A DNA stretch of 64,000 bases from an uncultured delta proteobacterium (lineage in GTDB: Bacteria > Desulfobacterota > Desulfobacteria > Desulfobacterales > JAFDCJ01). The stretch lies in the NCBI GenBank assembly GCA_963769935.1, contig CAVYNY010000009.1, positions 224,001-288,000 of the forward strand. The letters are read 5' to 3'. This document shows, in pieces, positions 1 to 64,000 of this stretch. How positions within the stretch are numbered: the stretch's first letter is position 1; each line of letters begins with the position of its first letter. Under the pieces are notes generated by a model. That model saw only the letters and a program-made list of their open reading frames with translations. It was not told where the DNA came from and made no database searches. The position numbers were made by a program, and so were the translations under genes.

Positions 1-2247
1 GAAATTATCGGAAATGTCGAAAGTGCCGGGATAGGTGGCAATTTCGGTTTTCAACTCGGCAGCCGCCAGTTTGATTTGATCAAAATTCTGTCCACTGAGT
101 TGAATTTCAATCGGGTTTCCGGCCGGACCGCCCTCCAGGGTTGAAAAGGTCAACTTTTCGATTCCCGGAATTTCCCCGATCAGATCACGCCACTTGGCCA
201 GAATGGTATGGGTTGAGACGCCGGCGCGCTTCTCGGAAGAGGCAAGCTCCAACCATACCTGACCGACGTGACCGCCATATTCCGGCGGCTTCCAGTCTCG
301 CCGGGGAATGGCACCGACAATTGAAAATGTGTTTTTAACCAGTCGGCCGTTTTTTTTTGAAAAGTCAGAGAAAACCGAATTGAGTTCAAAAGATTTTTTT
401 TCAAGAAGCTCGATGCTCTCTCCGGTTATTTTAAAGGGCGTTCCGAGCGGATAGACAACTTCCGCCACAATCCAATCGCTTTCGCCTTTCTGAAAAAAAA
501 CAAAAGGGACATATCCTGCGGCAACGACACCCAGACTGATAATCAGCACGCCGACGCCGATGGAGAAGGTAAAATATCTGTTTTTTACCACATATCTGAT
601 CGCCGGTGAATACAGCCGGTCAATCACGGTATTCAATCCCCGCTCTACTTTCTCGCGCAGGCGTTCGTGCCAGGAGGTCAACCCGCCGGATTTATTTTCC
701 GAATGCGTCAGGGCATGGTGCAGATGAGACGGCAGGATGACAAGAGCCTCTCCCAGGGAAACGAGCAGGATAATAATCACAGCCAGGGGCATGACCGCAA
801 TAAATTTGCCCATGATGCCTGATATGAATAGCAGGGGCGCGAAGGCCACCACCGTCGTGGCGACGGCCATCACCACCGGTACGCCGACTTCTTTTAAGCC
901 GTCGATCACCGCCTGAGTCGGGGATTTGCCGCTGCTGTAATGCGAATAGACATTTTCTCCCACAATGATGGCATCGTCCACCACGATGCCGAGGGTCATG
1001 ATAAACCCAAACAGCGAGATCATATTTATTGTTTGGTCAAATCCGCTCAGCACCATGAACGCCGCCATAAAGGCAACTGGTATCCCGAAGGCCACCCAGA
1101 AGGCCAGACGCAAGTTCAGAAACAGGGCGAGGGTAATAAATACCAGGACAATACCCTGTAAACCGTTGCGCAGCATTAAATCAATGCGGTCTTCAACCAT
1201 GGTGGAGATATCGCCCCAGACGGCGACGTCAAGATCCTGCGGAAGCTTGTCTCGGTGAGTGGCTACATAATTGCGGGCAATATTTGCAATTTCAATGATA
1301 TCCTGCTCGCTGGTTCGACTCACCTGGACAATGGCGGCCGGCTTTCCGTTAAACCGCGTCTTGATGTCGAGATCTTCAAACCCATCGATGACCTTCGCAA
1401 CCTGCCCGAGCTCTACAACCGTTCCGTCATTCAAAGTAATCAGGGGAATCTTCTCAAACTCCCGGCCGGTGTAAAGCTGGCCCTTGGCTCTGATCAGAAT
1501 CTCACCCTGATCGGTTTTGATTGTGCCTCCCGGAAGATCGATGCTGCCGGCCCTCACCGCACTGACTACCTGATCGAAAGAAAGACCGTAGCGGCGAAGA
1601 TTTTCTTCCGAGACTTCAACTGATATTTCGTAGTCACGAACGCCGATCAGATCGATTTGGGTGATGGATTCCGGTTGTTTGAACCTGAAGCGGTTGAGGA
1701 GGGAGACAAATTTATCCTTAAATCCGCCCAGGCCTGTGTGCGAAACCGCCCTGGCATCCAGCAGGTCGTCGCGGATTTTTTCGGCAGCCTGACGCAAACG
1801 GTTTTCGGAAACGTCACCGAAAATCGCTACGGAAATGGTCGGGTCCTGGTTAAGAATCTCCGTCACCACCGGCTCTTCGGCCTCATCGGGAAAAGTGTCG
1901 ATGCGATCCACTTCCGATTTGATTTCATCCAGAATTTTTCTTACATCGGTTCCGGTTTCAAGTTCGGCGACGACGTCACCCTGCCCTTCCCGCGCGGTGG
2001 ATAAAAGACGCTTTATGCCTTCAATGCGCTGGATGGCTTCCTCGATCTTAATACAAATACCCTCTTCCACTTCTTCCGGACTCGAACCGGGATAAACAAC
2101 CGATACAACGATCATGTCCAGCGAAAACTGCGGGAACAATTCGCGCCGCATCTTCAATACCGTAAAGATCCCGGCCACGATAATAAATATCATGATCAGA
2201 TTCACGGTAACGTTGTTTCTAATACTCCATTTGCCGAGGGCATGCAT
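1..2247 (-). CDS. RND efflux transporter permease subunit (AcrB/AcrD/AcrF family), 3' end runs off the window
   Basis: Manual translation from ATG 2247 (MHALGKWSIRNNVTVNLIMIF...) gives RND motifs (REL-FPQFS, LGIVVDDAIIVGEN, TTVVAFAPL). Frame also checked open at 540-301. Absent from the ORF track because no stop lies inside the window. Confidence 0.93.
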   Translation of the reverse strand, partial: MHALGKWSIRNNVTVNLIMIFIIVAGIFTVLKMRRELFPQFSLDMIVVSVVYPGSSPEEVEEGICIKIEEAIQRIEGIKRLLSTAREGQGDVVAELETGTDVRKILDEIKSEVDRIDTFPDEAEEPVVTEILNQDPTISVAIFGDVSENRLRQAAEKIRDDLLDARAVSHTGLGGFKDKFVSLLNRFRFKQPESITQIDLIGVRDYEISVEVSEENLRRYGLSFDQVVSAVRAGSIDLPGGTIKTDQGEILIRAKGQLYTGREFEKIPLITLNDGTVVELGQVAKVIDGFEDLDIKTRFNGKPAAIVQVSRTSEQDIIEIANIARNYVATHRDKLPQDLDVAVWGDISTMVEDRIDLMLRNGLQGIVLVFITLALFLNLRLAFWVAFGIPVAFMAAFMVLSGFDQTINMISLFGFIMTLGIVVDDAIIVGENVYSHYSSGKSPTQAVIDGLKEVGVPVVMAVATTVVAFAPLLFISGIMGKFIAVMPLAVIIILLVSLGEALVILPSHLHHALTHSENKSGGLTSWHERLREKVERGLNTVIDRLYSPAIRYVVKNRYFTFSIGVGVLIISLGVVAAGYVPFVFFQKGESDWIVAEVVYPLGTPFKITGESIELLEKKSFELNSVFSDFSKKNGRLVKNTFSIVGAIPRRDWKPPEYGGHVGQVWLELASSEKRAGVSTHTILAKWRDLIGEIPGIEKLTFSTLEGGPAGNPIEIQLSGQNFDQIKLAAAELKTEIATYPGTFDISDNF

Positions 2248-2253
2248 CGCTTG

Positions 2254-3552
2254 TTATTCGTTGTTGGGGGTTAGGTATTGGTTAATGGTCTTCACTCTCA
2301 CACTCATCCCATCCACAGCTCCCGACAGCGGCGTATTTATAATCCGATCACCTTCTGATAATCCCTGATCTATGATCACGGTATCTTTATAGCTGCGCAG
2401 CACATTTATTTCTTTTATTTTCAGCTGATTGTCGGTAACGGTGTAAACTATATCTCCCGGATAAACCACATGCCGCGGCAGCACAAAGGCGTCTTTTATT
2501 TCTTTGCCTTTAAGCATTACGGTCACAAACATACCGGGTCTCAAGCGGAAAACACTGGTTTTTTGCCCGGCGGCATCGGCACCGTCGACCTCGATCACCA
2601 CCGGCAAGGTCCGGGTTCTCTCATCCATTTTGGCTTTTACACGGGATAGGCGGCCGCTCCAGATATGGTCCCGGCCGGAATTTTTAAAGACGACATCGGC
2701 TGCAATCGGCGTTGTTTCTCCCATGTCGGCGGGGAGCCATTTAAAATCCTTGGCCGGAATGTTCACCTCAATATCCATCTGTCCGAAGCGGTATATGCTG
2801 CCCAATTGCTGGCCTACATTAACATGCTGACCCACCTCGACTGTTTTTTCTAGAACCCAACCATCAAAGGGGGCCTCGATCATGGAGCGCTCGAGATCCA
2901 GTTGCGCCTGTCGATACATCACTTCAGCCATATCGCGCGCGGCAATCAGCTGTTCTCGCTGGGGTCCGATCAAAGCTATTTGATTTTCAAGTGTCTGAAG
3001 ACGCTCCAGGCTTGCCAGATAGGCCTGTTCGGTTTTATCCAGCTGGGACTGCGCTACGACCTTTTTGGCAACAAGGGCTTTCAAGCGCAAATATTCGTTA
3101 TCGGCCAGATCAAGGTCGGATTTGGCGATTTTAACCCTCGTATCAAGGTTGACGACTTCCTGATCCAGCCGCTTAATTTCCGCCTCGGACTGCTTGATCT
3201 GAACCCTGCGCCGTTCCACTTCCAGTTCATATGTTCTTGGGTCAATCCGGATCAGCCGGGTTCCCTTGTTAATAAAATTGCCCTCTTTAAATGCCGGATC
3301 GATTTCAACGATGGCTCCCTGAACCTGCGCCACCAGCTTAAGAGACTCCCGGGGCGCCACGGTGCCGAAAGACTCGATAACCATCGGTACGTCTTGGGCC
3401 TCAGCCGGGAAGACCTCCACCAGACGCCCTTTTTCAACCGGCACCCGTCTTTCCGCTTTAGGCCGCAAAATAACCAGGGTGGCCGCGATAACAAGGGCCG
3501 CCGCTAGTACAGCCAGAACCCGGAACGTTCGAAATATTGCACCTTTTTTCAT
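2254..3552 (-). CDS. RND efflux periplasmic adaptor (membrane fusion protein)
   Basis: N-terminal TM anchor, long coiled-coil hairpin, IEAPFDG and LRPGMFV motifs; directly upstream of the RND permease. Confidence 0.93.
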   Translation of the reverse strand: MKKGAIFRTFRVLAVLAAALVIAATLVILRPKAERRVPVEKGRLVEVFPAEAQDVPMVIESFGTVAPRESLKLVAQVQGAIVEIDPAFKEGNFINKGTRLIRIDPRTYELEVERRRVQIKQSEAEIKRLDQEVVNLDTRVKIAKSDLDLADNEYLRLKALVAKKVVAQSQLDKTEQAYLASLERLQTLENQIALIGPQREQLIAARDMAEVMYRQAQLDLERSMIEAPFDGWVLEKTVEVGQHVNVGQQLGSIYRFGQMDIEVNIPAKDFKWLPADMGETTPIAADVVFKNSGRDHIWSGRLSRVKAKMDERTRTLPVVIEVDGADAAGQKTSVFRLRPGMFVTVMLKGKEIKDAFVLPRHVVYPGDIVYTVTDNQLKIKEINVLRSYKDTVIIDQGLSEGDRIINTPLSGAVDGMSVRVKTINQYLTPNNE

Positions 3553-4070
3553 GCAGATTAATTCCCGCTAAATCTTGGACACGGATAATAATACGGTTCA
3601 TCCACTTGGAAGGCAACCGCCAATTTTTGTTTTTAAACCATATCAATCTGTTTTACAATTAAAATTTTCAGAAATGAAACTTTTCAGAAATCAATTGCAA
3701 AGAATCCCGGCCCAGCTTCCTGCCCGTAGGGTCTACAGCCCGGAGGGAGGGCCAACCTTTGACTTCACCCCTGCTTCCGGATAGAAGCGCCTACAGCTCG
3801 GAGAGACGGGTGGTGTTGGCAGTCAGAGAACCCATGGAATAGTGGAATGTCGATGATCCGCCTTTGGAGGGGTGGAAAAATGGAATATTGAATATAGCGG
3901 ATCAAAAGCAGATGATGGTCTGACTCCCTTTCAAAGTAAACAGCCGCCTGCTCCGGAGGGGAAACAGACGGCCGGTTCGTATCGTTTCATAAATCATATC
4001 ATGCTCAATGAGTGATCACGATGCATTCCAGTCAACCTGTAAACCAGTCAAATATGCAACGCGTCTTGAT

Positions 4071-5045
4071 CTATTTGCTATCCTGTATTTTTTCCGTCAG
4101 CACGGGAACAAATTCGAGCAAGTCCTGGACCACCCCCACATCGGCGACCTGAAAAATAGGGGCCTTCGGGTTTTTATTGACAGCCACGATAAAGGGGTTG
4201 CCCTTCAGACCGCCCAGATGCTGGAAGGAGCCGCTGATACCCAGCGCCAGATAAACCTTGGGTTTGACCGTCTTGCCGGAAGTTCCGACCTGCCGTGATT
4301 TCTCCAGCCATTTGGCATCCACAATCGGCCTTGAACAGGATACAACGGCACCCATGGCCCGGGCCAGCTCCTCGGCAATTTCAATATTATCCTGGTCCTC
4401 GATTCCTCGGCCGACTGAAACGAGAACATCCTCTTTGGTAATGTCGACATCACCGACTTCGGCGGCGACTATTTCAAGAAAACGCCGGCCGACGACAAGT
4501 TCGCCGACATCCGCCGACTTGTCCACCACCACGCCGCCGGCGGCACCGGCTTCATCCGGTTGAAATACACCCGGCCGAACATTGATCACCGCACCGGCCG
4601 ATATGTCACAGGTCGAATGCGTACTGACCTGCCCGCTGAATTCCTGCCGGACCACCTTGAGCCTGTCACCGTCCGCGCCCTCGAAAGCCACCACATCGGA
4701 TACGAAGACCGAATCCAGTTTAATCGAAAGCCCCGGGCCAAGATCCATACCAAAGGTATCATGGGCCAGGAGCAAAATGGCATCCGCAGGCAGAATGTTC
4801 ACCAGCAGTTTGCGTATGGCTTCGGCGTTGGGATAAGCCAGGGCTTCATTGCCGAATTTCCATACTTCTTTATAATTTGCCGCTACTTCATTGCAAACCG
4901 CATCGAGTTCGGATCCTGAACCGGTGACAATTGCCGTGACCGGTGCGTCCGGATAAATTTTCCCGGCCGCAACCACCAGCTCCCGGGCGGTATCATCGGC
5001 CTTGCCTGCTTTATGAGTAATATAAGCAAAAACCTGTCCGGCCAT
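4071..5045 (-). CDS. etfA: Electron transfer flavoprotein alpha subunit
   Basis: SVGRG, SRPIVD, QVGTSGKTVKPKVYLALGISGSFQH and NKNPKAPIF FAD-binding motifs. Confidence 0.97.
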   Translation of the reverse strand: MAGQVFAYITHKAGKADDTARELVVAAGKIYPDAPVTAIVTGSGSELDAVCNEVAANYKEVWKFGNEALAYPNAEAIRKLLVNILPADAILLLAHDTFGMDLGPGLSIKLDSVFVSDVVAFEGADGDRLKVVRQEFSGQVSTHSTCDISAGAVINVRPGVFQPDEAGAAGGVVVDKSADVGELVVGRRFLEIVAAEVGDVDITKEDVLVSVGRGIEDQDNIEIAEELARAMGAVVSCSRPIVDAKWLEKSRQVGTSGKTVKPKVYLALGISGSFQHLGGLKGNPFIVAVNKNPKAPIFQVADVGVVQDLLEFVPVLTEKIQDSK

Positions 5046-5836
5046 TATTTTATCCCTCCTTTGGCTTTTAAGAGTTCGATCAGCTTGTCGGCAATTTCTT
5101 CCAGGCTGCCTTCCAGTATTTCGGCACCCTCGCCGAGCTCGGGAACGAAATAGTCTACCCGCTGCACCCGGGCAGCGGCGGCTCCCACCGCATCAGCGCC
5201 CAGGCCAAGGTCGGAAGCCCCCCAGACGGGAATATCGACTGAGGCGACTTTGCGTATCCCGCGAATCCCGACATAACGCGGTTCATTAATACCGGTCTGA
5301 ATCGAGAGCACGCAGGGAAGGTCAATCTCGTTCATTTCCTGGTTGCCGCCCTCGATTTCGCGCCCGATCTTCAGCTTTTTATCATCCAGAACTTCAATGC
5401 GATTAACCACCGAGGCATAGGGTAGATCCAGCATGGCGGCCAACATTCCGCCGACCTGCCCGGCCCCGTCATCGGCCTGAGCACCGGTAAGGATCAAATC
5501 ATAGTTGCCCTTTTGGGCGGCCGCTTTGAGCATCGTGGCGGTCCCCTTGCCGTCCGCCCCCTCGAAGGCATCGTCGCTCAGCAGGAGCCCGTTGTTGGCA
5601 CCCATTGCCATTTCTCTTCTAACCACTTCTTCGGCTTCCTCATCGCCGACCGATACAACCGTCACTGATCCGCCCACTTTATCCACAATTTGAATGGCTT
5701 CTTCGACCGCATAATTGTCCCATTCGTTCACCGAATAAACGAGATCATCGCGCTCTATATCGCTGCCGGCGGCGGCAACTTCGATCTCGTTTTCGGCGGT
5801 ATCGGGAACTCTTTTGACACAGACCAGAATTTCCAT
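5045..5836 (-). CDS. etfB: Electron transfer flavoprotein beta subunit
   Basis: ILVCVKRVPD, NEWDNYAVEEA, GAQADDGAGQVG and NEPRY motifs; overlaps the etfA start. Confidence 0.97.
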   Translation of the reverse strand: MEILVCVKRVPDTAENEIEVAAAGSDIERDDLVYSVNEWDNYAVEEAIQIVDKVGGSVTVVSVGDEEAEEVVRREMAMGANNGLLLSDDAFEGADGKGTATMLKAAAQKGNYDLILTGAQADDGAGQVGGMLAAMLDLPYASVVNRIEVLDDKKLKIGREIEGGNQEMNEIDLPCVLSIQTGINEPRYVGIRGIRKVASVDIPVWGASDLGLGADAVGAAAARVQRVDYFVPELGEGAEILEGSLEEIADKLIELLKAKGGIK

Positions 5837-5876
5837 AACTTTCCCCCTAATTCATTTTATTAATTTTATTGAGATA

Positions 5877-7949
5877 CTATACCGTTACCAGATGCTCGGC
5901 AACAAGTTCACAAAGGTCAATGGCCTGCATTTCGCCCTCCAGGCCGGCGACTTTAATTGCATCTTCAATGTTCACCAGACAGAAGGGACAGGCGGTCACA
6001 ATCACATCGGCACCGGCCTTTTTGGCCATCTCAACCCGCAGCACTCCCATGCGCTGCTCTTCTTCGGGCTCATAAAACAGCATCAGGCCCCCGCCGCCGC
6101 AGCAAAAGGACCGATCCCGGCAGTTGCCCTCCATTTCGATTCGCTTTAATCCGGGGATGCTGTCAATCGCCGCCCGGGGCTCATCATAAAGGCTGTTGTG
6201 CCTTCCCAGATAGCAGGGATCGTGATAGACATAGGTCTTGCCGGCGTCTGCTACCTGCTTGAGGCGGATCTTCCCCGCATTCACATGGCGCACGATGGTC
6301 CGGCTGATATGCTCCACCGGCGGCAGGTCTTTATAGTCTTTTTTCAATGCATTATAGGCGTGCGGGTCGGCAGTGACAATGTTCTTGACGCCGGAGTTCA
6401 GAATCGCATCCGTATTCTGATTCTTTAAATTCTGGAAAAGCATTTCTTCGCCGAATCTTCGAACTTCGTGGCCGCTGTCTTTTTCGTCCTTGCCCAGAAT
6501 GCCGAAATCAATTCCGGCGGCGTTGAGTATCCGGGCGGTTGCCCGGGCGATTTCCTGCATGCGGTCATCATAAGAGGAGATGCTGTCCACAAAGTAAAGG
6601 GTATCGGCGGATTGGCCTTTTTCAAGTACTTTTACGGGACAGTCGGCGGCAATATCCTTGGCCCAGTCGGCCCGTTTGCGCTCCATTTTTCCCCAGGGAT
6701 TGCCGCGCTTTTCAAGCGCACCCAGCGGCTTCTGGAGTGACTGGGGCACCATGCCTTCATCCACCATGCCGCGCCTCAGATCCACCATTTTGTCGATGTA
6801 TTCAATTGCCAGCGGACACTCCTGCTCGCAGGCACCGCAGGTGGTGCAGGACCAGATCTCATCTTCACTGTAGATATCCCCGATCAGAGGCTTCGGCTCG
6901 CCGCCATTGCCGCCGATCCAGGGGTAGTGTTTAAACGCATAGTCGCGGCCTTTAATGGAAATAAACCGCGGTGAAAGGGGGCGGCCGGCGGCATTGGCCG
7001 GACAGCGGTCGGAGCATCTGCCGCAATCGGCGCAGGTGTAGAAATCCAGCATGTGCTTCCAGGTGAAATCCTCGAATACCTTCACGCCGAAGGATTCCAG
7101 ATCGTCCAGCTTTTCATCGTCAATCCCGTAGCGCACGGGTTTGACATTGCCGCGGTCAAGACGCATGAAAAATACATTGAAGATGGAAATAATCACATGG
7201 AAATGCTTGCCCATGGGCAAAAAGCACAGGAAAAAGAAAAAGGTGACTTCATGGATAAAGTAAGTCGTCGAATGCAACCTCTGCAGCGTTGCAAGCGAAG
7301 CCGTGCTGAAAAGGTGCTTGAAAACCCACACCAGCGTCAAAGGTGCCGTAAATTCGGCCTGCAGCCCTTTTTGAATTTGAGCCGCCGCCAGACTGGCTTC
7401 AAACATGCTTTCGCTTAAAACCAGGATCGCAATCAGGCCGAGCACCAAAAGGGCTTCCCACGTATGATCGTGTCCATAGCGGGGCGGCACGGCATAACGA
7501 GCCGGTTTTAAAATTCCCCGCCGAACGGCGGCAACGATAACGACTACCAGGACCCAGGTCGTCGCACAATCCTTTAAAACATTGTAAAATTCACCGAAGG
7601 CGCCGCTGAAGCCCGGCAAATGGAAACCATTCACAAAGCCGATGAACATCAGCTGGGTGGAACGGGCGCCGAGAATTAAAAAACCGGCAAAAAGAAGAAT
7701 ATGCACCACGCCGGCCGGCAGGTAGCGGGGGTGCCGCCATTGGGCCAGCCAAATTTTAAGGACCGACCGGATTCTTTCCGGGATCCGGTTGAAGCGGTCA
7801 TCCGGGGCGGCGCTTAGAAGCGGTGCAAGCCGTCGTGCCATAATATAGGCAAAGGTCCCGATGCCGATCAGCGGAATCAGGATATAAATTATATTGGCGG
7901 GAATACCAAAAATCGTGGCCGCAGCCGGCGAAATCAATACAGGTTCCAT
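5877..7949 (-). CDS. Membrane-bound Fe-S oxidoreductase (FadF/HdrF-like; putative ETF:menaquinone oxidoreductase)
   Basis: N-terminal TM region ending in KHFH, two CxxCxxCxxxCP motifs, C-terminal CCG domains (YHDPCYLGR, CCGGGG, TACPFC); lies between the acyl-CoA dehydrogenase and etfBA. Confidence 0.88.
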   Translation of the reverse strand: MEPVLISPAAATIFGIPANIIYILIPLIGIGTFAYIMARRLAPLLSAAPDDRFNRIPERIRSVLKIWLAQWRHPRYLPAGVVHILLFAGFLILGARSTQLMFIGFVNGFHLPGFSGAFGEFYNVLKDCATTWVLVVVIVAAVRRGILKPARYAVPPRYGHDHTWEALLVLGLIAILVLSESMFEASLAAAQIQKGLQAEFTAPLTLVWVFKHLFSTASLATLQRLHSTTYFIHEVTFFFFLCFLPMGKHFHVIISIFNVFFMRLDRGNVKPVRYGIDDEKLDDLESFGVKVFEDFTWKHMLDFYTCADCGRCSDRCPANAAGRPLSPRFISIKGRDYAFKHYPWIGGNGGEPKPLIGDIYSEDEIWSCTTCGACEQECPLAIEYIDKMVDLRRGMVDEGMVPQSLQKPLGALEKRGNPWGKMERKRADWAKDIAADCPVKVLEKGQSADTLYFVDSISSYDDRMQEIARATARILNAAGIDFGILGKDEKDSGHEVRRFGEEMLFQNLKNQNTDAILNSGVKNIVTADPHAYNALKKDYKDLPPVEHISRTIVRHVNAGKIRLKQVADAGKTYVYHDPCYLGRHNSLYDEPRAAIDSIPGLKRIEMEGNCRDRSFCCGGGGLMLFYEPEEEQRMGVLRVEMAKKAGADVIVTACPFCLVNIEDAIKVAGLEGEMQAIDLCELVAEHLVTV

Positions 7950-8114
7950 TTAATGATATCGATCTCCCTTTGATGAAATATTTGGTCAAACTAATCTCGA
8001 GCGCAAGTATCTTGCATATCATGAATAGGCCGTTCAGACAAGAGCCGTGTGTGACTGGCGATCAAATGCCGATATAATTGTCTGTCCGTACCTGAAATCA
8101 ACGGTCAGATAAAA

Positions 8115-8431
8115 AGCGCATAGCTCATAGCTGATAGCTGACACAAAGCAGCTGGATTGCTTGGAGGCTGGAAAGGTAAGAAGGTAGACAATGAATCTGC
8201 ATTTTTTATCGCAACCCGACTTCCACCACCCAAAAACCAAAATATAGTAATCCTATGTGCTCTGCTTGCTGTATTCTTCCTTCCGGCTCTCATTCCGCTT
8301 CCCAGCGTCCCAGCCTTTATCCTTTATCCTTTATCCTTTAACCTTTGTTCCTTTAACCTTTGTCCTCCTTTATCCTCAATTCAAACTCAATAAGCTTAAT
8401 AAACTATATCATCCAGCATCAAGCATCCAGT
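8115..8431. repeat. Intergenic cluster of 7/8/9-bp-period degenerate tandem repeats
   Basis: (AGCTSAT)n near 8120-8140; purine-rich 8-mers at 8150-8190 with pyrimidine-rich counterparts at 8275-8315; (CCTTTAW)n at 8314-8375; (ATCCAGC)-like units next to the stop at 8432. Confidence 0.8.
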
Positions 8432-10249
8432 CTATTTCCCCCCGAAGGCATCCTCCGAGATATCCACGGCGGCACTGTTGGTGGCCAGAATGGCATCCAT
8501 CTTGCCCAGTGTCACCGGCAGAATACAACTGGTAAAGAACTCGGTGCTTTTCAGCTGGCCCTCATAAAATGCCGCATCTTTTTTCTTGGCACCTTCATCC
8601 AGCCTTGCGGCGGCAATGGTGGCGCGCCACAGCAGCAGCCAGGCCAGGATCACATCCCCAGAGACCTCCATGAACGGATAGGCGTGCGCAAATGCGGCCA
8701 TTACCTTGGGCGACATAGCGGTTTTGCCCAGGTGCAGGGCAACTTCACCCAGTTTATTCAAGGCTGCCTCCACCTTGCCGGCAAAATCTTCAACCCGGGC
8801 ATTGGTCTTGCCGGCAGCGATGGTTTTCTGGATTTCACCCATCAGATCCATGATCGGTTTGCCCTTGTTCATACCGAGTTTGCGGCCCAGAAGATCCATA
8901 GCCTGGATGCCGTTGGTTCCCTCGTAAATGGGAGTGATCCGGCAGTCCCGCAGCAGCTGTTCCATGGGATATTCCTTGATATAGCCGTACCCGCCGAAAA
9001 TCTGAACACCCAGGTTGCAGACATCGAAGGCCCGGTCGGACACATAGCCTTTGGCCACCGGTATCAACAGATCGATGATACCCTGATATTTGGCTTTTTC
9101 CTCTTCGCTGTCCGTAACATGCAATTTATCTTCGCACATGCCGACATAATAGATCAGGCTGCGCATGCCTTCCACGTAAGATTTCATCGTCAGCAGCATC
9201 CGCCGGACATCCGGGTGCTGAATGATCGGAACCGAAGGCGCGCTTTTATCCATCATATTTAACAGATGCCGTCCCTGCACCCGCTGTCTGGCATAATTAA
9301 TCGCATGCATGTAGGCCGCACTGGCACAGGCAAAGGCCTGGATACCCACCAGCAGACGCGCCTCGTTCATCATCAGAAACATGGATCGCATCCCTTTGTT
9401 TTCTTCCCCCAGGAGCAGCCCCCGGCATTTCCCTTTGCTGCCCAGAGACATTGCGCAGGTGGCGTTGCCGTGAATTCCCATTTTCTCCTCGACTCCCGTG
9501 CAGACCACGTCGTTGGGCTCTCCCAGACTCCCGTCGTCGTTGACCCGGATCTTGGGCACGATAAACAGGGATATGCCCGAAGTGCCCTGCGGTGCACCTT
9601 CAATGCGCGCCAGTACCGGATGAATAATGTTTTCGGCCAGATCATGCTCGCCGGAGGAAATAAAAATCTTGCTGCCCGTGATCGAATAGCTCCCGTCATC
9701 ATTTTTAACCGCACTGGTCGTCAACGCCCCTACATCGGATCCCGCCTCAGGTTCGGTCAGCAGCATGGTGCCGGTCCATTCTCCGGTATACATTTTCTTC
9801 AAAAACAGCGCCTTCTGCGCCTCTGTTCCAAAAGCCTCGACCAGTTTGCCGGCCCCATGCGTCAACCCCGCATACATCATAAAAGCAAAATTCGCCCCGT
9901 TCATGTAGTCACTGGCCGCCAGGGCGACGGCCCGCGGCATACCCTGTCCGCCCCATTGCGGATCTTCGATCATGGCCAGCCATTCGCCTTCTTTGAACAG
10001 TTCCCAGGCCTTGTGGAAGGACTCGGGAACCGTCACGCTTCCGTTTTCAAAGTGCGCGCCCTCCCGGTCCCCTTCCGCCTGCGTGGGCAAAATCTCTTTG
10101 ACAGCCAGGTTGCGGGCTTCGGATACGATGAGATCTACGGTTTTTCTGTTGAATTCGGCAAACCTGTCATGCTTGCTCAATTCCTCGACCTGCAGCTGGT
10201 CGTAGAGGACAAAGTCAACATCCCTGCGATCTGCAATTTGCTGTGCCAT
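8432..10249 (-). CDS. Acyl-CoA dehydrogenase (long, ~600 aa type)
   Basis: GTMLLTEPEAGSDVG, ITGSKIFIS, EEKMGIHGNATC, QIFGGYGY and IYEGTNGIQAMDLLGRK motifs. Confidence 0.96.
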   Translation of the reverse strand: MAQQIADRRDVDFVLYDQLQVEELSKHDRFAEFNRKTVDLIVSEARNLAVKEILPTQAEGDREGAHFENGSVTVPESFHKAWELFKEGEWLAMIEDPQWGGQGMPRAVALAASDYMNGANFAFMMYAGLTHGAGKLVEAFGTEAQKALFLKKMYTGEWTGTMLLTEPEAGSDVGALTTSAVKNDDGSYSITGSKIFISSGEHDLAENIIHPVLARIEGAPQGTSGISLFIVPKIRVNDDGSLGEPNDVVCTGVEEKMGIHGNATCAMSLGSKGKCRGLLLGEENKGMRSMFLMMNEARLLVGIQAFACASAAYMHAINYARQRVQGRHLLNMMDKSAPSVPIIQHPDVRRMLLTMKSYVEGMRSLIYYVGMCEDKLHVTDSEEEKAKYQGIIDLLIPVAKGYVSDRAFDVCNLGVQIFGGYGYIKEYPMEQLLRDCRITPIYEGTNGIQAMDLLGRKLGMNKGKPIMDLMGEIQKTIAAGKTNARVEDFAGKVEAALNKLGEVALHLGKTAMSPKVMAAFAHAYPFMEVSGDVILAWLLLWRATIAAARLDEGAKKKDAAFYEGQLKSTEFFTSCILPVTLGKMDAILATNSAAVDISEDAFGGK

Positions 10250-10268
10250 TTTTTGTCTCTCCTTTTCT

Positions 10269-10904
10269 TTATGCTTTCTTTAACTCGGCGGTCCCGATGC
10301 CTCTAATAAAAAGATCAACCAGCGGATCCGCCATCGAAACCAGGTCATACTCTTTTTCCGAATGCAGCCAGGTGTTGATCACTTCATCGACAGCCCCCAG
10401 AATAAATCGCTTTACCAGACCGACATAGAGATCTTTGCGAATGCGGCCCTCCTGCTGACCCAATTCCACAATTTCCGATATCAGGTCCTGGTACATCTGG
10501 GACATCTCTCTGATCTGCGATTCGGCCAGGCGGCTGTTCTGGTGGGTTTCCACCTGATATACCACCGCCATGTCCCGGTCCCGCTGGAATTCCGTCAGAT
10601 GCCGCCGGATGAGGTTGCGCAGTTTGTTCAGGCTGGTGTCCGCTTTCCTGACCTCGGCCCGGAACCGATCAAATACCTGCTTGGTCCTGTAGCTGAAAAA
10701 TTGCACCAGAATGTCATCTTTATTTTTGAAGTAAAGATAGATGGTGCCGTCCGCCACACCGGCTTCTTTAGCGATCTGGGCGACGGTCGACTGATAAAAA
10801 CCCTGCCGGGCGAATACTTTTACCGCCGCTTCCAGAATGAGATGGTATTTGTTATTTTTGTTGTTTTTATTGATTTCGACCTCCCTACTCCCAGATGTCG
10901 GCAT
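10269..10904 (-). CDS. fadR: TetR-family regulator, FadR(YsiA)-like
   Basis: TetR HTH (ILEAAVKVFARQGFYQSTVAQIAKEAGVADGTIYLYFKNKDDIL); heads a beta-oxidation/ETF operon; matching operator lies upstream. Confidence 0.85.
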   Translation of the reverse strand: MPTSGSREVEINKNNKNNKYHLILEAAVKVFARQGFYQSTVAQIAKEAGVADGTIYLYFKNKDDILVQFFSYRTKQVFDRFRAEVRKADTSLNKLRNLIRRHLTEFQRDRDMAVVYQVETHQNSRLAESQIREMSQMYQDLISEIVELGQQEGRIRKDLYVGLVKRFILGAVDEVINTWLHSEKEYDLVSMADPLVDLFIRGIGTAELKKA

Positions 10905-10909
10905 TTACA

Positions 10910-10959
10910 ATTATGAATGAATGTTCATTCATAATACAAGGCCGTCCGATTCCTGTCAA
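10910..10959 (-). promoter_or_regulatory. Sigma-70 promoter overlapped by a FadR-type palindromic operator
   Basis: TTGACA (10959-10954), 17-nt spacer, TATTAT (10936-10931). Perfect 12-bp inverted repeat ATTATGAATGAA-TG-TTCATTCATAAT at 10910-10935. Confidence 0.85.
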
Positions 10960-11082
10960 GTCTAAAATTATCAAACCCAACTAAAATTTTAACTATATAA
11001 TTTTAGCAAGTTAACAAAAATAAACTCCGGTCATGATAAAAAGTTTAACCACCTGATGCTTATCTAAACGTTTAAATAATAC

Positions 11083-11096
11083 TGAATACTTATTCA
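11083..11096. promoter_or_regulatory. Possible second, shorter TetR-type box
   Basis: TGAATACTTATTCA palindrome shares TGAAT...ATTCA half-sites with the main operator but has a different spacing. Confidence 0.4.
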
Positions 11097-11111
11097 TTTT
11101 CGTCCCAATAT

Positions 11112-11463
11112 GCCCTGTTTGGTTTCTTTGTAGCTCAGCTGTCTTCAGATCCGACCATGCAGCGTCTCAAGAGCAACACCAACGAACCCCGGGATCTGAA
11201 AGGGCGACGCGTTGCAGTGCTGCAAGGAACGACCGGTTTGGATCATATGAATAAAGAGGGTGCTGATATTGATGTGTTTGAAGGGGTAGATGATGCTATT
11301 GCCGCATTCGCATTAAGGTAGGGGGAAGGGGCAGCAGCGGTTTATGATGCCCCTAATCTGCTCTATTATGCGAACGGGGAGGGCAGAGGTAAAGTTCCGG
11401 TTGTCGGCAAAATTTTCGAACCGCAGGATTATGGTCTGGCCCTGCCGCAAGGCAGCCAAGAAT
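11112..11463 (+). pseudogene. Internal fragment of an amino-acid-binding / GluR0-like ion channel protein
   Basis: Translates ALFGFFVAQLSS...DLKGRRVAVLQGTT...ALR*GEGAAAVYDAPNLLYYA...GKIFEPQDYGLALPQGS; no start, in-frame TAG at 11319-11321, truncated 3' end. Confidence 0.75.
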
Positions 11464-11532
11464 CAGGGCCCGGAGGACCAGGCTTTCAATGTTGAAATAA
11501 AATGGTTTGGCGATTAAAACAGCAATATTATT

Positions 11533-11859
11533 TCACGGAACTAAAATGACCTCATCATTGTTGCACCATCTTTCGGTGCCGCCGCTGAGCGGCTGGTCCG
11601 TATCCGGCTGGGAATTGTAGTCGTAATCGAATTGTCCGTGGGGTGTGGTTATGCGGGCGGTTTGTCCGGCATTGATTCTGCCCTCCCAGATCTGGCCTCT
11701 TCGGGATCCGTCACTATTCAGATCGTAGATAATGATAAACACGTCATCATTGGTGGCCTTCAGGATACATGAACCCGCCCCGGCGTCGGGCAAAGATATA
11801 AACCCGGCCGTGATTATCGCCAAAAATAAAATGGATAAGGATTTGGTTAATCGTTTCAT
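11533..11859 (-). CDS. Hypothetical secreted protein
   Basis: RBS AAGGAG, signal-peptide-like N terminus, two Cys; no family recognised. Confidence 0.7.
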   Translation of the reverse strand: MKRLTKSLSILFLAIITAGFISLPDAGAGSCILKATNDDVFIIIYDLNSDGSRRGQIWEGRINAGQTARITTPHGQFDYDYNSQPDTDQPLSGGTERWCNNDEVILVP

Positions 11860-11873
11860 TAACGCTCCTTATT

Positions 11874-12131
11874 TTACATGAAAAATTTATCGCCGAAGTG
11901 AGCGACGTACTCATCGATCTCTTTGGCAAAATGCTCCAGAAATTTATCCATTTTGTTGCCGTTATGCTGAATGACTTTATCGGCAATGTTCGATGCTTTG
12001 GCGTAGACTTTTTCGAACTCATGGTCAGCCAATCCGCTGATTTCTTTGGCTTCCTTCTTGGAGATGTGACCTGCATGGGCAAAAGCGGCTGCGAATACGC
12101 CTGTCATCTGTTGAACCTTCTCTTTCGACAT
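11874..12131 (-). CDS. Hypothetical small helical protein
   Basis: Strong RBS AAGGAGG upstream; 85-aa ORF with protein-like composition; apparently co-transcribed with 11533..11859. Confidence 0.7.
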   Translation of the reverse strand: MSKEKVQQMTGVFAAAFAHAGHISKKEAKEISGLADHEFEKVYAKASNIADKVIQHNGNKMDKFLEHFAKEIDEYVAHFGDKFFM

Positions 12132-12279
12132 TACGCCTCCTTTCAGAAAATTGCTTTTAAGAGAAATTTTTTACTCACGCTATCCTTTCGGCGTCTTAAA
12201 AGGTGATGAACCCTATGCCGCCCGGCTGTTGCAATAAAATGAAGACCAATATAATCCCTGAAAACGAAAAATTCAAGTA

Positions 12280-14589
12280 TCAAGGCGCATTTGGCTGGGC
12301 CAATTTTTTTTCGATATAATTCAACATATCGCGTCCGATGGGATTGCCGGGGTGTTTTTCAATCATCCGTTCGGCGAAATCCCTGGCTTTAATCAGTTTT
12401 CCGCTTTTCAGATAGTGGTCGGCCACGGCATACAGATAGTCCAGGTTGTCGGGTTCAATTTCGAGGGCTCCCAGCAGAGCGGCCTCGGCCTCCATATCCC
12501 GCTTCATTTGCTGCAGCAATAAACCTAAATTGTAGCGCACCCGCGCCCGGTCCGGCATGCCTTTGGCTGCAATCTCAAGATGCCCGGCCGCTTCAGCATA
12601 CTTTTTCTTTTCCGCCAGCAGCAGTCCCAGTGAATATTGCACCTCGTAAAGCTCAGGATGCGCATCGACCACCTCGCGCAGCAAGGCCTCCGTTTCATCG
12701 CTGCGGCCCAATTGGTTGAACAGCATGGCCAGATTGACCTTGGCCGGGTAAAATTGACTGTCGATGCGGATGGCACCCCTAAAACTGTCAATCGCTTTTT
12801 CCGGCTGGCCCAAATTGGTGTAAATATTACCCAGGTTGTACCTGGCAAACGCAAAATCGGCCGAATATTCCATAGCTTCCTGATATTCCAGCAAGGCTGC
12901 TTGATAGCGCTTTTTCTGACTGCCGTCCAGCTGCGGGTCCTTTATTTCCGTCATACGCCGGGCGGCTTCAATGCGAACCGCTTTGACGGGATCGTACAGC
13001 ATGGCGGCCAGCAAGGCGGTCTGTTTATTTAAATCAGCAGCATTCAGCTGATCAATCGCCGTGCGTCGAATCAGGGCTTCATCGTCCGCCAGAGCCGGCT
13101 CATAGGCCTGGATGCTGTCTTTAGCCGGGTAGGAGCCCAGCAGCGACAGTGCCGTCGCCCGCACGATCACCGGATACAAGGGATCACCCGCCAGTCGAAT
13201 GAGGTTCTGAGAAGCGGCCGGCAGGTGCCGGCGGCCGGCATCGATAATCGTGCCGTAGTGGCCGGGGCGGCCGGGACCGTACCATTTGGTGAAATAATCA
13301 TCGGCCCATTGCAAGCTCTTCTCCTGATGGCAACGATTGCAGGCGTTGGGCACGCCGAGTTTCAGGCTCAGATCGGGACGCGGTATGCGAAGGCTGTGAT
13401 CCGGCCGGTAATCGATTCCCATATAGATGCGCCCCGGCATATGGCACTGGGCACACTCGGCGCCGGTACCCACGTCAAACAGCACCCGGCCGTCGGCGGA
13501 TTTGAGCGGCTCGCCTTTTTCGCCTTTTTTCTTGTGGAAATGATGGGCCCGGGCGTCATAGACGGCCGCCCGATGACACTGCAAACACAAGGCGTTGCCC
13601 GTCTTGACCGTCCTGACACTATGCACATCATGGCAGTCGCTGCAGCGCACCCCGCGCGCGTACATTTTACTCTGGGTAAACGAGCCGTAGACATAAACCT
13701 CCTCCTGGATCTGGCCGTCGGGATAATAGAGGTCTTCCTCGAGCAGGCTCGGCAGCATCGTATCCATCAAATCCGGCTCGGCATGGGTGTAATCTCCCAG
13801 TATGGCCCGCCGGGCATGGCAGGGGGCACACAGTTCCACCAGTTTGTGCGAGTTAATGCCGGATGTTTTCACCATTAGCCGGTAATTTTCAGCGGCGGGC
13901 CGCGCCATATCGGGCAATTCGGCCCACTTCACGTGATCCGATCCCGGGCCATGGCAGGCCTCGCAGCTGACATCGATTTCCGACCAGGTGGTGCGATATG
14001 AATCCGTATTGAGATCGTAATTTTTTTTCAAATTGGTGGAATGGCATTCGGCGCACATTCCGTTCCAATTCTGTCCGGCATTGGTCCAGTAAAGCCAGTC
14101 GGCAGGATCGATCGGGGCGTCCGGATACAGATGATACCATTTTTTTTCTCTGACATCCCAGGCAATGGGCAGGCATTGCAATCTCCCGCCGGGAAACGGG
14201 ATCAGGTACTGCTGCAAGGGATACACACCGAAGGTATACTTGACTTCATAATCATCCATTTTCCCGTCCGCTCCCTGGGTATGGACAAAAAATCGGCCGT
14301 CCTTGCGGTAAAATCGCGACGTAACCCCGAAGCGCTCGAAGACCGCGTTGTCAAAATTTCCCAGCACGGTTTGATCATTGGCCTCATCCATGGCCAGATC
14401 ATGCGGAGACCCCCGCCACTTGTCGAATTCACTTTTATGACATTCGGCACATTTTTGCCCGCCGACAAAGGCCGCCGGAGGCGCCGGCGCAGCGGGCGCC
14501 CGGAAGTATTGCTGCTTGAGCACATATGCCGGAATGGAGAGCACAATAACAAGCGTTGCAATGATTCCGGTTATTTTCCAGTTTCGCAT
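12280..14589 (-). CDS. Membrane-anchored octaheme c-type cytochrome with HEAT-like and TPR repeats
   Basis: Eight CxxCH motifs (CAECH x2, CEACH, CAPCH, CSDCH, CLQCH, CAQCH, CNRCH); N-terminal TM; C-terminal TPRs (ARYNLGN, VQYSLGLL, VRYNLGLL). Confidence 0.9.
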   Translation of the reverse strand: MRNWKITGIIATLVIVLSIPAYVLKQQYFRAPAAPAPPAAFVGGQKCAECHKSEFDKWRGSPHDLAMDEANDQTVLGNFDNAVFERFGVTSRFYRKDGRFFVHTQGADGKMDDYEVKYTFGVYPLQQYLIPFPGGRLQCLPIAWDVREKKWYHLYPDAPIDPADWLYWTNAGQNWNGMCAECHSTNLKKNYDLNTDSYRTTWSEIDVSCEACHGPGSDHVKWAELPDMARPAAENYRLMVKTSGINSHKLVELCAPCHARRAILGDYTHAEPDLMDTMLPSLLEEDLYYPDGQIQEEVYVYGSFTQSKMYARGVRCSDCHDVHSVRTVKTGNALCLQCHRAAVYDARAHHFHKKKGEKGEPLKSADGRVLFDVGTGAECAQCHMPGRIYMGIDYRPDHSLRIPRPDLSLKLGVPNACNRCHQEKSLQWADDYFTKWYGPGRPGHYGTIIDAGRRHLPAASQNLIRLAGDPLYPVIVRATALSLLGSYPAKDSIQAYEPALADDEALIRRTAIDQLNAADLNKQTALLAAMLYDPVKAVRIEAARRMTEIKDPQLDGSQKKRYQAALLEYQEAMEYSADFAFARYNLGNIYTNLGQPEKAIDSFRGAIRIDSQFYPAKVNLAMLFNQLGRSDETEALLREVVDAHPELYEVQYSLGLLLAEKKKYAEAAGHLEIAAKGMPDRARVRYNLGLLLQQMKRDMEAEAALLGALEIEPDNLDYLYAVADHYLKSGKLIKARDFAERMIEKHPGNPIGRDMLNYIEKKLAQPNAP

Positions 14590-15113
14590 CAGGCCTTCTT
14601 CACAGGATACACGACTTGCTCGGTTTTGAATTCACTGCGTTTTATTGTTCGACTCGTATCTACTTTCACAATGCCGTTTTCTATGACCAGTGGATGTATA
14701 TCCAATGGCCGCGGCGCAGGCGGGCTGATGACATTGCCGGTGATATCAAAGGCCGAAGCATGACAGGGACAGGCGAATCTCTTTTCTCGCTCCACCCAGG
14801 GGACGGTGCAGCCGAGATGGGTGCATTTGCGCGACAAGGCCAGAAATCCGCCGTCTGCCAGCCGCGCAAGATAAAACCGGCCGCGCACAAAAGCGGTCAC
14901 CGAATCAGGCACAAATGTATTGACGGCGCCGGCGGTAACGACGGCATCGGCGTTTTCCGGGTGCGCTTGGGGTTTGCCCGGCCGCAAAAAAGCAAATGCG
15001 ACGGCAATGAACTCGGCCAGCGCCACAAAACCCAGGGCGAACCAGAGTTTGGTTAGAAAACTGCGGCGGGAGGAACCTGCCGGTGTGGCTTTCTCTTTGA
15101 GTTGATTTGGCAT
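14589..15113 (-). CDS. Rieske [2Fe-2S] subunit of a Rieske/cytochrome b complex
   Basis: Tat motif SRRSFL plus TM; CTHLGC and CPCHAS boxes; PAPRPL. Confidence 0.95.
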   Translation of the reverse strand: MPNQLKEKATPAGSSRRSFLTKLWFALGFVALAEFIAVAFAFLRPGKPQAHPENADAVVTAGAVNTFVPDSVTAFVRGRFYLARLADGGFLALSRKCTHLGCTVPWVEREKRFACPCHASAFDITGNVISPPAPRPLDIHPLVIENGIVKVDTSRTIKRSEFKTEQVVYPVKKA

Positions 15114-15180
15114 GAGAATATCCTAAACAACTTCTTGGTGGTTTCCTACTATATCAAAACAATAAAACATCTTCGAGAAA

Positions 15181-15210
15181 GCCGGAGTGCTGGAGTATTG
15201 GAGTATTGGA
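15181..15210. repeat. Downstream arm of the inverted 8-bp tandem repeat around the four-helix-bundle gene
   Basis: GCCGGAGTGCTGGAGTATTGGAGTATTGGA abuts the stop codon; its reverse complement matches 15713-15742 at 26/30. Confidence 0.9.
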
Positions 15211-15645
15211 TTAATCATTTCCATATAGAGCATTGCTTTCCTTTATGACTAGGTGGTCTGTCCAGTCTCCCTTGGCCCTTTTGAGTTCTAAGCTTTCGAC
15301 TAATTTAAGCAGGCCATTTTCAAGTTTATATGCCAGAGTGTCAAGAGTTCCGAATTCTTCTTCAGTGATCTGCCCTGACGCTCTGTAGGCAAATAGCCCG
15401 GATACCGATTCCCCGAGAGATCCGAGGGCTATATTAAGAAAATTCAGATACTCATGAATAGATCGCCTGCAATACCCTTCTGCAATGTTCCGGTGAACGG
15501 AGTCACTTGATGCTATTGCCTGTCCTGCGACTCGCTTTAATTCGTAAGGAAATTTTCTGAAGATACGAAATGTTTGCTGATAATATTCAATTGCATCATT
15601 CCATACCCTCAATTTCTGGTATCCACGATTTTTATTCTTTCGCAT
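15211..15645 (-). CDS. Four helix bundle protein (23S rRNA intervening-sequence protein family)
   Basis: YQKLRVWNDA, Q...SSDSVHRNIAEGY.R and YLNFLNIALGSLGE motifs; more AT-rich than its neighbours. Confidence 0.92.
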   Translation of the reverse strand: MRKNKNRGYQKLRVWNDAIEYYQQTFRIFRKFPYELKRVAGQAIASSDSVHRNIAEGYCRRSIHEYLNFLNIALGSLGESVSGLFAYRASGQITEEEFGTLDTLAYKLENGLLKLVESLELKRAKGDWTDHLVIKESNALYGND

Positions 15646-15688
15646 TCTTAAATACCCTGTAATCTATGCAGTTCTTACTCATTTTCTT

Positions 15689-15742
15689 TCCATTACTCCA
15701 CTACTCCACTACTCCATTACTCCAATACTCCACTAATCCGGC
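15689..15742. repeat. Upstream arm of the inverted 8-bp tandem repeat: (TCCAHTAM)x6 + TCCGGC
   Basis: tccattac tccactac tccactac tccattac tccaatac tccactaa tccggc read directly. Confidence 0.9.
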
Positions 15743-15801
15743 AACGTTATCCAACTTATCTAAACCGGAGTGCGTTGAGTATTATAGACCAACCTCCACT
15801 A

Positions 15802-17187
15802 CTACCACGGCCACACCAGCGCCATCTCCTTTCCCCGGAACCAGATCCCGGTTACGGTCAAAATTAAAAATGCCGTCAACAATAAAACAAAGACTGCCTG
15901 GACGGCTTCGTTGTTGTTGGCGTGAAATCCCTGCTTCATCAGCAGGTAAAATCCGATGATTCCCACCAGGATAAGGACCGCCGGCAGCAGGCCGTTGCTG
16001 ATTGTGGAGGAAATCGCCGGCATCCAGGCCGCAAAATCAATCCCAAATTCATCTGCCACGATTCCGGGCGGTGTAATGATCAGGGCAATTGCCGCAGCGA
16101 TGACGGCCATTTTCCGGCCCCGGTAGGAAGCAAACCAGACGCCGGCGGTATCGGCATCATAGCGCAGATACGGCAGAAAAAATAACAGCCCGATGATGGT
16201 AACCGGTATGACAAAGACCGCGAACAGGGGGTGGAAATGCAGCAGCAGCTCCTGTAAGCCGGCAAAATACCAGGGCGCTTTGGTGGGATTGGGGCTGAGA
16301 CCCGGATTGGCCTTGGCTTCCAAAGGAGCATTAAACAAGATCGATAAAAGCATCATCAGCGCGATCAGCAGTGCGGCCACGACCAGTTCACGTACAACAA
16401 GGTTCGGAATGGTAGCTGCCGACTCCCCCCGGTCCTGCCCATCTCCGTCGGGCTTCCGCGGGATCACCAATCCGCGGGCTTTGCGTATCCGCCAGAAATG
16501 AAACGGCATGAGGCAAATGAGACCGGCGGGAATAATGGCGGTGTGGATGGCAAAAAAGATCGACAGGGTGGTCGGGCCGATATCGGATCCGCCCCGGACC
16601 AGCCTTTGCAGCCCCAAACCGATTCCGGGAATGTATTCCAGCATGCCGGTGCAGATGGTGACGGCCCAGAATGCAAGCTGATCCCACGGGAGCAAATAGC
16701 CGGTGAAGTTCGACCCCAAGACGAGAAGGAACAGCGCCAGTCCGATGACCCAGTTAAACTGCCTGGGTGAGTGAAATGCTCCGCTGAAAAATACCCGTAT
16801 AAAGTGGAGCAGAACGACCAGCAGCAGCGCATTGGCGCTCCAGTGATGCAGGTTGCGGATCAACTGACCGAAATTGACCGCGTTCTGCAGGTGGACAATG
16901 GATTCATAGGCCCGGTCCGGAACCGGCTGGTAGGCAAATTTGAGCATCAGGCCCGTAGCGAAAAGCATCACCACCAGCACCAGCGCCATCCCGCCGAGCC
17001 CCCAGGTAAGGGTGAATTTTAACGTGCGCCGGGGAACCGTTTGCGGGCGAAAATGCAGCAGCAGGCTGTTAAACAGCTGGCGGTATCGCTGCCGATCGAG
17101 GACACCCTGGTAAGTGCCGGGCAAGATGGAATACCGGATTCGCTGAAAAAGATTGAGCCGGTCCGATGTTACACTTTGAAGCGGCAT
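15802..17187 (-). CDS. Cytochrome b/b6 with fused subunit-IV-like region
   Basis: WGLGG, IRNLHHWSAN, LHFIRVF, FTGYLLPWDQLAFWA, FFAIHT...PFHF and KAPWYF motifs. Confidence 0.93.
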   Translation of the reverse strand: MPLQSVTSDRLNLFQRIRYSILPGTYQGVLDRQRYRQLFNSLLLHFRPQTVPRRTLKFTLTWGLGGMALVLVVMLFATGLMLKFAYQPVPDRAYESIVHLQNAVNFGQLIRNLHHWSANALLLVVLLHFIRVFFSGAFHSPRQFNWVIGLALFLLVLGSNFTGYLLPWDQLAFWAVTICTGMLEYIPGIGLGLQRLVRGGSDIGPTTLSIFFAIHTAIIPAGLICLMPFHFWRIRKARGLVIPRKPDGDGQDRGESAATIPNLVVRELVVAALLIALMMLLSILFNAPLEAKANPGLSPNPTKAPWYFAGLQELLLHFHPLFAVFVIPVTIIGLLFFLPYLRYDADTAGVWFASYRGRKMAVIAAAIALIITPPGIVADEFGIDFAAWMPAISSTISNGLLPAVLILVGIIGFYLLMKQGFHANNNEAVQAVFVLLLTAFLILTVTGIWFRGKEMALVWPW

Positions 17188-17246
17188 AAGAGGCCAATAA
17201 TATTAGAGTCTTTGCATTTTATGATTTTTTTTCATCACGAAAACAC

Positions 17247-17282
17247 CCCGGTTAAACGGAAACGAAGGTTTAACTGGGCAGG
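17247..17282 (+). repeat. Short hairpin element CCCGGTTAAAC...GTTTAACTGGG-CAGG
   Basis: 10/11-bp inverted repeat followed by CAGG; same ends as 56595..56695. Confidence 0.6.
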
Positions 17283-17503
17283 CGAAATATCGAACGCGCT
17301 GCTCAGGCGCCCCCGCGGCACCAGCGCTTGCGCCGCGGGGCCCGAAATATTCTCAGATACCCTATCGCCGTTTTCCAGTCAACAGATGCTTTTTCTGATT
17401 TTCAGACCCAATATTCCATTATTCCAGCATTCCATTATTCCATCGAAATCTCAGACCCCCCCCCGCTATAACTTCAAAACCGGGTTCTCTGGTCTGGAAT
17501 TCT

Positions 17504-17849
17504 TTAGATAACGGCCAATGGAACACACAGGCAGCCGACAACCATCAGGGCAATCCAGTCCTGTTTGCCGCCAGCCAGTTCGGGATCCGTATGGTTTTCT
17601 GTAAACCCTCTGGCTGCCAAGGCAATGACTAGATCATCTGCGCACTCAAACGTTCGGCGCATCAAGGGAAAGCCGAATTTGATCAATCGATAAACGGGGT
17701 TTTTTCGGTTTTCAACCGCCCGGGCCTTCAAGGCGGCCGAGGCCCCCCATCCCGCCGGCAAAAACCGGCAATCCGCACGCTCCGGCCGCCATCAAGGCCG
17801 CCAGCAGCGAAGCAAAAACGATCATGCGCAGTTGGTTGCTATCTTTCAT
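17504..17849 (-). pseudogene. bioY: Collapsed bioY::ecfT remnant (biotin ECF transporter)
   Basis: ATG 17849 overlaps the birA stop: MKDSNQLRMIVFASLLAALMAAGA|CGLPVFAGGMGGLGRL (two BioY pieces). Another frame gives KARAVENRKNPVYRL...LMRRTFECADDLVIALAARGF (EcfT/CbiQ C terminus). Confidence 0.8.
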
Positions 17850-18766
17850 ACTAAAAAACAATCTCCATAAATAATTTTTTTCCGGTCGCCATTCGCAAGT
17901 TCCAACACCAGCGCCCCGTTTTCATCCACGTCCACCGCCGTCCCTTCGGTTTCCTCGCGCTGGGTAACTATTCTTACACGGCGCCCCAGGGTAACGGCAT
18001 ATTTTTTCCATTCCGTGACGACGTTCTCCAAATCGGCGCTGCGCGTACGATGACCGAATTCTTCCAGAAAGCCGGCCAGCAGATCTTTTTTGGACAGCTC
18101 CCGGCCCGCGATCTTTTTCAAAGATGACGCTCCCGGCTCCGCGCCTGACGGATTGTTGTTGACGTTGATCCCCATTCCGATGTTGATGAAAAAAACCCGG
18201 TCGGCTTCGGCCTCCAGTTCCGAGAGCATTCCCGAGATTTTATGTTCCGCCACCAGAATGTCGTTGGGCCACTTCACCATGGCCTCAATCTGAAGCATCT
18301 GACGAATTACCCGGGCAAGCGTCAGGGAGGCCAGAAAATTCATCCTGAAACTCAACTGCACCGGAATTTGCGGCCGCATCACCATCGTGAAATACAGGCC
18401 GCCGTCATCCGACAGCCAGCGCCGCGTCAGCCGGCCCCGGCCCCGGGTCTGGCGCCCGGCGATCACTACCGTAAAATCCGGGCAGTTCCGGCGTGCCAGA
18501 TCTCTGGCGGTGTCCATGGTCGAGGTGACTTCCGGAAAATACAGGATATTGGCGGTCCGGCCCTGATACTCCCAGGGAAAAAGGATATCCGGCGCGCTGA
18601 GAAGCCGATACCCACCGGAAGTGGGGCATATTTCATAGCCGAGCGCCTGCAGCTTGCGGATGTGTTTCCAGACGGAAACCCGGGAAACGCCTAAAGCGGC
18701 ACTGAGCGCTTCGCCGGATACGACTTCATTCCGTGACCGCAGTATGTCGAGGATCTGTGCTTTCAT
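17846..18766 (-). CDS. birA: Bifunctional biotin-protein ligase / repressor
   Basis: N-terminal HTH (SGEALSAALGVSRVSVWKHI); STMD, QTRGRGR, KWPNDI, KISGML and GMGINVN motifs. Confidence 0.97.
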   Translation of the reverse strand: MKAQILDILRSRNEVVSGEALSAALGVSRVSVWKHIRKLQALGYEICPTSGGYRLLSAPDILFPWEYQGRTANILYFPEVTSTMDTARDLARRNCPDFTVVIAGRQTRGRGRLTRRWLSDDGGLYFTMVMRPQIPVQLSFRMNFLASLTLARVIRQMLQIEAMVKWPNDILVAEHKISGMLSELEAEADRVFFINIGMGINVNNNPSGAEPGASSLKKIAGRELSKKDLLAGFLEEFGHRTRSADLENVVTEWKKYAVTLGRRVRIVTQREETEGTAVDVDENGALVLELANGDRKKIIYGDCFLV

Positions 18767-18844
18767 GGTTGCAATGGTTTTGTTTTGTTAACCTCAAAAG
18801 AGGTAGAGGGTAACGACATGTTTATAAAAAGTCAAGGAGGAACG

Positions 18845-19129
18845 GTAGGAAGGTGAGAAGGTAAGAGGGTAGGAGGGTAAGAAGATGGGAAGATTAGAAG
18901 ATCAGAAGCTGAAAAGCTTCGAAGTGGATTTGGGCAGTTTTTCGCTATTCCGGCTTCCACAAACCAATAACCAATAACTGAGCCCTACCCCGTCCTATGA
19001 CCTATAGACCATGGACTATAAGCTATCAACTATCAGCTATCAGCTATCAGCTATGAGCAATGAGCTATCAGCTTTTTTATCTAATACTCACCATCCGTCC
19101 CCCTACCCTTTGCCCTATGCCCTATACGC
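18845..19129. repeat. Intergenic cluster of 7/8-bp-period tandem repeats
   Basis: GAAGGTRA/GAAGATYA-like 8-mers at 18848-18915, (AACCAAT)n near 18962, (AGCTATS)n at 19020-19072, (GCCCTAT)-like units next to the stop at 19130. Confidence 0.8.
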
Positions 19130-20716
19130 TCAGCCCCCTGCCCTGTAAACCACCTCGCCGTGCACCACCGTCATCTCCGTTTCGACGGTCGGCCACTGCT
19201 CAGGGGCAAGATCAAAAAGGTCGCGGTTGAGCACGGTAAGATCCGCCCATTTACCCGGGGTTATTGAACCCAGACGATTCTCACAACGGGAATTCCAGGC
19301 CGCCCCGGCCGTAAAACCGGTGATGCTCTCGGCAAGCGACATCTGCTGTTCGGGAAACCATCCGCCGACCGGTTCACCTCTCAGCGTTTGACGCGTGACC
19401 GCTGCGTGGAGGCCATAAATTGGATTAATGGGTTCTACGGGCGCATCTGAGCCGAATTGAACCCGCAGACCGGCTTCAAGCAAAGATTTCCAGGCATAAG
19501 CATAGCGGCATCTTCGCGGTCCCCAGCGTTTATCGGCCGGCTTCCAGTCGGTCGGAATAAATACCGGCTGCACCGATGCCGCCACGGCCAATTCTTGAAA
19601 AAGAGACAAATCTTGGGGCCGATAGAGCTGCACATGCTCCAGGCGGTCGCGGTGATCACCCGGATATTTTTTTCGCACAGCGGCGATGCTTTCCAGTGCA
19701 TTGGTCACGGCAAGATCACCGATGGCATGAATCGCCACATCACATCCGCGGCTGTAGGCCAGCCGGATATTATCCTCCAGATTATTTTTCTCCAGACAGG
19801 CGATACCGCACGTAGCGGGATCGTCTAAATAGGGTTCGTGCAGCAAGGCCGTTCCTGCACCCAGGGAGCCGTCGGCAAAAAGTTTTACATGGCGAAACCA
19901 GAGCCGCTCGCTGCCTGATCCGGCCTTGATTCCGCGCGCCGCTGCCTCCTCCAGATCATCGGGCGGCAGCAGATGGTAGACCCGCAGTTTTAATTTTCCC
20001 TCCGCTTCAAGGGCCGCGAGGGCCTCCCATTCTCTCAGCGTTTCACAGGTATGTACGCCGGTAATCCCGCATTTGAGGGCGGCCGCCTGGGCGGCCAGCG
20101 CCCATTGTTTGCGCTGTTCCAGGGAGGGTGTCGGTATATAGGCTTCAATGAGCTTGCGGGCCTCGCGCAGCATTCCGGTGGGTTCGCCGTCGGTGGGATC
20201 TTTGTCGATCCGGCCGCCGGTCGGATTGGGCGTGTCGCGATGAATACCGGCCTGCTCGAGAGCCCGGGTGTTGAGCCATATGCTGTGCCCGCAGGCGCGA
20301 ATCATCATCGCCGGATTGTCGGGCAGGATATCATCCAGATCGTGCCGGCTGGGTTCACGCCCCTCCTGCCAGTTATGATGGTTCCAGCCGCGGCCCAGAA
20401 TCCACTCCCCGGGCTTGCTCAGCGCCGCGGCTTTCTGAATGAGGCGCCGGGCTTCCGCCAGCGATGTGATGTTGCGCAGATCCGTCATATGAAATGATCG
20501 ACCCAGACTGACAAAGTGGCAATGGGCATCCACCAGGCCGGGTGTCACCAGCCTTCCCGGCAATTCCAGAATCTCGGTGTCAGCCCCGCAGACTTTTTTG
20601 ACTTCTGCATTGCTTCCGACATGCGTAATGCGTTCATCGGTTATTTTAACGGCCTCCGCCCATGGCTGGGCCGGATTTCCTGTGAAAATGCGTGCTGAAA
20701 ATAAAGCAAAATCCAT
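19130..20716 (-). CDS. Metal-dependent amidohydrolase (YtcJ-like, amidohydrolase_3)
   Basis: PGLVDAHCH, KLFADGSLG, HAIGD, RLEHVQ, FGSDAPV and GKWADL motifs; start placed at MDFALF (20716). Confidence 0.92.
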   Translation of the reverse strand: MDFALFSARIFTGNPAQPWAEAVKITDERITHVGSNAEVKKVCGADTEILELPGRLVTPGLVDAHCHFVSLGRSFHMTDLRNITSLAEARRLIQKAAALSKPGEWILGRGWNHHNWQEGREPSRHDLDDILPDNPAMMIRACGHSIWLNTRALEQAGIHRDTPNPTGGRIDKDPTDGEPTGMLREARKLIEAYIPTPSLEQRKQWALAAQAAALKCGITGVHTCETLREWEALAALEAEGKLKLRVYHLLPPDDLEEAAARGIKAGSGSERLWFRHVKLFADGSLGAGTALLHEPYLDDPATCGIACLEKNNLEDNIRLAYSRGCDVAIHAIGDLAVTNALESIAAVRKKYPGDHRDRLEHVQLYRPQDLSLFQELAVAASVQPVFIPTDWKPADKRWGPRRCRYAYAWKSLLEAGLRVQFGSDAPVEPINPIYGLHAAVTRQTLRGEPVGGWFPEQQMSLAESITGFTAGAAWNSRCENRLGSITPGKWADLTVLNRDLFDLAPEQWPTVETEMTVVHGEVVYRAGG

Positions 20717-20787
20717 ACATGAGTCCTTTCTGCAATAATGTCTTCCCTTCAGTAAGTATCGTCTATCCGTTATCAGCATATCGATCA

Positions 20788-21627
20788 TTATGATTGTCGG
20801 GTTGTATGGGGATCCAGTATATCCCGCAGACCGTCTCCAAGGAGATTGAGGCCTAGCACGGTTACAAAGATGGCGATTCCCGGAAAGATGGAAATCCAGG
20901 GCGCGGTGAAAAGCTGCTCCCGGGCGGCCGACAGCATGCCGCCCCAGGACGGGGTCGGCGGCTGGACGCCCAGCCCCAGAAAGGAAAGTGATGCTTCCAG
21001 CAGGATGGCTCCGGCAACCCCCAGGGTTGCGATGACCAGGATGGGGCCGACAATGTTGGGCAGAATTTGGGTGAACATCATGCGGGTTTTACCATAACCC
21101 AATGCCCGCGCGGCTTTGACATAGTCCAGCGTCCGGACCGAAAGGGCCTGCGATCGCGTGATGCGGCAGGTGTAGGACCAGTTGGTAAAACCCAGCGCTA
21201 CAAAAACATTGAGCAGACCGGGCCCCAGCAGGGCCATTACCGCCAGCGCAAAAATCAGCGAAGGAATCGACAGCATCACATTGGTCAGGCCCACCACAAA
21301 ATCGTCCCACCATTTGCCGAAAAATCCGGCCGACAGCCCTAAAATCACGCCGATCATCGTGTTAAACCCCTGGCTGATCAATCCCACCGACAGGGAGATG
21401 CGGGCGCCGTAAATGACCCTGGACAATATATCGCGTCCCTGGTTGTCGGTGCCGAACCAGAAAGTTGCATTGGGCGGTTCGTCGGACACCATCAGATCGG
21501 CATCGTCGACGGGATGGTAAGGCGCGAGAAAGGGAGCAGCAACAGCGACAAAGATTACAAACAGGGTAATGATGCCGCCGACGATAAGATTGGTCTGTCG
21601 CAGTAATTTTTTGGTGCTTGTATTCAT
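20788..21627 (-). CDS. oppC: Peptide ABC transporter permease (OppC/DppC)
   Basis: FGTDNQGRDILSRVIYGARISL, YVKAARALG and LSFLGLGVQPPTPSWGGML motifs. Confidence 0.93.
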   Translation of the reverse strand: MNTSTKKLLRQTNLIVGGIITLFVIFVAVAAPFLAPYHPVDDADLMVSDEPPNATFWFGTDNQGRDILSRVIYGARISLSVGLISQGFNTMIGVILGLSAGFFGKWWDDFVVGLTNVMLSIPSLIFALAVMALLGPGLLNVFVALGFTNWSYTCRITRSQALSVRTLDYVKAARALGYGKTRMMFTQILPNIVGPILVIATLGVAGAILLEASLSFLGLGVQPPTPSWGGMLSAAREQLFTAPWISIFPGIAIFVTVLGLNLLGDGLRDILDPHTTRQS

Positions 21628-22565
21628 TTGTAAGACGCGCGAATCCTGGGATCGATAAATCCGTACAACAAATCCACAATCAGGTTAACGAGAAGAAACA
21701 CCATGATAATTATCAGAATACATCCCTGGGTCACCGGGATGTCCCGCTGAAAAATGGAATCAACTACGAGCGAACCCAGTCCCGGCCAGGAAAACAGCTT
21801 TTCTACAATTACCGTCTGGGCCATCAGGGCGCCGAATTGCATGCCGGCGGTGGTCAACACGAGAATCAGAGCGTTGCGGAAAACATGCCTGCGGTTGACC
21901 AGCAGTTCGGAAAGGCCTTTGGCACGCGCGGTACGGATGTAGTCGGTGGTCAGAATCTCGACCACCGCCGCCCTGGTGGTGCGCGCCAGCAGCGCCATGT
22001 AGGCAACTCCCAATGTAAATCCCGGCAAAATGATATTGCGGATCGAACCGTCGCCGTACCCCATGGGAGGCAGAAGCCGCAGTTTGACCGCGACAAAATA
22101 CATCAGCAAGAGACCCAACCAGAACTGGGGAATGGAAACCCCCGATACAGCGCCCATCATGCTGAAGGTGTCCGGCCATCGCCCCTGGCGAAGGGCCGAA
22201 TAGAATCCCAGCGGAATGCCGAGCACCAGCGCAATGCCCATGGCCACCAGCGCCAGTTTGAGCGTCGGCCATAATCGTTCCATAATCAGATGGCCGACCG
22301 GCTCGCGCCGCAGAAAAGAAAGTCCCAAATCACCGGTGGCAAGGTCCTTGACGTAAATCAGGAATCGCTGCCAGACCGGTTTGTCCAGGCCCCAGTCCTT
22401 CTTCATTTGTTCGATGTAATGCGCATCGACGTTGTGGTCCTGCTCCCCGGCCGCCATCAAGGCGGCATTTCCGGGCAGGACGTTGAGCAGCAGAAAAATA
22501 ATCAGGGTCACAGCCAGAACGGTTGGAATGAACTGAAGTATGCGCCGGACGGCATAGGCGAACAT
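21624..22565 (-). CDS. oppB: Peptide ABC transporter permease (OppB/DppB)
   Basis: GDLGLS, DYIRTARAKGL, HVFRNAL, EKLFSWPGLG and DLLYGFIDPRIR motifs. Confidence 0.93.
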   Translation of the reverse strand: MFAYAVRRILQFIPTVLAVTLIIFLLLNVLPGNAALMAAGEQDHNVDAHYIEQMKKDWGLDKPVWQRFLIYVKDLATGDLGLSFLRREPVGHLIMERLWPTLKLALVAMGIALVLGIPLGFYSALRQGRWPDTFSMMGAVSGVSIPQFWLGLLLMYFVAVKLRLLPPMGYGDGSIRNIILPGFTLGVAYMALLARTTRAAVVEILTTDYIRTARAKGLSELLVNRRHVFRNALILVLTTAGMQFGALMAQTVIVEKLFSWPGLGSLVVDSIFQRDIPVTQGCILIIIMVFLLVNLIVDLLYGFIDPRIRASYK

Positions 22566-22644
22566 TGGCTTTCCTTATCCGGAATTTGGTTCTAGTTTAG
22601 GTCCTCAGGGCACATTTCCCGGCAACATGTTGGCTGAAAAAGAA

Positions 22645-22960
22645 GGTTTCAGGTGTCAGTGTTCAGGTTTCAGGATTTAGTCATTAATTTGCTGACACCC
22701 GAAACCTGACACCTCATATGAAACTACATCTCACACAGAGCGCTCAGAGATCACAGAGGTCTGGGTTTACAGGCGCCTGCGGCGAAAGAAAAATGTTCTC
22801 TGCGGTCTCTGTGAGCTCTAACGGCTTGTCGGGTCGTAGCTCGAAGAGCGAAGCCTGAAAGTGGGCGTGATATTAAATCCAACTGTGTCCGATTTCCAAA
22901 AGTTTCTTTTATGATCAGACCGGCCGTTGGTTTGGCCGGCGGCGGGGCTGACACCTGAAA
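22645..22960. repeat. Stack of several different inverted-repeat elements between oppA and oppB
   Basis: 7-mer arms GGTTTCAGGTGTCAG.../...CTGACACCCGAAACCTGACACC (22645-22715); 9-mer arms CACAGAG.../...CTCTGTG (22732-22818); hairpin GCTCGAAGAGC (~22839); further CTGACACCTGAAA near 22950. Confidence 0.75.
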
Positions 22961-23095
22961 TTCGTGTCTCCACATCGCCAACGCTTTGGCCGCCAAGCAG
23001 AGCCGGCTTTTGCCAGGCAAAACCTCAGAAAAAGCGTATCTCCCTGTCTGGAAAAACGGGGGAACGACTTGTACCATTCCCCCGTATATCAATAC

Positions 23096-24698
23096 CTATT
23101 TCATATTGGCCCGCGGGGAGCTATCGTCCACCCAGACGTTGGTCATATCCTGAAACATCATTTCCGGGGCAACCGGGGCCAGGCCGTGCACCCATGGCTG
23201 ATAGGCCATAACTGCTTTGTTGTAGTTAAAAAACCACACCGGCGCATCCTCGACAAAGATCTCCTCGGCTTTCTGGATATCTTTGATTTTTTCGGCCTTG
23301 TCGCGGGTCGCGGCCGCCATATCCATATATTTGTCATATTCGGGGTTGTTGTACTTGACATAGTTGCCGGCCTCCGGCGGGTTGTCCGACTTCCAGCGCG
23401 TCATCACCACCAGGGGGTCCGGACCCGAATCCAAAGACCAGATAAACATCTGGTAGTCCATCTGGCGGATGCGTTCAGCCATGGCCGCCCCTTCCATTTG
23501 CTGGATCTTAAGCTCGATCCCGATCTTCTTCAGATAAGGCATCGCCGCTTCATAAATCCCCGTGCCCCAGGATTTGTTGGCCGTACCGATGGCCTGCTCC
23601 ACTACGAAGCCTTTCTCGTAGCCGGCCTCTTTCATAAGCTCTTTGGCCTTTTTCAGGGTTGAATTCGTACTTCTTGATTTGGGGATTGAAGGCCGGCGAT
23701 GTGGTCGGCAAATAGCCCCGGGCCGGATAGGCCTTGCCCTTGAGGACCTTCTCGATGATCAGGTCGGCCGGGATGGCATAGTTGATGGCCTGGCGCACCC
23801 GTTTGTCGCTTAAGGGTTTGAAATCCGGGTTGAAACCGACCAGCCGCGTGAACATCTCGGCTACTTCGATGAGATTTTTGGAGATAACCGGGTCGGCTTT
23901 ATATTCGGGGTAATTTACCGCTCCGACGATGGTGTTATCCAATTCTTTGGCCTTGAAAGCCAGATCGCGGGGCGCTGCTTCGCCCATGATTTTGAAGACC
24001 ACTTTATCCAGATATGGCCGGCCCTGCTCATAAAATTCGGGGAACTTTTCCAATACGACTTCGGAACCCTTGACCCACTTGACGAATTTAAATGGTCCGC
24101 AGCCTACCGGATTGGTGCCGAAAGCGTCGCCCAGACGTTCCACCTCTTCTTTAGGCACAATCGCCGTATCCGGCAGCCAGAGGGAAAACTTGATATCCAC
24201 CGGATTTGCCAGGGTCATCTCGAAAGTAAGGTCGTCGATTTTTTTCAGACCGGAGATGGTCTCGGCCTTGCCGTCGACAACTTCTTGGACCCCTTTAATG
24301 AACCTGACGTGCTCCAGCGCGGGCGACGTTGGTTTCATGCCGGCGATCCGGTTGTAGGAATAGATGACATCGTCCGCCGTCAATTGGCGGCCGTTGTGAA
24401 ATTTAATATTGGGCCGCAGTTTGAAACTGTAGACCAGGCCGTCGTCCGAAAGCGACACGCTTTCGGCCAGATCCGGCACCGGCTCATTTTTCTGGGCATT
24501 CCATTTATACAGGGTGCGATGGATATTCATTCCCACAAGCCAATCCTGGTAGCGGCTTGATTTGTGAAGATCGAGGGTATAAAGATCGCCGCCGTATGGC
24601 GCCATGGTATTCAACGTGCCCCCGCTTCTGGCGGCAAAAGCCGAAGAAGCCGTCAATCCAAACAATAAAACCAGTGTCAAGACCAAAATTTTTCGCAT
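23096..24698 (-). CDS. oppA: Peptide ABC transporter substrate-binding protein (OppA/DppA), split by a +1 insertion
   Basis: Signal peptide; LRPNIKFHNGRQLTADDV, PVGCGPFKF and RVRQAINYAI motifs. Span is 3n+1; removing one A near 23650 restores FNPEKAKELMKEAG and joins ORFs 23550..24770 and 23096..23635. Confidence 0.9.
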
Positions 24699-24844
24699 AG
24701 ATCCTCCTTTGTTTGTGTTATAGCTCCAATGATAAAAATATCGCACACACAATTCCACAGCCGATTCCACATGTCAATATAGAAATGAGGTGCACGCTGG
24801 GAAGCCAGGGCGCTGACGCGCCAGATCGCAGCTGGTAACTCATC

Positions 24845-25350
24845 GTTTATAGGTAAAAGGATAAAGGCTGGAAGGATGGGAAGCTGAGACGCCAGCTCAT
24901 AGACTCAAGCTGATAGGTAAAAGGAGAAAGGCTGGGAGGGTCTGAGGGTAGGAGGGTAAGAAACTGGGAAGAATAAAAGAGCAGAAGATCAGATAATCAG
25001 AAAATCAGAGGGATAGGAGGATACGTCGCTGCCAGGTCAGCTTCCCGTCTTTCCAGCCTTGTCCTTTAGCCTTTTTCCTTTGTCCTTTATCCTTTTCCCT
25101 TTTCCCTTTATTCTTTCGCCTTCAACTAATAACCAGTTTTTAAGACCGTCTTTTGAGCTTGACAATGCAGGTGCGATATGGGCAATTACAGCAACAATCG
25201 AAAGCCATTATTCGATATTCCGGGGTCTTGTGGCTATGAACGATGAGCTATCAGCTATGAACTTTCAGCCGGAAACTATGAACTATCAGCTATGAGCTAT
25301 GAGCTCTTGTCCTGAAACCTTTAGCCTTTGACCTTTAACCTTTAACCTAT
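24845..25350. repeat. Large nested inverted array of 7/8-bp tandem repeats in the divergent promoter region
   Basis: Purine-rich AAAGGAT / GGAAGxT / ATCAGAA units at 24850-25020 mirrored by pyrimidine-rich CCTTTxT units at 25040-25120; (AGCTATG)n at 25235-25305; (ACCTTTA)n at 25315-25350. Confidence 0.8.
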
Positions 25351-25366
25351 AGCCTTTTTTACATCT

Positions 25367-26956
25367 ATGTTCGATATATTAATCAAAGATGCCACCATTG
25401 TCGACGGCACCGGCGCCAAGCCGTGGGTCGGGGATGTCGCAATTGAAGACGGCCGTTTCGCGGCTTTAGAAGGGCATATTCCCGGTGAAGCCCGCTGTAT
25501 GTTCCCGGCCCGGGGGATGGTGCTGGCGCCGGGCTTCATCGATATCCACTGCCATTCCGATCTGTCGGTTTTCGTCAACCCCGATGCCGAAATCAAACTC
25601 AGGCAGGGAGTGACCCTGGAGGTGCTGGGAAACTGCGGCAGCTCCCTGGCTCCGCTGGTAGCCGATTCGCGGGCTTTAGTCCAGGCGGAAAACATCTCGC
25701 AGATGAATTCCTGGGATCAGCCCCTGGACTGGTCATCGTACGGTGAGTATATCCGGGTACTCAAGAACAAAGGCATTGCCATAAATACCGTGGGGCTGGT
25801 GGGCCACGGCACGCTGCGGCTGGCGGCCATGGGCCACTCGGATAAAGCCCCCACCGATCCCGAGCAGATGGACCGCATGAAATCCCTGCTCGGCCGTTCG
25901 CTGGATGAAGGCGCGGCCGGCATGTCGACGGGCTTGATTTATGCACCCGGCTGTTTTGCAGACACACCGGAGTTGGTCGAACTGGCGAATGTGACGGGCA
26001 GCCGGGGCGGGTTTTATGCCTCCCATATCCGCAATGAGGCGGAAGGAATCATTGCCGCCCTGGATGAAATTATCCGGATCGGCCGGGAAGGCCGGGTCCC
26101 GGTGCACGTTTCGCATCTGAAAGTCGCCGGCACAAGAAACTGGCACCTGCGGGAGGCCGTGGTAAATAAACTGGAAGCCGCCCGCGCCGACGGGATCGAC
26201 ATCACCTGCGATGTCTATCCGTATTACCATTCCTGCACCACCATGCTGGCCCTGCTGCCGCCCTGGTCGCTGGAAGGCGGCATGGACGCCTTGATCCCAA
26301 GACTTCGCGACCCCGGTCAGCGGAAGCGGATCATAGAAGATATGAAAAGCGGAATCGCCGGATGGGAGAATATGGTCTACAATTCCGGCTGGGACAGAAT
26401 TGCGGTGTCATCGGTCCAAAACCGTGAAAACAAGGCAGCAGAAGGCCGCAGCATCGCCGGAATTGCCGCCGAGCGGCAGATGGATCCTTTTGACCTGGTT
26501 TTGGATCTTATCGAGGCTGAAAACGGGGCGGTATCCATCATCACCGAGTCCATGAACGAAGAAAACATGGTTCGCTTTTTAACCCTGCCTTTTGCCATGA
26601 TCGGCTCGGATGGATCTCCCAGCCGGGGCCGCCCGCACCCGCGCTTGTACGGCACATTTCCCCGCGTGATACGTCGGATTGTGCGGGAGTTGGGCGCGTT
26701 GTCGCTGGAAGCCGCCGTTCATAAAATGAGCGGGCTGACCGCCCGGCGCCTGGGACTTCAGGATGCCGGGATCATCCGGCGCGGTTTTAAAGCGGATGCC
26801 GTAATTTTCGACCCCTTGACATTTGGCGATACGGCAACTTATGATAACCCGCGAAATTTCCCCCGGGGGCTTCTGGCGACCATCGTCAACGGCAGCGTCG
26901 CCATCGACGGCGAAAACCATACCGGCGCCAAGGCCGGGGAGTTTTACAGGAGATGA
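25367..26956 (+). CDS. N-acyl-D-amino-acid deacylase (D-aminoacylase family)
   Basis: APGFIDIHCHSD, QGVTLEVLGNCG, GMSTGLIYAPG, SHIRNE, HVSHLK and GSDG...HPRLYGTFPR motifs. Confidence 0.93.
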   Translation: MFDILIKDATIVDGTGAKPWVGDVAIEDGRFAALEGHIPGEARCMFPARGMVLAPGFIDIHCHSDLSVFVNPDAEIKLRQGVTLEVLGNCGSSLAPLVADSRALVQAENISQMNSWDQPLDWSSYGEYIRVLKNKGIAINTVGLVGHGTLRLAAMGHSDKAPTDPEQMDRMKSLLGRSLDEGAAGMSTGLIYAPGCFADTPELVELANVTGSRGGFYASHIRNEAEGIIAALDEIIRIGREGRVPVHVSHLKVAGTRNWHLREAVVNKLEAARADGIDITCDVYPYYHSCTTMLALLPPWSLEGGMDALIPRLRDPGQRKRIIEDMKSGIAGWENMVYNSGWDRIAVSSVQNRENKAAEGRSIAGIAAERQMDPFDLVLDLIEAENGAVSIITESMNEENMVRFLTLPFAMIGSDGSPSRGRPHPRLYGTFPRVIRRIVRELGALSLEAAVHKMSGLTARRLGLQDAGIIRRGFKADAVIFDPLTFGDTATYDNPRNFPRGLLATIVNGSVAIDGENHTGAKAGEFYRR

Positions 26957-27024
26957 ATTCCCGTCTGCGATAACGGTAGAGGGGTAAAGCTGAAGCAACT
27001 GCTTAACTCGATTGGGGCACTTAT

Positions 27025-27130
27025 AAATCACAAATCCCAAGCACCAATGACCAATAACCAAAGCAGGTTTGGAATTTTGAATTTAGGCAATTGAAAATTG
27101 TTTGTTATTCGTGATTTGTTTTTGGAAATT
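27025..27130. repeat. Inverted 7-bp-period repeat element (AAATCMC / ACCAAT family)
   Basis: AAATCACAAATCCCAAGCACCAA... paired with ...TTCGTGATTTGTTTTTGGAAATT; related arms at 41465-41525 and 56562-56730. Confidence 0.7.
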
Positions 27131-27195
27131 ATAGTTCCTGCCATATTCGAACAACAACTGTCCCCATTTTATACACATAATTTGAGGAATCACTT

Positions 27196-28180
27196 TTGAA
27201 CGAAAAAAGGCATCTTCTCGACGTTCGGAATCTGAAGACGAGTTTTTATACATTCGAGGGCATCGCCCAAGCGGTGGATGGATGTCTCATTTTATCTGGA
27301 TGCGGGTGAAACCCTGGGACTGGTAGGCGAGTCCGGCTGCGGCAAAAGTGTAACGGCACTTTCCATTATGCGGCTCATCAAGGATCCGCCCGGCAGAATC
27401 GTGAACGGCAACATTTTCTTTGAAGGGTCGGATCTCGTTAAATTGTCGGAAAGCAAAATGCAGTCGATCCGGGGCGCCAGGATTTCAATGATCTTTCAGG
27501 AGCCCATGACATCGCTCAACCCGGTTTACACCATCGGCCATCAGATTGCTGAGATGTTCGGCATCCACCACCGACTCAATAAAAAACAAAGCCGTGAACG
27601 GGCCATCGAGACCCTCCGGCAGGTGCAAATGCCTTCTCCCGTAAAACGCGCCTCAGAATACCCGCACCAGCTCTCCGGCGGAATGCGCCAACGCGCCATG
27701 ATTGCCATGGCGATGGCCTGCAACCCGAAAATCCTCATTGCGGATGAGCCCACAACCGCCCTGGATGTAACGATTCAGGCCCAAATTCTCGATCTTATGC
27801 TGCGGTTAAAAGAGGATTTCGGCGCCGCCGTGCTCATCATCACTCACGATTTGGGGGTTGTCGCGGAAATCGCTCAACGAATTGTGGTCATGTATGCCGG
27901 CCGCATCGTTGAAGAAGGCACCACGCGGGACATCTTCGAAAACCCGATGCATCCCTACACCCGGGGCCTTCTGCGATCCGTGCCCAGAATGGGAGAACGA
28001 TCCCGCATGGGCCGCACACGGTTGCAGGAAATTTCAGGAATTGTGCCCAGCCTCTATGATTTGCCTCAGGGCTGCAGCTTCAACCCACGCTGCCGGCATG
28101 TCATGCCTATCTGCTGTGAAACCCCGCCGGAGTTTTTCGATCTGGGCGGCATCCACCGCATGCGGTGTTATTTGGGATGA
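27196..28180 (+). CDS. oppD: Peptide ABC transporter ATP-binding protein (OppD/DppD), +1 insertion near the 5' end
   Basis: TTG 27196 after GAGG gives (M)[16 protein letters not shown]...QAVD. One extra G at ~27280 shifts into DVSF...[26 protein letters not shown]. Span is 3n+1. Confidence 0.9.
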
Positions 28181-28202
28181 GAAATAAAGGAGAAAACACG
28201 GC

Positions 28203-29165
28203 TTGCAACCGCTGCTGACAGTCACCGACTTGAAAGTGCATTTCCCGATCACAAAGGGAATCTTGTCAAAAACGGCCGGATATGTATATGCCGTCGACGG
28301 CGTCTCGTTTGAATTAAACGCCGGGGAAACCCTCGGTATCGTTGGTGAGAGCGGCTGCGGCAAAACCACCACCGGCCTGGCGATCCTGAGCTTGATCGAA
28401 CCGACGGACGGACGCGTAATTTTTCAGGGCAAAGACATTTCACAGATGACCAAGCATGAAAGAAAGACCCTGTGCCGCGAGATGCAAATCATCTTCCAGG
28501 ATCCCTACTCATCCCTGAATCCCCGCATGACATTAAACCGCACCCTCTCGGATCCGATGAAGATTCATGGGCTTTGCCATGGTTCCGAACGGCAGGATCG
28601 GGTGGCATACCTGCTGGAAAAAGTAGGCCTGACGCCCGAGCAGGGTCGGCGTTATCCCCACGAATTCAGCGGCGGTCAGCGGCAGCGAATCGGCATTGCC
28701 CGGGCCCTGGCCCTCAACCCGCAGCTCGTGATCGGTGACGAACCCGTCTCCGCCCTGGATGTATCCATCCAGGCTCAGATTATCAATCTTTTGATCGACC
28801 TGCAGGATGAATTCAAGCTTTCCTATATCATCATCTCCCATGATCTGGCAGTGGTGGAGTACATCTGTGATCGAATCGTCGTGATGTACCTGGGGAAAGT
28901 TGCTGAAATGGCCGTCTACCGGGAGATATATACCGACCCCAAACACCCCTACACCCAGTCTTTGCTGTCCGCCGTCCCGGTTCCCGATTTAAATGCCAAA
29001 TCCGAGAGAATCATCCTGGGAGGGGACGTGCCCAGCCCCATCAACCCGCCGTCAGGCTGCCGCTTCCACCCGCGCTGTCCCTTCAGGATGGATATCTGTC
29101 CGCAGGAAGAGCCGCAGCTCAAAGATCTCGCAGATGGCCATTGGGTGGCGTGTCATTTGTATTGA
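28203..29165 (+). CDS. oppF: Peptide ABC transporter ATP-binding protein (OppF/DppF)
   Basis: [35 protein letters not shown] and [11 protein letters not shown] motifs. Confidence 0.94.
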
Positions 29166-29240
29166 TACTTTCATCGAAAAGAGCGTTCGCTGAAATTTCA
29201 TGAAATCCAAGGTCATTATTAGGCTGAAGTCAATGGCTGG

Positions 29241-29263
29241 TGGGAGTGGTTTTTAACCACGAT
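29241..29263. repeat. REP-like hairpin (TGGGAG-stem family)
   Basis: Reverse complement ATCGTGGTTAAAAACCACTCCCA resembles ATCGCGGCTGAAAGCCGCTCCCA at 38942-38964, with compensatory stem changes. Confidence 0.6.
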
Positions 29264-29298
29264 TACAGATGTTGATCTGATAATGTGACTAAGCGGAA

Positions 29299-30948
29299 CT
29301 AATCTGTCTTCAGCAAAAAATCAACCGCACATTCCAGCAGCGCCGGTGTTCTCTCGTACAAGTCTGGTTCATAAACCCTTTCGGTAAACTTGTGATGATC
29401 TTTGCCCCAAGGCCCGATGCTGATCACGGGAATCGACAGGGCCTGCATCTCGGAAAACGGGATATCGTAATTTTTTCCCCACAACGGCATGTTGGGTCCG
29501 ATGAAGGGTACGATATTTTCCCCGTTTTGCAGGGCGGCATAACTCAAATCGGTAATCCCCATCATATAATTTGTTATCTTATAGACTTCCTGCCAGCGGT
29601 CGGCGGCAAACCGGATCAAATGTTCCGTCAGGCCCTGAACAGATGCGGGCAGCCCGTTGAAATCATCGTTATGGATCGGCGGGTAATACGGCGGACAAAG
29701 CGCAATGACCACCATGGGCGATAAATCCCTGACATGGCCCAGGGTCATCTCGATGATTTGAAAGGTGGCCTCCGGCATGGTCAGACGCTGCTGCCCGATG
29801 TCGGATACAATTGACGGCAGGAAGGCATCGTAGGCCTCCTGGAAAGTGCGGCCGGCATCATTCAAGGCCTGCTGATACAGTTCGGTAAAAGTCCTGACGT
29901 TCACCGTATAGGAAGGTGCCGGCTCATACTCATCTTTTTTGCGGCTGTAGGCGGCATGGCTTTGCCGAATTCTTTCGATTGCGCGGTCAAATGCCGTTTC
30001 ACATGATGTTTTCAGCTTTTGGATCAGCTCGACCGGCGTGCTTTTCAGATGAATCAGGCTTAAATATGCGCCGGCCGAAGAAGGGATGGAGGCATCATAG
30101 ACTTCTTTGCGATCCCGCAGGTAGGCCCAGGACGGCGGCGGTGCGACCTCCCCCCGCGCCAGGTCGGCAAAGTCGGTGTTCAGCTCGGTTTGCAGAACGA
30201 TCTCGGACAACAGCAGGACCGGATTAAAGCCCTGGTAGATATGGCCGATATGGGTTTTCTTGCCCCGGACATAGACGACGTTAAGAATTTTACCGGCCGA
30301 ACCGACATAGAAGACACCGTGCCTGTCCTGCTCCTGGCCATGGGGTTCGGAATTGATCAGCATCCGGTAGTTCAGCTTGAATCGGGCTTTAAGATCGATC
30401 AACAGCTGCAGGCTGCCGCGCATTCCCTCCGACAAAGATTCTTCATCGGGCACCGAGAGCAGCAAAATGTTGCCTTTGAAATCCGGCCGGGCGGTAAACT
30501 CTTCCAGCAGGACAAGCTGAATGGCAGCTCCGCCTTTCATATCCCCGGCGCCCCGGCCGAAAAGCCACTGCCCGCTTTCCAGGTCCTGCCGCACCTCCTC
30601 GGACAGCGCCATTTCCTGCAGTCTGCTTTGCAGCGCCGGCGGATCGTAGGCCTGCTTCGCAAGACTGCCGTAATCAAAGGCATCCACCACATCGTGATGA
30701 TGCAGCAATATCACGGTCTGATCGCCCTGCCCTTTCACCAGGCCCCAGACAACGCTGCGTTTCAGGGGATCCCGCGCCAATGGATGCCGGCCGAAATAAT
30801 CCGGATGACTTTTAAAATAAGCGAGTTCACCCATCCAGGCCTGCAGGAAATTTTCAACTTCTATTTCCAGGCGGGTGCCGGTATCGCTTTGAATCCGCAC
30901 CAAATCCAATGTCAGCTGTCTTATCCGCTCTTTTCTCATATTTTCCAT
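29299..30948 (-). CDS. M20-family metallohydrolase, RocB-like
   Basis: LLHHHDVVD, FGRGAGDMKGG, VPDEE, INSEP, GKKTHIG, ITDLSY and IGPWGKDHHKFTERV motifs. Confidence 0.88.
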   Translation of the reverse strand: MENMRKERIRQLTLDLVRIQSDTGTRLEIEVENFLQAWMGELAYFKSHPDYFGRHPLARDPLKRSVVWGLVKGQGDQTVILLHHHDVVDAFDYGSLAKQAYDPPALQSRLQEMALSEEVRQDLESGQWLFGRGAGDMKGGAAIQLVLLEEFTARPDFKGNILLLSVPDEESLSEGMRGSLQLLIDLKARFKLNYRMLINSEPHGQEQDRHGVFYVGSAGKILNVVYVRGKKTHIGHIYQGFNPVLLLSEIVLQTELNTDFADLARGEVAPPPSWAYLRDRKEVYDASIPSSAGAYLSLIHLKSTPVELIQKLKTSCETAFDRAIERIRQSHAAYSRKKDEYEPAPSYTVNVRTFTELYQQALNDAGRTFQEAYDAFLPSIVSDIGQQRLTMPEATFQIIEMTLGHVRDLSPMVVIALCPPYYPPIHNDDFNGLPASVQGLTEHLIRFAADRWQEVYKITNYMMGITDLSYAALQNGENIVPFIGPNMPLWGKNYDIPFSEMQALSIPVISIGPWGKDHHKFTERVYEPDLYERTPALLECAVDFLLKTD

Positions 30949-30949
30949 T

Positions 30950-32045
30950 TTAAAACCGGTAAGAAATTCCTGTAACCACCTGCTCACGGCCACCTGCCCC
31001 GCCCTCGGCCATGATCTGCAGGCGTTTGGTTATTTCCCACTGCCCGCCGAAGAGGAAGTTCCAGGGGGAATCATTTTCGATGTCCAACTTAAAAGCCAGT
31101 TCCACCGGGGGCAGCCGGGGGTCGAGCTCCTGCAGACTGATATTATCGGCAACGGTTTGTTTATAATGCATGTACATGGCGCCGATCCAGAAGGCCAACG
31201 AACCTTGGATTCCGGGAGGGTCCACCAACAGGCCCAGACGCGGCGCCACTGTCACGGTATCGATCCGGCTGTCCACAACATTGACTGTTGAGTAAGTGTA
31301 ATTGGTATCCAGAGTGGCGAAAATGTTTTCATAGCCGCCCGCCAGGGTAATCCCTCCGCCAAAGGTGAACCCATTGTAATCGATATTCAAATTGATGGTT
31401 TTATTGGGCTCGAATATCGGAGGAAGCCCCGGCAAACCACCCATGATTTGGTTGACGTCGAGATCGAATTCCGCCTGGCCGGTAAGCGATCCGAAGAGCC
31501 CGTAAAGATTGACAAAGGGCAGCAGCCACATGTCCAGCCGGGCCGTGACGGCCGAATCATGCGAGCGGGCGTCATTAAAGTCAAGGCCCTCCACTTCGAT
31601 ATCCGGGTTTCCGACGCCGACTTTGAGATTTCTGATTCTAATCCCCTGATCCATGTAAGTATAATTGAACCCCATCCCGAAAGGCAGCGGCAGCTCAAAG
31701 CCTCTTTGACGGGCTTGTTCTCCCCAGAGAGGCAGTCTGCGGGTGACCGGTTCAATTGTTTCCGTCCTTATCTTCCGGCTTTCGATCAGCCTCATCCAAA
31801 ACAGGAAACTCGGCCATAGCCAGCAGTGTGCCCGCGGCAGAACGCGTCGAGACCGGAATGGATTTGGTTTCAACGTCAGCGGATTGCGGTTGCGGTTTAT
31901 AAAAAACCTGTTGTTCACCTTTTACGGTACCGGGATCCGCCCAGCCCGGTACTGTCGCCAAACCGATCAGGGCCAGAATATGAAGATAAAAAGCAAAATA
32001 ACAATTGGGATATTTAACCGCGCTTCTGCGACGATTCGGATTCAC
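30950..32045 (-). CDS. Putative outer-membrane beta-barrel protein, split by a +1 insertion near 31768
   Basis: Signal-like N terminus in ORF 31752..32045; LPLWGEQARQRGFELPLPFG...RLDMWLLPFVNLYG and C-terminal YRF in ORF 30950..31918; span is 3n+1. Confidence 0.7.
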
Positions 32046-32300
32046 CGAAGTCTTTCCTTTGGAGACTTTACCCTTATGTTGCAGATTCAGGGTGTATTAA
32101 CAGCATCACTATTGCACACTTTATAGAAAATCGCCGTACCAAATTCAATAGAAAAAACTCTTTCCCGGAGTTTAAGAAGGTCTGGTGCTGAGAGGAAAAA
32201 TGAAAAAATATACCATCCACTCAAGCGGCCGTTCGGGGGGTGACTTTTTGATTCATTCATACATAGAATATTTGAAGGTTTCAATTAAACGAAGAAATTA

Positions 32301-32384
32301 AAATTCTTAAGAGATATCTCCAATTTCCATCCTGTCTATCCGAAAATTTTAAACCTCGGCTCTGCGGCCGTTAAAACAATCCCG
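32301..32384. repeat. 84-bp imperfect direct repeat, left of vapBC
   Basis: Ungapped match to 33306..33389 at 70/84 positions. Confidence 0.85.
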
Positions 32385-32517
32385 GCATTTGATCTCTCAC
32401 AAGACCTTAAACGGATCGCACGCCGGATGTCGCATTTTCCCGATCAGGTTAATTGACATGGCACAGTTTATGTGCTAATTTGAATTCATCAAATTTCAGC
32501 AAACCGGAGGATTCAAC

Positions 32518-32748
32518 ATGGCGAATCTAACACTCAAAATTGACGACAACCTACTGGAAAAAGCCCGCCTGCTCGCATCCCGCAGGAAAACGTCGCTCAA
32601 TGCGATCGTCCGGCGGCAACTCGAGGAATTTGTCTCCAGCGACCTCAGCCGGCAGGCGGCTATCAAGGGCCTTGAAGCCTTTTACAGCCGTTGCGAGGCC
32701 AAAGTAGGCAGCAAAACCTGGACCCGGGACCAAATCCATGAAAGATAA
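32518..32748 (+). CDS. RHH-type antitoxin (VapB-like)
   Basis: MANLTLKIDDNLLEKAR ribbon-helix-helix pattern; RBS GGAGG; overlaps the PIN toxin; upstream TTGACA (32453) with GCACA-N5-TGTGC inverted repeat. Confidence 0.85.
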   Translation: MANLTLKIDDNLLEKARLLASRRKTSLNAIVRRQLEEFVSSDLSRQAAIKGLEAFYSRCEAKVGSKTWTRDQIHER

Positions 32749-33169
32749 ATGTTTCCTGGACACCAACGTCTTCATTTACGCCATCGACACCTCACCTAAT
32801 CTGAATGAGAAGAGACAAATTGCCAGGAATCTCATTAAAGAACACATCAAGAGGGAAACAGGTGTAATCAGTATCCAGGTGCTCCAGGAGTTTTACCAAA
32901 TTTCGACTCACAAGATCCAGGTCCCCTTATCCAGTGAAGAAGCCCTCGAATATCTCCATTACATGGCCGTTTTAGATACGGTTCATCCCGAATTGGAAAT
33001 GATTGTTTCCGGCATTCGCCTCCATCAAAAATACCAGCTCTCTTTTTGGGATGCTCTTATCGTCCAGGCTGCTCTAACAGCCGGATGCTCCTTTCTGCTA
33101 TCCGAAGATCTCCAGCACGGCTTTGCGATAGACCATCTCACTGTGGAAAATCCATTTCTGCAGCGGTAG
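32738..33169 (+). CDS. vapC: PIN-domain toxin (VapC)
   Basis: FLDTNVFIYA, SIQVLQEF, SFWDALIV and LLSED motifs. Confidence 0.93.
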   Translation: MKDKCFLDTNVFIYAIDTSPNLNEKRQIARNLIKEHIKRETGVISIQVLQEFYQISTHKIQVPLSSEEALEYLHYMAVLDTVHPELEMIVSGIRLHQKYQLSFWDALIVQAALTAGCSFLLSEDLQHGFAIDHLTVENPFLQR

Positions 33170-33305
33170 CGTGCACATTCGCTTTTTTAACCCCCGCCAT
33201 GCTGTAGCTTCTCAAGCCGGAATCCAGAGAATTCAAGCGCTTACTGAACATCTACACTCCATGAACATCTTCTGGAGGATGCCTTATCAGACGAAGTCTT
33301 TGATC

Positions 33306-33389
33306 AAATTTCTAAGCGATGTCTCCGATTTCCATCCTGTTTATCCGAAGCTTTTAACCTTCGGTCCTGCGACGGTTAAAACAATCCCG
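33306..33389. repeat. 84-bp imperfect direct repeat, right of vapBC
   Basis: Ungapped match to 32301..32384 at 70/84 positions. Confidence 0.85.
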
Positions 33390-33461
33390 CGGCCCCGCCT
33401 TTCATAACTCCGGCAATATCCTCTTGAATATCGTCAAAAAGCTCATCGTTTTTTCCTCCTT

Positions 33462-34073
33462 TTATTCGCTCTGGAACGCCGTCTTCCATCTCCTCTGCGG
33501 ATTATCGAAACGGATCTGTTTGGGATCAAACTGCTCCATATCAAAACTCCCGCCCGCCCAATCCAGTGTTTCCCGACGGTTTTCATGCCCCGACACCAGG
33601 ATCCTTTCCAGAAATTCCTGATATCCTTCCAGCCCCCCGCAATCTTCCGGCGGACAGGCCCTTTCTCCGTCAACACACAAGGGATAGCGGACTCCCTTTG
33701 CGCGCGAAACTATTCCCTCAAGTTCAAGATTGTGCTCCCAATTATCCCCTAAATCGTAAATATACCGGGCAGTAGTACCGGCGGCCGGAAAATAGTCCGC
33801 AACCTTCTTCTGCCAGCCGGGGTGAACCTCAGGATCTCCCTCGAATTCCTCGCCGGGGACCCCGATCACATCCGTTTCACCCGTGGCAGGGTTTTTGAGC
33901 CTGAATTCGTGAAGGTGGCTGTCACTCCAGCCCATTGAATCCTGAATGGCGACATGCAGGTCCCAAAAGGAGTATGTCTCCGGGACCTGAATCCGCCTCC
34001 AGATAGGCGGCTCGATGCCATCTAAAGCGATTTTAAATTGATACACCCGTTCGTACTTTCGTTTCATCTTCAT
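33462..34073 (-). CDS. Plasmid pRiA4b ORF-3 family protein
   Basis: PPIWRRIQVP, LHVAIQDSMGWSDSHLHEF, YIYDLGDNWEH and GERACPPEDCGG motifs. Confidence 0.92.
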   Translation of the reverse strand: MKMKRKYERVYQFKIALDGIEPPIWRRIQVPETYSFWDLHVAIQDSMGWSDSHLHEFRLKNPATGETDVIGVPGEEFEGDPEVHPGWQKKVADYFPAAGTTARYIYDLGDNWEHNLELEGIVSRAKGVRYPLCVDGERACPPEDCGGLEGYQEFLERILVSGHENRRETLDWAGGSFDMEQFDPKQIRFDNPQRRWKTAFQSE

Positions 34074-34395
34074 ACAGCCGTGAGGGTCCAAAGGATAAAG
34101 ATGCAGTTTCCTTTTGCTATGCTCTATCCAAGCGCGAATTAAAATATCGATGCCAACGCATCTTTTATTGAAAACGGTATCTGAAAATTATGTTTCATGC
34201 AAGCACTCCTTTACCAAGCCGGGTATCTCGATGAAAGGAAATATGATGTCTCAAGATTCGGGCATGTTCGTTGACCATGTCTGATTTATCTAAAGATGCT
34301 CATAAAAATCATGGCGGTGTCGTGTACACTGTTGACATATTATACAGGGTGTCTACAATAACTACATCACCCAAAAAGCTGATGGAGTTAATCAA

Positions 34396-34470
34396 ATGGC
34401 GCAACATGTCGGCGCAAGAGAAGCCAGGAGTAGATTTTCAGAGCTTATCGGAAGCGTCCGCTTCGGTGAG
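34396..34470 (+). pseudogene. 5' stub of a Phd/YefM antitoxin gene
   Basis: TTGACA(34332)-16-TACAAT promoter, GGAG RBS, then MAQHVGAREARSRFSELIGSVRFGE (Phd-like N terminus), which runs into the antisense of cas1. Confidence 0.65.
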
Positions 34471-34581
34471 ATACAAAACTCTGCCATCTTTTTGCATGAC
34501 ACGGCAGTGTTCCAAGTAGTACATATTGGCTCGTTTGGAATGCAGGATTGTTTTTAAGTCCGACGGTGACAGGTCATCCAT
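34438..34581 (-). pseudogene. cas1: 5' stub of type I-F CRISPR-associated cas1
   Basis: MDDLSPSDLKTILHSKRANMYYLEHCRVMQKDGRVLYLTEA is the characteristic Cas1f N terminus; truncated after about 41 codons. Confidence 0.9.
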
Positions 34582-35839
34582 CCGTTCTATCCCTCTCCAG
34601 TTATCATGTCCATAGCCGGAAGCCGGTCTGACTATCAGATTCTTCTGTTTCATTGGTAACTGGGGGCCGATCAAAGTAGATCGCCGCCAACTGTGGCATT
34701 AGCTTATGCAAAAAGATACATTTAAGGGGAAAAGACAGTTTGGTGCATGTTCGGTGGTTGTCTTTTTCTTAAATCGCACTTTTGGGTACCAACATCATTT
34801 TGGGCTCAATAGCCTGGATTTTTTTAGCATACATCCTTAACTATCAGGCATTCATCGTTGCCCGACCCGAGTTCCAATCTGTCGGCCTTGCCCAGTACTT
34901 GAAATAATCAGTCTTGGGATCGTTCACTTTTTGTCACCCTTGACCATCAGATTAGCTACCGGGATAAAATCATCCTGTTTGGAAACAGCAAAATACCAAC
35001 TTCCGTTGCATATTCATTGCAGACTGAATTAGAAATATGAATGTCATCCTTTGAAGCTCCGTACCACTGACAACCAACAACGGATGCTTTAATCGAGCAC
35101 TCCGACTCGATTGAGGATATACCACACACCTTTGACAGATCCGGTCACACCGAACGCAAGTTTTTGAAATTTTTATTTTTGGAGGCCAATATGAAACGAA
35201 CAACAAACCAAATTTATAGGTTAATGCCCTCTCCCCGGAGGTCAAAAACCGAAAAGGCTCGTTGTGTTTTTAATGAGATGAGACGCAGCAGGCTGCGTTT
35301 AATTCAGAATGGATCAATTAGCTTGGCTTAACGGAAAAAACAGCGGCTGTCAAGTTTGATGAACTCCCAAAAAGTCACGATACCGCCTGGATGCCAGCCT
35401 TCGCGGGCAGGACTTAAATTTTAACTATCCGATATTGTAAATCTAATTGTCATTTTCACGGAGATGGGGATCAAAATAAATAAGTCACTGTGATACACAT
35501 GGATTGACGCAGATTCTTGTGAACTTAAACTGAAAATTATTTTTCCTCCTGCCGGATTGTTTGAATAGTGCGGATAGATCGAAGGGTTTTGTCCTTTCAA
35601 TTCGAAACCATGCAATTCGAAGATCAGATTTGAATTTTGCCCGCAGGGCTTGAGTCTTATTATTTGCCGTCCTCTCAACGGCAAATAATAAATAATCGCT
35701 CTCTGCGCCCTTTGCGCCTCTGCGGTGAAAAAATATTACTGCTAATATGTTATCGTAATTAAGAGTACTATGGGTTTGACAAAGACGCATAAAAGTGGTT
35801 AATGTAATACATCAAAATATGCGCGTTGGAGGGCTCATA

Positions 35840-36088
35840 ATGGACACCGAAACTGTTAGACTAAACATTACTTTACCGAAGGGATTAGTCGAGGCAATGA
35901 ACCGGGTGACGGGACCCAGAAAACGCAGCAAGTTCATTGCAGAAGCTGTCAGGCAAAAGATTGTGCAAAAAGAAATGGAAGAGATAGAAAAGCTTTTGGT
36001 AGAAGGTTACCGGGTCGCTGCTAAGGAGGGACTCTCAATAACAAAAGAATTCGAGGGTGCAGATCTGGAGGGTTGGGATGATTATTAA
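35840..36088 (+). CDS. CopG/RHH antitoxin, copy 1
   Basis: VRLNITLP...RSKFIAEAVR RHH pattern, acidic tail, overlaps mazF; RBS GGAGG. Confidence 0.87.
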   Translation: MDTETVRLNITLPKGLVEAMNRVTGPRKRSKFIAEAVRQKIVQKEMEEIEKLLVEGYRVAAKEGLSITKEFEGADLEGWDDY

Positions 36089-36419
36089 AAGAGGCTTTAT
36101 ATGCCTGGCGGCCCTGGATCCGGTCATCGGGAATGAAATTGCAAAAACACGACCTGTTGCTGTTATTTCTAATGATAAAAATAATGAATTTGCCGGAACT
36201 GTAACTGTTTTGCCGATAACTTCCAAAAATCTGCGTAAGATATACCCGTTTGAGGTGTATTTAGCGAAAGGGACCGCAAACCTACCCAAAAATTCCAAAG
36301 TAAAAGCTGACCAGATCCGAACTTTGGATAAAAGCAGACTGGTTAGAGTGATCGGCGAATTGGGAATAACTGAAATTGAGGCAATCGAAAAAGCCCTGAG
36401 AATTCACCTCGAATTATAA
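36078..36419 (+). CDS. mazF: PemK/MazF-family endoribonuclease toxin
   Basis: KRG...LDPVIGNEIAKTRPVAVISN, VLPITS and DQIRTLDKSRL motifs. Confidence 0.94.
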   Translation: MIIKRGFICLAALDPVIGNEIAKTRPVAVISNDKNNEFAGTVTVLPITSKNLRKIYPFEVYLAKGTANLPKNSKVKADQIRTLDKSRLVRVIGELGITEIEAIEKALRIHLEL

Positions 36420-36611
36420 TCTCATTAATCATGCAGAAAAGCTAATATTTTTAAACCCTTAAGAAAAATTTGACCTCAAGACTCCGTATAAAAATGCCGA
36501 TATAACTTATTAATAGATTCAGCCTTGAATAATTGTAAACAAAATGGGATAATTTTCGATGTCCTCCACCCAACTTAATCCAATAATGAAGCAGAGAGGC
36601 CGGCATTCAGA

Positions 36612-38888
36612 ATGCTGTCCGAACACTTAAAAAAATTACTGGCAATTATGCAGTCTCCTTCCGCCTCCAGCCCGGGAATCAACTATTGGCGTGAGCGGAT
36701 CCTTTTCGGACTTTTCGGAACCGGTGTCGTCCTGGCGTTTTTCGAACTATTTGCTTTAGTGCCGCTGGCCGTCAATGGAAAGCATTGGGGATTGCTGATT
36801 GTCGATGTACTGATGTTCTTCGGAACGCTCAGCATGATCTTTATCCGCCCCCTCAACTACCAATTTAGAGCGGTTGCGGCCCTGATGATCACATATGTTC
36901 TGGGAGTTCTCATCACCGCAAAGTTCGGCTTCGTCAGCGGCGGTCCCGCCTGGTTGTTTTCCTTTGCCGTCATCGCCGGGCTGCTTCTCGGATTACGAGC
37001 CGCCATACTCGCCCTGGCCTTAAATGCGTCCACGATGATTGCCGCCGTCCTGATCGTCCACGGTTTAAATGGGGATCTGCTTTCACCATTTACCTCAGGG
37101 CTGCGGGCCTGGGCTGCCTTCGGCAGCTTTATCCTGTTGGATGGCGCTACAGCCGTATCGGCGGCATACCTGGTGACCGGTCTCGAGGCGAGCGCCACGG
37201 AAAACCAGAGAACGGCCTCTGAATTAAAACGGGAACACACGAAACTTTCAGAGGCCCAAAAAAAACTGCAAAAAGAAATTAGCGAACGTATTCGATTCGA
37301 GGAAGACCTCAAAAAAAGCGAGCAAAAGTACCGTTTACTCGCCGAAAAAATTAACGACGTGATCTGGACGACGGATCTGGAGTTAAATTTCCAATATATC
37401 AGCCCCGCCATCAAAAAACTCCAGGGGTGGAATGTCGAGGAGGCGATGAAGCTCGGGATCGATGATCTGTTGCCGCCCGAATCCAGAGAGGCGGCGTTCA
37501 ACGCCGTAGTGGAACAACTGGCACTTGGGGAACAAACCGGTGATTTCAACCGGGGTGTAACCCTGGAGGTGGAATTAAACTGCAAAGACGGCGCGCTCAT
37601 CTGGGCGGAAACCACTGCCTCTTTCATGCTCGATGACGCCGGCCGGCCCTTTGGTGTTTTGGGCGTTAACCGCGATATTACGGAACGAAAAAAAGCCATT
37701 CTCGAAAAAGAACAGCTGCAGCTGCAGCTCGAACGATCCAAGAAAATGGAAGCACTCGGCACGCTGGCCGGCGGGGTGGCCCATGATCTCAACAATGTGC
37801 TGTCCGGAATTGTCGGATATCCGGATCTCTTATTGATGAGCCTGCCCGAAGACAGCCAACTCAGAAAACCGATAGAGATAATGCAGGAGTCGGGGAAAAA
37901 AGCGGCCGCTATTGTCGAGGATTTATTGACGCTGACACGGCGGGGTGTCATTTCTGCGGAGACAGTTAATTTAAACGACATCATCCGGGAGTATTTGACG
38001 AGTCCCGAATTTGAAAAACTAAAATCATTTCATCCGACAATGGATGTCGAACCGCAGCTTGAATCCGGGCTTTCGAACATCAGCGGTTCCGCGCTTCATT
38101 TAACCAAAGCGCTTATGAACCTCGTTTCCAACGCTGCCGAAGCAATGCCGTCCGGTGGAAATATTATCATCAGGACCGAAAATGCCAGGCTGGATCACCC
38201 CATCTCCGGTTATGATCATATTCGAAAAGGCAATTATGCCATTTTAATTGTATCGGACACAGGTATCGGCATCGCTGCAAGTGAGATCAACCGCATATTC
38301 GAGCCGTTTTATACCAAAAAGAAAATGGGTCGAAGCGGCACAGGTTTGGGAATGGCCGTTGTCTGGGGCACTGTTCAAGACCATAAAGGCTACATCCAGG
38401 TCGACAGCACCGAGGGCAAGGGGAGCGTTTTTACGCTCTACTTTCCGATCAGCCGCAAGAGCAAAAAGAGAGAAGAACCGTCGTTTTGCATGGAAGACTA
38501 TGCCGGCTGCGGCCAGTCCATTCTTTTGGTCGACGACGTCATAGAACAAAGAGATATCGGCTCCGAAATGTTAACCCAGCTTGGCTATCAGGTCACAGCA
38601 GTCGGCAGCGGGGAGGAAGCGCTTGAGTATCTGAAATTAAAAACTGTGGATCTGCTGATATTGGATATGATCATGCACCCCGGCATGGACGGACTGGATA
38701 CCTACAAACAGATAAAAGCAATCTCTCCCGGGCAGAAGGCTATCATTTCCAGCGGGTATTCGGAAACCACCAGGGTAAAAGAGGCGCAGAATTTAGGAGT
38801 AGGACAATATATCAAAAAGCCTTATACCCTGGAACAAATCGGCCTGGCGGTAAAGGAGGAACTCGCCGGAATCGGCAGCGCCGGGTAA
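36612..38888 (+). CDS. Membrane hybrid sensor histidine kinase (TMs-PAS-HisKA-HATPase-REC)
   Basis: Several N-terminal TMs, PAS/PAC, GGVAHDLNN H-box, DTGIGI, EPFYTKK and GTGLGM boxes; receiver domain LLVDD...LILDM...KP. Confidence 0.95.
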   Translation: MLSEHLKKLLAIMQSPSASSPGINYWRERILFGLFGTGVVLAFFELFALVPLAVNGKHWGLLIVDVLMFFGTLSMIFIRPLNYQFRAVAALMITYVLGVLITAKFGFVSGGPAWLFSFAVIAGLLLGLRAAILALALNASTMIAAVLIVHGLNGDLLSPFTSGLRAWAAFGSFILLDGATAVSAAYLVTGLEASATENQRTASELKREHTKLSEAQKKLQKEISERIRFEEDLKKSEQKYRLLAEKINDVIWTTDLELNFQYISPAIKKLQGWNVEEAMKLGIDDLLPPESREAAFNAVVEQLALGEQTGDFNRGVTLEVELNCKDGALIWAETTASFMLDDAGRPFGVLGVNRDITERKKAILEKEQLQLQLERSKKMEALGTLAGGVAHDLNNVLSGIVGYPDLLLMSLPEDSQLRKPIEIMQESGKKAAAIVEDLLTLTRRGVISAETVNLNDIIREYLTSPEFEKLKSFHPTMDVEPQLESGLSNISGSALHLTKALMNLVSNAAEAMPSGGNIIIRTENARLDHPISGYDHIRKGNYAILIVSDTGIGIAASEINRIFEPFYTKKKMGRSGTGLGMAVVWGTVQDHKGYIQVDSTEGKGSVFTLYFPISRKSKKREEPSFCMEDYAGCGQSILLVDDVIEQRDIGSEMLTQLGYQVTAVGSGEEALEYLKLKTVDLLILDMIMHPGMDGLDTYKQIKAISPGQKAIISSGYSETTRVKEAQNLGVGQYIKKPYTLEQIGLAVKEELAGIGSAG

Positions 38889-39096
38889 CGAATCACAGCA
38901 ACATTTCCCCCAAATATATTCCAACACCCCCGGCAAAAGAAATCGCGGCTGAAAGCCGCTCCCACAGCCCCTATATAGTCGGCGTATGTGAACAAACCTG
39001 GATGCTTTTAATTTTAATTAATTCCGGAGTGTTTGACAAAAGCGCATAAAAGTGTTTAATTTAATACATCAAACTATGCGCATTGGAGGGCCTATA

Positions 39097-39345
39097 ATGG
39101 ACTCAGAAACCGTAAGACTCAATATTACGCTGCCGAAAGAATTGGTCGAGGCTATAAACCGGATGACGGAACATAGAAAACGCAGCCTGTTCATTGCGGA
39201 AGCCGTCAGGCAGAAGATTGTACAAAAAGAAAAAGAAGAGATGGAAAAGCTTTTGGCAGAGGGTTACCAGGCCAATGATAGAGAAAGCCTCACTTTGACA
39301 AGAGAATTCGAGAGTGCTGATTTGGAGGGCTGGGATGATTATTAA
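39097..39345 (+). CDS. CopG/RHH antitoxin, copy 2
   Basis: Close paralog of 35840..36088 with the same promoter region. Confidence 0.87.
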   Translation: MDSETVRLNITLPKELVEAINRMTEHRKRSLFIAEAVRQKIVQKEKEEMEKLLAEGYQANDRESLTLTREFESADLEGWDDY

Positions 39346-39460
39346 AAGAGGCTTTATATATCTTGCGGCTCTGGGCCCAGTCATCGGAAATGAAATTGCA
39401 AAAACACGACCGGTTGCTGTAATTTCTAATGATAAAAGTAATGAATTTTCGGAACTGTAA
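39335..39460 (+). pseudogene. mazF: Truncated mazF (41 codons)
   Basis: MIIKRGFIYLAALGPVIGNEIAKTRPVAVISNDKSNEFSEL*; homology with copy 1 ends exactly at the next ATG. Confidence 0.9.
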
Positions 39461-41008
39461 ATGACGGACTGGTTTATCATAAAATGGCTTTTTGCGTTTT
39501 CGCCTATTGCAGTGGTGCTGGTGCTGATGATCTTCTTCAACTGGAGCGGCAGCCGGGCCGGCGCCGCCGCCTGGCTGACGGCCCTGGTCGCAGCCGTTGC
39601 TTTTTTCGGCGCCCATCCCGCGTTGCTGGCCTATTCACAGATGAAAGGCGTATTGCTGTCTTTAAATGTGCTTTATATCATCTGGACGGCGCTTCTGCTT
39701 TATAACGTGGTCAAGGAAACCGGCGCCATCGAGGCCATCGGCATCGGCATTCAGCGTTTCAGCGGCGACAAATCCATCCAGCTGCTGATCTTCGGCTGGA
39801 TCTTCAGCTCCTTCCTGCAGGGCGTGGCCGGGTACGGCGTTCCGATTGCCGTGGTAGCGCCCTTATTGATCGGCCTCGGTTTTTCACCGGTGGTGGCGGT
39901 GGCCGTGCCGGCTATCGGCCACAGCTGGTCCGTCACTTTCGGCTCCATGGGGGCCTCCTTTCAGGCCATGATGGCCGTTACCGGCCTCAGCTCGGAATTT
40001 CTCGGCCCCTGGGCCGCCATCCTGCTGGGGGCCGCGGCTTATCTTTGCGGCATCTGTGCCATCCATGTTTTCGGCGGCTGGAAAATGTTAAAGCACAGCG
40101 CCGTTGCGCTGCTGGTAATCGGCACGGCCATGGCCGGCGCCCAGTATTTTCTGGTGGTTGCGGGAATGTGGACCCTGGGCGGACTCGGCGCCAGTCTGGT
40201 GGGATTGATTGCCTGCCTGGCCGTGGCACGCCTGAAAATTTACAACCGGAGCCAACCCTCCGACGCAAAAAACGAAATGGGCCTGGGCTGGGCGCTTTCA
40301 GCCTATTTGATTTTAATTGTCATCGTGTTTATGGGCGTTATGTTCGCGCCTTTGCGGCAGTTTCTGGGACAGGTAAAACTGTCGCTGGCCTTTCCGGAAA
40401 TAACTTCCCGTACCGGTTGGGTCGTGCCGGCCGGACACGGCAAAGCAATCAACATTTTCGGCCACGGCGGTGCACTTCTGGGGTACGCGTCGATCATCAG
40501 TTATCTGGTGTATGCCGCCCGGGGCTACTACAGCAAAGGCGCGCTGCGGCGGATCATTTCCAACTCCATAAAAAGCGGGGTACCCACCAGCCTGGGAATC
40601 GTCAGCATGGTCTGTTTTGCCATGATAATGGATCACTGCGGCATGATCTATCTTCTGGCCGAAGGCATCAGCCGTGTTTTCGGCAGCCTCTACCCTTTTT
40701 TTTCCACCTGGATCGGCCTGCTGGGCGCCTTCATGACCGGCAGCAATACCAACTCCAATGTGGTTTTCGGCGTCCTGCAGAAACAGACCGCCGAGCTGGC
40801 CGGGTTGAGCACCGCCCTTATTCTGGCGGCCCAGACAACCGGCGGCGCCCTGGGCAGCATGATTGCTCCGGCCAAGATCCTGGTCGGCTGCTCCACCGTG
40901 GGCTTAGCGGGCAAGGAAGGGCCGGTTCTGCAGGCCACGATTCGCTATGGCCTGCTGATCACAGCCCTGATCGGACTTATTACGATGCTGGCAGCGGTAT
41001 TTATATAA
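39461..41008 (+). CDS. lctP: L-lactate permease family transporter
   Basis: Highly hydrophobic; FLQGVAGYGVPIAV, VTFGSMG, IGLLGAFMTGSNTNSNVVFG and AAQTTGGALGSMIAPAK motifs. Confidence 0.92.
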   Translation: MTDWFIIKWLFAFSPIAVVLVLMIFFNWSGSRAGAAAWLTALVAAVAFFGAHPALLAYSQMKGVLLSLNVLYIIWTALLLYNVVKETGAIEAIGIGIQRFSGDKSIQLLIFGWIFSSFLQGVAGYGVPIAVVAPLLIGLGFSPVVAVAVPAIGHSWSVTFGSMGASFQAMMAVTGLSSEFLGPWAAILLGAAAYLCGICAIHVFGGWKMLKHSAVALLVIGTAMAGAQYFLVVAGMWTLGGLGASLVGLIACLAVARLKIYNRSQPSDAKNEMGLGWALSAYLILIVIVFMGVMFAPLRQFLGQVKLSLAFPEITSRTGWVVPAGHGKAINIFGHGGALLGYASIISYLVYAARGYYSKGALRRIISNSIKSGVPTSLGIVSMVCFAMIMDHCGMIYLLAEGISRVFGSLYPFFSTWIGLLGAFMTGSNTNSNVVFGVLQKQTAELAGLSTALILAAQTTGGALGSMIAPAKILVGCSTVGLAGKEGPVLQATIRYGLLITALIGLITMLAAVFI

Positions 41009-41189
41009 AGGGTTGAGGGTTGAGGTTATAATGGGTATTAGTTATTCGTTTAAGGCAAAAGGCTAAAGGAAAAAGGTGAAAGGACAAATGCTAAAGGATG
41101 GAAGGTTCATATGAGGGTTGATCGTAAAACTCTGACCCATTGAACCTTTGAACCCTGAACGCTGAGCCCTTAACCTTAGAGAGCTGACA

Positions 41190-41360
41190 ATGTTCAATTT
41201 TTTAAAAAAGCATGTACCCAATCGGCCGAACGTTCTTCTAATTCTGATGCTGGTCGTCCCCTTTGTGCTCTATTATTTTGCCCGCAGCGGTTCAACGGGC
41301 GGTGTTATCTTTTTTCTCGCGATGATGGTGGGGATTATGCTGGTCGCAATGAAATCATGA
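41190..41360 (+). CDS. Small two-TM membrane protein (56 aa), below the ORF-track cutoff
   Basis: MFNFLKKHVPNRPNVLLILMLVVPFVLYYFARSGSTGGVIFFLAMMVGIMLVAMKS*; two clean hydrophobic segments. Confidence 0.6.
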   Translation: MFNFLKKHVPNRPNVLLILMLVVPFVLYYFARSGSTGGVIFFLAMMVGIMLVAMKS

Positions 41361-41579
41361 CGGAATAGAGTACCGAACAAGCCGGTTGGAGCGAAGCGTC
41401 AATCCCGATTTAGCGGGAAATCAAAAAGGACAAATTAATCAAAATTAAAACTAATCAAGTTTGGATCATTGAATATTGGAATTTGAGATTTATTTGATAT
41501 TTGGTGCTTGAAATTTGAGTTTTTTTATTCGACGAATCAACTACAACTATGTATCCTGTCCGACCTCTTTAACTTACTT

Positions 41580-42974
41580 CTAAGAGGCTACACCAGGCTC
41601 AATCACCCGCATGGTTTTCCATTTGCCCTGATAGAATCGCCAGAAGGTTAAAGCGGCCAGCTGGCAAAGAAAAAAAACGGTGCAGCCCCAGGCATAGTAC
41701 AACCCCATCCCGAAAATCTCAATGCCGATATAAATCGGCAGCATCATGCCGAAGAAGGAGATCAATCCCATGCTCCACATGATAAATCGGGTATCGCCGG
41801 CGCCTTTCAGCACCGCCGTGCTGATCATATATAACCCATCCAGCAGCAAATAAGCCGCCACAAATCGCAGAACCACGATTCCCATGCTCTTGATGGCGGC
41901 AAAGTCTGCCGGGCTGATGTCCCGGGGTCGGAATAGATCCAGCAGGGGTTGCGGCATGAACACATACAGCAAAATGAATACGGAAATATACGATGCCACG
42001 ATGACCATGGTGGCCCGGGCGGCTGCAACCGCCTCCTGCGGGCGGTTGCGGCCTAGAGCCTGCCCCACCAGGGTGCTGGCGCCGAGGGCAAAGCCGATTA
42101 GAGGCCGAAAAGACACGGAATCCAGGGCAATGCCGATATTGGTAACCGCCAGCTCGGCTTTGCCGATGCGTCCCACCATGAGAATGAAAAACATGAAGGC
42201 CAACACATCCAGACTGAACTGAAGCGAGCTGGGCACGCCGTACCGCAGCAGGCGCCGGAAAAGATCGGCATCAAAATGACGGTTTTTGAAAATCTTGAAA
42301 ATCTGATCGTTTTCCCGGGTGAACACGAAAAAGCCGAGCAGCAGCGTGGCGCTGGCCCAGGAAAACACCGTCGCGATGGCGGCCCCCAGCATGCCCAGTT
42401 CGGGGAATATCCAGATCCCGTTGATCAAGGCATAGTCCAGAGGAACATTCAGAAACATGGCGATGATATAAATGATCATCACCGGTCGGGTGACGCCGCG
42501 GCCGGTAAAAAAACTGGCAAAGCTCATCCCGATGATATGGATGCCCGAGCCCAGGCAAAGAACCCTGAAATAGGTCACCTCCAGCTGCTGCACTTCAGCC
42601 GCATGCCCGACCAGGCGAAACAACGGACCGGCCCGCAAAAGAAAGTACCCACCATGATCAGCCAGGCTGCAAAAGCAAAATAGATGGCCTGCCACAAAGC
42701 GCTGCCCACACGCTGCAAGAGCGCCGGCGCCGGTGTACTGGGCGACAAAGACATTGCAGTATCCGGCCGTGTCGGCAAAAAAAGAAAGAAACACAAAGGC
42801 GATAATACCCGCCGGCAGTGCGGCGGCAATGGCATCGATGGAGTAATTGGCCAGAAACACCCGATCGGTAAACGTCATCACCACGGTGGTGGTCATGCTG
42901 ATCACCAGCGGCATGCTGACCCGCAGCACGTCGCGGTAGCTGTTGGCTGGGCTTGCGGCAGCCGATTTGGGCAT
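41580..42974 (-). CDS. MATE-family efflux transporter (locally out of frame at ~42720-42630)
   Basis: TDRVFL, VAQYTGAG, LNVPLDYALINGIWIFPELGMLGAAIAT and LKGAGDT motifs; the expected TM (QRVGSALWQAIYFAFAAWLIMVG) lies in another frame. Confidence 0.9.
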   Translation of the reverse strand: MPKSAAASPANSYRDVLRVSMPLVISMTTTVVMTFTDRVFLANYSIDAIAAALPAGIIAFVFLSFFADTAGYCNVFVAQYTGAGALAACGQRFVAGHLFCFCSLADHGGYFLLRAGPLFRLVGHAAEVQQLEVTYFRVLCLGSGIHIIGMSFASFFTGRGVTRPVMIIYIIAMFLNVPLDYALINGIWIFPELGMLGAAIATVFSWASATLLLGFFVFTRENDQIFKIFKNRHFDADLFRRLLRYGVPSSLQFSLDVLAFMFFILMVGRIGKAELAVTNIGIALDSVSFRPLIGFALGASTLVGQALGRNRPQEAVAAARATMVIVASYISVFILLYVFMPQPLLDLFRPRDISPADFAAIKSMGIVVLRFVAAYLLLDGLYMISTAVLKGAGDTRFIMWSMGLISFFGMMLPIYIGIEIFGMGLYYAWGCTVFFLCQLAALTFWRFYQGKWKTMRVIEPGVAS

Positions 42975-43167
42975 AATTCTACCTTGACGTTGCATAAAGC
43001 AGCATAGTTATTTAAGAGTGGGGGGAAAGTCGCAATCCCGCGCGGTGTCCCTTTAAGTCTGCACTTTTAGCATACGGCATACTATTGTAAAGAAATTAAT
43101 ACTGGGAAAAGAATACTGGAAGATGTGAATGCGAATACGTGACGGTCTCAACTGCTGAGCGTACCAT

Positions 43168-43204
43168 AAAAAAACCCCGTCCATATAATATTCAGACGGG
43201 GTTT
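43168..43204 (-). terminator. Rho-independent terminator after metF
   Basis: AAACCCCGTC / GACGGGGTTT stem with a T-run on the minus strand. Confidence 0.75.
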
Positions 43205-43324
43205 GATTTATACAGGGCCACTTATAATAAATTTAATATCGTGAAAATTCGGGTTAATTCGTGGCTTTTATCAAACAGCTAAATTGTTACCAAATAACTA
43301 ATAACAATTATCCAAGCCGCCGGC

Positions 43325-44251
43325 TCATTCCACCTTGGGTCGCGGCAGTACCTGGGCGAGCTCGGCAATTTCCGGTACCCGGTGCTCCCACTCGATGGCC
43401 ATCAGATGTACACCGGCGATGCCCTTCATTTCTTTGAACTCTTCGATCTGCTCACAGGCGATTTTGATGCCTTCGTCGGCAGCCTTGCCTTTGCCGGCGG
43501 CCTGCAGCCTTTTAATGATGGCTTCGGGTACGTCCATGCCGGGAACCTTGGATTGCATGTATCTGGCCATGCCGACGCTTTTCATCGGTGTCACACCGGC
43601 CAGGATATAAATTTTTTCGGTCAGTCCCATGTCGTTGGCTTGCTTGACCCATTCCCGGAATTTTTCCATGTTGTAGATGCACTGGGTCTGGATAAAATCC
43701 GTTCCGGCCTCGACTTTTTTTGCCAGGCGATGCACGCGCCAGCGAAAGGGCTCGGCAAAAGGATTGGCGGCCGCCCCGATAAAAATTTTAGGGGGTTCGA
43801 CAATGTCTTCGCCGCTCAAAAACTTGCCCTCATCCCGCATGCGCTTGACCATCTGGATCAACTGCATGGAATCAAGGTCAAAGACGCTTTTGGCGGTCGG
43901 ATGATCCCCAAACTGCTGGTGGTCGCCTGAAAGACACAGCATGTTGCGGATACCATGGGCATAGGCCCCCAGGATATCACTTTGCATGGCCAAACGGTTG
44001 CGATCCCGGCACACCATCTGGTAGTTGGGCTCCAGGCCTTCCTGCACCAGGATAAGTGAAGCCGCCCAGCTTGACATGCGCACGACGGAAGTCTGGTTAT
44101 CTGTGATGTTGACCGAATCCACGTTTCCCTTTAAATAGGAAGCCTTTTTCCGAACCTCGTCCGCGCTGGTTCCGCGCGGCGGTCCTAATTCACCGGTAAA
44201 TGCAAAATGTCCCGCATTTAAGACCTTTTCCAGATTACTGCCTGATTTCAT
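43325..44251 (-). CDS. metF: Methylenetetrahydrofolate reductase (MetF, acetogen-type), copy 1
   Basis: TGELGPPRG, NITDNQ, CRDRNRLAMQSDILGA, LCLSGDH and KKVEAGTDFIQTQ motifs. Confidence 0.95.
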   Translation of the reverse strand: MKSGSNLEKVLNAGHFAFTGELGPPRGTSADEVRKKASYLKGNVDSVNITDNQTSVVRMSSWAASLILVQEGLEPNYQMVCRDRNRLAMQSDILGAYAHGIRNMLCLSGDHQQFGDHPTAKSVFDLDSMQLIQMVKRMRDEGKFLSGEDIVEPPKIFIGAAANPFAEPFRWRVHRLAKKVEAGTDFIQTQCIYNMEKFREWVKQANDMGLTEKIYILAGVTPMKSVGMARYMQSKVPGMDVPEAIIKRLQAAGKGKAADEGIKIACEQIEEFKEMKGIAGVHLMAIEWEHRVPEIAELAQVLPRPKVE

Positions 44252-44279
44252 CTCGGTTTCCTTTGCCCTCGTTGATATC

Positions 44280-44961
44280 TTATTTTGCGGCCGCCTTTTC
44301 CGGTTTCTTATAGCCGGGTTGAATCAAGGTGCGCGGCACCTGATTTTGCCAATCAACCGCCGGAGTAATTTTTAAAATACAGTCCAGCCGGCCCTGCCTT
44401 TCCAGACGCTCATAGATCATATACCAGGCGCAAGGCTGATCCGGGTTGATTTCACAGCTGCCCTGGTTGGTTCCGCCGCACGGTCCGTTGTAGAGGCCCT
44501 TGGCGCACATGGTGACCGGACAGATCCCGGCGGTCTGCCCCAACACGCAACTGCTGCAGGAGCGGCACCTTTCTTCATACCACCCCACTGCCTGGTTGAC
44601 CGCCAGACCGCAGGTGTCGACGGCGGGATAAACCGGAACATCCGGGAATCTCTCCGCCAGAAACTGAATACCGACGCCGCAGGCCATCGAGATGACGGCT
44701 TCATAGTCTTTGACCAGATCATCCAGCTCGGCCAGATATTCGCGGTCGCACTGTCTTTCAACCGTTTTGGCGCCGACCTCGATGGGGTTGTCTTTCAGCC
44801 TGCGGGCCATATCCAATTCGGCATTCAAGACATCGACTTCTTTCTCGCCGCCTGCCAGGCAGACGGCGACACAGGTTCCGCATCCGACGGTCAGAACCTT
44901 CTTGTAGGGCGTTAAGCAGACCCATTATCTCTTCAAAAGGTTTTCTTTTGGCAACTATCAT
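44280..44961 (-). CDS. metV: MetV (MTHFR Fe-S/Zn subunit), +1 insertion at ~44908
   Basis: MIVAKRKPFEEI..., then shifted YKKVLTVGCGTCVAVCLAGGEKEV, ERQCD, MACGVG, CRSCSSC...CPVTMCAKGLYNGPCGG...CAW; span is 3n+1. Confidence 0.9.
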
Positions 44962-45040
44962 AGTATCCTCCTGTTGTACCGAACGCTTTGCGTCCGGTCG
45001 AGCACTGCGCATCGTCGCACGACCAAGCCCGGGCGAGTTA

Positions 45041-46360
45041 CTACATGGCCATTTCGGGATGAAAGACCAAGACGTCTTTAAGATCGTCTCCCAGATAGGT
45101 CCTTTCGTTCGGTCCCAGTATTCCCATTGAGAGGCAGAGGAGGGTCCAGATGTGGACCACTGAATAACCTCCGCCGAAATGCTCGCTGAGCTCATGAATC
45201 TGAGCGTGGCAGTTATGGCAGCCGGCAACGCAGTAGCCCGCGCCGGTTTTCTGGATCTGCTCATCCTTGAGCCGGCCGAATTGCAGACGCTGCTCTTTGA
45301 AACCGGCCTGGAGGAATCCGCCGCCGCCGCCGCAACAATAATTGTTGGACCTGTTGGGCTCCATATCGATAAAATTTTCTTCGCCTACAATGGATTTGAT
45401 CACAAATCGCAAATCCTCGGCAATCGGGTCCCCATAGGTCTTGCGCACGATCTGACAAGGGTCCTGAACCGTAAATTTGACCTTCAAATCCTTGTTCCAG
45501 TCGGAATTGACCTTCAGCTTGCCCTCGCGAATCCATTTGGCATAGTATTCATAGATGTTCTTGACGACAAAGTTATGCTCGATGTTGAATTTTTTCAGTC
45601 CTGCCAGGACTGAGAAGGTGACGTGCCCTCACTCGGTGTTGAGATAGACCTTGCAGCCGAGATCATCGGCCTGTTTGGCCGTGGTGCGGGTGATGTGCTC
45701 CCAGGCCTCATTGTCGGAAAGAAACATGCAGTAGTTCTCGCCGCCCCATCCTTTGCTGCCGTATGTCCAGTCGACCCCGGCCGCATGCAGGATCTTCCAG
45801 AGCGGAACCATTTCATCGGGTTCGGTGACCGGCTCCCTGGAATTCTGGTTCAAAAAGAATTCAGCGCCCTGCTTATCGATGGGAGCCTCCATGTCTTTAA
45901 ACTCGGGCTGGGCCTCGCGGTATTCCTCCAGAACGTCTTCCACCACGAATTGAAAATCCTCCGGGCTCGCTCCCATGGCGCTGCAGCTGTCATTTTTCAG
46001 CGCCATGTCGCAGGAGCCCAGGATGCCCTTGGGACGCTCCTCCCGGGGGCGCATGCCGCGGACATTGTAAACCAGCTGCGGTATATCAATTTTCATGGGA
46101 CAAACATAAATGCAGCGCTGGCACATGGTGCACATCCAGGGCCAGTCCGACTTCAGAATTTCCTCGTCCATCCCGAGCGCCGCCATGCGCAGGAATTTGC
46201 GGGGGTCCAGCCCTTCCAGACCCGTCGCCGGGCAGCCGGAAGAACAAGCCCCGCAGGTGAGGCACAAGTTCAGATTGCCGCCGTCGGGCAGCACCTTTTT
46301 GACCGCATCCAATAATGTGCTTTTTTTCTTGGCTCCCAGCACTAGGATATCCTCTTTCAT
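45041..46360 (-). CDS. HdrD-like Fe-S/CCG-domain oxidoreductase, predicted selenoprotein (Sec244), 439 aa
   Basis: Two CxxCxxCxxxCP motifs; in-frame TGA at 45631-45629 in YLNTE-U-GH; frame continues without stops into QDPC, CCGGGGG and GCHNC. Confidence 0.9.
45595..45613 (-). promoter_or_regulatory. SECIS-like hairpin (HdrD-like gene)
   Basis: UCAGUCCU-GGC-AGGACUGA perfect 8-bp stem starting at +16 after the UGA. Confidence 0.85.
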
Positions 46361-46806
46361 AATTCTTTTCCTCTTTTATCCGTTTTGGGTATTTTTCTAT
46401 GGTTTAAAGGGTTCGGTCCCAGGGACCGGATCAGATCCGCCATCTCTTTGGCATAGGCTGCAAAAGTAGGGCCTTCCCCGGATGATAGATTGTACATCCG
46501 GACCCGCTCGCCTTCCAGACCGATTTCTTCGAGCAGCATCTTTACGTGCGCCACCCGCTCCCTGGCTCTAAAATTGCCTTCATTATAATGACAGGTGCCT
46601 TCCAGACACCCGACCACATACACACCGTCGGCACCCTGCTGGATGGCCCGCAGCAAGTGCCTCACATCCACTTTCCCGGTACACGGGATTCTGATAATTT
46701 TTACGTTCGAAGGGTATTGAAGTCGCATGGAACCTGCCAGGTCCGCGGCTGAATACCCTCAATAATCACAGCAAAAAGCTATGATGTTGGGTTCAAATTC
46801 GGTCAT
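46357..46806 (-). CDS. mvhD: MvhD/FrhD-family [2Fe-2S] subunit, predicted selenoprotein (Sec16), 149 aa
   Basis: ATG 46806 after GGAGG: MTEFEPNIIAFCCDY-U-GYSAADLAGSMRLQYP (TGA 46761-46759); then PCTGKVD and GADGVYVVGCLEGTCHY. Confidence 0.93.
46730..46744 (-). promoter_or_regulatory. SECIS-like hairpin (mvhD)
   Basis: GGACCU-GGC-AGGUUC stem starting at +15 after the UGA. Confidence 0.75.
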
Positions 46807-46808
46807 CA

Positions 46809-49800
46809 CTATCCTCCTGCCAGCAAGGCATCAATTTTACACATAATCTGCTCATCTTCGTAAAAACTCAGGCTGATCGCCTCCCGCGGGCAAACGCTGG
46901 CACATATGCCGCAGCCATGGCAAATGGCATCGTCGATTTCAACAACGCCTTCATCGGAATTGAAGGCCGGCACCTGAAAAGGACACGACCTGACACAGGT
47001 CAGACATTTCACGCAGTGTTCCGCATCGACCTTGGCGGTAATGGCCGAAAGCTTGATTTCCGGTTTGGCCAGGAAGGTTGCGGCCCGCGAGGCCGCGGCC
47101 TGGGCCTGGGCGATGGATTCTGAAATCAGCTTGGGGCCGTGGGCGGTGCCGCACAAAAATATACCATCTCCCGGCATGTCAACCGGACGCAGTTTGACAT
47201 GGGCTTCAATGAAAAATCCCTCCGGGTTGCGGTTCAGCTTCATGATGCGGCTCAATTCTTCCGTGTCTTCGGCCACCACGCCGGCGCTCAACGCCAGCAG
47301 ATCGGCCCGGATCGCCAGATTGCGCTGCAGGATGTGATCCTTGACGGACACCGTCAAGCCTTCCGAATCCTCCATGACCTGCGGCGCAGCTTCCGGGGTA
47401 AATCGAATAAAAATAACCCCTAGCTGCCTGGCCTCCTTGTAGTAATCCTCCAGCAGTCCGTAGGTTCGCATATCGCGGTACAGAATATAAATCTGGGCCT
47501 CCGGATTGAGTTTTTTAATCGCCAGGGCGTTTTTGACGGCCGACTGGCAGCAGATGCGCGAACAATTCTCATTTTTTTCGTTGCGCGATCCCACGCACTG
47601 AATCATCACGACGCTGGCCAGATCCCCAGCGCCCTTTTCCGCAAGCCGATCGCTCAATTCCAGCTGGGTGACCACCCGTTCGCTTTCCGCATAAAGATAT
47701 TCCTGGGGCCGGTACTCCCGGGCGCCGGTAGCCACGATAATCACCCCGTGATTGATGCTGATTTCCTTAGCGTCGGCCCCCACGGCCAGATGGGTTGAAA
47801 AATTCCCCTTGTAGCCGCCGAAGGCGGTAATCCCGGCCTCGGTTAAGACTTCAATCTTGGCGTGCGCCTGCACCCCGGCGATGAGTTCCTGCAGATAGGC
47901 ACGGATATCAGCGCCTTCGATGGTGTGATGCAGACGGGCGGCCAGGCCGCCGAGCTGCTTTTCCTTTTCCACCAGCACGACGTCAAAACCCTGATTACCC
48001 AGACCCAGGGCGGCGTTCATCCCCGCGATGCCGCCGCCGATCACCAGCGCCCGCTGTTGCACGGGAATGACCTTCTCCCGGAGCGGCTTCAATGCCGCCG
48101 CGCGGGCCACCGACATCCGCACCAGATCCTTGGCCTTGGTGGTCGCCTCCGGCTTGGTCTGGGAATGAACCCAGGAATCCTGATTGCGGATATTGGCCAT
48201 TTCAAAAAGGTATTTGTTCAACCCGCAGGCTTCCAGGGTTTCCATGAACATCGGTTCATGGGTCTTGGGACTGCAGGAGGCCACGACCACCCGATTCAGC
48301 TGATGCTCCAGGATTTTTTCCTTTATTTTATCCTGGGTATCCTGGCTGCAGGTAAAAAGATTCTCATCCGCATAGACCACATGGGGCAGCCCCTCGGCAT
48401 AAGCCCTGACGGACGGCACATCGACCACCCCGCCGATGTTGATGCCGCAGTTGCAGACAAATACACCGATGCGCGGCGCTTGTTCGGAAACGTCAACTTC
48501 TTCCGGAACCTCAACCTTTTCGGTTTCCGTGCCCCGGGCTGCGGCCAGATGGCCGCCGGCCGCACAGGCGGCGGCACTGGCTTCGGTCACGGCGCCCGGA
48601 ATATCTTTGGGCCCCTGAAATAACCCGCAGGTATAAATGCCGGGACGCGATGTGGACACCGGTGCAAACGGGCGGGTGGCAACAAAATTGTATTTGTTCA
48701 GTTCGATGCCCAGGCGCCGGGCCAGTTCGACCGAACTTTGGGCAATGCCCAACCCTACCGAAAGCACCACCATGCTGAAAGTTTCTTCCGCCTGGCTGCC
48801 GTCCTCATCCACGTACTTGACCAGCAGGTCGCCGGTTTCAGGAATTTCGGAAATGGTATGAATGCGGGATTTGGAGAACCGCACGCCCTCTTTGTCTTTG
48901 GCCCTCAGGTAGTACTTCTCGTAGTCCTTGCCGAAGGTCCGGATATCCATGTTAAAAATAACACAGTCCAGCTCGCCGTGGGCGTGTTCCTTGGCAATCA
49001 TGGCTTCTTTGATCGCATACATGCAGCAGACCGAGGAGCAGTAACCGTTGCCGCAGCGATTGGTATCCCGCGACCCGACACATTGCAGCCAGGCGATTTT
49101 TTTGGGCGCTTCCCGGTCCAGCGGCCGCATCAAATGACCGAAATACGGTCCCGAAGCGCTTAGAATTCTCTCGAATTCCTCGCTGGTGACCACGTTGGCG
49201 TATTTGCCGTAGCCGAGAAAATCAAGGCCGGAAGGATCATAGCCCTCGCTGCCGGCGGATAGAACGACCGAGCCGACCCTGAGGCTGGTTTCGCGTTGGG
49301 TGTCATCGTAGGATACGGCCTTGGCCAGACACATATTTTCACACAGACCGCAGCCGATGCAAATCTCCGGATCAATGGCAAATGCCAGCGGAACGGCCTG
49401 GGGATATTCGATATAGGTCGCCCGCCGGTCATCCAGTCCCTTGTTATAGGAATTGACGGCCGTCACCGGACAGTGCCGCGCGCAATCGCCGCATCCGGTG
49501 CATTTGGCCACATCGATATAGCGGGGATGATTGGTCAGAGTGACCGTGAAATCGCCGGGCTCACCCTCGACGGCGGTTACCTCGCTGTTGGTAATGATTT
49601 CGATATTCAAGTGCCGGCCGACCTCGACCAGTTTGGGCGAGATCACTCACATGGCACAGTCGTTGGTGGGAAACGTCTTGTCCAGCCGCGCCATCATGCC
49701 GCCGATCGTAGGCGACTTTTCGACCAGATACACCTTGTATTCCGAGTTGGCCAGGTCCAGAGCCGCCTGCATGCCGGCGATCCCGGCCCCCACCACCATG

Positions 49801-49835
49801 ACCGAACCGCTTGTTATTCCTTTTTCCGATCCCAT
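46809..49835 (-). CDS. hdrA: Large heterodisulfide reductase subunit A-like flavoprotein, predicted selenoprotein (Sec63), 1008 aa
   Basis: GAGIAG...[25 protein letters not shown] (TGA 49649-49647); ferredoxin motifs, QCVGSR...CSSVCCM, second GGGIAG FAD motif, C-terminal 2x[4Fe-4S]. Confidence 0.95.
49614..49631 (-). promoter_or_regulatory. SECIS-like hairpin (hdrA)
   Basis: CUGGUCG-AGGU-CGGCCGG starting at +16; identical in both hdrA paralogs. Confidence 0.85.
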
Positions 49836-49844
49836 GAACACTCC

Positions 49845-50594
49845 TTATAATACCGAAAAAACAGGTTTGCTGTCTTCCATTGCCTCGAAGGCAACCCTGT
49901 TTGTCTTTTCCAGATCCGCGAGCAGATAAGACACCCGTTTGAGCGCCAGCCCCGTGCTCCGGCTGATTTCCCTGACGGATCGGTTTCCCGTTTTAACCGC
50001 TGCGTATATGAGATTCTTGTGATACTCCCTCTCCAGAACCGAATCCATTATGGTTTCATAAGAGTCCGTATCCCATTTGCGCCCGTAAACATCACCCCGG
50101 GCGGTTATTTTCAGTTCTTTGCTCACCAGCCAGCGCAGATTCTCGGCACTGACGGTCATGAGGGCTGCTTCCAACTGCAGGGCGAAGGCCTGGACATCCA
50201 GAGCGCCCTGCTCCCTGACGGATTCGGTGACCTCGGTGGCGATCTGAGCAAAACGCTGGGCCTCGGCCGATGAAACCCACGCCAGATGAAGCCGGTCCCG
50301 CCCGATTCCAGTCAGATCCAGCAGGTTGCGGGTTAATCGGATCTTTTTGTCGGCGTATACATTACCCTCCAGGTAATGGCAGTCACCGATGTGTCAGCCG
50401 GCCACCAGCACGCCGTCGGCGCCCTCCCGCAATGCATTGACAATGAAGACGGGGTCAACCCGTCCCGAGCACATGACCCGGATGGTTCTCAGGTTGCTGG
50501 GATACTGCAACCGGGAAACACCGGCCAGATCCGCACCGGCGTATGCACACCAGTTGCACAGAAACGCAACAATTTTAGGTTCAAAATCGGACAT
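49845..50594 (-). CDS. mvhD: MvhD-family protein with C-terminal extension (winged-HTH-like), predicted selenoprotein (Sec67), 249 aa
   Basis: [39 protein letters not shown] (TGA 50396-50394), WVSSAE; frame continues to 49845 with [24 protein letters not shown]. Confidence 0.92.
50360..50378 (-). promoter_or_regulatory. SECIS-like hairpin (long mvhD)
   Basis: CAUUACC-UGGAG-GGUAAUG perfect 7-bp stem starting at +16. Confidence 0.85.
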
Positions 50595-50670
50595 ACTTTT
50601 ATCCTTTGGTACCTTCAGAGCTATTTAATGCAAAAAAATATTATTGGGCTATTTTCCTTATTTTCAAGTG

Positions 50671-50841
50671 ATTGAAAATTGTCGATTGAATATTGAATAT
50701 TTAAGGTACGCCTTTGGCGGATCCATTTTTATTAAAACGACTTGTCAAAGAATGGTGGAACGACCCCCGGCGCTTGAACCACATGTAGATACGCAAGCGA
50801 CTTCCACAAATATTCAATTTTCAATCTTCAATATTCAATTT
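50671..50841. repeat. Inverted 7-bp-period repeat element (ATTGAAD)n...(HTTCAAT)n inside the hdr operon
   Basis: Arms at 50671-50702 and 50808-50841; same family as 62050..62258. Confidence 0.85.
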
Positions 50842-50842
50842 C

Positions 50843-53800
50843 CTATCCCGCCTTTACCGAACACACCGCCGCCATGATCTGCTGATCCCGGAAATGCAGC
50901 ATATCGATGGCCTTTTTGGGGCAGCTGGACGCACACAGGCCGCAGCCTTTGCAGGAAGCCGATATGTTCCGGGCGCGGTAGCCTTTGCCCTCAACCTCTT
51001 CCAGTTCGATGGCCCCGAACGGGCACACTTCGACGCACAAACCGCAGCCGATGCATTGGTCGGCATCGACTTTTGAAACCAGGGGCGAAACCGAAATGGC
51101 GGATTTGGCCAGAACCGTCGCGGCGCGGCCGGCAGCGGCCATGGCCTGGGAAATCGATTCATCAATGGGTTTGGGATAATGTGCCAAACCACAGACAAAC
51201 AGTCCGTCGGAGGCAAAATCCACCGGCCTCAGCTTGGCATGTGCCTCCATAAAGAAATTATCCGCATTGACCGGCAGCTTGTAAAAAGCCGCCAGCCGGC
51301 TGTTTTCCGTCGGAACAATGGCCGTTGCCAGGTTGATCACATCGGCTTTAATCAGCACCTTCCGTTGCAAAATCGGATCGAAAACCCGCACTTCGAGTCC
51401 GCCGTCCGTCTCGGACACAGTCGGTTTGTTGTCCAGGTTGTAGCGGATAAAAATAACGCCTTTGGCCCGGGCTTCTTTGTAAAGGGCCTCCCGTTCCCCG
51501 AACGTGCGGATGTCGCGATGCAAAATATATACGTTCGCATCGGGGTGCCGGTCCTTGACGGCAATGGCCTGGGAAACGGATGTCGTACAGCATATTCTGG
51601 AACAGTAGGGCCGTTGCTCGTCGCGGGAGCCCACACACTGGATGAACACAACATTGGAAGCGTCATTCAGCAGTTCAGGATGATGGTCGAGTTCATGCCA
51701 GCGCAGCACCCTTGGATTTTGGCCGTATAGATATTCAGCCGTAGCGGAAGCCTCCGCCCCCGTGGCAATCACCACTGCTCCGTGCCGGACGACGCGGGTC
51801 AAATTGCCGGATGCCACCTGGGTTTCAAAATTACCCACGAATCCCTTGGCATTGGCCACCTCGGCATTGAGGAATACTTCAACATCCGGGTGATTTTGCA
51901 CGTCGGCGATCAAATCGTCCAAAAACGTCCGAACGTCCCGACCGCGCCAGGTGGCGGTAATATCCCGTGCGGCGCCGCCCAGTTCGGCTGAACGTTCGAT
52001 AAGAACCGCCGGAAAGCCCTGGTCGGCAAGACTGAGAGCGGCGGTCATTCCGGCGACACCGCCGCCGATGACCAGCGCCGTCTTGTTGACGTCCACCGAA
52101 ATATCCGGAATCGGCTCCAGCAGCGCCGCGCGGGCCGCCGCCATCCGCACGAGATCTTTGGCTTTGGCGGTGGCGGCGTCATGATCGCCGGAATGCACCC
52201 AGGTGCACTGGTTGCGGATATTGGCCATGTCGAACAAATAGGCATTTACGCCGGCATTGCGGATGGTCTCCTGGAACAGCGGTTCGTGGGTTCGGGGGGT
52301 GCAGGCGGCCACCACAATCCGATTTAATTTTTGTTTACGAATAATTTCCACCATTTTCTCCTGCGTATCCTGACTGCAGGAAAAAAGGTTTTCTTCCGCG
52401 TGAACCACATAAGGCAGGCCGGCGGCATATTCCGTAATCGCCGGAACATCGGCGATCCCGCCGATATTGATCCCGCAGTTGCAGACAAAGACCCCGATCC
52501 GCGGCGGCTCACCGCTGACGTCCTTTTCGGCGGGAAACTGCTTTTCCTTGACAAGGGTTCCGCGCGCCGACGACAGCGCCAGGCCGGCACTGCAGGCGGC
52601 GGCACTGGCCTCCATCACGGACTGGGGAATGTCCTTGCAGCCCTGGATCACACCGGCAACGTAAATCCCGGGCCGTGAGGTGGCCACCGGGCGCACATCG
52701 TCGGTTTTCACGAAATTATAGTGATTGAGCTCAATTCCCAGGTTTTGGGCCACCTCGACCGCCGAATCGGCGGGCTCCATGCCCACGGACAGCACGACCA
52801 TGTCAAAATCTTCCGTTATTCTCCGGCCGTCATCGGTGACGTACTCCAGGCTCAGGGTACCGCTCTCATCAGCCTGGGTGATGGTGTGGACCTTGGAACA
52901 AATAAAGCGGACGCCGCCGGCCTTAGCCCGGTCGTAATAGCGCTCGAAATCCTTGCCGTGGGTCCGCATATCCATATAAAATATGCTTCCCTGAAATCCG
53001 GCCGCCAGATGCTCCCCGGCGATGACCGCCTCCTTGATCGCATACATACAGCAAACTGAAGAACAGTACTCATTGTCGCATTTGTTCTGATCGCGGGAGC
53101 CGACACACTGCAGCCAGGCGATTTTAGCGGGCGGCCTGCCGTCGGAAGGCCGTAGCACGTGGCCGCCCGTCGGCCCGCCGGCCGAGAGAATTCTTTCAAA
53201 TTCCATACTGGTCACGACGTTGGCAAGTCGGGCGTACTGATAATTGTCGAAGGCGGAAGGATCGAAGGTTTTAAAACCGGCGGTAACGATGACGGACCCG
53301 ACATTGAGGGAAATTTCCTCCTCTTTGTCATCAAAATTAACGGCACCGGTCGGGCAGATTTTTTGGCACGCGCCGCATTTGCCTTTTTTAAGAAAAATAC
53401 ACCGGTCCGGATCGATCACATATTTAAGGGGCACGGCCTGGGCATAGGGGACATAAATAGCCTTGCGCTTGCTGATCCCCTTGTTGAATTCATCGGCGGT
53501 CTTGGCCGGACATTTTTCAGCACAGGCGCCGCAGGCAATGCACTTGTCCAAATCTACGTAGCGGGGCGACCTCTTTATCTTAGCGGTGAAATTGCCCTCT
53601 TCCCCCTGGATGGCGGTAAGTTTTGAAAGCGTGAGAAGTTCGATGTTCAGATGCCGGCCGACCTCGACCAGTTTGGGCGAAATAATTCACATTGAACAGT
53701 CGTTGGTCGGAAAGGTCTTGTCCAGTTGCGCCATGGCACCGCCGATGGCCGCCGATTCCTCGACCAGGTATACGTAGTAGCCGGAATCAGCCAGGTCCAG

Positions 53801-53875
53801 GGCTGCCTGCATCCCGCTGATGCCGCCGCCGAGAACCAGCACCGATCCGATTGTGACCGCATTGTCCTTTTTCAT
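50843..53875 (-). CDS. hdrA: Large heterodisulfide reductase subunit A-like flavoprotein, predicted selenoprotein (Sec63), 1010 aa
   Basis: GGGISG...[25 protein letters not shown] (TGA 53689-53687); open frame into ORF 50843..53551; same domain order as 46809..49835. Confidence 0.95.
53654..53671 (-). promoter_or_regulatory. SECIS-like hairpin (hdrA)
   Basis: CUGGUCG-AGGU-CGGCCGG starting at +16 after the UGA. Confidence 0.85.
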
Positions 53876-54265
53876 GGTATTTATCCCGTCCTCAAAAATT
53901 ATTCCGGCTGTTGCCGTTTAAATGCGCTTTTGGTTAAAAATTAAAAAGAGTACTTTTTATCAAAATATACAAAGGATGTCAAGGAAAACCGTGTCTTATT
54001 AAACGAATGTAATCCAAATAATATCCAAAAATTAATAATATGCAGCCGATTCGGCTTGTTAAACCATACCAATTTAGTCATAAAAAAACAATTGATATTA
54101 ATAATCCAAACGTATATAAATTTTACGTGATTTGAATTAAAATTTTCATTTCAATTCCAAAGAAGAAGCGCTTTGATCGGCAAAGCACCATCATCGTTCC
54201 AACGGTGCTGCTGCTCAAGTCCCTGGGGAGGGCGCGTTGCATCGCCCGCCAAAGGATGTGCATCA

Positions 54266-55198
54266 ATGAGTGTAAAGACACCGAGCAAACTTGAAAAGAT
54301 TCTGAGTGAAGGCCATTTGGCCGTGACTTCCGAATGCGGACCTCCCCGGGGCAGCGATCCGGAGACAATCATCAAAAAAGCCGAGCTGATTAAAAACCAT
54401 GTGGACGCCATCAATATTACCGACAATCAAACGTCGGTCACTCGCCTGTGCAGCCTGGCCGCCTGTATCCGTTTGAAACTGCTGGGGCTCGAACCGGTTT
54501 TGCAGATGGTGACCCGCGACCGCAATCGCATCGCACTGCAAAGCGACATCCTGGGAGCCGCCTCGTTTGATATTCACAATATCCTGTGTCTGTCCGGCGA
54601 CCACCAGAGTTTCGGTGATTGCGCTCAGGGCCGGAATGTTCACGATATAGACTCCATGCAGCTGATTCAGACGGTGCGACATATGCGCGATGAGGGCAAA
54701 TTTCTCGGCGGCGACGAGATCAAACGGCCGCCGCAAATGTTTGTGGGGGCGGCCGCCAATCCGTTTGCCGATCCATTTGAAATCCGCGTTCCCCGGCTGG
54801 CCAAAAAAATCGCCGCCGGCGCGGAATTCATCCAGACCCAGTGTATTTACAACCTGGACAAATTTGAAGAATGGATGCGGCAGGTCCGCGACCGGGGTCT
54901 GCACGAAAAAGTTTACATTATGGCCGGACTGACTCCCATAAAGAATGTCGGCATGGCCAGGTACATGAAAAAGCGCGTACCCGGCATGGATGTGCCCGAT
55001 GAAATCGTGGACCGGCTGGCCGGCACGCCCAAAGAAAAGCAGGCTGAAGAGGGAATCAAAATTTGCATCGAATCCATTCAGCGCCTCAAAGAGGTGGAAG
55101 GTGTGTCCGGCTTTCATATCATGGCCATCGAATGGGAAGAAAAAGTGCCCGAAATAGTAGAAGCCGCCGGTCTCTATCCCCGGCTTAAGCTTGATTGA
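54266..55198 (+). CDS. metF: Methylenetetrahydrofolate reductase (MetF), copy 2
   Basis: TSECGPPRG, NITDNQ, TRDRNRIALQSDILGA, LCLSGDH and AGAEFIQTQ motifs; start MSVKTP after AAGGA. Confidence 0.95.
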   Translation: MSVKTPSKLEKILSEGHLAVTSECGPPRGSDPETIIKKAELIKNHVDAINITDNQTSVTRLCSLAACIRLKLLGLEPVLQMVTRDRNRIALQSDILGAASFDIHNILCLSGDHQSFGDCAQGRNVHDIDSMQLIQTVRHMRDEGKFLGGDEIKRPPQMFVGAAANPFADPFEIRVPRLAKKIAAGAEFIQTQCIYNLDKFEEWMRQVRDRGLHEKVYIMAGLTPIKNVGMARYMKKRVPGMDVPDEIVDRLAGTPKEKQAEEGIKICIESIQRLKEVEGVSGFHIMAIEWEEKVPEIVEAAGLYPRLKLD

Positions 55199-55289
55199 AT
55201 CCGGGTCGCAATGCGACCATCACAAAGTTACGATCTGCACCGGGCAGTTGTGTTCGCCGAGTGGGTTTACCTAACCAAAGGAGGTCAAG

Positions 55290-55679
55290 ATGAGCGGGAA
55301 AAAAAGAATTCTGGTTGTGGATGATGAGCCTGATTTCGCTGCCATTGTGCAGCAAAACCTGGAAAAAGAAGGCTTTGAGGTCGATATTGCTTACGACGGG
55401 GTTGAAGGCCTTGAAAAAGTCCATGCCAATCCACCCGATGCCATCGTGCTGGATGTCATGATGCCGGAAAAAGACGGATACAAGGTCTGTGCGGAGTTGA
55501 AGGCCGATGAGCGCTATGCCGGTATTCCCATTATTCTGCTGACCGCCGTGGCATCCCATGTAACCTCCACCCGCTACTCGCATGCTGACGGCAAGAGCAC
55601 GGAGGCCGATGAGTACCTGGCCAAACCGGCGTCTGCGGAGCAGATCACCGAAACCATCAAGGGGCTGCTGGGCTTGTAA
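55290..55679 (+). CDS. Single-domain response regulator
   Basis: ILVVDDE, IVLDVMMP, LLTA and KP motifs. Confidence 0.93.
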   Translation: MSGKKRILVVDDEPDFAAIVQQNLEKEGFEVDIAYDGVEGLEKVHANPPDAIVLDVMMPEKDGYKVCAELKADERYAGIPIILLTAVASHVTSTRYSHADGKSTEADEYLAKPASAEQITETIKGLLGL

Positions 55680-55686
55680 GATCGGC

Positions 55687-56502
55687 ATGAAGGTATTCTG
55701 CATCTTAAGCGACGAGCGGGTGTACAGTTCGCGATCGCCGGCTATGTTTTCCAGGGTGCTTCAGCGGGTTGGAATCCAGGCTGTTTACGTGCCGTTTAAA
55801 GTCGAACCGCAAAATATCGGTCTCGCGCTGCAAAGCCTTAGAACATTAAATATTGCCGGCGCCAACATCACCGTTCCCTATAAAGAAAAGGTTATCCCGC
55901 ACCTGGATGTTCTATCGGAAGGCGCCAATATCATCGGCGCCATCAACACCATCGTATGCAATGGCAACAGCCTCAAAGGCTACAATACCAACGCCATCGG
56001 CTTCATGGACGCCTTAAACAGCGTCGGCTTTGAGGTGGCCGGTAGATCGGCGGTAGTATTCGGAACGGGCGGGGCCGCCAAGGCGGTTGTTTTCATGCTG
56101 AACTGGCTCAGGGCCGGCAATATCCGGGTCGCAGGCCGCGATCCGCAGAAAGCGGCCGCCGTCGCCGAACGGTTTAAAGTCGAAGCATCTACCATCGAGG
56201 AACTTGCGCTACGGCCGATGGCCGCCGACATCGTGGTCAATGCCGCCTCCGTCTCAAGCCCCCGGGAAGCACCTGAACTTGCACGGTTGACCCAAGAGCT
56301 CCAATTGCCGGCTTGCCGGCTGGTGATAGATCTCAACTATGGCCGCCGCCAGAATTTTTGGCGGGATATGGCCGCCCGCCTGGGCATCCAATTCATGGAT
56401 GGACTGCCGGCCCTGGCTTTCCAGGCCCGGCGGACCTTGGCCCTGTGGACGAGGGTTGAAGTCGATCCAGCGGAATTTTTAAAGGCACTGGAGGAGGGAT
56501 AG
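55687..56502 (+). CDS. aroE: Shikimate dehydrogenase-like protein (divergent active site)
   Basis: GANITVPYKE, IGAINTI, GYNTN, GTGGAAKAV, DLNY and FQA motifs. Confidence 0.75.
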   Translation: MKVFCILSDERVYSSRSPAMFSRVLQRVGIQAVYVPFKVEPQNIGLALQSLRTLNIAGANITVPYKEKVIPHLDVLSEGANIIGAINTIVCNGNSLKGYNTNAIGFMDALNSVGFEVAGRSAVVFGTGGAAKAVVFMLNWLRAGNIRVAGRDPQKAAAVAERFKVEASTIEELALRPMAADIVVNAASVSSPREAPELARLTQELQLPACRLVIDLNYGRRQNFWRDMAARLGIQFMDGLPALAFQARRTLALWTRVEVDPAEFLKALEEG

Positions 56503-56594
56503 TTTGAGAGCGCATGGTTGACAGCTGATAAACTAAAAGGCTGAATCATAATCGGCGGATTATAAATTCCAAATCCCAAGCACCAAATAATTTA

Positions 56595-56695
56595 CCCTGT
56601 TAAATAATTCGCTAAAGGCCATGACCGTCTTCGACGCGGAAATTTAAGAATTTATCTATTTTGAAAATCGTACCAATGCAATTTAACAGGGCAGG
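56595..56695 (+). mobile_element. Putative miniature non-autonomous element nested in a tandem-repeat element
   Basis: Perfect 11-bp inverted repeat CCCTGTTAAAT / ATTTAACAGGG followed by CAGG; interrupts the AAATCCC repeat arm. Confidence 0.5.
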
Positions 56696-56799
56696 TAAAT
56701 CCCAAATTACTTGGAATTTGTGATTTAGTTTTCACCTGCCCTGAGAACAGATCGATTGGGCCGAAAGGCCGGCAAACCTCTCAAACGCCAATGGCATTG

Positions 56800-58296
56800 T
56801 CATTCTGTTCTGTTCACCGGCAGGACAACGGTGAATCTGCTGCCGCTGCCCGGCGTGCTCTCCACCTCGATAAACCCGCCCAGGGAATCCACCAGGCCCT
56901 TTGCAATCGGCAGCCCGAGACCGGTTCCGGTGATAAACCTGGTATTTTCATTTTTGACCCGGTAAAATCTCTCAAAAATTTTTTCCAGATGGCGGGCCTC
57001 AATCCCGAAGCCGTTGTCAACCACACTCACCTGAATGCTCAACCCGACCAGGTCCGCCCTGACGCTGATTGTCCCGCCTGCCGGTGTGTAATTCAGGGCA
57101 TTGGTAATCAGGTTGCCGAAAATACTTTCAAGCGCCAACGGGTCAGCGGTAAGCGCCGGGAGCGGCTTTGCGGGAAGTTCCAGCAACAGGGCCTGATTTT
57201 TTTCCGTGGCCCGGTCCCGCATAAAATCGACAATGTCATTTAATAAACCCTCAAGCTGCACCTTCTTGGGCTCCTGGCAGATCATGCCGGCCTCGATCCG
57301 CGACAGGTCGAGCAAATCACCGATCAGGGAAATCAGGCCATGGGTTTTTTCCTTGGCCCGCATGAGAATATTTTGGTCGACGCTGGAGGATTCCTTCACC
57401 ATTTCTCCCAACACATGCACCAGCTGCTCATGAATGGTGGCAAGCGGCGATCTGAGCTCATGGGAGACTTTGGCAACGAATTCGGATTTCATGCGGTCGA
57501 TAATTTTCATGTTGGTGATGTCCACCAGGTTCACAACCGCCCCCAGACACTGCCGGCGCTCCCCCAGCACCGGCCGGTTGCGGGCCTGAATGAACTTCTC
57601 ATCTGAAATCCTCAATTCGTAGGCCGGAATATCCTCGTAGTCCACGTGCCGGCCCTGGGAAATTTCGCGGATCAGGCAGCAGAGATCCTTTTCGCCGATA
57701 TAGTGTTCGATCTGTTTGCCCGCCTCTGTATCGGGCGGCAGATCCAGCAGTCGCAAAAAGGCGGGATTCAGCAGGACCACTTGTCCTTTGGCGTTGACGA
57801 CCCCGACGCCGTTGGGCAAAGATTCAAGCACCGTGCGGATGCGGGTTTTCTCCTTATTCAGATCGGCCAGGGTCTGGTTGCGCTCCCGCTCCAAGGCCCG
57901 GGCCTCGCGGGTAAGCTGCAATTTTTCGGCGGCGCGTTTGACAACAATCCGCAGCTGTTCGGGTTCGAACGGCTTCGGGATGAAATCATAGGCGCCCTGC
58001 TTCATCGCCTCGATGGCGGTTTCCACCGTGGCGAAGCCGGTTATCACGATGACCAATATCGCCGGATCCAGCTGACGGATTTGCTTTAATGCTTCCATGC
58101 CGTCCATCCCCGGCATTTTCATATCCAGCAAGATAATCGGAATGGTTTTTTCCTGCAGCAGATCGAGCGCCTCCCGTCCGGTGGCTGCTGTCAGCACGTC
58201 GAATCCCGCCCGGCTCAGGATGCGCTGCGACCCATCCCGAATATTCAGTTCATCATCGACCACCAATACCTGGATGGCGTCATCAATTTTCTGCAC
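56800..58296 (-). CDS. REC-PAS-histidine kinase (hybrid response regulator/kinase)
   Basis: N-terminal receiver (LVVDDE, LLDMKMP), PAS, KVSHELRSPL H-box, DNGFGI, FERFYRV and GTGLGL boxes. Confidence 0.94.
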   Translation of the reverse strand: MQKIDDAIQVLVVDDELNIRDGSQRILSRAGFDVLTAATGREALDLLQEKTIPIILLDMKMPGMDGMEALKQIRQLDPAILVIVITGFATVETAIEAMKQGAYDFIPKPFEPEQLRIVVKRAAEKLQLTREARALERERNQTLADLNKEKTRIRTVLESLPNGVGVVNAKGQVVLLNPAFLRLLDLPPDTEAGKQIEHYIGEKDLCCLIREISQGRHVDYEDIPAYELRISDEKFIQARNRPVLGERRQCLGAVVNLVDITNMKIIDRMKSEFVAKVSHELRSPLATIHEQLVHVLGEMVKESSSVDQNILMRAKEKTHGLISLIGDLLDLSRIEAGMICQEPKKVQLEGLLNDIVDFMRDRATEKNQALLLELPAKPLPALTADPLALESIFGNLITNALNYTPAGGTISVRADLVGLSIQVSVVDNGFGIEARHLEKIFERFYRVKNENTRFITGTGLGLPIAKGLVDSLGGFIEVESTPGSGSRFTVVLPVNRTE

Positions 58297-59773
58297 GTTG
58301 ATCTCCTTGCTTAACCAGCTCGGCTACGGGAAACGTTATCGTAAATACGGCCCCGCCATTGGGGTTGTTATGAGCCGTGATCCGGCCCCGATGGTTTTCG
58401 ACGATTCCGTAAGCAAGGCTGAGTCCCAGACCGGTTCCATCTCCCTCCACCTTGGTCGTAAAGAAGGGCTCGAAAATGCGGGGTAGAGCCTCCGGCGGAA
58501 TGCCGGGACCGGAATCCGCTATCTCGATGCCGATCTCATCCCGCTCGGATATCCGGAAGGTTCTTATCGTCAGCCTGCCTTTGCCCTTCATGGCCTGGGC
58601 GGCGTTGAGAATGATGTTCATGAACAGGTGGTTCAGCTGCTGGACATCCGCCTGCACCGGCGGCAGCTGCTCTCCGAACATTCTGGCAATCTGGATATTA
58701 TGAAACAGGCTCTGGTTTTCGAGCAGAAACAAGGTGCGTGAAATCGCCTCATTGATATCATGGGGCCCCATGAGATGTCGGGTCTGGCGGGTAAACTCCA
58801 AAAGCTCCTTGACCGTATCCCGGCACCGTTCGGCATCCTTGAGAATCCGAATCAGGTCACTGCGGACGGCTTCCGGCAGGTCGTATTCCTCCAGCATCAG
58901 CTTGGCAAACAGCGTGATGCCGCCGAGGGGATTGTTGATCTGATGGGCGACACCGGCCGCCAGCTTTCCCAGGGAAGACATCTTTTCAGCCTGCAAAAGC
59001 TGCAGCTGGGTCTTCTCCAGTTCGGCCCTGATCTTCATTCTCTCGCGCAGGTCGTGAAAAAAACCGATCGTGGCGATTTCACGGCCGTTCTCATAGATTA
59101 TCGAGGCATACAGGCTGATGGGTATGCGTTGCCCGCCTTTTGACAGCACATCCACATGGTAGGTTTTCAACTTACCCCGACCGCCGAATTCGTCGCTGCG
59201 CAGCTTGCGCATGACGTCACGCGCACCTTCATCGGGATACAGGTCTCGAATGTTTAAATCATTTAAGGCTTCCTCTACGCTGTAACCAAAAACCTCCGCC
59301 GCCGAATCGTTAAAAATGAGAATCTTGCCCGCCATGTCGGCGGCGATGACGCAGTCCACAGCATTGTGAATCAGGTCGTTCAAAAAAGCATTGGCATGGC
59401 GCAGCTTTTCCTCGAGTGAATCCAGGGCGGTAAAATCGAAATCCAGCAGCACGAACGCCTCGATCTCCTTGCCGGAAAAAATAGGATAGGAATACAGGCA
59501 TGGTATCCTGCCGGACCGGGAAACCGGACGGTAGCCGGGGCTCAACGCCGGTTGGCGGTTACGGCCGACTTCCAGAGTGGGACAGTCCTGGCAGGGCAAA
59601 TCCCGACCGTAGAGCACATCATAGCATTTCGCGCCGGGTATGCTGAATTTTTGGACATCACCCAGCCTGCCCTTGAGGGCCAGTATCTCAAACCGCGGCG
59701 AGACCACAAGAAATCTGCGGTTGAAGGCGTCGATCGCCCGCAGAATAATGCTGTTTTGATCATCTGAATCCAT
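58283..59773 (-). CDS. Cytoplasmic PAS sensor histidine kinase (NtrB-like)
   Basis: Cys-containing PAS-like N-terminal domain, second PAS, GVAHQINNPL, DSGPGI, EPFFTTK and GTGLGL; start uncertain (59773 or 59812). Confidence 0.93.
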   Translation of the reverse strand: MDSDDQNSIILRAIDAFNRRFLVVSPRFEILALKGRLGDVQKFSIPGAKCYDVLYGRDLPCQDCPTLEVGRNRQPALSPGYRPVSRSGRIPCLYSYPIFSGKEIEAFVLLDFDFTALDSLEEKLRHANAFLNDLIHNAVDCVIAADMAGKILIFNDSAAEVFGYSVEEALNDLNIRDLYPDEGARDVMRKLRSDEFGGRGKLKTYHVDVLSKGGQRIPISLYASIIYENGREIATIGFFHDLRERMKIRAELEKTQLQLLQAEKMSSLGKLAAGVAHQINNPLGGITLFAKLMLEEYDLPEAVRSDLIRILKDAERCRDTVKELLEFTRQTRHLMGPHDINEAISRTLFLLENQSLFHNIQIARMFGEQLPPVQADVQQLNHLFMNIILNAAQAMKGKGRLTIRTFRISERDEIGIEIADSGPGIPPEALPRIFEPFFTTKVEGDGTGLGLSLAYGIVENHRGRITAHNNPNGGAVFTITFPVAELVKQGDQRAEN

Positions 59774-60120
59774 CAAAGCATCCTTGGGGGCTTTAATTCG
59801 AGCCGCCTGCAATATTGGTAAGACGCATCCGGCTCCTACCGCCCCTGTGTCGGTCGTTCGCTGAGACGCACGAATCCGGATGCCATTGGCAACCCGTCAT
59901 GAATTTATGCCACCCATTGGAAAAATGCAAGCAAATAGGTTGATCATCCAGCAATCCGGTCAGACCTCGAAATTTATCCTGGGTTTTATCTTTTTTATGC
60001 GCTTTACTGCCGCCTGGGCAGCGCATCTTTTAGCGACCCGCCGGCCCTTGGGTCTAATTGATTCTTTAGATCAAAGAACTATCTATAATTTTGAAGAAGC
60101 TGTTTTCCAGGGCGGATTAA

Positions 60121-60504
60121 TTATCCGTGAAACCGGTTGTACCAGTCAAATTCCCGGGAGGTAACTTTGTCTTCCATTTTGCGAATACGCTTTTCCAGAT
60201 GTTTCCATTTCCGGTTCAGCCGCTGGGCCGCGTCGTTTCGCGCGCGGTGATACCGGCTGCCGGACTTTTGGTCCGGCCCGCTGCGGGCGTAGTCCGCCGG
60301 CTCCGACTTCATTAAGAGGGCCGCCAAAATATAAAGGCCGACCACCGGCCAGAAGCCGGTAAATATAAACACAATGACGACCAGGGCTCTGATCCAGAAC
60401 ACCGAAAAGTCAAAATATTCGGCTGCCCCCCGGCACACACCCAATAGGATGCCGTTTCGTGAGCGGTAGAATCCGCGTTTTGACAGGCTGTCATATCTGC
60501 GCAT
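60121..60504 (-). CDS. pspC: Phage shock protein C
   Basis: YRSRNGILLGVCRGAAEYF, TM segment, C-terminal RIRKMEDKVTSREFDW. Confidence 0.92.
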   Translation of the reverse strand: MRRYDSLSKRGFYRSRNGILLGVCRGAAEYFDFSVFWIRALVVIVFIFTGFWPVVGLYILAALLMKSEPADYARSGPDQKSGSRYHRARNDAAQRLNRKWKHLEKRIRKMEDKVTSREFDWYNRFHG

Positions 60505-60505
60505 G

Positions 60506-61228
60506 TTAGGTTTCCTTTCTCTCATTATCATCCATTATGGTTTCCAGCGCTTCGACTCTTTTCTCCATCAAGTCTATGGATGAAGATTTTATCGCTTTTA
60601 ACTCGCTTTCAATCTCTTCATCCCGGGCAAGCCTTTCCAACTCATCCTGCAGGGTCGGCTTGCGGCCGGAATTTTCCAGGTCGGATTCGGCTTCCATTTG
60701 CTCGATGCGCTGTTCAAGCTCTTCGAATTTAAAAATCGCATCGGCGCTGTCCACGCGCCGGATTTCTTCCTGGGCCCGCTTTTTGCGGGTGGCATGGATA
60801 TGGCGTTGCACGAGCAGGCGCTCTTTTTCGCGGACGGCCTTCAATTTGTCTTCCAGTTGATGGATGTCGTCCTTGTAATGCGCCAGCAAGGTTTCATGGT
60901 CGCTCAACTCATTGGCGAGTGATTCGGCTCTCCGGGCATAACGACGTTTCTCAAGCAGCGCTTCCCTTGCCAGATCGTCACGCCCTTTACTAACCGCCAA
61001 ACCGGCTTTGTCGTCCCAGTAACCGACGCGTTTTTCGAGCACCTGCAGTTGGCGCTCAACTTGCTTGCTTTGCGCCATCACTCCGGTGCAGGCGACTTTG
61101 AGTTCGATCAGCGTATCTTCCATCTCCTGGATCATCAGCCGGATCAGTTTCTCGGGATCTTCCGCCCGATCGAGCATGGAGTTTATGTTGGAACCGACAA
61201 TATCCCGAAATCGTGTGAATATGCCCAT
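60506..61228 (-). CDS. pspA: Phage shock protein A with PspB-like C-terminal tail
   Basis: MGIFTRFRDIVGSNINSMLDRAEDPEKLIRLMIQEMEDTL, GRDDLAREAL; tail MEKRVEALETIM. Confidence 0.95.
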   Translation of the reverse strand: MGIFTRFRDIVGSNINSMLDRAEDPEKLIRLMIQEMEDTLIELKVACTGVMAQSKQVERQLQVLEKRVGYWDDKAGLAVSKGRDDLAREALLEKRRYARRAESLANELSDHETLLAHYKDDIHQLEDKLKAVREKERLLVQRHIHATRKKRAQEEIRRVDSADAIFKFEELEQRIEQMEAESDLENSGRKPTLQDELERLARDEEIESELKAIKSSSIDLMEKRVEALETIMDDNERKET

Positions 61229-61266
61229 GGTAAAACCTCCTTATTATTTTTTTCTGACCTATGTAG

Positions 61267-61364
61267 AGCATTTAGCATGCCAATGACAGTTTTAGACTCA
61301 ACCTCCTGATATCATAATGATTTGAAAATTATGGCATAATGAGGACGATGGTGAAAATAACCAT
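61267..61364 (-). promoter_or_regulatory. Sigma-54 promoter of pspA with a candidate activator site
   Basis: TTGGCATGCTAAATGCT (61283-61267; GG-N10-GC); imperfect palindrome ATGGTGAAAATAACCAT at 61348-61364. Confidence 0.75.
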
Positions 61365-61578
61365 AAAGTAGCAAAAAAGGCCTCGTTTTGCCAAACCCAG
61401 ATTTTCAGTATTCCCTGGCCCGGAGGACCCGCTTTTCGATGTTGGAATAAAAATAGAATTGTTGAAATCCAGCGCGAATACTGATATTAGGCCTTGGAAA
61501 AAACGAAGAAATGCGTGAATTGCGGCGCCAAAGCGGAAAAAGGCAAACTCGCGTCAACTCTAAAAAAAGGAGAACAAC

Positions 61579-62046
61579 ATGGAATTTGAAAATTTAGATG
61601 CCATTTTGGATTTTGCCATTGAAAAAGAATTGGAAGCGGCGGAATTTTACACCAGCATCAGCAAGCAGGAAGTATTTTCCGGGGCCGGTAAGATGTTTGA
61701 TGAATTTGCGCAGGAAGAACGAAAACACAAGGCCATGCTCGAGGAGTTTAAAACCAAAGGTCTTAGCGCAAGCCTGCAGAAATATAATTTTAAATGGATT
61801 ACGGACATCAAACGCAGCGACTATGTTGTCGATCTCGAATACAGCCCCGGAATGCCTTATAACGAAATCCTCATGCTGGCCATGAAGCGGGAGGAAAAAG
61901 CGCTGAAGCTCTATAATGATTTTTTGACCCAGGCAGATTCGGATGAAAGCAAGACCTTATTTAAAGTACTTTGCCAGGAAGAGGCGAAACATAAACTGGC
62001 CTTGGAAACCATATATGACGATTATATGGCGAAGATGGGAGACTAG
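61579..62046 (+). CDS. Ferritin-like / rubrerythrin-family di-iron protein
   Basis: AIEKE...FY, EERKH, AMKREEKA..LY and EEAKH di-iron motifs; RBS AGGAG. Confidence 0.9.
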   Translation: MEFENLDAILDFAIEKELEAAEFYTSISKQEVFSGAGKMFDEFAQEERKHKAMLEEFKTKGLSASLQKYNFKWITDIKRSDYVVDLEYSPGMPYNEILMLAMKREEKALKLYNDFLTQADSDESKTLFKVLCQEEAKHKLALETIYDDYMAKMGD

Positions 62047-62049
62047 TGG

Positions 62050-62258
62050 ATTGAAGATTGAAAATTGAATATTGTAAAACGGTGCAAATAAGAGGTTAAT
62101 TTTCGCAGGTTGGGTTGATCCGGCCTCGGCGGGCAATACCGGTCGGACTCTACCCAACCTGCCGGGAATCAAGACGTTTCGTTGAGGCTACAATTAGGGT
62201 CGAGCGAAGCGATTTCCGCAATTCTAAAATATTCAATATTCAATTTTCAATATTCATT
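62050..62258. repeat. Inverted 7-bp-period repeat element between convergent genes
   Basis: ATTGAAGATTGAAAATTGAATATT arm and AATATTCAATATTCAATTTTCAATATTCA arm; same family as 50671..50841. Confidence 0.85.
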
Positions 62259-63594
62259 TCGATAGGGGGCAGCCGGTACAGTCTTTTATCAGGTTTTTTA
62301 GCTTATCGTACAGGACCGAGTAGGAGTAGTATTGTTTGGCGGTTTCGTAATTGTGCTGCACCATCTTATCGCGAAACTCCGAATCGGTCAGCACCTTTTT
62401 GGTTTTGCGAACCGCCTCATCGGACACGTACCCGTCAATCTCTATTACGGAAAAGCCCTTCGGCTTAATGTCCATGGTGTATATGGCATAGGTGTTTACC
62501 ACAATCGGCCGGCAAAAATAGATAGCTTCCAGAAAGGCATTGCCGAATCCCTCAAACGTGGAAGGATAAGTTACCAGGTCGGCGTGGGGATAGATGTCTT
62601 CCAGCGTATAGATCTTGCGGCCATTTTTCGTCAGCCCTCTTTTCTCATTGATGATGTTGGAAACAAAGTACGTATCGACCTTCATCATTTTGGAATATTC
62701 TCTAACCCGGCGTTCATAGTCATACCCTTCATCCCCCGATGCGTGCGAGATGACCAGTTTGGCTTTCATTCCCAGCCGGTGGACCAGTTCAATCGCGTGC
62801 TCAATCCCTTTGCGTTTCACAACCCGTGTCGGTTGAAGTATTAACAGCTCATTATCTCCAACCCCCAGAGCCTGTCTCACATCGGCAGCGTACTCGTCTA
62901 CCGCGGGTGCCTGATCCACGGCCGCTATGCCGCAGGATTTTGCACTCGAGGCTATTGGCGGTGGATTTTCAAAATCCATCACATTGGGAATTATGGTCGA
63001 TGATATGCCGGTTCGCAGACTCAGCTGATTGCCCGCCGATGAGTTGATGACCACGTGCTTAATCGGCGGCAGGTGCGGCGGAAACGCCATGTTCAAGTAC
63101 TCCCAGGCAGCGTTGACCATAAAATGCTGGCGTTCCCAAAAAAAGTCATGGTGATGCGCAATGGTCGGCATCCCGGTTTCAGAAATGACCTCGGTCAGGG
63201 CGATGCCCAGGGGAATGTTCAACGGAATCGTCAGGGCATTTTCCGGCACGAGCAGGTCAATATCAAAATTTTCGATGAATCTGTAAAGATCATCCTTCAG
63301 CTTCCGCTTGAGTTCGTAAATTTTTCGAGTGACAAAACGTTCCCGCACCCGGGCGCCGAAACAGTTGCGGTAAATATCTTTAATATCCGGATGCTGGAAA
63401 TGCGCTTCTTCAGCCAGAAATGAAGATTCAGGCGGCCGGTCAAGCTCACCGGCCAAATAATGGCAGGAGAACCCCACCCTCTCAAATACATCGGCCCACT
63501 TGGCCGTCTCCAGAGAAACCCCGTCCGTTCCCGCCAATCGAGTTGATACGAAACCCACGTTATGGGTCCGGCCGCACAACGAGCAGTATGCCAT
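62254..63594 (-). CDS. GT4 glycosyltransferase (mannosylglucosylglycerate synthase-like)
   Basis: STRLAGTDGVSLE, HHHDFFWER, LQPTRVVKRKGIE and TYPSTFEGFGNAFLEA motifs. Confidence 0.88.
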   Translation of the reverse strand: MAYCSLCGRTHNVGFVSTRLAGTDGVSLETAKWADVFERVGFSCHYLAGELDRPPESSFLAEEAHFQHPDIKDIYRNCFGARVRERFVTRKIYELKRKLKDDLYRFIENFDIDLLVPENALTIPLNIPLGIALTEVISETGMPTIAHHHDFFWERQHFMVNAAWEYLNMAFPPHLPPIKHVVINSSAGNQLSLRTGISSTIIPNVMDFENPPPIASSAKSCGIAAVDQAPAVDEYAADVRQALGVGDNELLILQPTRVVKRKGIEHAIELVHRLGMKAKLVISHASGDEGYDYERRVREYSKMMKVDTYFVSNIINEKRGLTKNGRKIYTLEDIYPHADLVTYPSTFEGFGNAFLEAIYFCRPIVVNTYAIYTMDIKPKGFSVIEIDGYVSDEAVRKTKKVLTDSEFRDKMVQHNYETAKQYYSYSVLYDKLKNLIKDCTGCPLSK

Positions 63595-63604
63595 GTTTCT
63601 CCTT

Positions 63605-63812
63605 TCAGTTAACCCGTCGAGCCCGTTCTCCCGTTGAGCCAGTAAGCCTGTTGGTCCGTTAGCCAGTTAATCCGCTGGCCCGCGATAAACCGGATAGGCG
63701 ACTTATCGGCAAACAGGTTGACCGGTTAACCGGCCGACCGGTTCACGGGCTAACGGGCAAACCGGACAACCGGTTCACGGGCTAACCGGCAAACCGGTCA
63801 ACCGATCAACCG
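63605..63812. repeat. 8-bp-period degenerate tandem repeat (AACCGGNN) with inverted arms
   Basis: About 12 units such as AACCGGAC/AACCGGTT/AACCGGCA at 63710-63812; inverse-type units at 63605-63680. Confidence 0.85.
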
Positions 63813-63817
63813 TATAG

Positions 63818-64000
63818 TCAAACTTCCTCATATCGAAAGCATCCGACAATATGGTCATTTACCAGACCTGCAGCCTGCATGAATGCATAACAGATCGTGG
63901 GTCCGACAAATTTAAAGCCCCGCTTTTTAAGGTCGGTACTCATGGCGGCCGACTCTTTCGTCCAGGCCGGAATTGCAGCAATCGTTTGCCACCTGTTTTT
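63818..64000 (-). CDS. tag: DNA-3-methyladenine glycosylase I, 3' end
   Basis: KNRWQTIAAIPA...MSTDLKKRGFKFVGPTICYAFMQAAGLVNDHIVGCFRYEEV*. Confidence 0.95.
   Translation of the reverse strand, partial: KNRWQTIAAIPAWTKESAAMSTDLKKRGFKFVGPTICYAFMQAAGLVNDHIVGCFRYEEV

Follow-up and report, generated by a model that had tools for sequence, protein, structure and literature searches.

Four-helix-bundle (FHB) proteins of the family PF05635 are widespread and, to our knowledge, no function has been assigned to them since their discovery in rRNA intervening sequences. Intergenic arrays with short-period units of 7-9 bases are likewise abundant, and we know of no explanation for them. In the 23S rRNA intervening sequence (IVS) of Coxiella, a terminal stem of 28 bp contains tandem heptamers and is cut by RNase III at the first repeat, and the family member Xcc0516 (2GSC) forms a homopentameric ring (both PMC4990558). 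Heptamer arrays have been described with the unit GGGAATC in Xanthomonas and Nostoc (PMC4692102) and the unit TAACTGA in Beggiatoaceae (PMC4679880). PMC4692102 found such arrays not to be linked to mobile elements in general, and in PMC4679880 the mobile element is speculated to be, perhaps, a protein that binds the repeats. In the transposon IS91, the small protein Orf121 alters excision or termination (PMC13181058). The family is named without a link to repeat arms in the portions of PMC8700078 and bioRxiv 10.1101/2024.02.27.582315 at hand, and in open-licence PMC and bioRxiv main texts repeat-armed FHB genes were described in rRNA intervening sequences only, with no description from mRNA operons or IS91 elements.

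The window analysed here comprises 64,000 nt from an uncultured delta proteobacterium (GCA_963769935.1, CAVYNY010000009.1, positions 224,001-288,000 of the forward strand). It carries an FHB gene within a respiratory operon, enclosed by tandem-repeat arms.

The FHB gene and its repeat arms

The first-pass annotation of the window had picked out an AT-richer gene of 144 aa between the genes for cytochrome b and Rieske protein, and this was borne out. The GC content of the gene was 0.416, compared to 0.555-0.562 for three neighbouring genes, which were assigned by profile to cytochrome b, Rieske protein (Table 1) and a TPR-containing multiheme cytochrome c. The cytochrome b scored 282.5 bits against an ExtP-like model, below the model cut-off of 290. 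The FHB protein is a member of the PF05635/TIGR02436 four-helix-bundle family, with scores above the curated cut-offs (68.2 bits vs 33.8 for PF05635 and 71.5 bits vs 24 for TIGR02436) and a four-helix fold in the predicted structure (pLDDT 86.3). Its model matched Xcc0516 (E 3.5e-6, TM 0.93 by target, rmsd 1.1), as did its sequence (E 1.7e-9). The dN/dS values of 0.10 vs L002 and 0.06 vs L003 show that the gene is kept under purifying selection at the cytochrome b-Rieske junction in three genomes. An Rfam scan of 14500-16500 gave no family at gathering score, and a promoter and terminator scan of the cassette gave nothing above chance.

Table 1. Features of the FHB cassette and its host genes (window positions)
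Feature	Position	Strand	Basis
Rieske 2Fe-2S protein, 174 aa, host gene downstream	14589..15113	-	PF00355
Downstream arm, C-rich on mRNA: three complementary octamers from the stop codon on, closing TCCGGC	15181..15213	-	
FHB gene, 144 aa, PF05635/TIGR02436	15211..15645	-	ORF list and profile scores
Upstream arm, G-rich on mRNA: six GGAGTNNT-type octamers, outermost degenerate, closing GCCGGA	15689..15742	-	
Degenerate repeat-like stretch, no significant hairpin	15765..15804	.	z -0.12
Cytochrome b, 461 aa, host gene upstream	15802..17187	-	PF00033, PF13631

Six repeat units upstream of the gene and three complementary ones after its stop codon had also been noticed at first sight, and both arrays were recovered, the upstream one at 15689-15739 (period 8, 6.4 copies) and the downstream one at 15191-15210. 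The inverted arms (15181-15213 / 15710-15742) were 85% complementary, and computation reproduced the pairing of their outer 30 nt at 26/30 positions with GCCGGA/TCCGGC closure. The inverted arms around the gene exceed chance, with a score of 40 compared to a 99th percentile of 33.9 in 1014 control ORFs of the same genome. The global fold of 15100-15810 was modestly better than that of shuffles (z -1.89, 1/20 as good). The small ORF-less arm pair read next to the cassette at 15765-15804 did not hold up: 84/200 shuffles folded as well, and in L002-L004 the corresponding junction, judged by eye, does not preserve it as a pair. This stretch overlaps the stop codon of cytochrome b. A hairpin there competing with the upstream arm was rejected, having just 0.7 expected pairs.

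Distribution of the cassette and its repeat units

Of 16 orthologous cytochrome b-Rieske junctions compared, 2 had the FHB gene intact, 2 had an internal deletion of it between the same arms, and 12 lacked it. Being absent or broken at 14/16 junctions, the gene is not a fixed part of the operon, a point on which the first-pass annotation had proposed such a comparison. The cassette was shown to have entered a junction at which the genes lie close together in orthologues from outside the genus; in two of these (L016, L017) the gap measured 4 and 41 nt. The annotation had further proposed that arms and ORF form a unit which is processed out of the mRNA or mobilised. That they are gained, deleted and lost as a unit was confirmed, whereas excision from the mRNA found no support in the G-U and variable-letter tests given below. 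No closely related pair of filled and empty genomes was found for the cassette, and viral contigs held neither a relative of the FHB protein nor an IS91-type end motif.

The subfamily of the window FHB gene occupied 17 unrelated site clusters among 25 loci, which come from records titled from several phyla. Cassettes followed the direction of the upstream gene at 98/102 loci, and same-direction neighbours lay on both sides at 77/94 loci, compared to a background of 48-54%. An RNA step would agree with this strong bias just as well.

Inverted arms were a general property of FHB loci. The 99th percentile of the controls was exceeded at 82/111 loci (median 42 vs 18), and arms taken from different loci seldom paired (95th percentile 26). 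The genome of the window holds seven FHB paralogs, each with its own unit, and arms were seen by eye at 6/7; a test for enrichment of such repeats at paralogs had been proposed in the first-pass annotation. In a quick tree each FHB protein clade had its own repeat-unit family; the units were GGAGTNNT for the window protein, GGAATNNT for an IS91-borne relative (L182) and GGATGCT for a distant paralog. Six FHB genes made up a clade without arms. No single-residue code for the unit emerged, the best columns changing in 3/5 sister transitions with 7-31 fixed differences each; with ~63 hand-phased rows and five sister transitions this is a weak test. With no residue following the unit, its link to the clade may be no more than shared inheritance.

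Arrays without a gene were abundant in the same genome. GGAGT arrays numbered 86, compared to 0 in a codon-block shuffle, and 377/908 arrays carried exactly a unit found beside an FHB gene, compared to a mean of 51 and a maximum of 103 for letter-shuffled units. The G form of the arrays followed stop codons (41:5, 45:5, 14:0 and 12:3 for four units). Automatic pairing of arrays by consensus unit (45 inverted, 35 direct) overlooked known pairs, and per-family counts were used instead. In the gene-less GGAGT family a CGAGAC-type tail was present in 13/57 elements, compared to 3/276 control windows. The GGAGT miniature did not truly resemble either FHB genes or the IS91-type element described below (best E 0.65), and no autonomous GGAGT-armed element was found among 6 pattern matches (4/23 genomes of the genus).

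An IS91-family element carrying a relative of the FHB gene

A close relative of the window gene was shown to be a fixed part of an IS91-family element, in which the arms enclose gene and transposase and which leaves gene-less arm pairs. Its layout is end-arm-FHB-Y2 transposase-arm-end, with the arms ~2 kb apart around the transposase. The IS91-borne FHB protein was 52-55% identical to that of the window, and the two units were near-identical (GGAAT vs GGAGT). The transposase contains PF14319 and PF04986 (87.2, 60.7 and 72 bits on pieces of the copies in G007), and its ORF of 415 aa was intact in L182, L184, L196, L197 and L201. In 42/48 close transposase loci that had enough sequence to show it, the FHB gene lay directly upstream of the transposase; it ends 5 nt before tnpA. 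G007 had six copies, each at a different site, and a remnant was found in the genome of the window at C13.

The ends of the element were unlike, with a terminal palindrome and GTTC/CTTG at terIS. All left flanks were distinct (36/36), and the left-end tetranucleotide was GAAC in 31/36, CAAG in 4/36 and GCTC in 1/36. The right flanks were A/T-rich and TWAATTA-like; none (0/49) started with GAAC or CAAG, the CTTG/GTTC target looked for beside oriIS. No target duplication was seen by eye in 15 complete copies. Gene-less end-arm-arm-end miniatures occurred at 7/30 loci, and no end-arm-FHB-arm-end intermediate was found among the 30. That gene-less arm pairs can be empty relatives was shown for the related GGAAT unit by these miniatures and suggested for the GGAGT unit, and it failed for 15765-15804.

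FHB genes were absent from distant IS91 loci (0/10 and 0/15) and from the 23 IS91 loci of the genus that belonged to other clades or were unmatched, and plasmids held only distant IS91 transposases (<60% identity). The transposase of the IS91-type element lay within 1 kb downstream in 1/110 FHB loci only. The window cassette had neither the left nor the right IS91-type end motif within 4 mismatches in 14900-16100 and no Y2 HUH transposase ORF between or beside its arms. The two PF04986 matches in its genome were both on other contigs.

Possible movement of the cassette and comparison with known systems

The cassette being present, broken or missing in relatives, together with an armed relative inside an IS91-type transposon, makes it likely that the protein reads its own repeats and that a borrowed transposase moves the cassette. 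Our tentative first choice, falling a little short of an even bet, is an inserted passenger cassette whose protein likely binds its own units singly; its movement would likely be as DNA, by a transposase borrowed in trans and most likely of the HUH kind. The window FHB gene would be a passenger between two inverted arrays of the octamer of its own clade, and the putative binding of the protein would proceed unit by unit. The ring-shaped protein could join both arms on single-stranded nucleic acid and so mark the ends of the unit, and a transposase of the single-strand kind would probably have moved the cassette. Internal deletion and further movement could give rise to the many empty arm pairs, and an RNase III cut of the mRNA stem, if any, would be a side effect tolerated by the host.

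The units themselves bear on this. In each, six fixed letters were kept and two variable letters were unmatched between the arms (matched at 8/63, null 13-15%), the pattern expected of binding sites. G-U wobble on the mRNA strand was not favoured (103 vs 89, p 0.35; 30 vs 28 loci). The lack of G-U bias and the unmatched variable letters favour recognition of the single units by a protein over selection for an RNA stem.

It is unlikely, in our judgement, that the cassette is an mRNA-level intervening sequence, in which RNase III would cut a selected stem, freeing the FHB message and keeping the cytochrome b and Rieske messages usable, with spread by gene transfer and array recombination. The Coxiella 23S IVS (PMC4990558) is a precedent for heptamers in such a stem, and the arm stem dominated the predicted ensemble of 15100-15830 (26.4 expected pairs, duplex of -43.0 kcal/mol). 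The orientation with the upstream gene, the G form after stop codons and the lack of a promoter or terminator above chance also fit. However, the antisense duplex was equal (-43.7), and both the wobble counts and the variable letters speak against a selected RNA stem, as do the IS91-type arms placed around a transposase. An intervening sequence also leaves unexplained that every protein clade has retained a unit of its own. It may nevertheless hold as a tolerance step under the passenger explanation.

Movement through RNA appears improbable. Here an Avd-like protein would recruit a reverse transcriptase (RT) encoded elsewhere, and the looped-out transcript would be copied and inserted behind stop codons. 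The FHB model matched Avd 4DWL (E 0.067, TM 0.84 by target) as well as the Avd chains in structures of DGR RT complexes, PF05635 and Avd are taken as homologous in the portion of PMC10053308 at hand, the direction bias is strong, and the genome has 10 RT matches. Yet none of the 7 paralogs in this genome had an RT within 90 kb, the only motor for which a link with the subfamily was found is a DNA transposase, and the RNA strand had no wobble bias. The initial remark that no transposase or RT is visible accordingly holds locally, the nearest RT match on an FHB-bearing contig being >90 kb away.

Descent of the window cassette from the IS91-type element, with transposase and ends worn away, has still poorer prospects. 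The protein identity, the near-identical unit and the CGAGAC-type tail of gene-less GGAGT elements would fit it; in the tree the IS91-borne genes were placed as sister (87/86), and their position as basal branch of the subfamily was not rejected (AU p 0.348). However, 12/12 outgroup rows and the basal L050 and L052 are free-standing, so that one state change suffices and falls on the IS91 branch, the outgroup branches being long. Neither an FHB-only intermediate in 30 loci nor an autonomous GGAGT element among the 6 pattern matches in the genus was found. As the window cassette has no IS91 ends and the transposase is at 1/110 FHB loci, it is more probable that the transposon captured such a gene than that the cassette descends from the transposon. 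Lastly, a role of the gene as host regulator of the respiratory operon is very improbable and already largely refuted, as is the view of it as an ordinary AT-rich gene with abundant repeats collected by chance: purifying selection at this site in three genomes and about 950 arrays genome-wide would suit it, but the gene is mostly absent or broken at its junction, its subfamily adjoins unrelated genes at 17 sites, the unit tracks the protein clade and not the host site, and inverted arms are seldom found at control ORFs.

Beyond the passenger cassette, a wider proposal is possible but clearly less probable. FHB proteins would be ring-shaped adaptors with sequence specificity, every one of them for a 7-9-base unit of its own, folding single-stranded element ends together and lending themselves to rolling-circle transposases; the IS91-type element would be the natural autonomous form, and intergenic arrays would be cassette footprints. 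If so, the protein family, the rRNA intervening sequences carrying it and the bacterial heptamer excess would have one cause. PF05635 and short-period intergenic arrays are tied together clade by clade. Because a natural, intact, multi-copy transposon unites FHB gene, arms and transposase, the question is testable by standard assays. Should the protein bind its own unit and alter transposon excision or termination, it would be a small, programmable-looking repeat reader and offer genes a new way into operons that leaves these unbroken.

Like the 23S rRNA IVS of Coxiella burnetii and Leptospira (S23p; PMC4990558), the cassette has a protein of the same family and an ORF looped in terminal inverted repeats, with a long terminal stem around it; the Coxiella IVS has a variable number of tandem heptamers on its 5' side and also ORF decay. 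Unlike it, the cassette lies outside any rRNA gene, in a protein-coding operon, with an octamer unit, in a genome with seven paralogs, their own units and hundreds of gene-less arrays. The related element, but not the window cassette, resembles IS91 with orf121 (PMC13181058) in its Y2 HUH transposase with zinc domain, unlike ends, lack of a visible target duplication, left-end palindrome with GTTC/CTTG and small gene directly before tnpA. It differs from the IS91 described there in that the two genes do not overlap, tandem-repeat arms lie inside both ends, and no CTTG/GTTC target is beside the right end; the window cassette differs further in having neither transposase nor IS91-type ends. The four-helix fold is that of DGR Avd (4DWL), Xcc0516 (2GSC) and BT_0352 (2RLD). 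Unlike in a DGR, the window gene has no adjacent RT, the repeat scan of the locus showed no template/variable repeat pair, and 15050-15900 held no long direct repeat pair. Of 11 PF01797 (REP/RAYT) matches in the genome, none was near the cassette. Like the heptamer arrays of PMC4692102 and PMC4679880, the arrays here are short-period and intergenic, with the G form just after stops and frequent convergent inverted pairs; the arrays here are tied to FHB genes, whereas the text of neither paper mentions 'S23' or 'helix bundle'.

The cassette at the cytochrome b-Rieske junction

The window carries a four-helix-bundle (FHB) gene enclosed by inverted short-period repeat arrays (arms), and this repeat-armed FHB cassette is a real observation. 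The first-pass annotation had described an AT-richer 144-aa gene between cytochrome b and Rieske, framed by inverted 8-bp arms, and both descriptions held. GC content was 0.416 in the gene vs 0.555-0.562 in the neighbour genes, which encode cytochrome b, Rieske and a TPR-bearing multiheme cytochrome c. The period-8 arrays on the two sides were inverted copies of each other; 26 of the 30 outer bases pair, and folding of a 731-nt context gave 26.4 expected pairs in the stem. In the profile search the protein exceeded the cut-offs of both PF05635 and TIGR02436. Its structure model (25-row alignment, pLDDT 86.3) matched Xcc0516 (2GSC, E 3.5e-6) and BT_0352 (2RLD, E 5e-4); the match to Avd was weaker (4DWL, E 0.067, TM 0.84 by target).

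Positions of the cassette and of other repeat features in the window
Feature	Position	Strand	Basis
FHB gene, 144 aa	15211-15645	minus	ORF call and profile search
Period-8 array, one arm	15689-15739		repeat scan
Period-8 array, other arm	15191-15210		repeat scan
Proposed ORF-less arm pair, 40 nt (discounted)	15765-15804		
GGAAT-unit array upstream of cytochrome b gene	17408-17443		
Long array of self-complementary unit AACCGGTT	63707-63812		

The end motifs of the IS91-type element described below were absent from the stretch read at the GGAAT array, and the AACCGGTT unit is akin to that beside the FHB paralog on contig C11.

A search of 60 relatives found a close Rieske orthologue in 17 of them (L002-L018), with cytochrome b beside it in all except L018. 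The suggested comparison of relatives did reveal gene-less junctions: the FHB gene was absent from 12 of 16. Two (L002 and L003) held an intact gene with the same arms as the window and two (L004 and L011) an internally deleted gene inside these arms, the L004 deletion being 291 nt and in frame. Inspection by eye of the gene-less junctions showed a lone arm of the window unit at L012, arrays of other units at L006-L008, L013 and L014, and no array at six; outside the genus the gaps were as short as 4 and 41 nt. The arrays of other units indicate that the junction is a repeated landing spot. Where intact, the window-site gene is, to judge from dN/dS values of 0.10 and 0.06 (at dS 0.59 and 0.94), under purifying selection. 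This selection and the distribution of intact, deleted and absent genes point to an insertion of old date that some lines have retained and others have let decay; the gene is evidently not a fixed operon member. At the Rieske-multiheme cytochrome junction, where the window has overlapping genes, L002, L003 and L006 had gaps of about 375-510 nt, possibly further inserts.

FHB paralogs and gene-less arrays

Seven FHB matches exceeded the cut-off in the window's own genome. By eye, six had inverted arms, each of a different unit, and the seventh was a broken copy at a contig end with same-direction arrays. The family was present in all 23 genomes of the genus (171 matches, 150 of them listed). 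The survey sample comprised 110 genus loci (30 + 80 in rank order from those listed), 25 of 27 loci from records of several phyla (two duplicates left out), L002, L003 and the seven loci of the window's genome; a profile hit was found in 140 of 143 sampled loci. Since kin loci are not independent, the survey counts are descriptive and not tests. The arm test used 111 full-length loci with 200 nt of flank (five of six identical copies from G007, another genome of the genus, were dropped) and a control of 1014 crudely called ORFs, FHB genes included. Inverted-arm scores lay above the control 95th percentile at 93 loci and above the 99th at 82. Direct-repeat scores hardly departed from background, with 13 loci above the 95th percentile, and arms from different loci seldom paired.

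In a quick tree each FHB protein clade had a unit family of its own. A six-member clade (L077, L105, L145, L148, L167 and L169) was without arms; five of its genes were immediately followed by a small Cys-rich ORF, and upstream of three lay a secreted helix-hairpin-helix ORF, which we take to be ComEA-like. The window subfamily formed 17 site clusters among 25 loci, with record titles including Thermodesulfobacteriota, Nitrospinia, Marinimicrobia, Victivallales, Pontiellaceae and Bacteroidia, among others. Both neighbours ran in the FHB gene's direction at 77 of 94 loci vs 48-54% for background ORFs, and the upstream neighbour did so at 98 of 102. The top inverted-flank score among control ORFs (87) belonged to a 118-aa gene (G000:C8:93846-94203), presumably resembling DUF559/Vsr-like nucleases, with its own CCCTCCC-type arms. 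The sole GxxExxY gene over cut-off (G000:C8:188559-188909) was surrounded by long direct repeats, not inverted arms.

The window's genome contained 949 arrays, nearly all of period 7, 8 or 9; contig C10 had 62, vs 0 after codon-block shuffling. The exact unit of an FHB locus occurred in 377 of 908 arrays, whereas letter-shuffled units averaged 51; the contrast became weaker (674 vs 468) once a single mismatch was allowed. The window unit (GGAGT) was found in 86 arrays, none inside a long ORF, and in 0 after shuffling. Its array pairs were G-then-C in 28 cases and C-then-G in none, mostly 14-56 nt apart. A subset of 10 sites, with both arms at 9, shared a common spacer, and of 57 GGAGT elements 13 had a CGAGAC-type tail, which control windows had in 3 of 276 cases; this indicates that the gene-less subset multiplied as a unit. 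No parent of it was found among six pattern matches in four of the 23 genus genomes.

An IS91-type element with an FHB gene

One IS91-family element, apparently an active one, incorporates a close relative of the window's FHB gene and gives rise to arm pairs that lack the gene. Six equal-scoring FHB matches in G007 belonged to this element, which stood at six unrelated sites in the order left end, GGAATNNT-unit arm, FHB gene, transposase (PF14319 + PF04986), complementary arm, right end. Intact copies were about 2.1-2.2 kb and contained an FHB gene of 135-136 aa, 5 nt, a transposase of 415 aa and an 82-aa Cys-bearing ORF. The FHB protein was 52-55% identical to that of the window, and a strict pattern for an intact FHB ORF was satisfied in 19 of 36 spans. 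Among the best 80 of 107 metagenome stretches with relatives of the transposase, FHB directly preceded it in 42 of 48 close relatives with at least 450 nt upstream, the other six being mostly N-terminally truncated matches, and in 0 of 5 distant ones.

All 36 left flanks differed. The left end started with GAAC (31), CAAG (4) or GCTC (1), and GAAC and CAAG are the reverse complements of the IS91-family words GTTC and CTTG given in PMC13181058. No target duplication was seen in 15 complete copies, and the classical IS91 target word beside oriIS was found at 0 of 49 right flanks. The left-end motif occurred in 14 of 23 genus genomes (reversed control 0 of 23). Among 30 loci taken from its 74 matches, seven had a right end 67-322 nt further on, with arms and no intact gene. 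The idea that gene-less arm pairs can be empty relatives therefore stands for the GGAAT unit of this element, is suggested for the GGAGT unit and fails for the 40-nt pair in the window, which folded like its own shuffles (z -0.12).

Copies in several states were observed. The window's genome had remnants at two places: C13 (about 346,370-346,640) had a left end, an arm, an FHB gene with an internal deletion and the start of the transposase, and C24 (about 9,750-9,990) a gene-less miniature. The G007 copies (L090-L095) had palindromic inserts within both the FHB gene and the transposase, and two of these copies contained an IS110-family gene (PF01548, PF02371); in L051 and L054 the FHB gene contained an insert of another kind. 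An 11-base word of the left end, TCGCTTCGCTC, was found at 26 sites in the window's genome and inside many gene-less heptamer arm pairs there. Its complement includes GCGAAGC, which forms a mini-hairpin of high stability in single-stranded DNA.

Proposed movement of the cassette and its relation to known systems

The window unit is a protein-coding cassette, specific to its clade, that has been inserted and that decays when sequence between the arms is deleted; the insertion, taken alone, is very likely. The fixed letters of the arm units were kept unit by unit, a pattern that would suit protein binding sites. We infer that the FHB protein may bind its own clade's unit, a step we consider somewhat better than an even bet, although no single residue tracking the arm unit was found in five sister transitions (hand-phased rows). 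The protein would hold the cassette ends together on single-stranded nucleic acid, and free cassettes would move by borrowed, probably HUH-type, transposases; such a DNA-level motor, on its own, is a tentative proposal. The whole chain of inserted cassette, cognate binding and borrowed transposase falls a little short of an even chance.

Alternatively, the cassette could be an mRNA-level insert processed by RNase III. PMC4990558 describes tandem heptamers in a 28-bp stem of the Coxiella intervening sequence that is cut by RNase III, and by analogy the putative mRNA stem may be cut as well. A selected RNA stem should show more G-U than A-C on the mRNA strand and matching variable letters. However, G-U was not in excess, with 103 such mismatches against 89 of the A-C kind (p 0.35; by locus, 30 against 28 of 81), and variable dinucleotides matched between arms in 8 of 63 cases in either register (18 loci; null 13-15%), so neither sign of a selected stem was seen and we regard this explanation as unlikely. 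RT-based movement is improbable.

Descent of the window cassette from the IS91-type element is rated slightly lower still. A basal position of the IS91-borne genes is compatible with the data (AU p 0.348, no rejection), but neither end motif was found at the window cassette. In the careful tree, whose outgroup branches are long, free cassettes stood at the subfamily base and in all outgroups, and the IS91-borne genes formed one clade (support 98/100), sister to the window clade (87/86). Linkage was rare: this transposase lay within 1 kb downstream at only 1 of 110 FHB loci, and FHB genes at 0 of 10 distant transposase loci and 0 of 15 further loci from the phylum, the sixteenth (L266) being a deleted copy of the FHB-bearing element. 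Among 30 of 52 genus IS91 loci, six had an FHB gene, all in this transposase clade, and an end motif stood beside only 2-3 of 91 GGAAT arrays in the window's genome. Since one change of state is enough, capture of a cassette by the transposon would be the simpler reading. The element's second arm, at the transposon's far end, is still of the FHB clade's unit. A host regulator or chance is very improbable.

Heptamer arrays with inverted pairs have been published without mention of an FHB protein (PMC4692102, PMC4679880). In open-licence PMC and bioRxiv texts, no description was found of the FHB cassette within mRNA operons or of an IS91 element bearing an FHB gene. The window cassette is neither an IS91 member nor a DGR; it resembles an ORF-bearing intervening sequence in layout and differs from rRNA intervening sequences in lying outside an rRNA gene.

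Follow-up and report, generated by a model that had tools for sequence, protein, structure and literature searches.

A selenocysteine-rich variant of the Hdr-type methylene-THF reductase operon in an uncultured sulfate reducer

Background

The fate of the methyl-THF electrons in complete-oxidising sulfate reducers is a bioenergetic question, as these electrons are too positive for NAD+: methyl-THF (E0' -200 mV) is unable on its own to reduce NAD+ (-320 mV), and even menadiol (about -70 mV) can reduce a DsrK-type site (PMC13391211, PMC10861901). In the Hdr-type (type IV) methylene-THF reductases (MTHFRs) the third electron carrier is still unknown (PMC13391211). The operon described here offers a candidate, namely a soluble subunit with selenocysteine (Sec) at the sulfur-relay position of DsrK. 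It lies in a window of 64,000 nucleotides (the whole stretch of DNA that was analysed).

Layout and genomic setting of the operon

Five adjoining minus-strand Sec genes, followed by metV and metF, make up a seven-gene operon. Its features and those of its surroundings are, in window coordinates:

50843..53875, minus strand: hdrA1, fused double HdrA (BamE-like), 1010 aa, Sec63 in C60-x-x-U63
50671..50839, no strand assigned: inverted-repeat element of a genome-wide repeat family, 32-nt arms, in the hdrA1-mvhD1 gap
49845..50594, minus strand: mvhD1, MvhD with Sec67 (G-U-H) and a C-terminal extension of ~120 aa
46809..49835, minus strand: hdrA2, second fused double HdrA, 1008 aa, Sec63
46357..46806, minus strand: mvhD2, short MvhD, 149 aa, Sec16 (C-x-x-U)
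45041..46360, minus strand: gene for a DsrK/TmcB/HmcF-type Fe-S protein ('HdrD-like'), 439 aa, Sec244 in TE-U-GH
44280..44961, minus strand: metV (PF12225), one extra base near 44910 in the assembly
43325..44251, minus strand: metF1, methylene-THF reductase catalytic subunit, 308 aa, PF02219
43175..43201, minus strand: likely intrinsic terminator, from sequence (7-bp GC stem, 13-nt loop, T-run)
54157..54252, plus strand: metF' scar, residues 197-228, 69% identity, E 2e-9
54263..55198, plus strand: metF2, 60% identical to metF1, survivor of a divergent partner operon
55290-55679: receiver-domain gene, after metF2
55690-56502: aroE-like gene, after the receiver-domain gene

The gene identities are backed by Pfam profiles. 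The seven genes are separated, in order, by 248, 9, 2, -4, 79 and 28 bp, which bears out the tight packing with a single repeat-bearing gap of ~250 bp described in the original prediction; the inverted repeat in that gap (32-nt arms, 88%) belongs to a dispersed family with 195 blastn matches across the genome. Neither hdrB/hdrC nor hydrogenase genes occur at the locus, as had also been claimed. The expected metV-metF pair and terminator are both there, the latter missed by a scan with a loop limit of 8, but metV is frameshifted in the assembly, by one base that is absent from the contigs of all four runs (4/4). Scans for promoters gave sigma-70 matches at about chance level and no sigma-54 consensus above chance; the promoter gap contains none. 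All 30 bins of the stretch are covered by contigs of two RNA-library runs (sequencing runs with a word share < 0.2 were left out), and in two RNA runs the contigs end at the intergenic gap, which is covered by a DNA run, a weak hint from one study.

The presence of acsB, fhs, dsrA and dsrC supports the proposed setting of a Wood-Ljungdahl pathway in a sulfate reducer. The genome carries dsrAB, dsrC, dsrMKJOP (the true one, on contig C18), fhs and an acs cluster without a metF of its own, together with genes for a class II benzoyl-CoA reductase, beta-oxidation and a [NiFeSe] hydrogenase; an etfAB/acyl-CoA dehydrogenase cluster lies inside the window. A separate metVF, linked to NuoEF/GltD, is located on contig C20 and could itself serve the pathway, which counts against the explanation preferred below.

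Selenocysteine recoding of five consecutive genes

Each of the five genes contains a single in-frame TGA, at 53687-53689 in hdrA1 (U63), 50394-50396 in mvhD1 (U67), 49647-49649 in hdrA2 (U63 counted from ATG), 46759-46761 in mvhD2 (U16) and 45629-45631 in the HdrD-like gene (U244), and the reading frames continue beyond it, giving proteins of 1010, 249, 1008, 149 and 439 aa, respectively. The codon was surveyed in tblastn matches of at least 55% identity within 80 retrieved loci. It is TGA in all matches of the HdrD-like protein (80/80), HdrA1 (17/17), HdrA2 (16/16) and MvhD1 (15/15), while for MvhD2 it is TGA in 21 of 31 matches and TGC or TGT in the other 10, so that the anticipated Cys/UGA pairs were found in this family. 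The gene for the CCG subunit, as we call the HdrD-like protein, has 20 close matches in 17 of 151 genomes, 16 of them with one TGA and four without a stop.

Hairpins lie 10-16 nt past each UGA. Their folding energy is unremarkable in four of the five genes (rank 0.2-0.64 among the codons of the gene), and that of MvhD2 ranks first of 120 codons. Four-fold degenerate third positions are conserved in the hairpin at 0.80-1.0, against 0.48-0.57 elsewhere, and in none of the five groups does any other segment match this synonymous conservation (only 2 sites in MvhD1); Cys-coded MvhD genes lack such a freeze (0.51 vs 0.59).

A sequencing error or a true stop was considered and ruled out by the conservation of TGA in orthologs and by independent contigs, which show 0 differences at 53687-9; among the contig differences listed (40 of 444), none falls on any TGA. 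Since TGA is kept across orthologs, the recoding is not a matter of chance, and every element of the claim (five adjacent genes, one TGA each at a Cys position, an open frame and a hairpin) is borne out; at the level of sequence, the predicted Sec recoding of five consecutive genes is thus confirmed. Annotation is affected as well, since all five genes come out truncated from standard gene callers.

The original prediction had also called for selA, selB, selC and selD. An intact selB, the tRNA-Sec gene (selC) and two selD, each with its own TGA, are present, and so is selA, but in this assembly a frameshift divides the latter; both EF-Tu copies are likewise split there, and of 128 loci tested, 9 extend over two frames.

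HdrA and MvhD subunits

The two HdrA proteins are 54% identical. The equivalents of Glu356 and Lys409, the signature of bifurcating HdrA, are found at the first FAD site of both (E227/K281 in HdrA1, E222/K276 in HdrA2) and in all their orthologs (11/11 HdrA1-type, 17/17 HdrA2-type), while the second sites are incomplete (D730/S768 and S728/K768). The two FAD motifs per HdrA had been listed as a point of difference; as a novelty this was rejected, for fused HdrA has precedents in Sporomusa ovata (942 aa), Moorella (1487 aa) (PMC9430772) and BamE. Neither HdrA1 nor HdrA2 contains a GltD-type NAD(P)H domain insert, which is carried by the first HdrA of two of the retrieved loci (L037 and L094) and by the divergent HdrL of relatives.

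The C-terminal ~120 aa of MvhD1 are predicted to form a winged helix-turn-helix (score 0.96 in an Atlas feature search, where 96% of the top cluster carries HTH_5), a call that is not based on the single-sequence fold (pLDDT 39); the extension has no Pfam match at 1e-8. PDB sequence searches with the operon proteins returned only HdrA, HdrB/C and distant MTHFRs.

A DsrK-type CCG subunit

The label 'HdrD-like' is imprecise. The protein possesses two cubane motifs and one complete CCG site; the N-terminal CCG site keeps only C211 and U244, with the distal non-cubane ligands lost, so that the two complete CCG motifs of methanogen-type HdrD are lacking. Instead, one CCG motif occurs with a T/GECGH-type Cys (here Sec) and His, as in the DsrK/TmcB/HmcF class. 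In an alignment with DsrK and the TmcB-like protein from this genome, U244 (TE-U-GH) falls on their GECGH Cys; it corresponds to Cys329, the non-ligating catalytic Cys of DsrK; the ECGH Cys of this class has been proposed to be a sulfur relay or catalytic (PMC10861901; bioRxiv 10.64898/2026.08.25.746951). It is not DsrK proper: the operon has no dsrM, and the last CCG Cys is kept (CHNC), as in TmcB, where the genome's DsrK has Asp (CAID, the Asp500 equivalent). The model of the subunit has EtfD (9ojn) as its best fold match (TM 0.65 by query, 18% identity), a rank that does not speak against likeness to DsrK because DsrK is absent from the listed fold and sequence matches. The loss of the distal ligands together with Sec at the catalytic Cys of DsrK speaks for a sulfur carrier, such as DsrC, as the partner, and the suggestion of DsrC as acceptor gains support from these motifs.

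Loss of a divergent partner operon

In four genomes of the same genus, a divergent operon provides HdrL with its NAD(P)H module. Here ~7 kb of that operon, the block metF'-hdrL-mvhD-metV2, is deleted, leaving the metF' scar; among seven other genomes of the genus with the long MvhD, five carry metF' on the same contig. The deletion junction is spanned by independent contigs, and a misassembly at metF2 was rejected, as contigs from two studies cross it. The locus does not encode an NADH-linked reaction, and its lack of an NAD(P)H module likewise speaks against the explanation preferred below; other HdrL/NuoEF-HdrA modules exist on contigs C11 and C16.

Distribution across loci

The synteny search that had been suggested found the complete seven-gene order in eight loci. 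A record titled Desulfosudis oleivorans has this order, which makes the idea testable in a cultured lineage; the operon is 80-90% identical to those of relatives. Among the 80 loci, 14 have the order mvhD-hdrD-metV and 15 further ones have metV and hdrA, differently arranged, within 10 kb, so that metV with hdrA lies near the DsrK-type gene in 29. The gene occurs with hdrA only in 11 loci, in L140, L141, L142 and L147 it stands beside hdrA-mvhD without metVF, and neither partner is near it in 17 loci with at least 5 kb on each side, one of which (L032) has metF adjoining it; 16 more are short, with neither visible. That the DsrK-type gene is often without hdrA or metV partners is a further observation against the preferred explanation. 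In a quick IQ-TREE phylogeny without bootstrap, from which sequences < 270 aa or with stops were left out, the MetF of these operons falls within the MetF1 clade (18 rows, SH-aLRT 98).

Proposed function and alternatives

We propose, with a probability of roughly 0.45, that the operon encodes an Hdr-type methylene-THF oxidoreductase. Its predicted task would be methyl-THF oxidation in the reverse Wood-Ljungdahl pathway, with electrons delivered to DsrC-bound sulfur through the Sec-containing DsrK-type subunit. The high-potential electron would pass to this subunit, whose selenol may act as a sulfur relay, and DsrC-bound sulfur would receive electrons from it. As a DsrK-type site is reducible by menadiol, such an exit would be downhill and could fund an uphill branch. 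Besides the points named above, the TmcB-like last CCG Cys, the transfer of electrons to ETF by BamD in BCRII and the loose S. ovata complex without detected bifurcation (PMC9430772) weigh against the proposal. That MetVF and the HdrA-MvhD-DsrK-type set act together in one loose complex is quite probable; for an exit to a sulfur carrier of the DsrC type the odds appear about even, and true bifurcation we regard as a toss-up. A soluble Se-dependent methyl-THF:DsrC-trisulfide oxidoreductase, forming a quinone-independent bypass of DsrMKJOP in which two HdrA flavins bifurcate in tandem to recover low-potential electrons, seems rather doubtful. On that reading, the methyl branch of acetyl-CoA oxidation would be wired straight to sulfide release, and the natural deletion of the operon with the NAD(P)H module would demonstrate that NADH is dispensable for the complex.

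The same complex could instead be wired like BamDEF, with the CCG subunit passing electrons to ETF or the menaquinone pool and not to DsrC. The likeness of HdrA1/MvhD1 to BamE/BamF, the EtfD fold match and the etfAB/acyl-CoA dehydrogenase cluster in the window agree with this, as do the reduction of ETF, and not of a sulfur substrate, by the HdrD-like BamD in BCRII and the menaquinone proposed for Moorella (PMC13391211). However, the genome's own BamD is 25% identical to the CCG subunit, retains its two CCG sites and has no ECGH, and a Sec/Cys that is invariant at the ECGH position suggests thiol chemistry, so we consider such wiring unlikely.

It is somewhat unlikelier that two separable modules are involved, HdrA-MvhD-DsrK-like being a general ferredoxin/DsrC hub and MetVF acting alone with ferredoxin or just transiently with this hub. 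S. ovata MetVF does purify without Hdr subunits (PMC9430772), gene order varies and many loci have the DsrK-type gene without metVF, but 29 of the 80 loci, although rearranged, have metV and hdrA near that gene, the MetF clade tracks the operon type, and S. ovata pull-downs argue for association (PMC9430772). Reductive running, in which methylene-THF would be reduced for autotrophy or anabolism by confurcating the electrons of reduced ferredoxin with those of reduced DsrC or quinol, is improbable here: although acetogen type IV enzymes act reductively (PMC9430772, PMC13391211), the genome has a [NiFeSe] hydrogenase, and Murali et al. interpret Seep-SRB hdrA-metF neighbourhoods in this way, genes for class II benzoyl-CoA reductase and for beta-oxidation typify a complete oxidiser, and the NADH-linked metVF on C20 would suit that direction better. 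A decaying leftover, deprived of an essential NAD(P)H partner HdrL that the four relatives examined retain (and metF' five of seven), is very unlikely, given seven frames intact save for the metV indel absent in four runs, 80-90% identity to relatives, RNA-library contigs across the operon and the HdrL/NuoEF-HdrA modules on C11 and C16.

Comparison with known systems

The operon is a variant of the type IV MTHFR known from Moorella thermoacetica and S. ovata (MetVF-HdrCBA-MvhD; PMC9430772), which likewise combines metV-metF with fused double HdrA and MvhD. As in the S. ovata enzyme, each HdrA bears a single flavin with the E/K signature and lacks the GltD-type NAD(P)H domain, which is present in the Moorella HdrA. 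In S. ovata, pull-downs tie MetVF to HdrA/HdrB/MvhD, but the association is loose and no bifurcation was observed (PMC9430772). In contrast to both, the operon has two HdrA, two MvhD and five Sec codons, hdrB/hdrC with their two non-cubane clusters are replaced by a DsrK-type subunit with a single one, and the host is a sulfate reducer with DsrC.

BamDEF (bioRxiv 10.64898/2026.04.10.717634) shares the fused HdrA dimer with the bifurcation Lys at the N-terminal FAD only, CxxC at 59/62 and an HdrBC-fusion subunit, and BamF, like MvhD1, is an MvhD more than 100 aa longer with a winged helix; judged by sequence, the pair of HdrA1 and the predicted winged-helix MvhD1 mirrors BamE/BamF. Here, however, BamBC and BamGHI are replaced by MetVF, the CCG subunit (25% identical to BamD) has the ECGH-type Sec, and Sec in the long MvhD is at GUH, not at residue 19. 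DsrK/TmcB/HmcF (PMC10861901; bioRxiv 10.64898/2026.08.25.746951) share one CCG motif and the non-ligating Cys in T/GECGH with His two residues on; the CCG subunit (23-28% identity, below NCBIfam cut-offs) differs in Sec for Cys, the lack of a membrane DsrM-type partner and the retained last CCG Cys.

HdrA and MvhD are known Sec families, as the original prediction stated. According to the accessible portions of PMC2702500, PMC13188914 and PMC1976440, the same three Sec families (CxxU HdrA, MvhD and UGH Fe-S oxidoreductase) cluster likewise in Desulfobacterium autotrophicum HRM2, at its HdrA/HdrL, MvhD and HdrD4 loci, and in deltaproteobacterial hdrA-frhD-glpC selenoprotein clusters, with no metVF link or five-Sec hydrogenase-free version described there; hdrA-mvhD-glpC selenoprotein clusters of Deltaproteobacteria, as well as operons with six selenoproteins, appear in PMC13188914. 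A literature search found no published characterisation of this operon. Its parts, Sec families and general architecture are already known; what is added here is the DsrK-type Sec exit subunit, the likeness to BamE/BamF and the deleted HdrL partner operon.

Operon structure

Read with TGA as selenocysteine (Sec), the five adjacent minus-strand ORFs encode proteins of 1010, 249, 1008, 149 and 439 aa. Every ORF contains exactly one internal TGA, and all five lie at the positions originally predicted. Pfam agreed with the proposed gene identities: two HdrA-type flavoproteins, two FlpD/MvhD proteins, one Fer4+CCG protein (hereafter the CCG subunit, originally called 'HdrD-like'), MetV and MetF. 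The spacers are, in order, 248, 9, 2, -4, 79 and 28 bp, and the 248-bp spacer (hdrA1-mvhD1) contains an inverted repeat of a dispersed family. This AT-rich element (window 50671-50839) has 195 related matches across the genome, and one of its arms lies in the corresponding gap of two same-genus genomes, G004 and G012.

Selenocysteine recoding

Orthologs were compared in the best 80 of 546 relatives found in the genome collection, and TGA codons were counted only in matches of at least 55% identity within these loci. The expected TGA was present in 80/80 matches of the CCG subunit, 17/17 of HdrA1, 16/16 of HdrA2 and 15/15 of MvhD1; the loci are kin, three duplicate later-fetched genus genomes, and the counts are not independent events. 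MvhD2 has TGA in 21 of 31 such matches and Cys codons in the others. In a phylum-wide draw of 151 genomes, 17 contained close orthologs of the CCG gene, with TGA in 16 matches and no stop in four, three of which have ECGH. The folding energy of the hairpins after the TGA codons was not distinctive. In each of the five TGA groups, synonymous-site conservation peaks in the hairpin, a pattern that Cys-coded MvhD does not show. The UGA recoding of the five genes is real.

The source genome (8.0 Mb, 41 contigs) encodes tRNA-Sec, selB, two selD genes (each with its own TGA) and a selA spread over two frames, frameshifted in the assembly (G000:C22:678107-679262). The two EF-Tu genes are each split, and two reading frames are needed to cover 9 of the 128 loci tested. 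The single extra base in metV, near 44910, is absent from contigs of 4/4 runs. Because the assembly is indel-prone and the metV base is missing from those contigs, the breaks in selA and metV are likely assembly errors, with contig support for metV only.

HdrA and MvhD1

Each HdrA comprises two fused HdrA units, in the order FAD domain with inserted ferredoxin, HdrA N-terminal cluster domain, second FAD domain and C-terminal ferredoxin. U63 of HdrA corresponds by alignment to the Cys located three positions past the first Cys in the PTNDC motif of methanogen HdrA, and the matching site of BamE, a subunit of class II benzoyl-CoA reductase (BCRII), forms a Cys59-Cys62 disulfide (BCRII preprint, bioRxiv 10.64898/2026.04.10.717634). 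In both proteins the first FAD site alone carries the full Glu356/Lys409 signature described for HdrA in PMC9430772 (orthologs: 11/11 for HdrA1, 17/17 for HdrA2); the second site lacks Lys in 9/10 HdrA1 orthologs and Glu in 19/19 HdrA2 orthologs. MvhD1 has a conserved 120-aa tail that looks like a winged helix, resembling the one described in BamF, which serves there to dock the enzyme's input module (BCRII preprint).

Divergent partner operon

In four same-genus genomes (G004, G008, G012, G013) the operon stands back to back with metF'-hdrL-mvhD-metV2-metF2, followed by receiver-aroE in three; in G004 the contig ends within metF2. Their HdrL (1477 aa) includes a Sec of its own as well as an NAD(P)H module. 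Compared with these genomes, the window lacks ~7 kb (metF'-hdrL-mvhD-metV2) and retains a remnant:

54157-54262, plus strand: metF' scar of 32 codons, directly 5' of metF2

The window metF2 groups with the relatives' metF2 in the tree and has no adjacent metV, and the deletion junction is spanned by contigs from runs of two studies. Long MvhD occurs in 8/23 genomes of the genus, and in 5/7 of the others with long MvhD metF' lies on the same contig, most genomes being fragmented. The MetF' family is divergent (~33% identical to MetF), forms its own clade (support 100) and heads many hdrA-mvhD-metV-metF operons (L109:10252-11106, minus strand; type-B loci, e.g. L063, L065, L076).

The CCG subunit and its contexts

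The CCG subunit no longer has the ligands of the distal cluster. At the position of its U244, both the genome's own DsrK (dsrMKJOP, contig C18) and a TmcB-like protein encoded on C16 have the Cys of GECGH. DsrK, HmcF and TmcB all strictly conserve this Cys, for which a catalytic function has been proposed (PMC10861901), as has a role as sulfur relay in DsrC-trisulfide reduction (DsrMKJOP preprint, bioRxiv 10.64898/2026.08.25.746951). The structure model (pLDDT 83) matches the folds of EtfD and HdrB; DsrK was not among its fold matches. Two further UGH-type CCG paralogs are encoded elsewhere: one, 36% identical, adjoins degenerate HdrA halves (G000:C32:81945-85856), and the other, a split gene with ~81% identity, is on a contig of 5 kb (G000:C41:1734-2588).

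The seven-gene order was recovered in 8/80 loci (L025, L026, L028, L037, L039, L041, L051, L094), and in two of these the first HdrA carries a GltD-type insert. In L039, L041 and L051 the alignment of the first HdrA starts at residue 19, which may reflect an altered first FAD-binding motif. Counted by CCG gene, 14 of the 80 loci have the order mvhD-hdrD-metV, 15 metV and hdrA in another order, six mvhD-hdrD, 11 hdrA only and one metV only, while neither hdrA nor metV is present in 17 with long and 16 with short flanks. The CCG subunit is therefore a mobile module, which argues against a role exclusive to MetVF. In L052, L057, L060, L073, L079 and others, with neighbours labelled by sequence appearance and without a family search, the Sec CCG gene is often 3' of a small Cys-rich gene, which we take to be CGGC-like, or of a TusA-like gene, or else 5' of sigma-54 activator, NifX-like, Mrp and CooS genes.

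Genomic setting

The genome also contains acs (without adjacent metF), fhs, dsrAB, bamBCDEF-like genes, a NiFeSe hydrogenase and, on C11, a more distant HdrL. Other loci of note are:

Window 4071-10904, minus strand: FadR-like regulator, acyl-CoA dehydrogenase, 690-aa CCG protein, etfBA
Window 12280-17187, minus strand: cytochrome b (ExtP-like), Rieske protein, multiheme/TPR protein
G000:C16:266046-276487 (L149): NuoEF-HdrA-MvhD cluster adjoined by dsrC, running Sec-codon HdrA N-terminal piece, NuoE, NuoF, NuoG-HdrA fusion, MvhD, Flx-like genes, dsrC; divergent from a Tmc-like cluster
G000:C20:370307-378547 (L148): molybdopterin oxidoreductase, NuoE, NuoF-GltD fusion, metV, metF; candidate formate/NADH-linked methylene-THF reductase (MTHFR)
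G000:C32:162843-167330 (L150): orphan metV-like gene 5' of EutA-like, URO-D-family methyltransferase and corrinoid-protein genes

Proposed mechanism

From these sequences we infer that the predicted complex would oxidise methyl-THF during acetyl-CoA oxidation, with the DsrK-type site and its Sec passing electrons on to DsrC-bound sulfur and part of them possibly bifurcated to ferredoxin or a docked module. The potentials given in PMC13391211 and PMC10861901 are -200 mV for methylene/methyl-THF, -320 mV for NAD and ~-70 mV for menadiol. Alternatively, the electrons might exit to ETF/quinone. The Hdr part and MetVF might also be separable modules. Finally, the complex might be used reductively.

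Comparison with known systems

HdrA adjoining metF in sulfate reducers has already been noted in the literature. A characterisation of the operon was not found in the open full-text literature; subscription papers (Mock 2014, Appel 2021, Desulfobacula proteomes) lie outside this scope, and the gene order may already be depicted in supplementary figures (S10 of PMC10553843, Fig. 4 of PMC2702500 and the extended data of the preprints). The operon resembles type IV MTHFR in its proposed working but differs from it in HdrB/HdrC, and because of this difference we classify it as a variant of type IV MTHFR, not a member: a real, conserved and uncharacterised one.

Follow-up and report, generated by a model that had tools for sequence, protein, structure and literature searches.

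Candidate SECIS hairpins of the ordinary bacterial kind in an Hdr-MvhD operon, with a register that appears to follow gene family

The effect of spacing on Sec insertion has been studied mostly on E. coli fdhF, and the E. coli SECIS follows an 11-nt spacing rule. For bacteria at large, the bSECISearch model (Zhang and Gladyshev 2005), in the summary given by PMC13188914 and PMC10778597, describes a 4–16 bp stem with a 3–9 nt loop, G then G/U in the first two loop positions, 16–37 nt from the UGA, and an MFE ≤ −7.5. Sec-containing HdrA, MvhD/FrhD and the 'UGH' Fe-S oxidoreductase (HdrD) are listed selenoprotein families in the excerpts of PMC13188914 (Table 1) and PMC1976440, and Desulfobacterium autotrophicum carries Sec forms of hdrA, hdrL, hdrD and mvhD according to an excerpt of PMC2702500. 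For Group 4 [NiFeSe] hydrogenases, the excerpted analysis in PMC13582414 reports an apical G in all Sec forms that is mostly lost in Cys relatives and that maps to particular codon positions.

We analyzed a 64,000-nt window from an uncultured delta proteobacterium (contig CAVYNY010000009.1), in which five genes with in-frame UGA codons form one operon with metV- and metF-like genes:

50843..53875, minus strand, hdrA1, 1010-aa HdrA-like flavoprotein; UGA is codon 63, DCSM-U (CxxU)
53687..53689, minus strand, hdrA1 in-frame UGA, first base 53689
53654..53671, minus strand, predicted hdrA1 SECIS hairpin, +16..+33, GG at 53663/53662
49845..50594, minus strand, mvhD1, MvhD (PF02662), extended at the C-terminus; UGA is codon 67 (C-site), N-site Cys
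50394..50396, minus strand, mvhD1 in-frame UGA, first base 50396
50360..50378, minus strand, predicted mvhD1 SECIS hairpin, +16..+34
46809..49835, minus strand, hdrA2, 1008-aa HdrA-like paralog; UGA in DCAM-U
49647..49649, minus strand, hdrA2 in-frame UGA, first base 49649
49614..49631, minus strand, predicted hdrA2 SECIS hairpin, same sequence as the hdrA1 hairpin
46357..46806, minus strand, mvhD2, MvhD; UGA at the N-site (CCDY-U), C-site Cys
46759..46761, minus strand, mvhD2 in-frame UGA, first base 46761
46712..46758, minus strand, predicted mvhD2 SECIS, upper hairpin 46730–46744 with GG at +21/22, long lower stem back to the UGA
45041..46360, minus strand, CCG gene, 439-aa Fe-S/CCG oxidoreductase (HdrD/TmcB/HmcF-like); UGA is codon 244, TE-U-GH
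45629..45631, minus strand, CCG gene in-frame UGA, first base 45631
45595..45613, minus strand, predicted CCG gene SECIS hairpin, +16..+34, covariation across the phylum
44280..44957, minus strand, metV-like gene (PF12225), frameshift near 44910 in this assembly; context, no Sec
43331..44251, minus strand, metF (MTHFR, PF02219), last gene of the operon; context
54266..55198, plus strand, second metF, divergent from hdrA1; context

The Sec positions are those of the listed families as excerpted above (CxxU in HdrA, either site in MvhD, UGH in the HdrD-like protein), as is the hdrA-mvhD clustering; what differs here is that five Sec genes share one operon with metVF. The operon is likely an Hdr/MvhD electron-bifurcating module serving MetVF, gene context being the sole basis for the MetVF step. 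By profile score the 1010-aa protein stays below the NCBIfam HdrA cut-offs (980 bits against NF040770, family cut-off 1100). Contigs from four RNA runs of one study, which show neither expression level nor strand, cover the operon, and those that span UGA and hairpin of the CCG gene and of mvhD2 leave the sequence unchanged at these sites.

All five UGAs lie in frame at a conserved Cys/Sec position, with a hairpin directly downstream. As a preliminary description of this DNA had stated, the stem starts at +16 and places GG at +24/25 in four genes (for example CUGGUCG-AGGU-CGGCCGG in both hdrA and CAUUACC-UGGAG-GGUAAUG), and the fifth element, in mvhD2 (GGACCU-GGC-AGGUUC), has GG at +21/22. The loops (AGGU, AGGU, (U)GGA(G), GGC and GGC) are 3–5 nt long, on stems of 6–8 bp, at 20–23 nt from the UGA. 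Judged on the summarized bSECISearch criteria rather than by the program itself, all five have suitable stems, a loop in which the first or second base is G and the next G/U, a suitable loop length, and a spacing within 16–37 nt; the +1..+40 folds reach −10.2, −9.3, −12.9, −8.8 and −12.7 kcal/mol, all at or below −7.5 kcal/mol, although the isolated mvhD2 upper stem, the weakest of the elements, gives only −4.5 kcal/mol. The earlier call of SECIS-type hairpins with an apical G thus holds as a prediction for all five, with no difference in kind from the bacterial consensus as summarized. Rfam gave 0 matches in the window, its SECIS families remaining unmatched at gathering score. The E. coli fdhF SECIS (NC_000913.3) likewise lies within its ORF, carries apical GG/GU on a short upper stem, and shares the long lower stem of mvhD2, whereas the operon elements sit 2–5 nt further downstream and are without the bulged U.

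Genome-wide, a hairpin with G in the loop follows 37/45 Sec sites compared to 12/1,220 UGA, 19/1,203 UAA and 9/724 UAG stops, where 37/45 is optimistic because the sites were selected by hand, in a few cases after the hairpin had been noticed, and the apical-G window (+18..+28) was chosen after inspecting the data. Such hairpins are therefore not common after true UGA stops, an outcome that the preliminary description had named as a check. The ordinary UGA stop of mvhD2 (46357–46359), which overlaps the start codon of the next gene, is likewise without one. At eight of the 45 Sec sites no hairpin passes the filter. Left out of the 45 were L023, L034, L037 and L039–L043 (no known Sec family, or a UGA off the conserved Cys), the second of two identical MGMT copies and further read-through candidates.

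Comparison with homologues ties the elements to UGA. The 29-nt identity noted earlier between the hdrA paralogs (49612–49640 in hdrA2, 53652–53680 in hdrA1) is the longest exact match between them, the next being 17 nt, in genes whose proteins are 54% identical and which use the same codon at just 266 of 531 identical residues. Of this run, +16..+33 alone is invariant across taxa; wobble positions +9 and +12 vary freely. The HdrA core is exact in 108/109 Sec and 0/15 Cys homologues among the matches listed (with the peptide fixed by the search pattern), and an identical element occurs, again among the matches listed, in Desulfobacteraceae, Syntrophobacteraceae, Desulfomonilaceae, Desulfohalobiaceae and Dethiobacter-titled genomes (at least 124 matches, titles seen for 80; MAG labels may be wrong). 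HdrA shows invariance with zero compensatory change; the peptide LVEVGR may have frozen the element, since hardly any alternative coding of it keeps the pairing, and the invariant 17-nt core is a near-perfect marker telling Sec from Cys alleles. For MvhD, the C-site hairpin is present in 7/7 Sec and 0/21 Cys homologues, and the window holds a reciprocal control, each mvhD being without the matching hairpin at its own Cys site. MvhD genes with G at +24 occur across the phylum. At the N-site, the whole mvhD2 element with its long lower stem has a folding z of −3.1; the hairpin passes the filter in 16/26 orthologues, and 8/30 Cys N-sites in the phylum have a G-loop hairpin, three of them at +21. 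The CCG hairpin is found in 20/20 Sec and 0/2 parsed Cys homologues (22/30 loci parsed by the search pattern), with G constant at +24 and the stem starting at +15 (5), +16 (8) or +17 (7), so that a start at "exactly +16" describes the four operon genes but not the CCG orthologues. Both sides of this stem change in 4/8 pairs, and 95.4% of cells pair versus 81.6% when shuffled (0/500) and ≤46% when slid.

The hairpins of the operon are under selection. That their geometry and the 29-nt identity are instead by-products of a conserved protein and codon bias is scarcely credible: this reading can draw on folding energy, which by itself has no significance for hdrA1, mvhD1 and hdrA2 (z −0.36, −0.45 and −0.84, near zero at three of five sites), and on a peptide that predisposes the MvhD N-site, where 5.2% of 2,000 synonymous recodings give an equally stable G-loop hairpin, but at the four +24 sites recodings of the same peptide do so in only 0.25–1.3% of 2,000 trials. 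With an identical HdrA peptide, Cys homologues show variation at all wobble positions and the UGA forms show none, and the CCG stem carries compensatory changes; together with the MvhD site comparisons, these results largely refute it. Free hdrA2 RNA has a preferred fold that hides the loop. A different doubt, that a tRNA-ReC (SelC*) system decodes some of the UGAs as cysteine, takes its support from the presence of such tRNAs in some Desulfobacterota genomes, as excerpted from PMC13582414, and from a selA frameshifted twice in this assembly. We consider it highly improbable, since selA is intact in 21/21 relatives with a match, the genome has one full selB above cut-off, with winged-helix domains, and the sole match above the Rfam tRNA-Sec cut-off has a UCA anticodon and a G discriminator (150/1,213 candidates scored). 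No second tRNA-Sec-like tRNA with a U discriminator exceeded that cut-off, the Rfam model not being ReC-specific, and a low-threshold ARAGORN search returned noise. With two SelD genes, the genome contains the selA, selB, selC and selD sequences that a host requires, selA in frameshifted form.

The preliminary description further proposed a SECIS rule peculiar to the lineage (stem starting at +16, GG at +24/25), from which the +21 element of mvhD2 deviates to tune subunit ratios at low Se. In its favor, +24 leads all other positions when genes are counted (12/37) and recurs in six unrelated family-sites, and mvhD2 efficiency could differ because of a weaker upper stem on a long lower stem. The strict geometry is rare at controls (0/1,220 long-ORF UGA stops, 3/4,000 Cys and 5/4,000 Trp codons), but it describes just 10/45 Sec sites and misses 35; with one selB in the genome, the apical G spans +18..+27 over 28 family-sites (+18:2, +19:4, +20:2, +21:6, +22:2, +23:1, +24:6, +25:2, +27:3, excluding a doubtful +28 MvhD element on C22). 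By family, +21 is level with +24 (6/28 each) and occurs in both SelD genes, MsrA, an AhpD, CoA-disulfide reductase and a Prx-like gene. In both FdhA genes GG lies at +19/20, the register of E. coli fdhF; the strict class is not confined to the lineage, the HdrA element being the same across distant families among the matches listed; and the CCG stem start drifts. The +21 register of mvhD2 is itself constant within the genus, in 26/26 MvhD N-site genes, of which 16 form a second paralog clade. We therefore regard the proposal as very unlikely, and the tuning of subunit stoichiometry by the +21 offset as unsupported.

With the hairpins present, tied to UGA and not to Cys codons, fitting the model, and with tRNA-Sec, selB, selD and selA sequences in the genome, the five hairpins are very probably ordinary bacterial SECIS elements with a register set per gene family, their UGAs read as Sec in HdrA, MvhD and the HdrD-like Fe-S protein. 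The apical G likely recruits SelB with Sec-tRNA, so each UGA would be Sec, and we infer that the single SelB accepts an apical G at about +18..+27 on a stem beginning no earlier than +10, clear of the ribosome. Since the hairpin is itself part of the coding sequence, each family would settle on the register that its peptide permits, in most cases with one G at a wobble position and another opening the codon after it (+18, +21, +24, +27). The recurrence of +24 in three unrelated families may then arise because two solutions are equally common, +24 and the +21 of mvhD2. Wobble-position registers account for 17/28 family-sites (binomial p 0.0075, which overstates the significance as kin are not independent). 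Compared with the summarized consensus, the range in this genome is narrower, with a 3-nt preference; we found no statement of such a preference in the excerpted literature searched, and the supplementary SECIS lists of PMC1976440 or PMC13582414 might already contain the registers described here. The excerpted Group 4 [NiFeSe] analysis (PMC13582414) has a like apical-G pattern in other proteins and makes no within-genome register comparison.

A bolder, rather unlikely reading makes register a graded code, in which one canonical SelB reads the apical G in 3-nt steps (+18, +21, +24, +27) with differing efficiency, so that priority for scarce Se among about 45 selenoproteins would depend on register and stem strength, and the frozen HdrA element in the first gene would act as a Se checkpoint via polarity on the Hdr-MvhD-MetVF operon. 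Such a spacing-coded hierarchy, if true, would tie mRNA structure to selenium allocation; it is unsupported here. As judged from the DNA, the five elements appear to be of a known SECIS kind with a register that follows gene family, not a lineage-special rule. Their importance as found is modest: they back the annotation of five selenoproteins, which standard gene callers cut short, and some 45 SECIS elements under one SelB offer a natural series for the effect of spacing on Sec insertion.

The suggestion that a genome scan for UGA-N15-stem-GG would find further selenoproteins did not bear out: 134/281,604 TGA fit, including 10 known Sec sites and none new, and one fit (C1:20865) is a probable ordinary stop of a 269-codon ORF, under the control-set length cut. 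Relaxing the rule and adding a coding filter yielded 173 hits, with no recognizable new family among those listed. Separately, a Group 1 [NiFe]-hydrogenase, placed by a quick tree search, has a UGA at the second cysteine of its N-terminal CxxC, with a hairpin in 31/31, as already noted in print.

The operon lies on the minus strand in the order hdrA1-mvhD1-hdrA2-mvhD2-CCG gene-metV-metF, with a second, divergently oriented metF upstream, and this order is kept in several genomes of the same genus. One in-frame UGA occurs in each of hdrA1, mvhD1, hdrA2, mvhD2 and the CCG gene (an HdrD-like Fe-S/CCG oxidoreductase of 439 aa), at positions where homologues have Cys. The hairpins, their offsets and the 29-nt identity between the two hdrA genes are exactly as given in the preliminary description. 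All five elements satisfy the published bacterial model of selenocysteine (Sec) insertion, a stem-loop immediately 3' of the UGA with an apical G 16–37 nt distant (available parts of PMC13188914 and PMC10778597), and on sequence grounds they are real SECIS elements of a known type, with predicted Sec insertion. A metV frameshift at window position 44910 is likely an assembly error, because RNA contigs from 3 of 4 runs have one base fewer there.

We located Sec sites of the host genome by coding potential and Cys/UGA pairs, compared 40 candidate loci with NCBIfam and kept 45 sites. A hairpin with a perfectly paired stem of 5 bp or more and a loop opening with G-G or G-U at +18 to +28 downstream of the UGA was present at 37/45 sites, an optimistic figure given the post hoc range and hand-made site list. 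Comparison with true UGA stops, proposed earlier as a check, bore the elements out, with the same hairpin after 12/1,220 of them; it followed 19/1,203 UAA stops, 9/724 UAG stops and 101/4,000 Cys codons. At the four +24 sites, synonymous recoding of the same peptide gave a hairpin of equal stability in 0.25–1.3% of trials; at mvhD2 (+21) the figure was 5.2%. Folding energy by itself was not significant for 3 of the 5 operon sites.

Homologues with Sec and Cys were then compared family by family. For HdrA (a peptide-fixed pattern over GTDB genomes, at least 124 stretches), a 17-nt core was exact in 108/109 UGA forms versus 0/15 Cys forms among the matches listed, and wobble positions outside the stem varied freely among these matches; the evidence here is invariance, with no covariation. 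The CCG gene has G at +24 in 20/20 UGA forms parsed from 30 loci; both sides of the stem have changed in 4 of 8 pairs, and pairing holds in 95.4% of cells versus 81.6% when shuffled. In some of the RNA contigs, which probably come from related organisms, window positions 45602 and 45606 are both changed, turning the U-A pair that closes the loop of this hairpin into G-C. A second CCG-gene paralog (G000:C41:1755-2530, in the host genome) has lost the Sec region through an in-frame internal deletion. At the MvhD C-site the hairpin occurs in 7/7 UGA forms and 0/21 Cys forms. At the N-site, used by mvhD2, a 15-nt core is invariant in 26/26 UGA forms of one genus, yet the offset element, though real, has the least clean support of the five, because only 16/26 UGA forms pass the hairpin filter and 8/30 Cys forms across the phylum carry some G-loop hairpin.

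A lineage-specific SECIS rule (stem at +16, GG at +24/25), as previously proposed, is refuted: only 10/45 Sec sites of the genome match it. Over 28 family-sites, the apical G lies at +18 (2), +19 (4), +20 (2), +21 (6), +22 (2), +23 (1), +24 (6), +25 (2) and +27 (3), at a third codon position in 17/28. Both FdhA genes use the +19/20 register, as does E. coli fdhF. Members of one gene family share a register even in distant genomes, whereas the families of a single genome differ in it. Only one selB copy scored above the cut-off, so a single factor would have to serve every register. It had also been suggested that the mvhD2 offset tunes subunit stoichiometry. The +21 class takes in SelD, MsrA and others, none of them a subunit of the Hdr-MvhD complex; nothing marks mvhD2 out, and the proposal is unsupported, although efficiencies may differ. 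The encoded peptide would determine which register can evolve. The ribosome would cover roughly the first 10 nt after the UGA, and the competing fold of hdrA2 would then no longer block its hairpin.

SelB contacts the SECIS loop via its C-terminal winged-helix domains. The genome contains a tRNA-Sec whose discriminator is G, a selB that encodes these winged-helix domains, two selD genes and selA, the last frameshifted in the assembly and intact in 21 relatives. Both tuf genes on the same contig are frameshifted too:

G000:C22:678107-679262, 721234-722131 and 736650-737823, selA and both tuf copies, split by frameshifts

Their splitting on one contig points to indel errors of the assembly.

Published lists of selenoproteins already contain HdrA, MvhD/FrhD and the UGH Fe-S oxidoreductase, and deltaproteobacterial clustering of their genes has been described (available parts of PMC13188914, PMC1976440 and PMC2702500). 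Neither a within-genome 3-nt register preference nor the frozen HdrA core was found in the available parts of the literature searched.

Outside the window, the same geometry accompanies a UGA in a hydrogenase gene:

G000:C20:530763-532412 (L069:6764-8413), plus strand, UGA-containing gene for the large subunit of a Group 1 [NiFe]-hydrogenase

In the N-terminal RxCGxC motif the UGA takes the place of the second Cys, and it aligns with residue 84 of PDB 1h2a, a position with a bridging role (PMC13582414, in part); the C-terminal motif has Cys throughout. The UGA is shared by 22/22 close matches from 21 genomes of the genus and recurs in five other families, and the hydrogenase at a further locus (L083) has UxxU. 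The +16/G+24 hairpin occurs in 31/31 UGA forms versus 0/23 Cys forms. In a quick tree, Sec hydrogenases fall within one supported clade, with Cys forms scattered among them. The 119-family selenoprotein table of PMC13188914, as far as available, does not include an N-terminal-Sec Group 1 hydrogenase. In the accessible part of PMC13582414, N-terminal CxxU is reported in Group 4 hydrogenases and two Group 1 cases are cited from Baltazar 2011. An engineered C79U Hyd-1 retained 13% activity.

The approximately 45 Sec sites of the genome include FdhA, HdrA (5), MvhD (5), SelD (2), RnfB, MsrA, Prx, AhpD, HesB, PrdB, UGSC, HUGP and others. Further loci were noted:

G000:C17:28977 (L022), plus strand, ExtI-like porin with a UGA in frame and a strong hairpin placing G at +22 (-14.2)
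G000:C10:5736 and C15:113260, MGMT in two identical copies, UGA in the position of the active-site Cys
G000:C11:285724-285797, tRNA-Pyl
window 23099-24770, ABC substrate-binding protein (PF00496) divided between two overlapping ORFs
window 4074-10904, cluster of TetR, acyl-CoA dehydrogenase, a 690-aa CCG/Fe-S protein and ETF alpha/beta

No ExtI was seen in the available part of the same 119-family table. The upper stem of the MGMT hairpin has only 4 bp. The cluster at 4074-10904 resembles hdrF-etfAB.

Follow-up and report, generated by a model that had tools for sequence, protein, structure and literature searches.

A predicted selenoprotein of the HdrD/DsrK type with selenocysteine at the position of the probable relay cysteine of DsrK: a candidate partner of DsrC

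We analyzed a 64 000-nucleotide stretch of DNA (hereafter, the window) from an uncultured delta proteobacterium and found that a minus-strand gene at positions 45041–46360 encodes an HdrD/DsrK-type iron–sulfur protein of 439 amino acids with one selenocysteine (Sec), as identified from its open reading frame (ORF), Pfam and NCBIfam matches and an AF2 model. The in-frame UGA almost certainly encodes this residue, Sec244 (U244), which aligns with Cys329 of DsrK, a cysteine reported as a likely sulfur relay. With a confidence that is only slightly above even, we propose that U244 works as a sulfur-relay residue next to the one non-cubane cluster that is predicted, probably on DsrC and with electrons likely supplied by HdrA-MvhD. 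Beyond the alignment of U244, we infer every step of this mechanism.

Domain architecture of the U244 protein

When TGA was translated as Sec, the minus-strand ORF from 46360 to 45041 comprised 439 codons with a single in-frame TGA. The initial annotation had described a 439-amino-acid read-through product with two ferredoxin motifs, and both were recovered in this translation. The two CxxCxxCxxxCP motifs (C33–C43 and C77–C87; 46100–46264, minus strand) are cubane [4Fe-4S] motifs of the HdrC type, as indicated by Pfam Fer4_8 and Fer4_17 and by HdrC chains as the best PDB sequence matches. Pfam placed the ferredoxin domains at residues 30–92 and found one CCG domain, at residues 297–388 (45197–45472, minus strand; 41.7 bits against a cut-off of 20.6). 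This second domain, previously described as intact, does contain DPC302, C342C343GGGGG and C381HNC384; four of its five cysteines were kept in 120/120 homologs, and C343 in 119/120.

The first CCG-like domain (approximately residues 166–280; 45521–45865, minus strand), delimited by column alignment and by the AF2 model, which aligns to HdrB from residue 166, is degenerate. The sequence WGGENYC (residues 205–211) is present as had been noted, but the view that GGENYC stands in the place of CCG required correction: the canonical CCG aligns to G206-G207-E208, and C211 is therefore not a surviving CCG cysteine. C211 (45730–45728) and C117 (46012–46010) were invariant in 120/120 close homologs, a conservation limited to the close subclade; among the 20 distant Sec forms, all with U244, 18 lack the two residues. 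Judging from these alignments, the two residues could possibly provide a resolving cysteine or a disulfide.

The best NCBIfam matches of the protein were TmcB, HmcF and DsrK, all far under their cut-offs (170 bits versus 735, 170 versus 750 and 122 versus 400, respectively). A fold search with the AF2 model (pLDDT 87.9, pTM 0.88) returned EtfD as the top match (Z 26.6, rmsd 2.8, 368 aligned residues), and the model aligned to HdrB chains with Z values of 21.6–22.5. The PDB sequence and fold match lists contained no structure of DsrK, TmcB or HmcF, and this absence is uninformative with regard to fold. Taken together, the Pfam, NCBIfam and AF2 fold matches indicate that the U244 protein is, by prediction, a soluble HdrC+HdrB-like fusion with no membrane part.

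Predicted selenocysteine at the position of DsrK Cys329

The U244 codon (45631–45629, minus strand) lies within NTE-U-GH (residues 241–246), and translation, alignment and a codon survey identified U244 of TE-U-GH as the equivalent of DsrK Cys329. The first CCG-like domain no longer has its first cysteine (N173 region), its last cysteine or either cysteine of the CCG (G206-G207-E208), and it keeps only U244 and H246 of its site residues; the other cluster-ligand positions are now N173, G206/G207 and H246/V247.

We mapped the columns by MAFFT alignment with paralogs and by hhalign against DsrK, and U244 and H246 were placed on C331 and H333 of the DsrK encoded in the same genome (hhalign probability 98.9). 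In that DsrK, C331, H333, F260, H212 and E294 are spaced exactly as C329, H331, F258, H210 and E292 of A. fulgidus. A profile alignment between the first and second CCG-like domains was uninformative (probability 0.2, low diversity). Other DsrK residues are replaced in the U244 protein (H210 by A128, F258 by V178, D500 by C384 and E292 by G206). We also considered a mapping of E208 to DsrK E292, which was ruled out, given that the alignments put E292 at G206; the invariant E208 lies two residues from G206, and distant family members have E at position 206.

The study by Barbosa et al. (bioRxiv 10.1101/2023.08.03.551783; PMC10861901) describes the T/GECGH cysteine of DsrK, TmcB and HmcF as probably catalytic. 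According to a 2026 cryo-EM preprint (10.64898/2026.08.25.746951), DsrK has a single non-cubane cluster, and Cys329 is non-ligating, apparently persulfidated and likely a sulfur relay; it is situated between DsrC Cys114 and the cluster, with His331 as a possible proton donor. Because U244 occupies the position of this relay cysteine, it likely handles sulfur rather than holds iron. The link to DsrK and TmcB drawn in the initial annotation was accordingly borne out by the alignment of U244 with the T/GECGH cysteine. Two roles had been suggested for Sec. Action at the disulfide-reducing site is supported, since U244 corresponds to a probable relay cysteine that binds no iron in DsrK, whereas ligation of the non-cubane cluster is disfavored, since the other ligands are lost and Cys329 is reported as non-ligating. 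A literature search that covered few subscription journals found no report tying the Sec family to DsrK Cys329, non-cubane clusters or DsrC.

Association with dsrA and predicted binding of DsrC

Genomes with dsrA account for nearly all occurrences of the family. Among 401 genomes of the phylum, dsrA was present in 107 of the 115 with a family match (E ≤ 1e-60), and a family match was found in only 8 of the 198 genomes without dsrA, a co-occurrence that is confounded by kinship and selenium use. Four of these eight matched genomes are 66–95% complete. In the 45 genomes with close orthologs, a DsrC-family gene was detected in 44 and dsrA over the cut-off in 41. At three loci picked for their proximity to dsr genes, the gene was located in an hdrA-mvhD-flx-type cluster near dsrAB (L175 and L176) or 2.3 kb from dsrC (L177).

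We modeled a complex between the natural Cys form from L177, which is 59% identical to the window protein, and its neighboring DsrC. The complex score was 0.67 (0.67, 0.69 and 0.67 in separate runs), compared with 0.00 for the best of three controls; among solved complexes, 116 of 157 attain the mark for this score, as do 2 of 215 mismatched pairs. These counts apply only approximately, since the alignments were user-supplied; the DsrC alignment was shallow (23 rows). At least 97% of the contacts agreed among runs, and the partner pLDDT was at least 87. In the modeled complex, the DsrC tail lies at the Sec-equivalent residue, and the contact surface comprises the residues that correspond to U244 and H246, those that correspond to DsrK F258 and H210, and DsrC residues 100–105. 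Conservation at the 37 interface positions was 0.92, compared with an average of 0.81 (1/10000 random sets); the window protein is identical at 24 of the 37, and the DsrC of the window genome at 21 of 21. The scoring also passes close cousins of a true partner, and likeness to DsrK:DsrC may drive the score; the PDB sequence search returned no DsrK sequence. As a prediction that concerns binding and not activity, the model supports the binding of DsrC by the Cys-form homolog. HdrD-like proteins acting on DsrC have already been postulated in two papers (PMC6470260 and PMC4759654).

The same Sec relay might serve a substrate other than DsrC, namely another thiol or persulfide carrier, either a protein of the TusE/TusA/DsrE type or a small-molecule disulfide. 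We consider this unlikely, although several observations give it weight: the DsrC-contacting residues of DsrK are not conserved, the genome contains two further DsrC/TusE-family matches, two small ORFs without a Pfam match follow the gene at L175, neighborhoods vary widely, and the complex tool has the tolerance described above. However, the strong restriction to dsrA genomes favors DsrC, as does the modeled interface, which is conserved and lies on the surface used in the DsrK-DsrC structure.

A proposed relay role for Sec244

In the mechanism that we prefer, with DsrC as the substrate, the U244 protein would replace HdrB+HdrC, and electrons would pass from HdrA-MvhD through the two cubanes to the non-cubane cluster. 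DsrC's C-terminal arm would enter the pocket, where Se244 would take the DsrC sulfur as a selenenylsulfide or selenopersulfide and present it to the cluster. The cluster would then reduce the Se-bound sulfur, and H246 may pass protons. MetVF might couple the system to methyl/methylene-THF interconversion and the Wood-Ljungdahl pathway, which, as a suggestion from gene order alone, is the weakest of these steps. The source for the DsrK mechanism is a preprint. Against the model, the residues through which DsrK touches DsrC or adjusts its cluster (H210, F258, D500 and E292) are not kept, and EtfD, the best structural match, closes its cluster with a His at the H246 position.

In a more specific form, the family members would reduce DsrC-trisulfide as soluble, selenium-dependent enzymes that bypass DsrMKJOP in the cytoplasm, with Sec taking the part of the DsrK relay cysteine; we regard this as conceivable yet doubtful. 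If it were true, an HdrA-MvhD-MetVF complex would couple methyl-THF oxidation, as a step of complete acetyl-CoA oxidation, directly to sulfide release in Desulfobacterales, and this would be the first case of a catalytic selenocysteine in an enzyme that has a non-cubane cluster. The proposal bears on which soluble Hdr-like proteins reduce DsrC. For studies of the mechanism with one non-cubane cluster, the family would provide natural Cys variants and a soluble protein that can be followed through its selenium (75Se, 77Se, Se-EXAFS).

Sec244 could instead be a metal ligand, binding a non-standard cluster or ion together with H246, C211 and C117, or the open iron of the non-cubane cluster. The degenerate CCG domain of EtfD does hold a linear [3Fe-4S] cluster, C117 and C211 are invariant in the 120 close homologs, and the earlier DsrK paper raised cluster binding by the T/GECGH cysteine. 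This reading is weakened because 18 of the 20 distant Sec forms lack C117 and C211 yet keep U244, and because EtfD needs four cysteines in the domain, of which the first and both of the CCG motif are lost here; the cryo-EM preprint also describes DsrK Cys329 as a non-ligand. We accordingly judge it improbable.

Still less credible to us is a reading in which the protein conducts electrons or senses redox state within HdrA-MvhD complexes, where H246 would cap the non-cubane cluster as happens in EtfD and Sec would serve protection or regulation rather than turnover. Such a function would fit the position of EtfD as the top fold match, the correspondence by motif of EtfD C581-x-H583 to U244-x-H246, and the retention of all five cysteines of the intact motif. 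However, Sec or Cys is near-invariant across all subclades with at least 9–10 switches, which is the pattern of a catalytic redox residue, and the equivalent His of DsrK leaves the cluster open, according to the preprint. These changes were counted in a quick tree of 74 sequences, for which Cys-form and Sec-form rows were deliberately chosen and a quick search was used; the tree thus shows repeated switching and is silent on the ancestral state. Repeated Sec/Cys swaps at the residue proposed as the DsrK relay provide independent support for a catalytic, non-structural role.

Recoding of the UGA codon

Among 110 close loci, 107 carried TGA in the U column, and the remaining three carried TGC. 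We picked 20 distant TGA-bearing and 20 TGA-less loci from 150 listed matches; TGA was located at column 244 in all 20 of the former, and the latter had a Cys codon there in 19 cases and no Cys in one. Full-length database homologs are single genes and carry Cys in this column in 120/120 cases. Split homologs break at the same TGA, and under code 11 the UGA splits the gene calls of the close loci into two ORFs (80/80). Neither of the two outcomes that the initial annotation had named as refuting, homologs consistently present as two separate genes or without Cys in this column, was thus observed. Both Sec and Cys forms are present in several genomes.

Folding and conservation identified a SECIS-type hairpin with an 8-bp stem and a GGC loop inside the coding sequence (45595–45613, minus strand). 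It begins 15 nt past the UGA, with a stem of 7–8 bp and a fold z of –3.12, and none of 200 shuffled sequences was equally stable. Of the 2722 ORFs in the genome that end in TGA and encode at least 200 amino acids, 10 were followed by a hairpin of this geometry, with the U244 site among them, and the hairpin resembles the stem-loops after the MvhD Sec codons of the window. At least six of seven stem pairs and the loop G were kept in 107/107 TGA loci, with compensatory pairs at three positions, and the stem was kept in neither of the two Cys forms tested. The genome encodes Sec machinery consisting of tRNA-Sec, selA (in two frames in this assembly), selB and two selD genes. Both selD genes (G000:C20:157619–158545 and C7:116160–117080) contain an in-frame TGA themselves. 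The contigs of four public runs showed no letter other than TGA at codon 244, and the TGA is therefore not a sequencing error. The U244 gene is covered by RNA-library contigs, which carry no transcription level or strand, and a promoter scan found nothing above background (14 versus 11.3 in the shuffled background).

We give almost no credence to the view that the TGA is a genuine stop or results from misassembly, with the locus being a pseudogene or a pair of genes: although indel errors do occur in this assembly (metV and selA), the TGA is conserved at one column in 127 loci (107 + 20), full-length homologs carry Cys, the SECIS is kept only with TGA, and public contigs are unchanged.

Operon and genomic neighborhoods

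The gene order is hdrA-mvhD-hdrA-mvhD-U244 gene-metV-metF, all on one strand. The first hdrA encodes a flavoprotein of 1010 amino acids with Sec (50843–53875, minus strand; TGA 53689; ORF, Pfam), followed by an mvhD with a C-terminal extension and Sec (49845–50594, minus strand; TGA 50396; ORF, Pfam), another hdrA-type flavoprotein of 1010 amino acids with Sec (46809–49841, minus strand; TGA 49649; ORF, Pfam, NCBIfam) and, directly upstream of the U244 gene, an mvhD with Sec (46357–46809, minus strand; TGA 46761; ORF, Pfam). Together with the TGA at 45631, all five Sec sites that had been claimed were thus found. The ATG of the U244 gene overlaps the mvhD stop (ATGA). Downstream lie metV (44280–44961, minus strand; Pfam DUF5981), the frame of which is broken by a one-base insertion near 44910, and metF, encoding methylene-THF reductase (43325–44251, minus strand; Pfam MTHFR). 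The extra metV base is missing in contigs of three public runs (X1, X4 and X5), and the frameshift is therefore probably an assembly error.

A second metF (54173–55198, plus strand), identified by Pfam and sharing 60% identity with the other copy, is oriented divergently to the cluster; 14 of 80 related loci likewise have an additional metF-like gene next to the cluster. The two MvhD proteins of the window carry Sec at different positions. The C-terminal extension of the MvhD at 49845–50594 comprises approximately 115 amino acids, has no Pfam match and was seen in 12 of 80 related loci.

Among the 80 close loci, hdrA and mvhD were both found in 39, all of hdrA, mvhD, metV and metF in 28, and none of the four in 32; when only the 44 loci flanked on either side by 5 kb or more were considered, the corresponding numbers were 23, 19 and 16. 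Given the 32 loci with none of these genes nearby, HdrA is not an obligatory neighbor. Relatives without hdrA nearby (L060, L066, L072, L076–L078, L080, L082, L086–L088, L098, L101, L103, L107 and others) have neighbors that, from the appearance of their sequences, we take to be small proteins and ATPases like those of the ORP cluster, or proteins of the CGGC or CO-dehydrogenase-like type. A gene for a membrane heme subunit (DsrM/TmcC/HmcE) is not adjacent to the U244 gene, the neighbors of which are mvhD and metV. The dsrMK genes of this genome are on another contig, and an acetyl-CoA synthase is encoded.

Further observations concern the assembly and the paralogs of the U244 gene. The selA gene is split over two frames (G000:C22:678107–679262; L125), and two translation-GTPase loci (C22:721234–722131 and 736650–737823), which we infer to be probably EF-Tu, match in pieces, which suggests indel errors in the assembly. 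A distant paralog (L002, 1483–2709, minus strand; G000:C32:81963–83090) is 38% identical, has a TGA in this column as well (PE-U-GH) and lies after a gene of the HdrA/MvhD type. A close paralog (L003; G000:C41:1734–2582), with 81–83% identity, lacks residues 142–290 in frame, corresponding to the whole Sec-bearing domain. It is located on a 5.3-kb contig and adjoins an HdrA-like gene into which a receiver-like domain is inserted; the domain loss is either a real deletion or a misassembly.

Comparison with a known selenoprotein family and Hdr-like systems

The U244 protein belongs to the predicted 'Fe-S oxidoreductase (GlpC)' selenoprotein family. This family has been on record, UGH site included, since 2004–2006, and the novelty that the initial annotation implied for this Sec site is therefore not supported. 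The D. vulgaris member (Zhang et al. 2006; PMC1794560, supplement file 4) contains TE-U-GH with matching flanking motifs, and, as compared by eye, the sequences reported for D. vulgaris, D. psychrophila and S. fumaroxidans have U in the same column. A 2026 review (PMC13188914) lists the family with the motif UGH and PTHR43551 as 'predicted with high confidence', credits it to Kryukov and Gladyshev (2004) and describes the functions as largely uncharacterized. The Olavius symbiont paper (PMC1976440) and the D. autotrophicum genome paper (PMC2702500) list two more members and hdrD4 as a selenoprotein, respectively. Of the features of the family, the UGH motif, the U column, Cys homologs, a bacterial SECIS and Sec machinery were found here. 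Because the selenoprotein was already catalogued, spotting U244 alters annotation only. What could matter is the function, in that this uncharacterized family is widespread among sulfate reducers; the value added here is a specific, testable function for it.

The window protein shares its architecture and U site with the GlpC-like family, in which neighboring hdrA and mvhD/frhD are also selenoproteins. However, the family has frhG-frhA as neighbors, whereas the window operon runs into metV-metF and contains two hdrA-mvhD pairs.

DsrK, TmcB and HmcF have in common with the U244 protein two cubanes, one CCG motif and the T/GECGH residue (C329/H331 corresponding to U244/H246). In contrast, the U244 protein scores far below the cut-offs of these families, has Sec for Cys and has no membrane partner gene; compared with DsrK, it has Cys384 for Asp500, and H210, F258 and E292 are not kept at the aligned columns. 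Genes for a true DsrK, a TmcB-like and an HmcF-like protein, labeled from motifs and neighbors, are located elsewhere in the genome.

An HdrC+HdrB fusion beside hdrA/mvhD is shared with the soluble HdrD of D. autotrophicum (PMC2702500) and the Hdr/Flox system of Syntrophobacter (PMC5947623), and in the latter cluster HdrD is described as replacing HdrBC. Relatives of the U244 gene occur in a Syntrophobacter-like flx-type layout, whereas the window has metVF in place of the flx genes. The best whole-chain fold match, mycobacterial EtfD (PDB 9OJN; PMC13083937), is described with a heme-b membrane domain and four cysteines for a [3Fe-4S] cluster of linear form; the U244 protein is without both.

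The fold is also shared with methanogen HdrBC and HdrD, as indicated by the HdrB fold matches and by the HdrC chains as best sequence matches. CoM-S-S-CoB is not known from this organism. Methanogen HdrB and HdrD contain two five-Cys CCG motifs, whereas the U244 protein contains only one by Pfam, and of the ligand cysteine positions in its first domain only that of U244 is kept.
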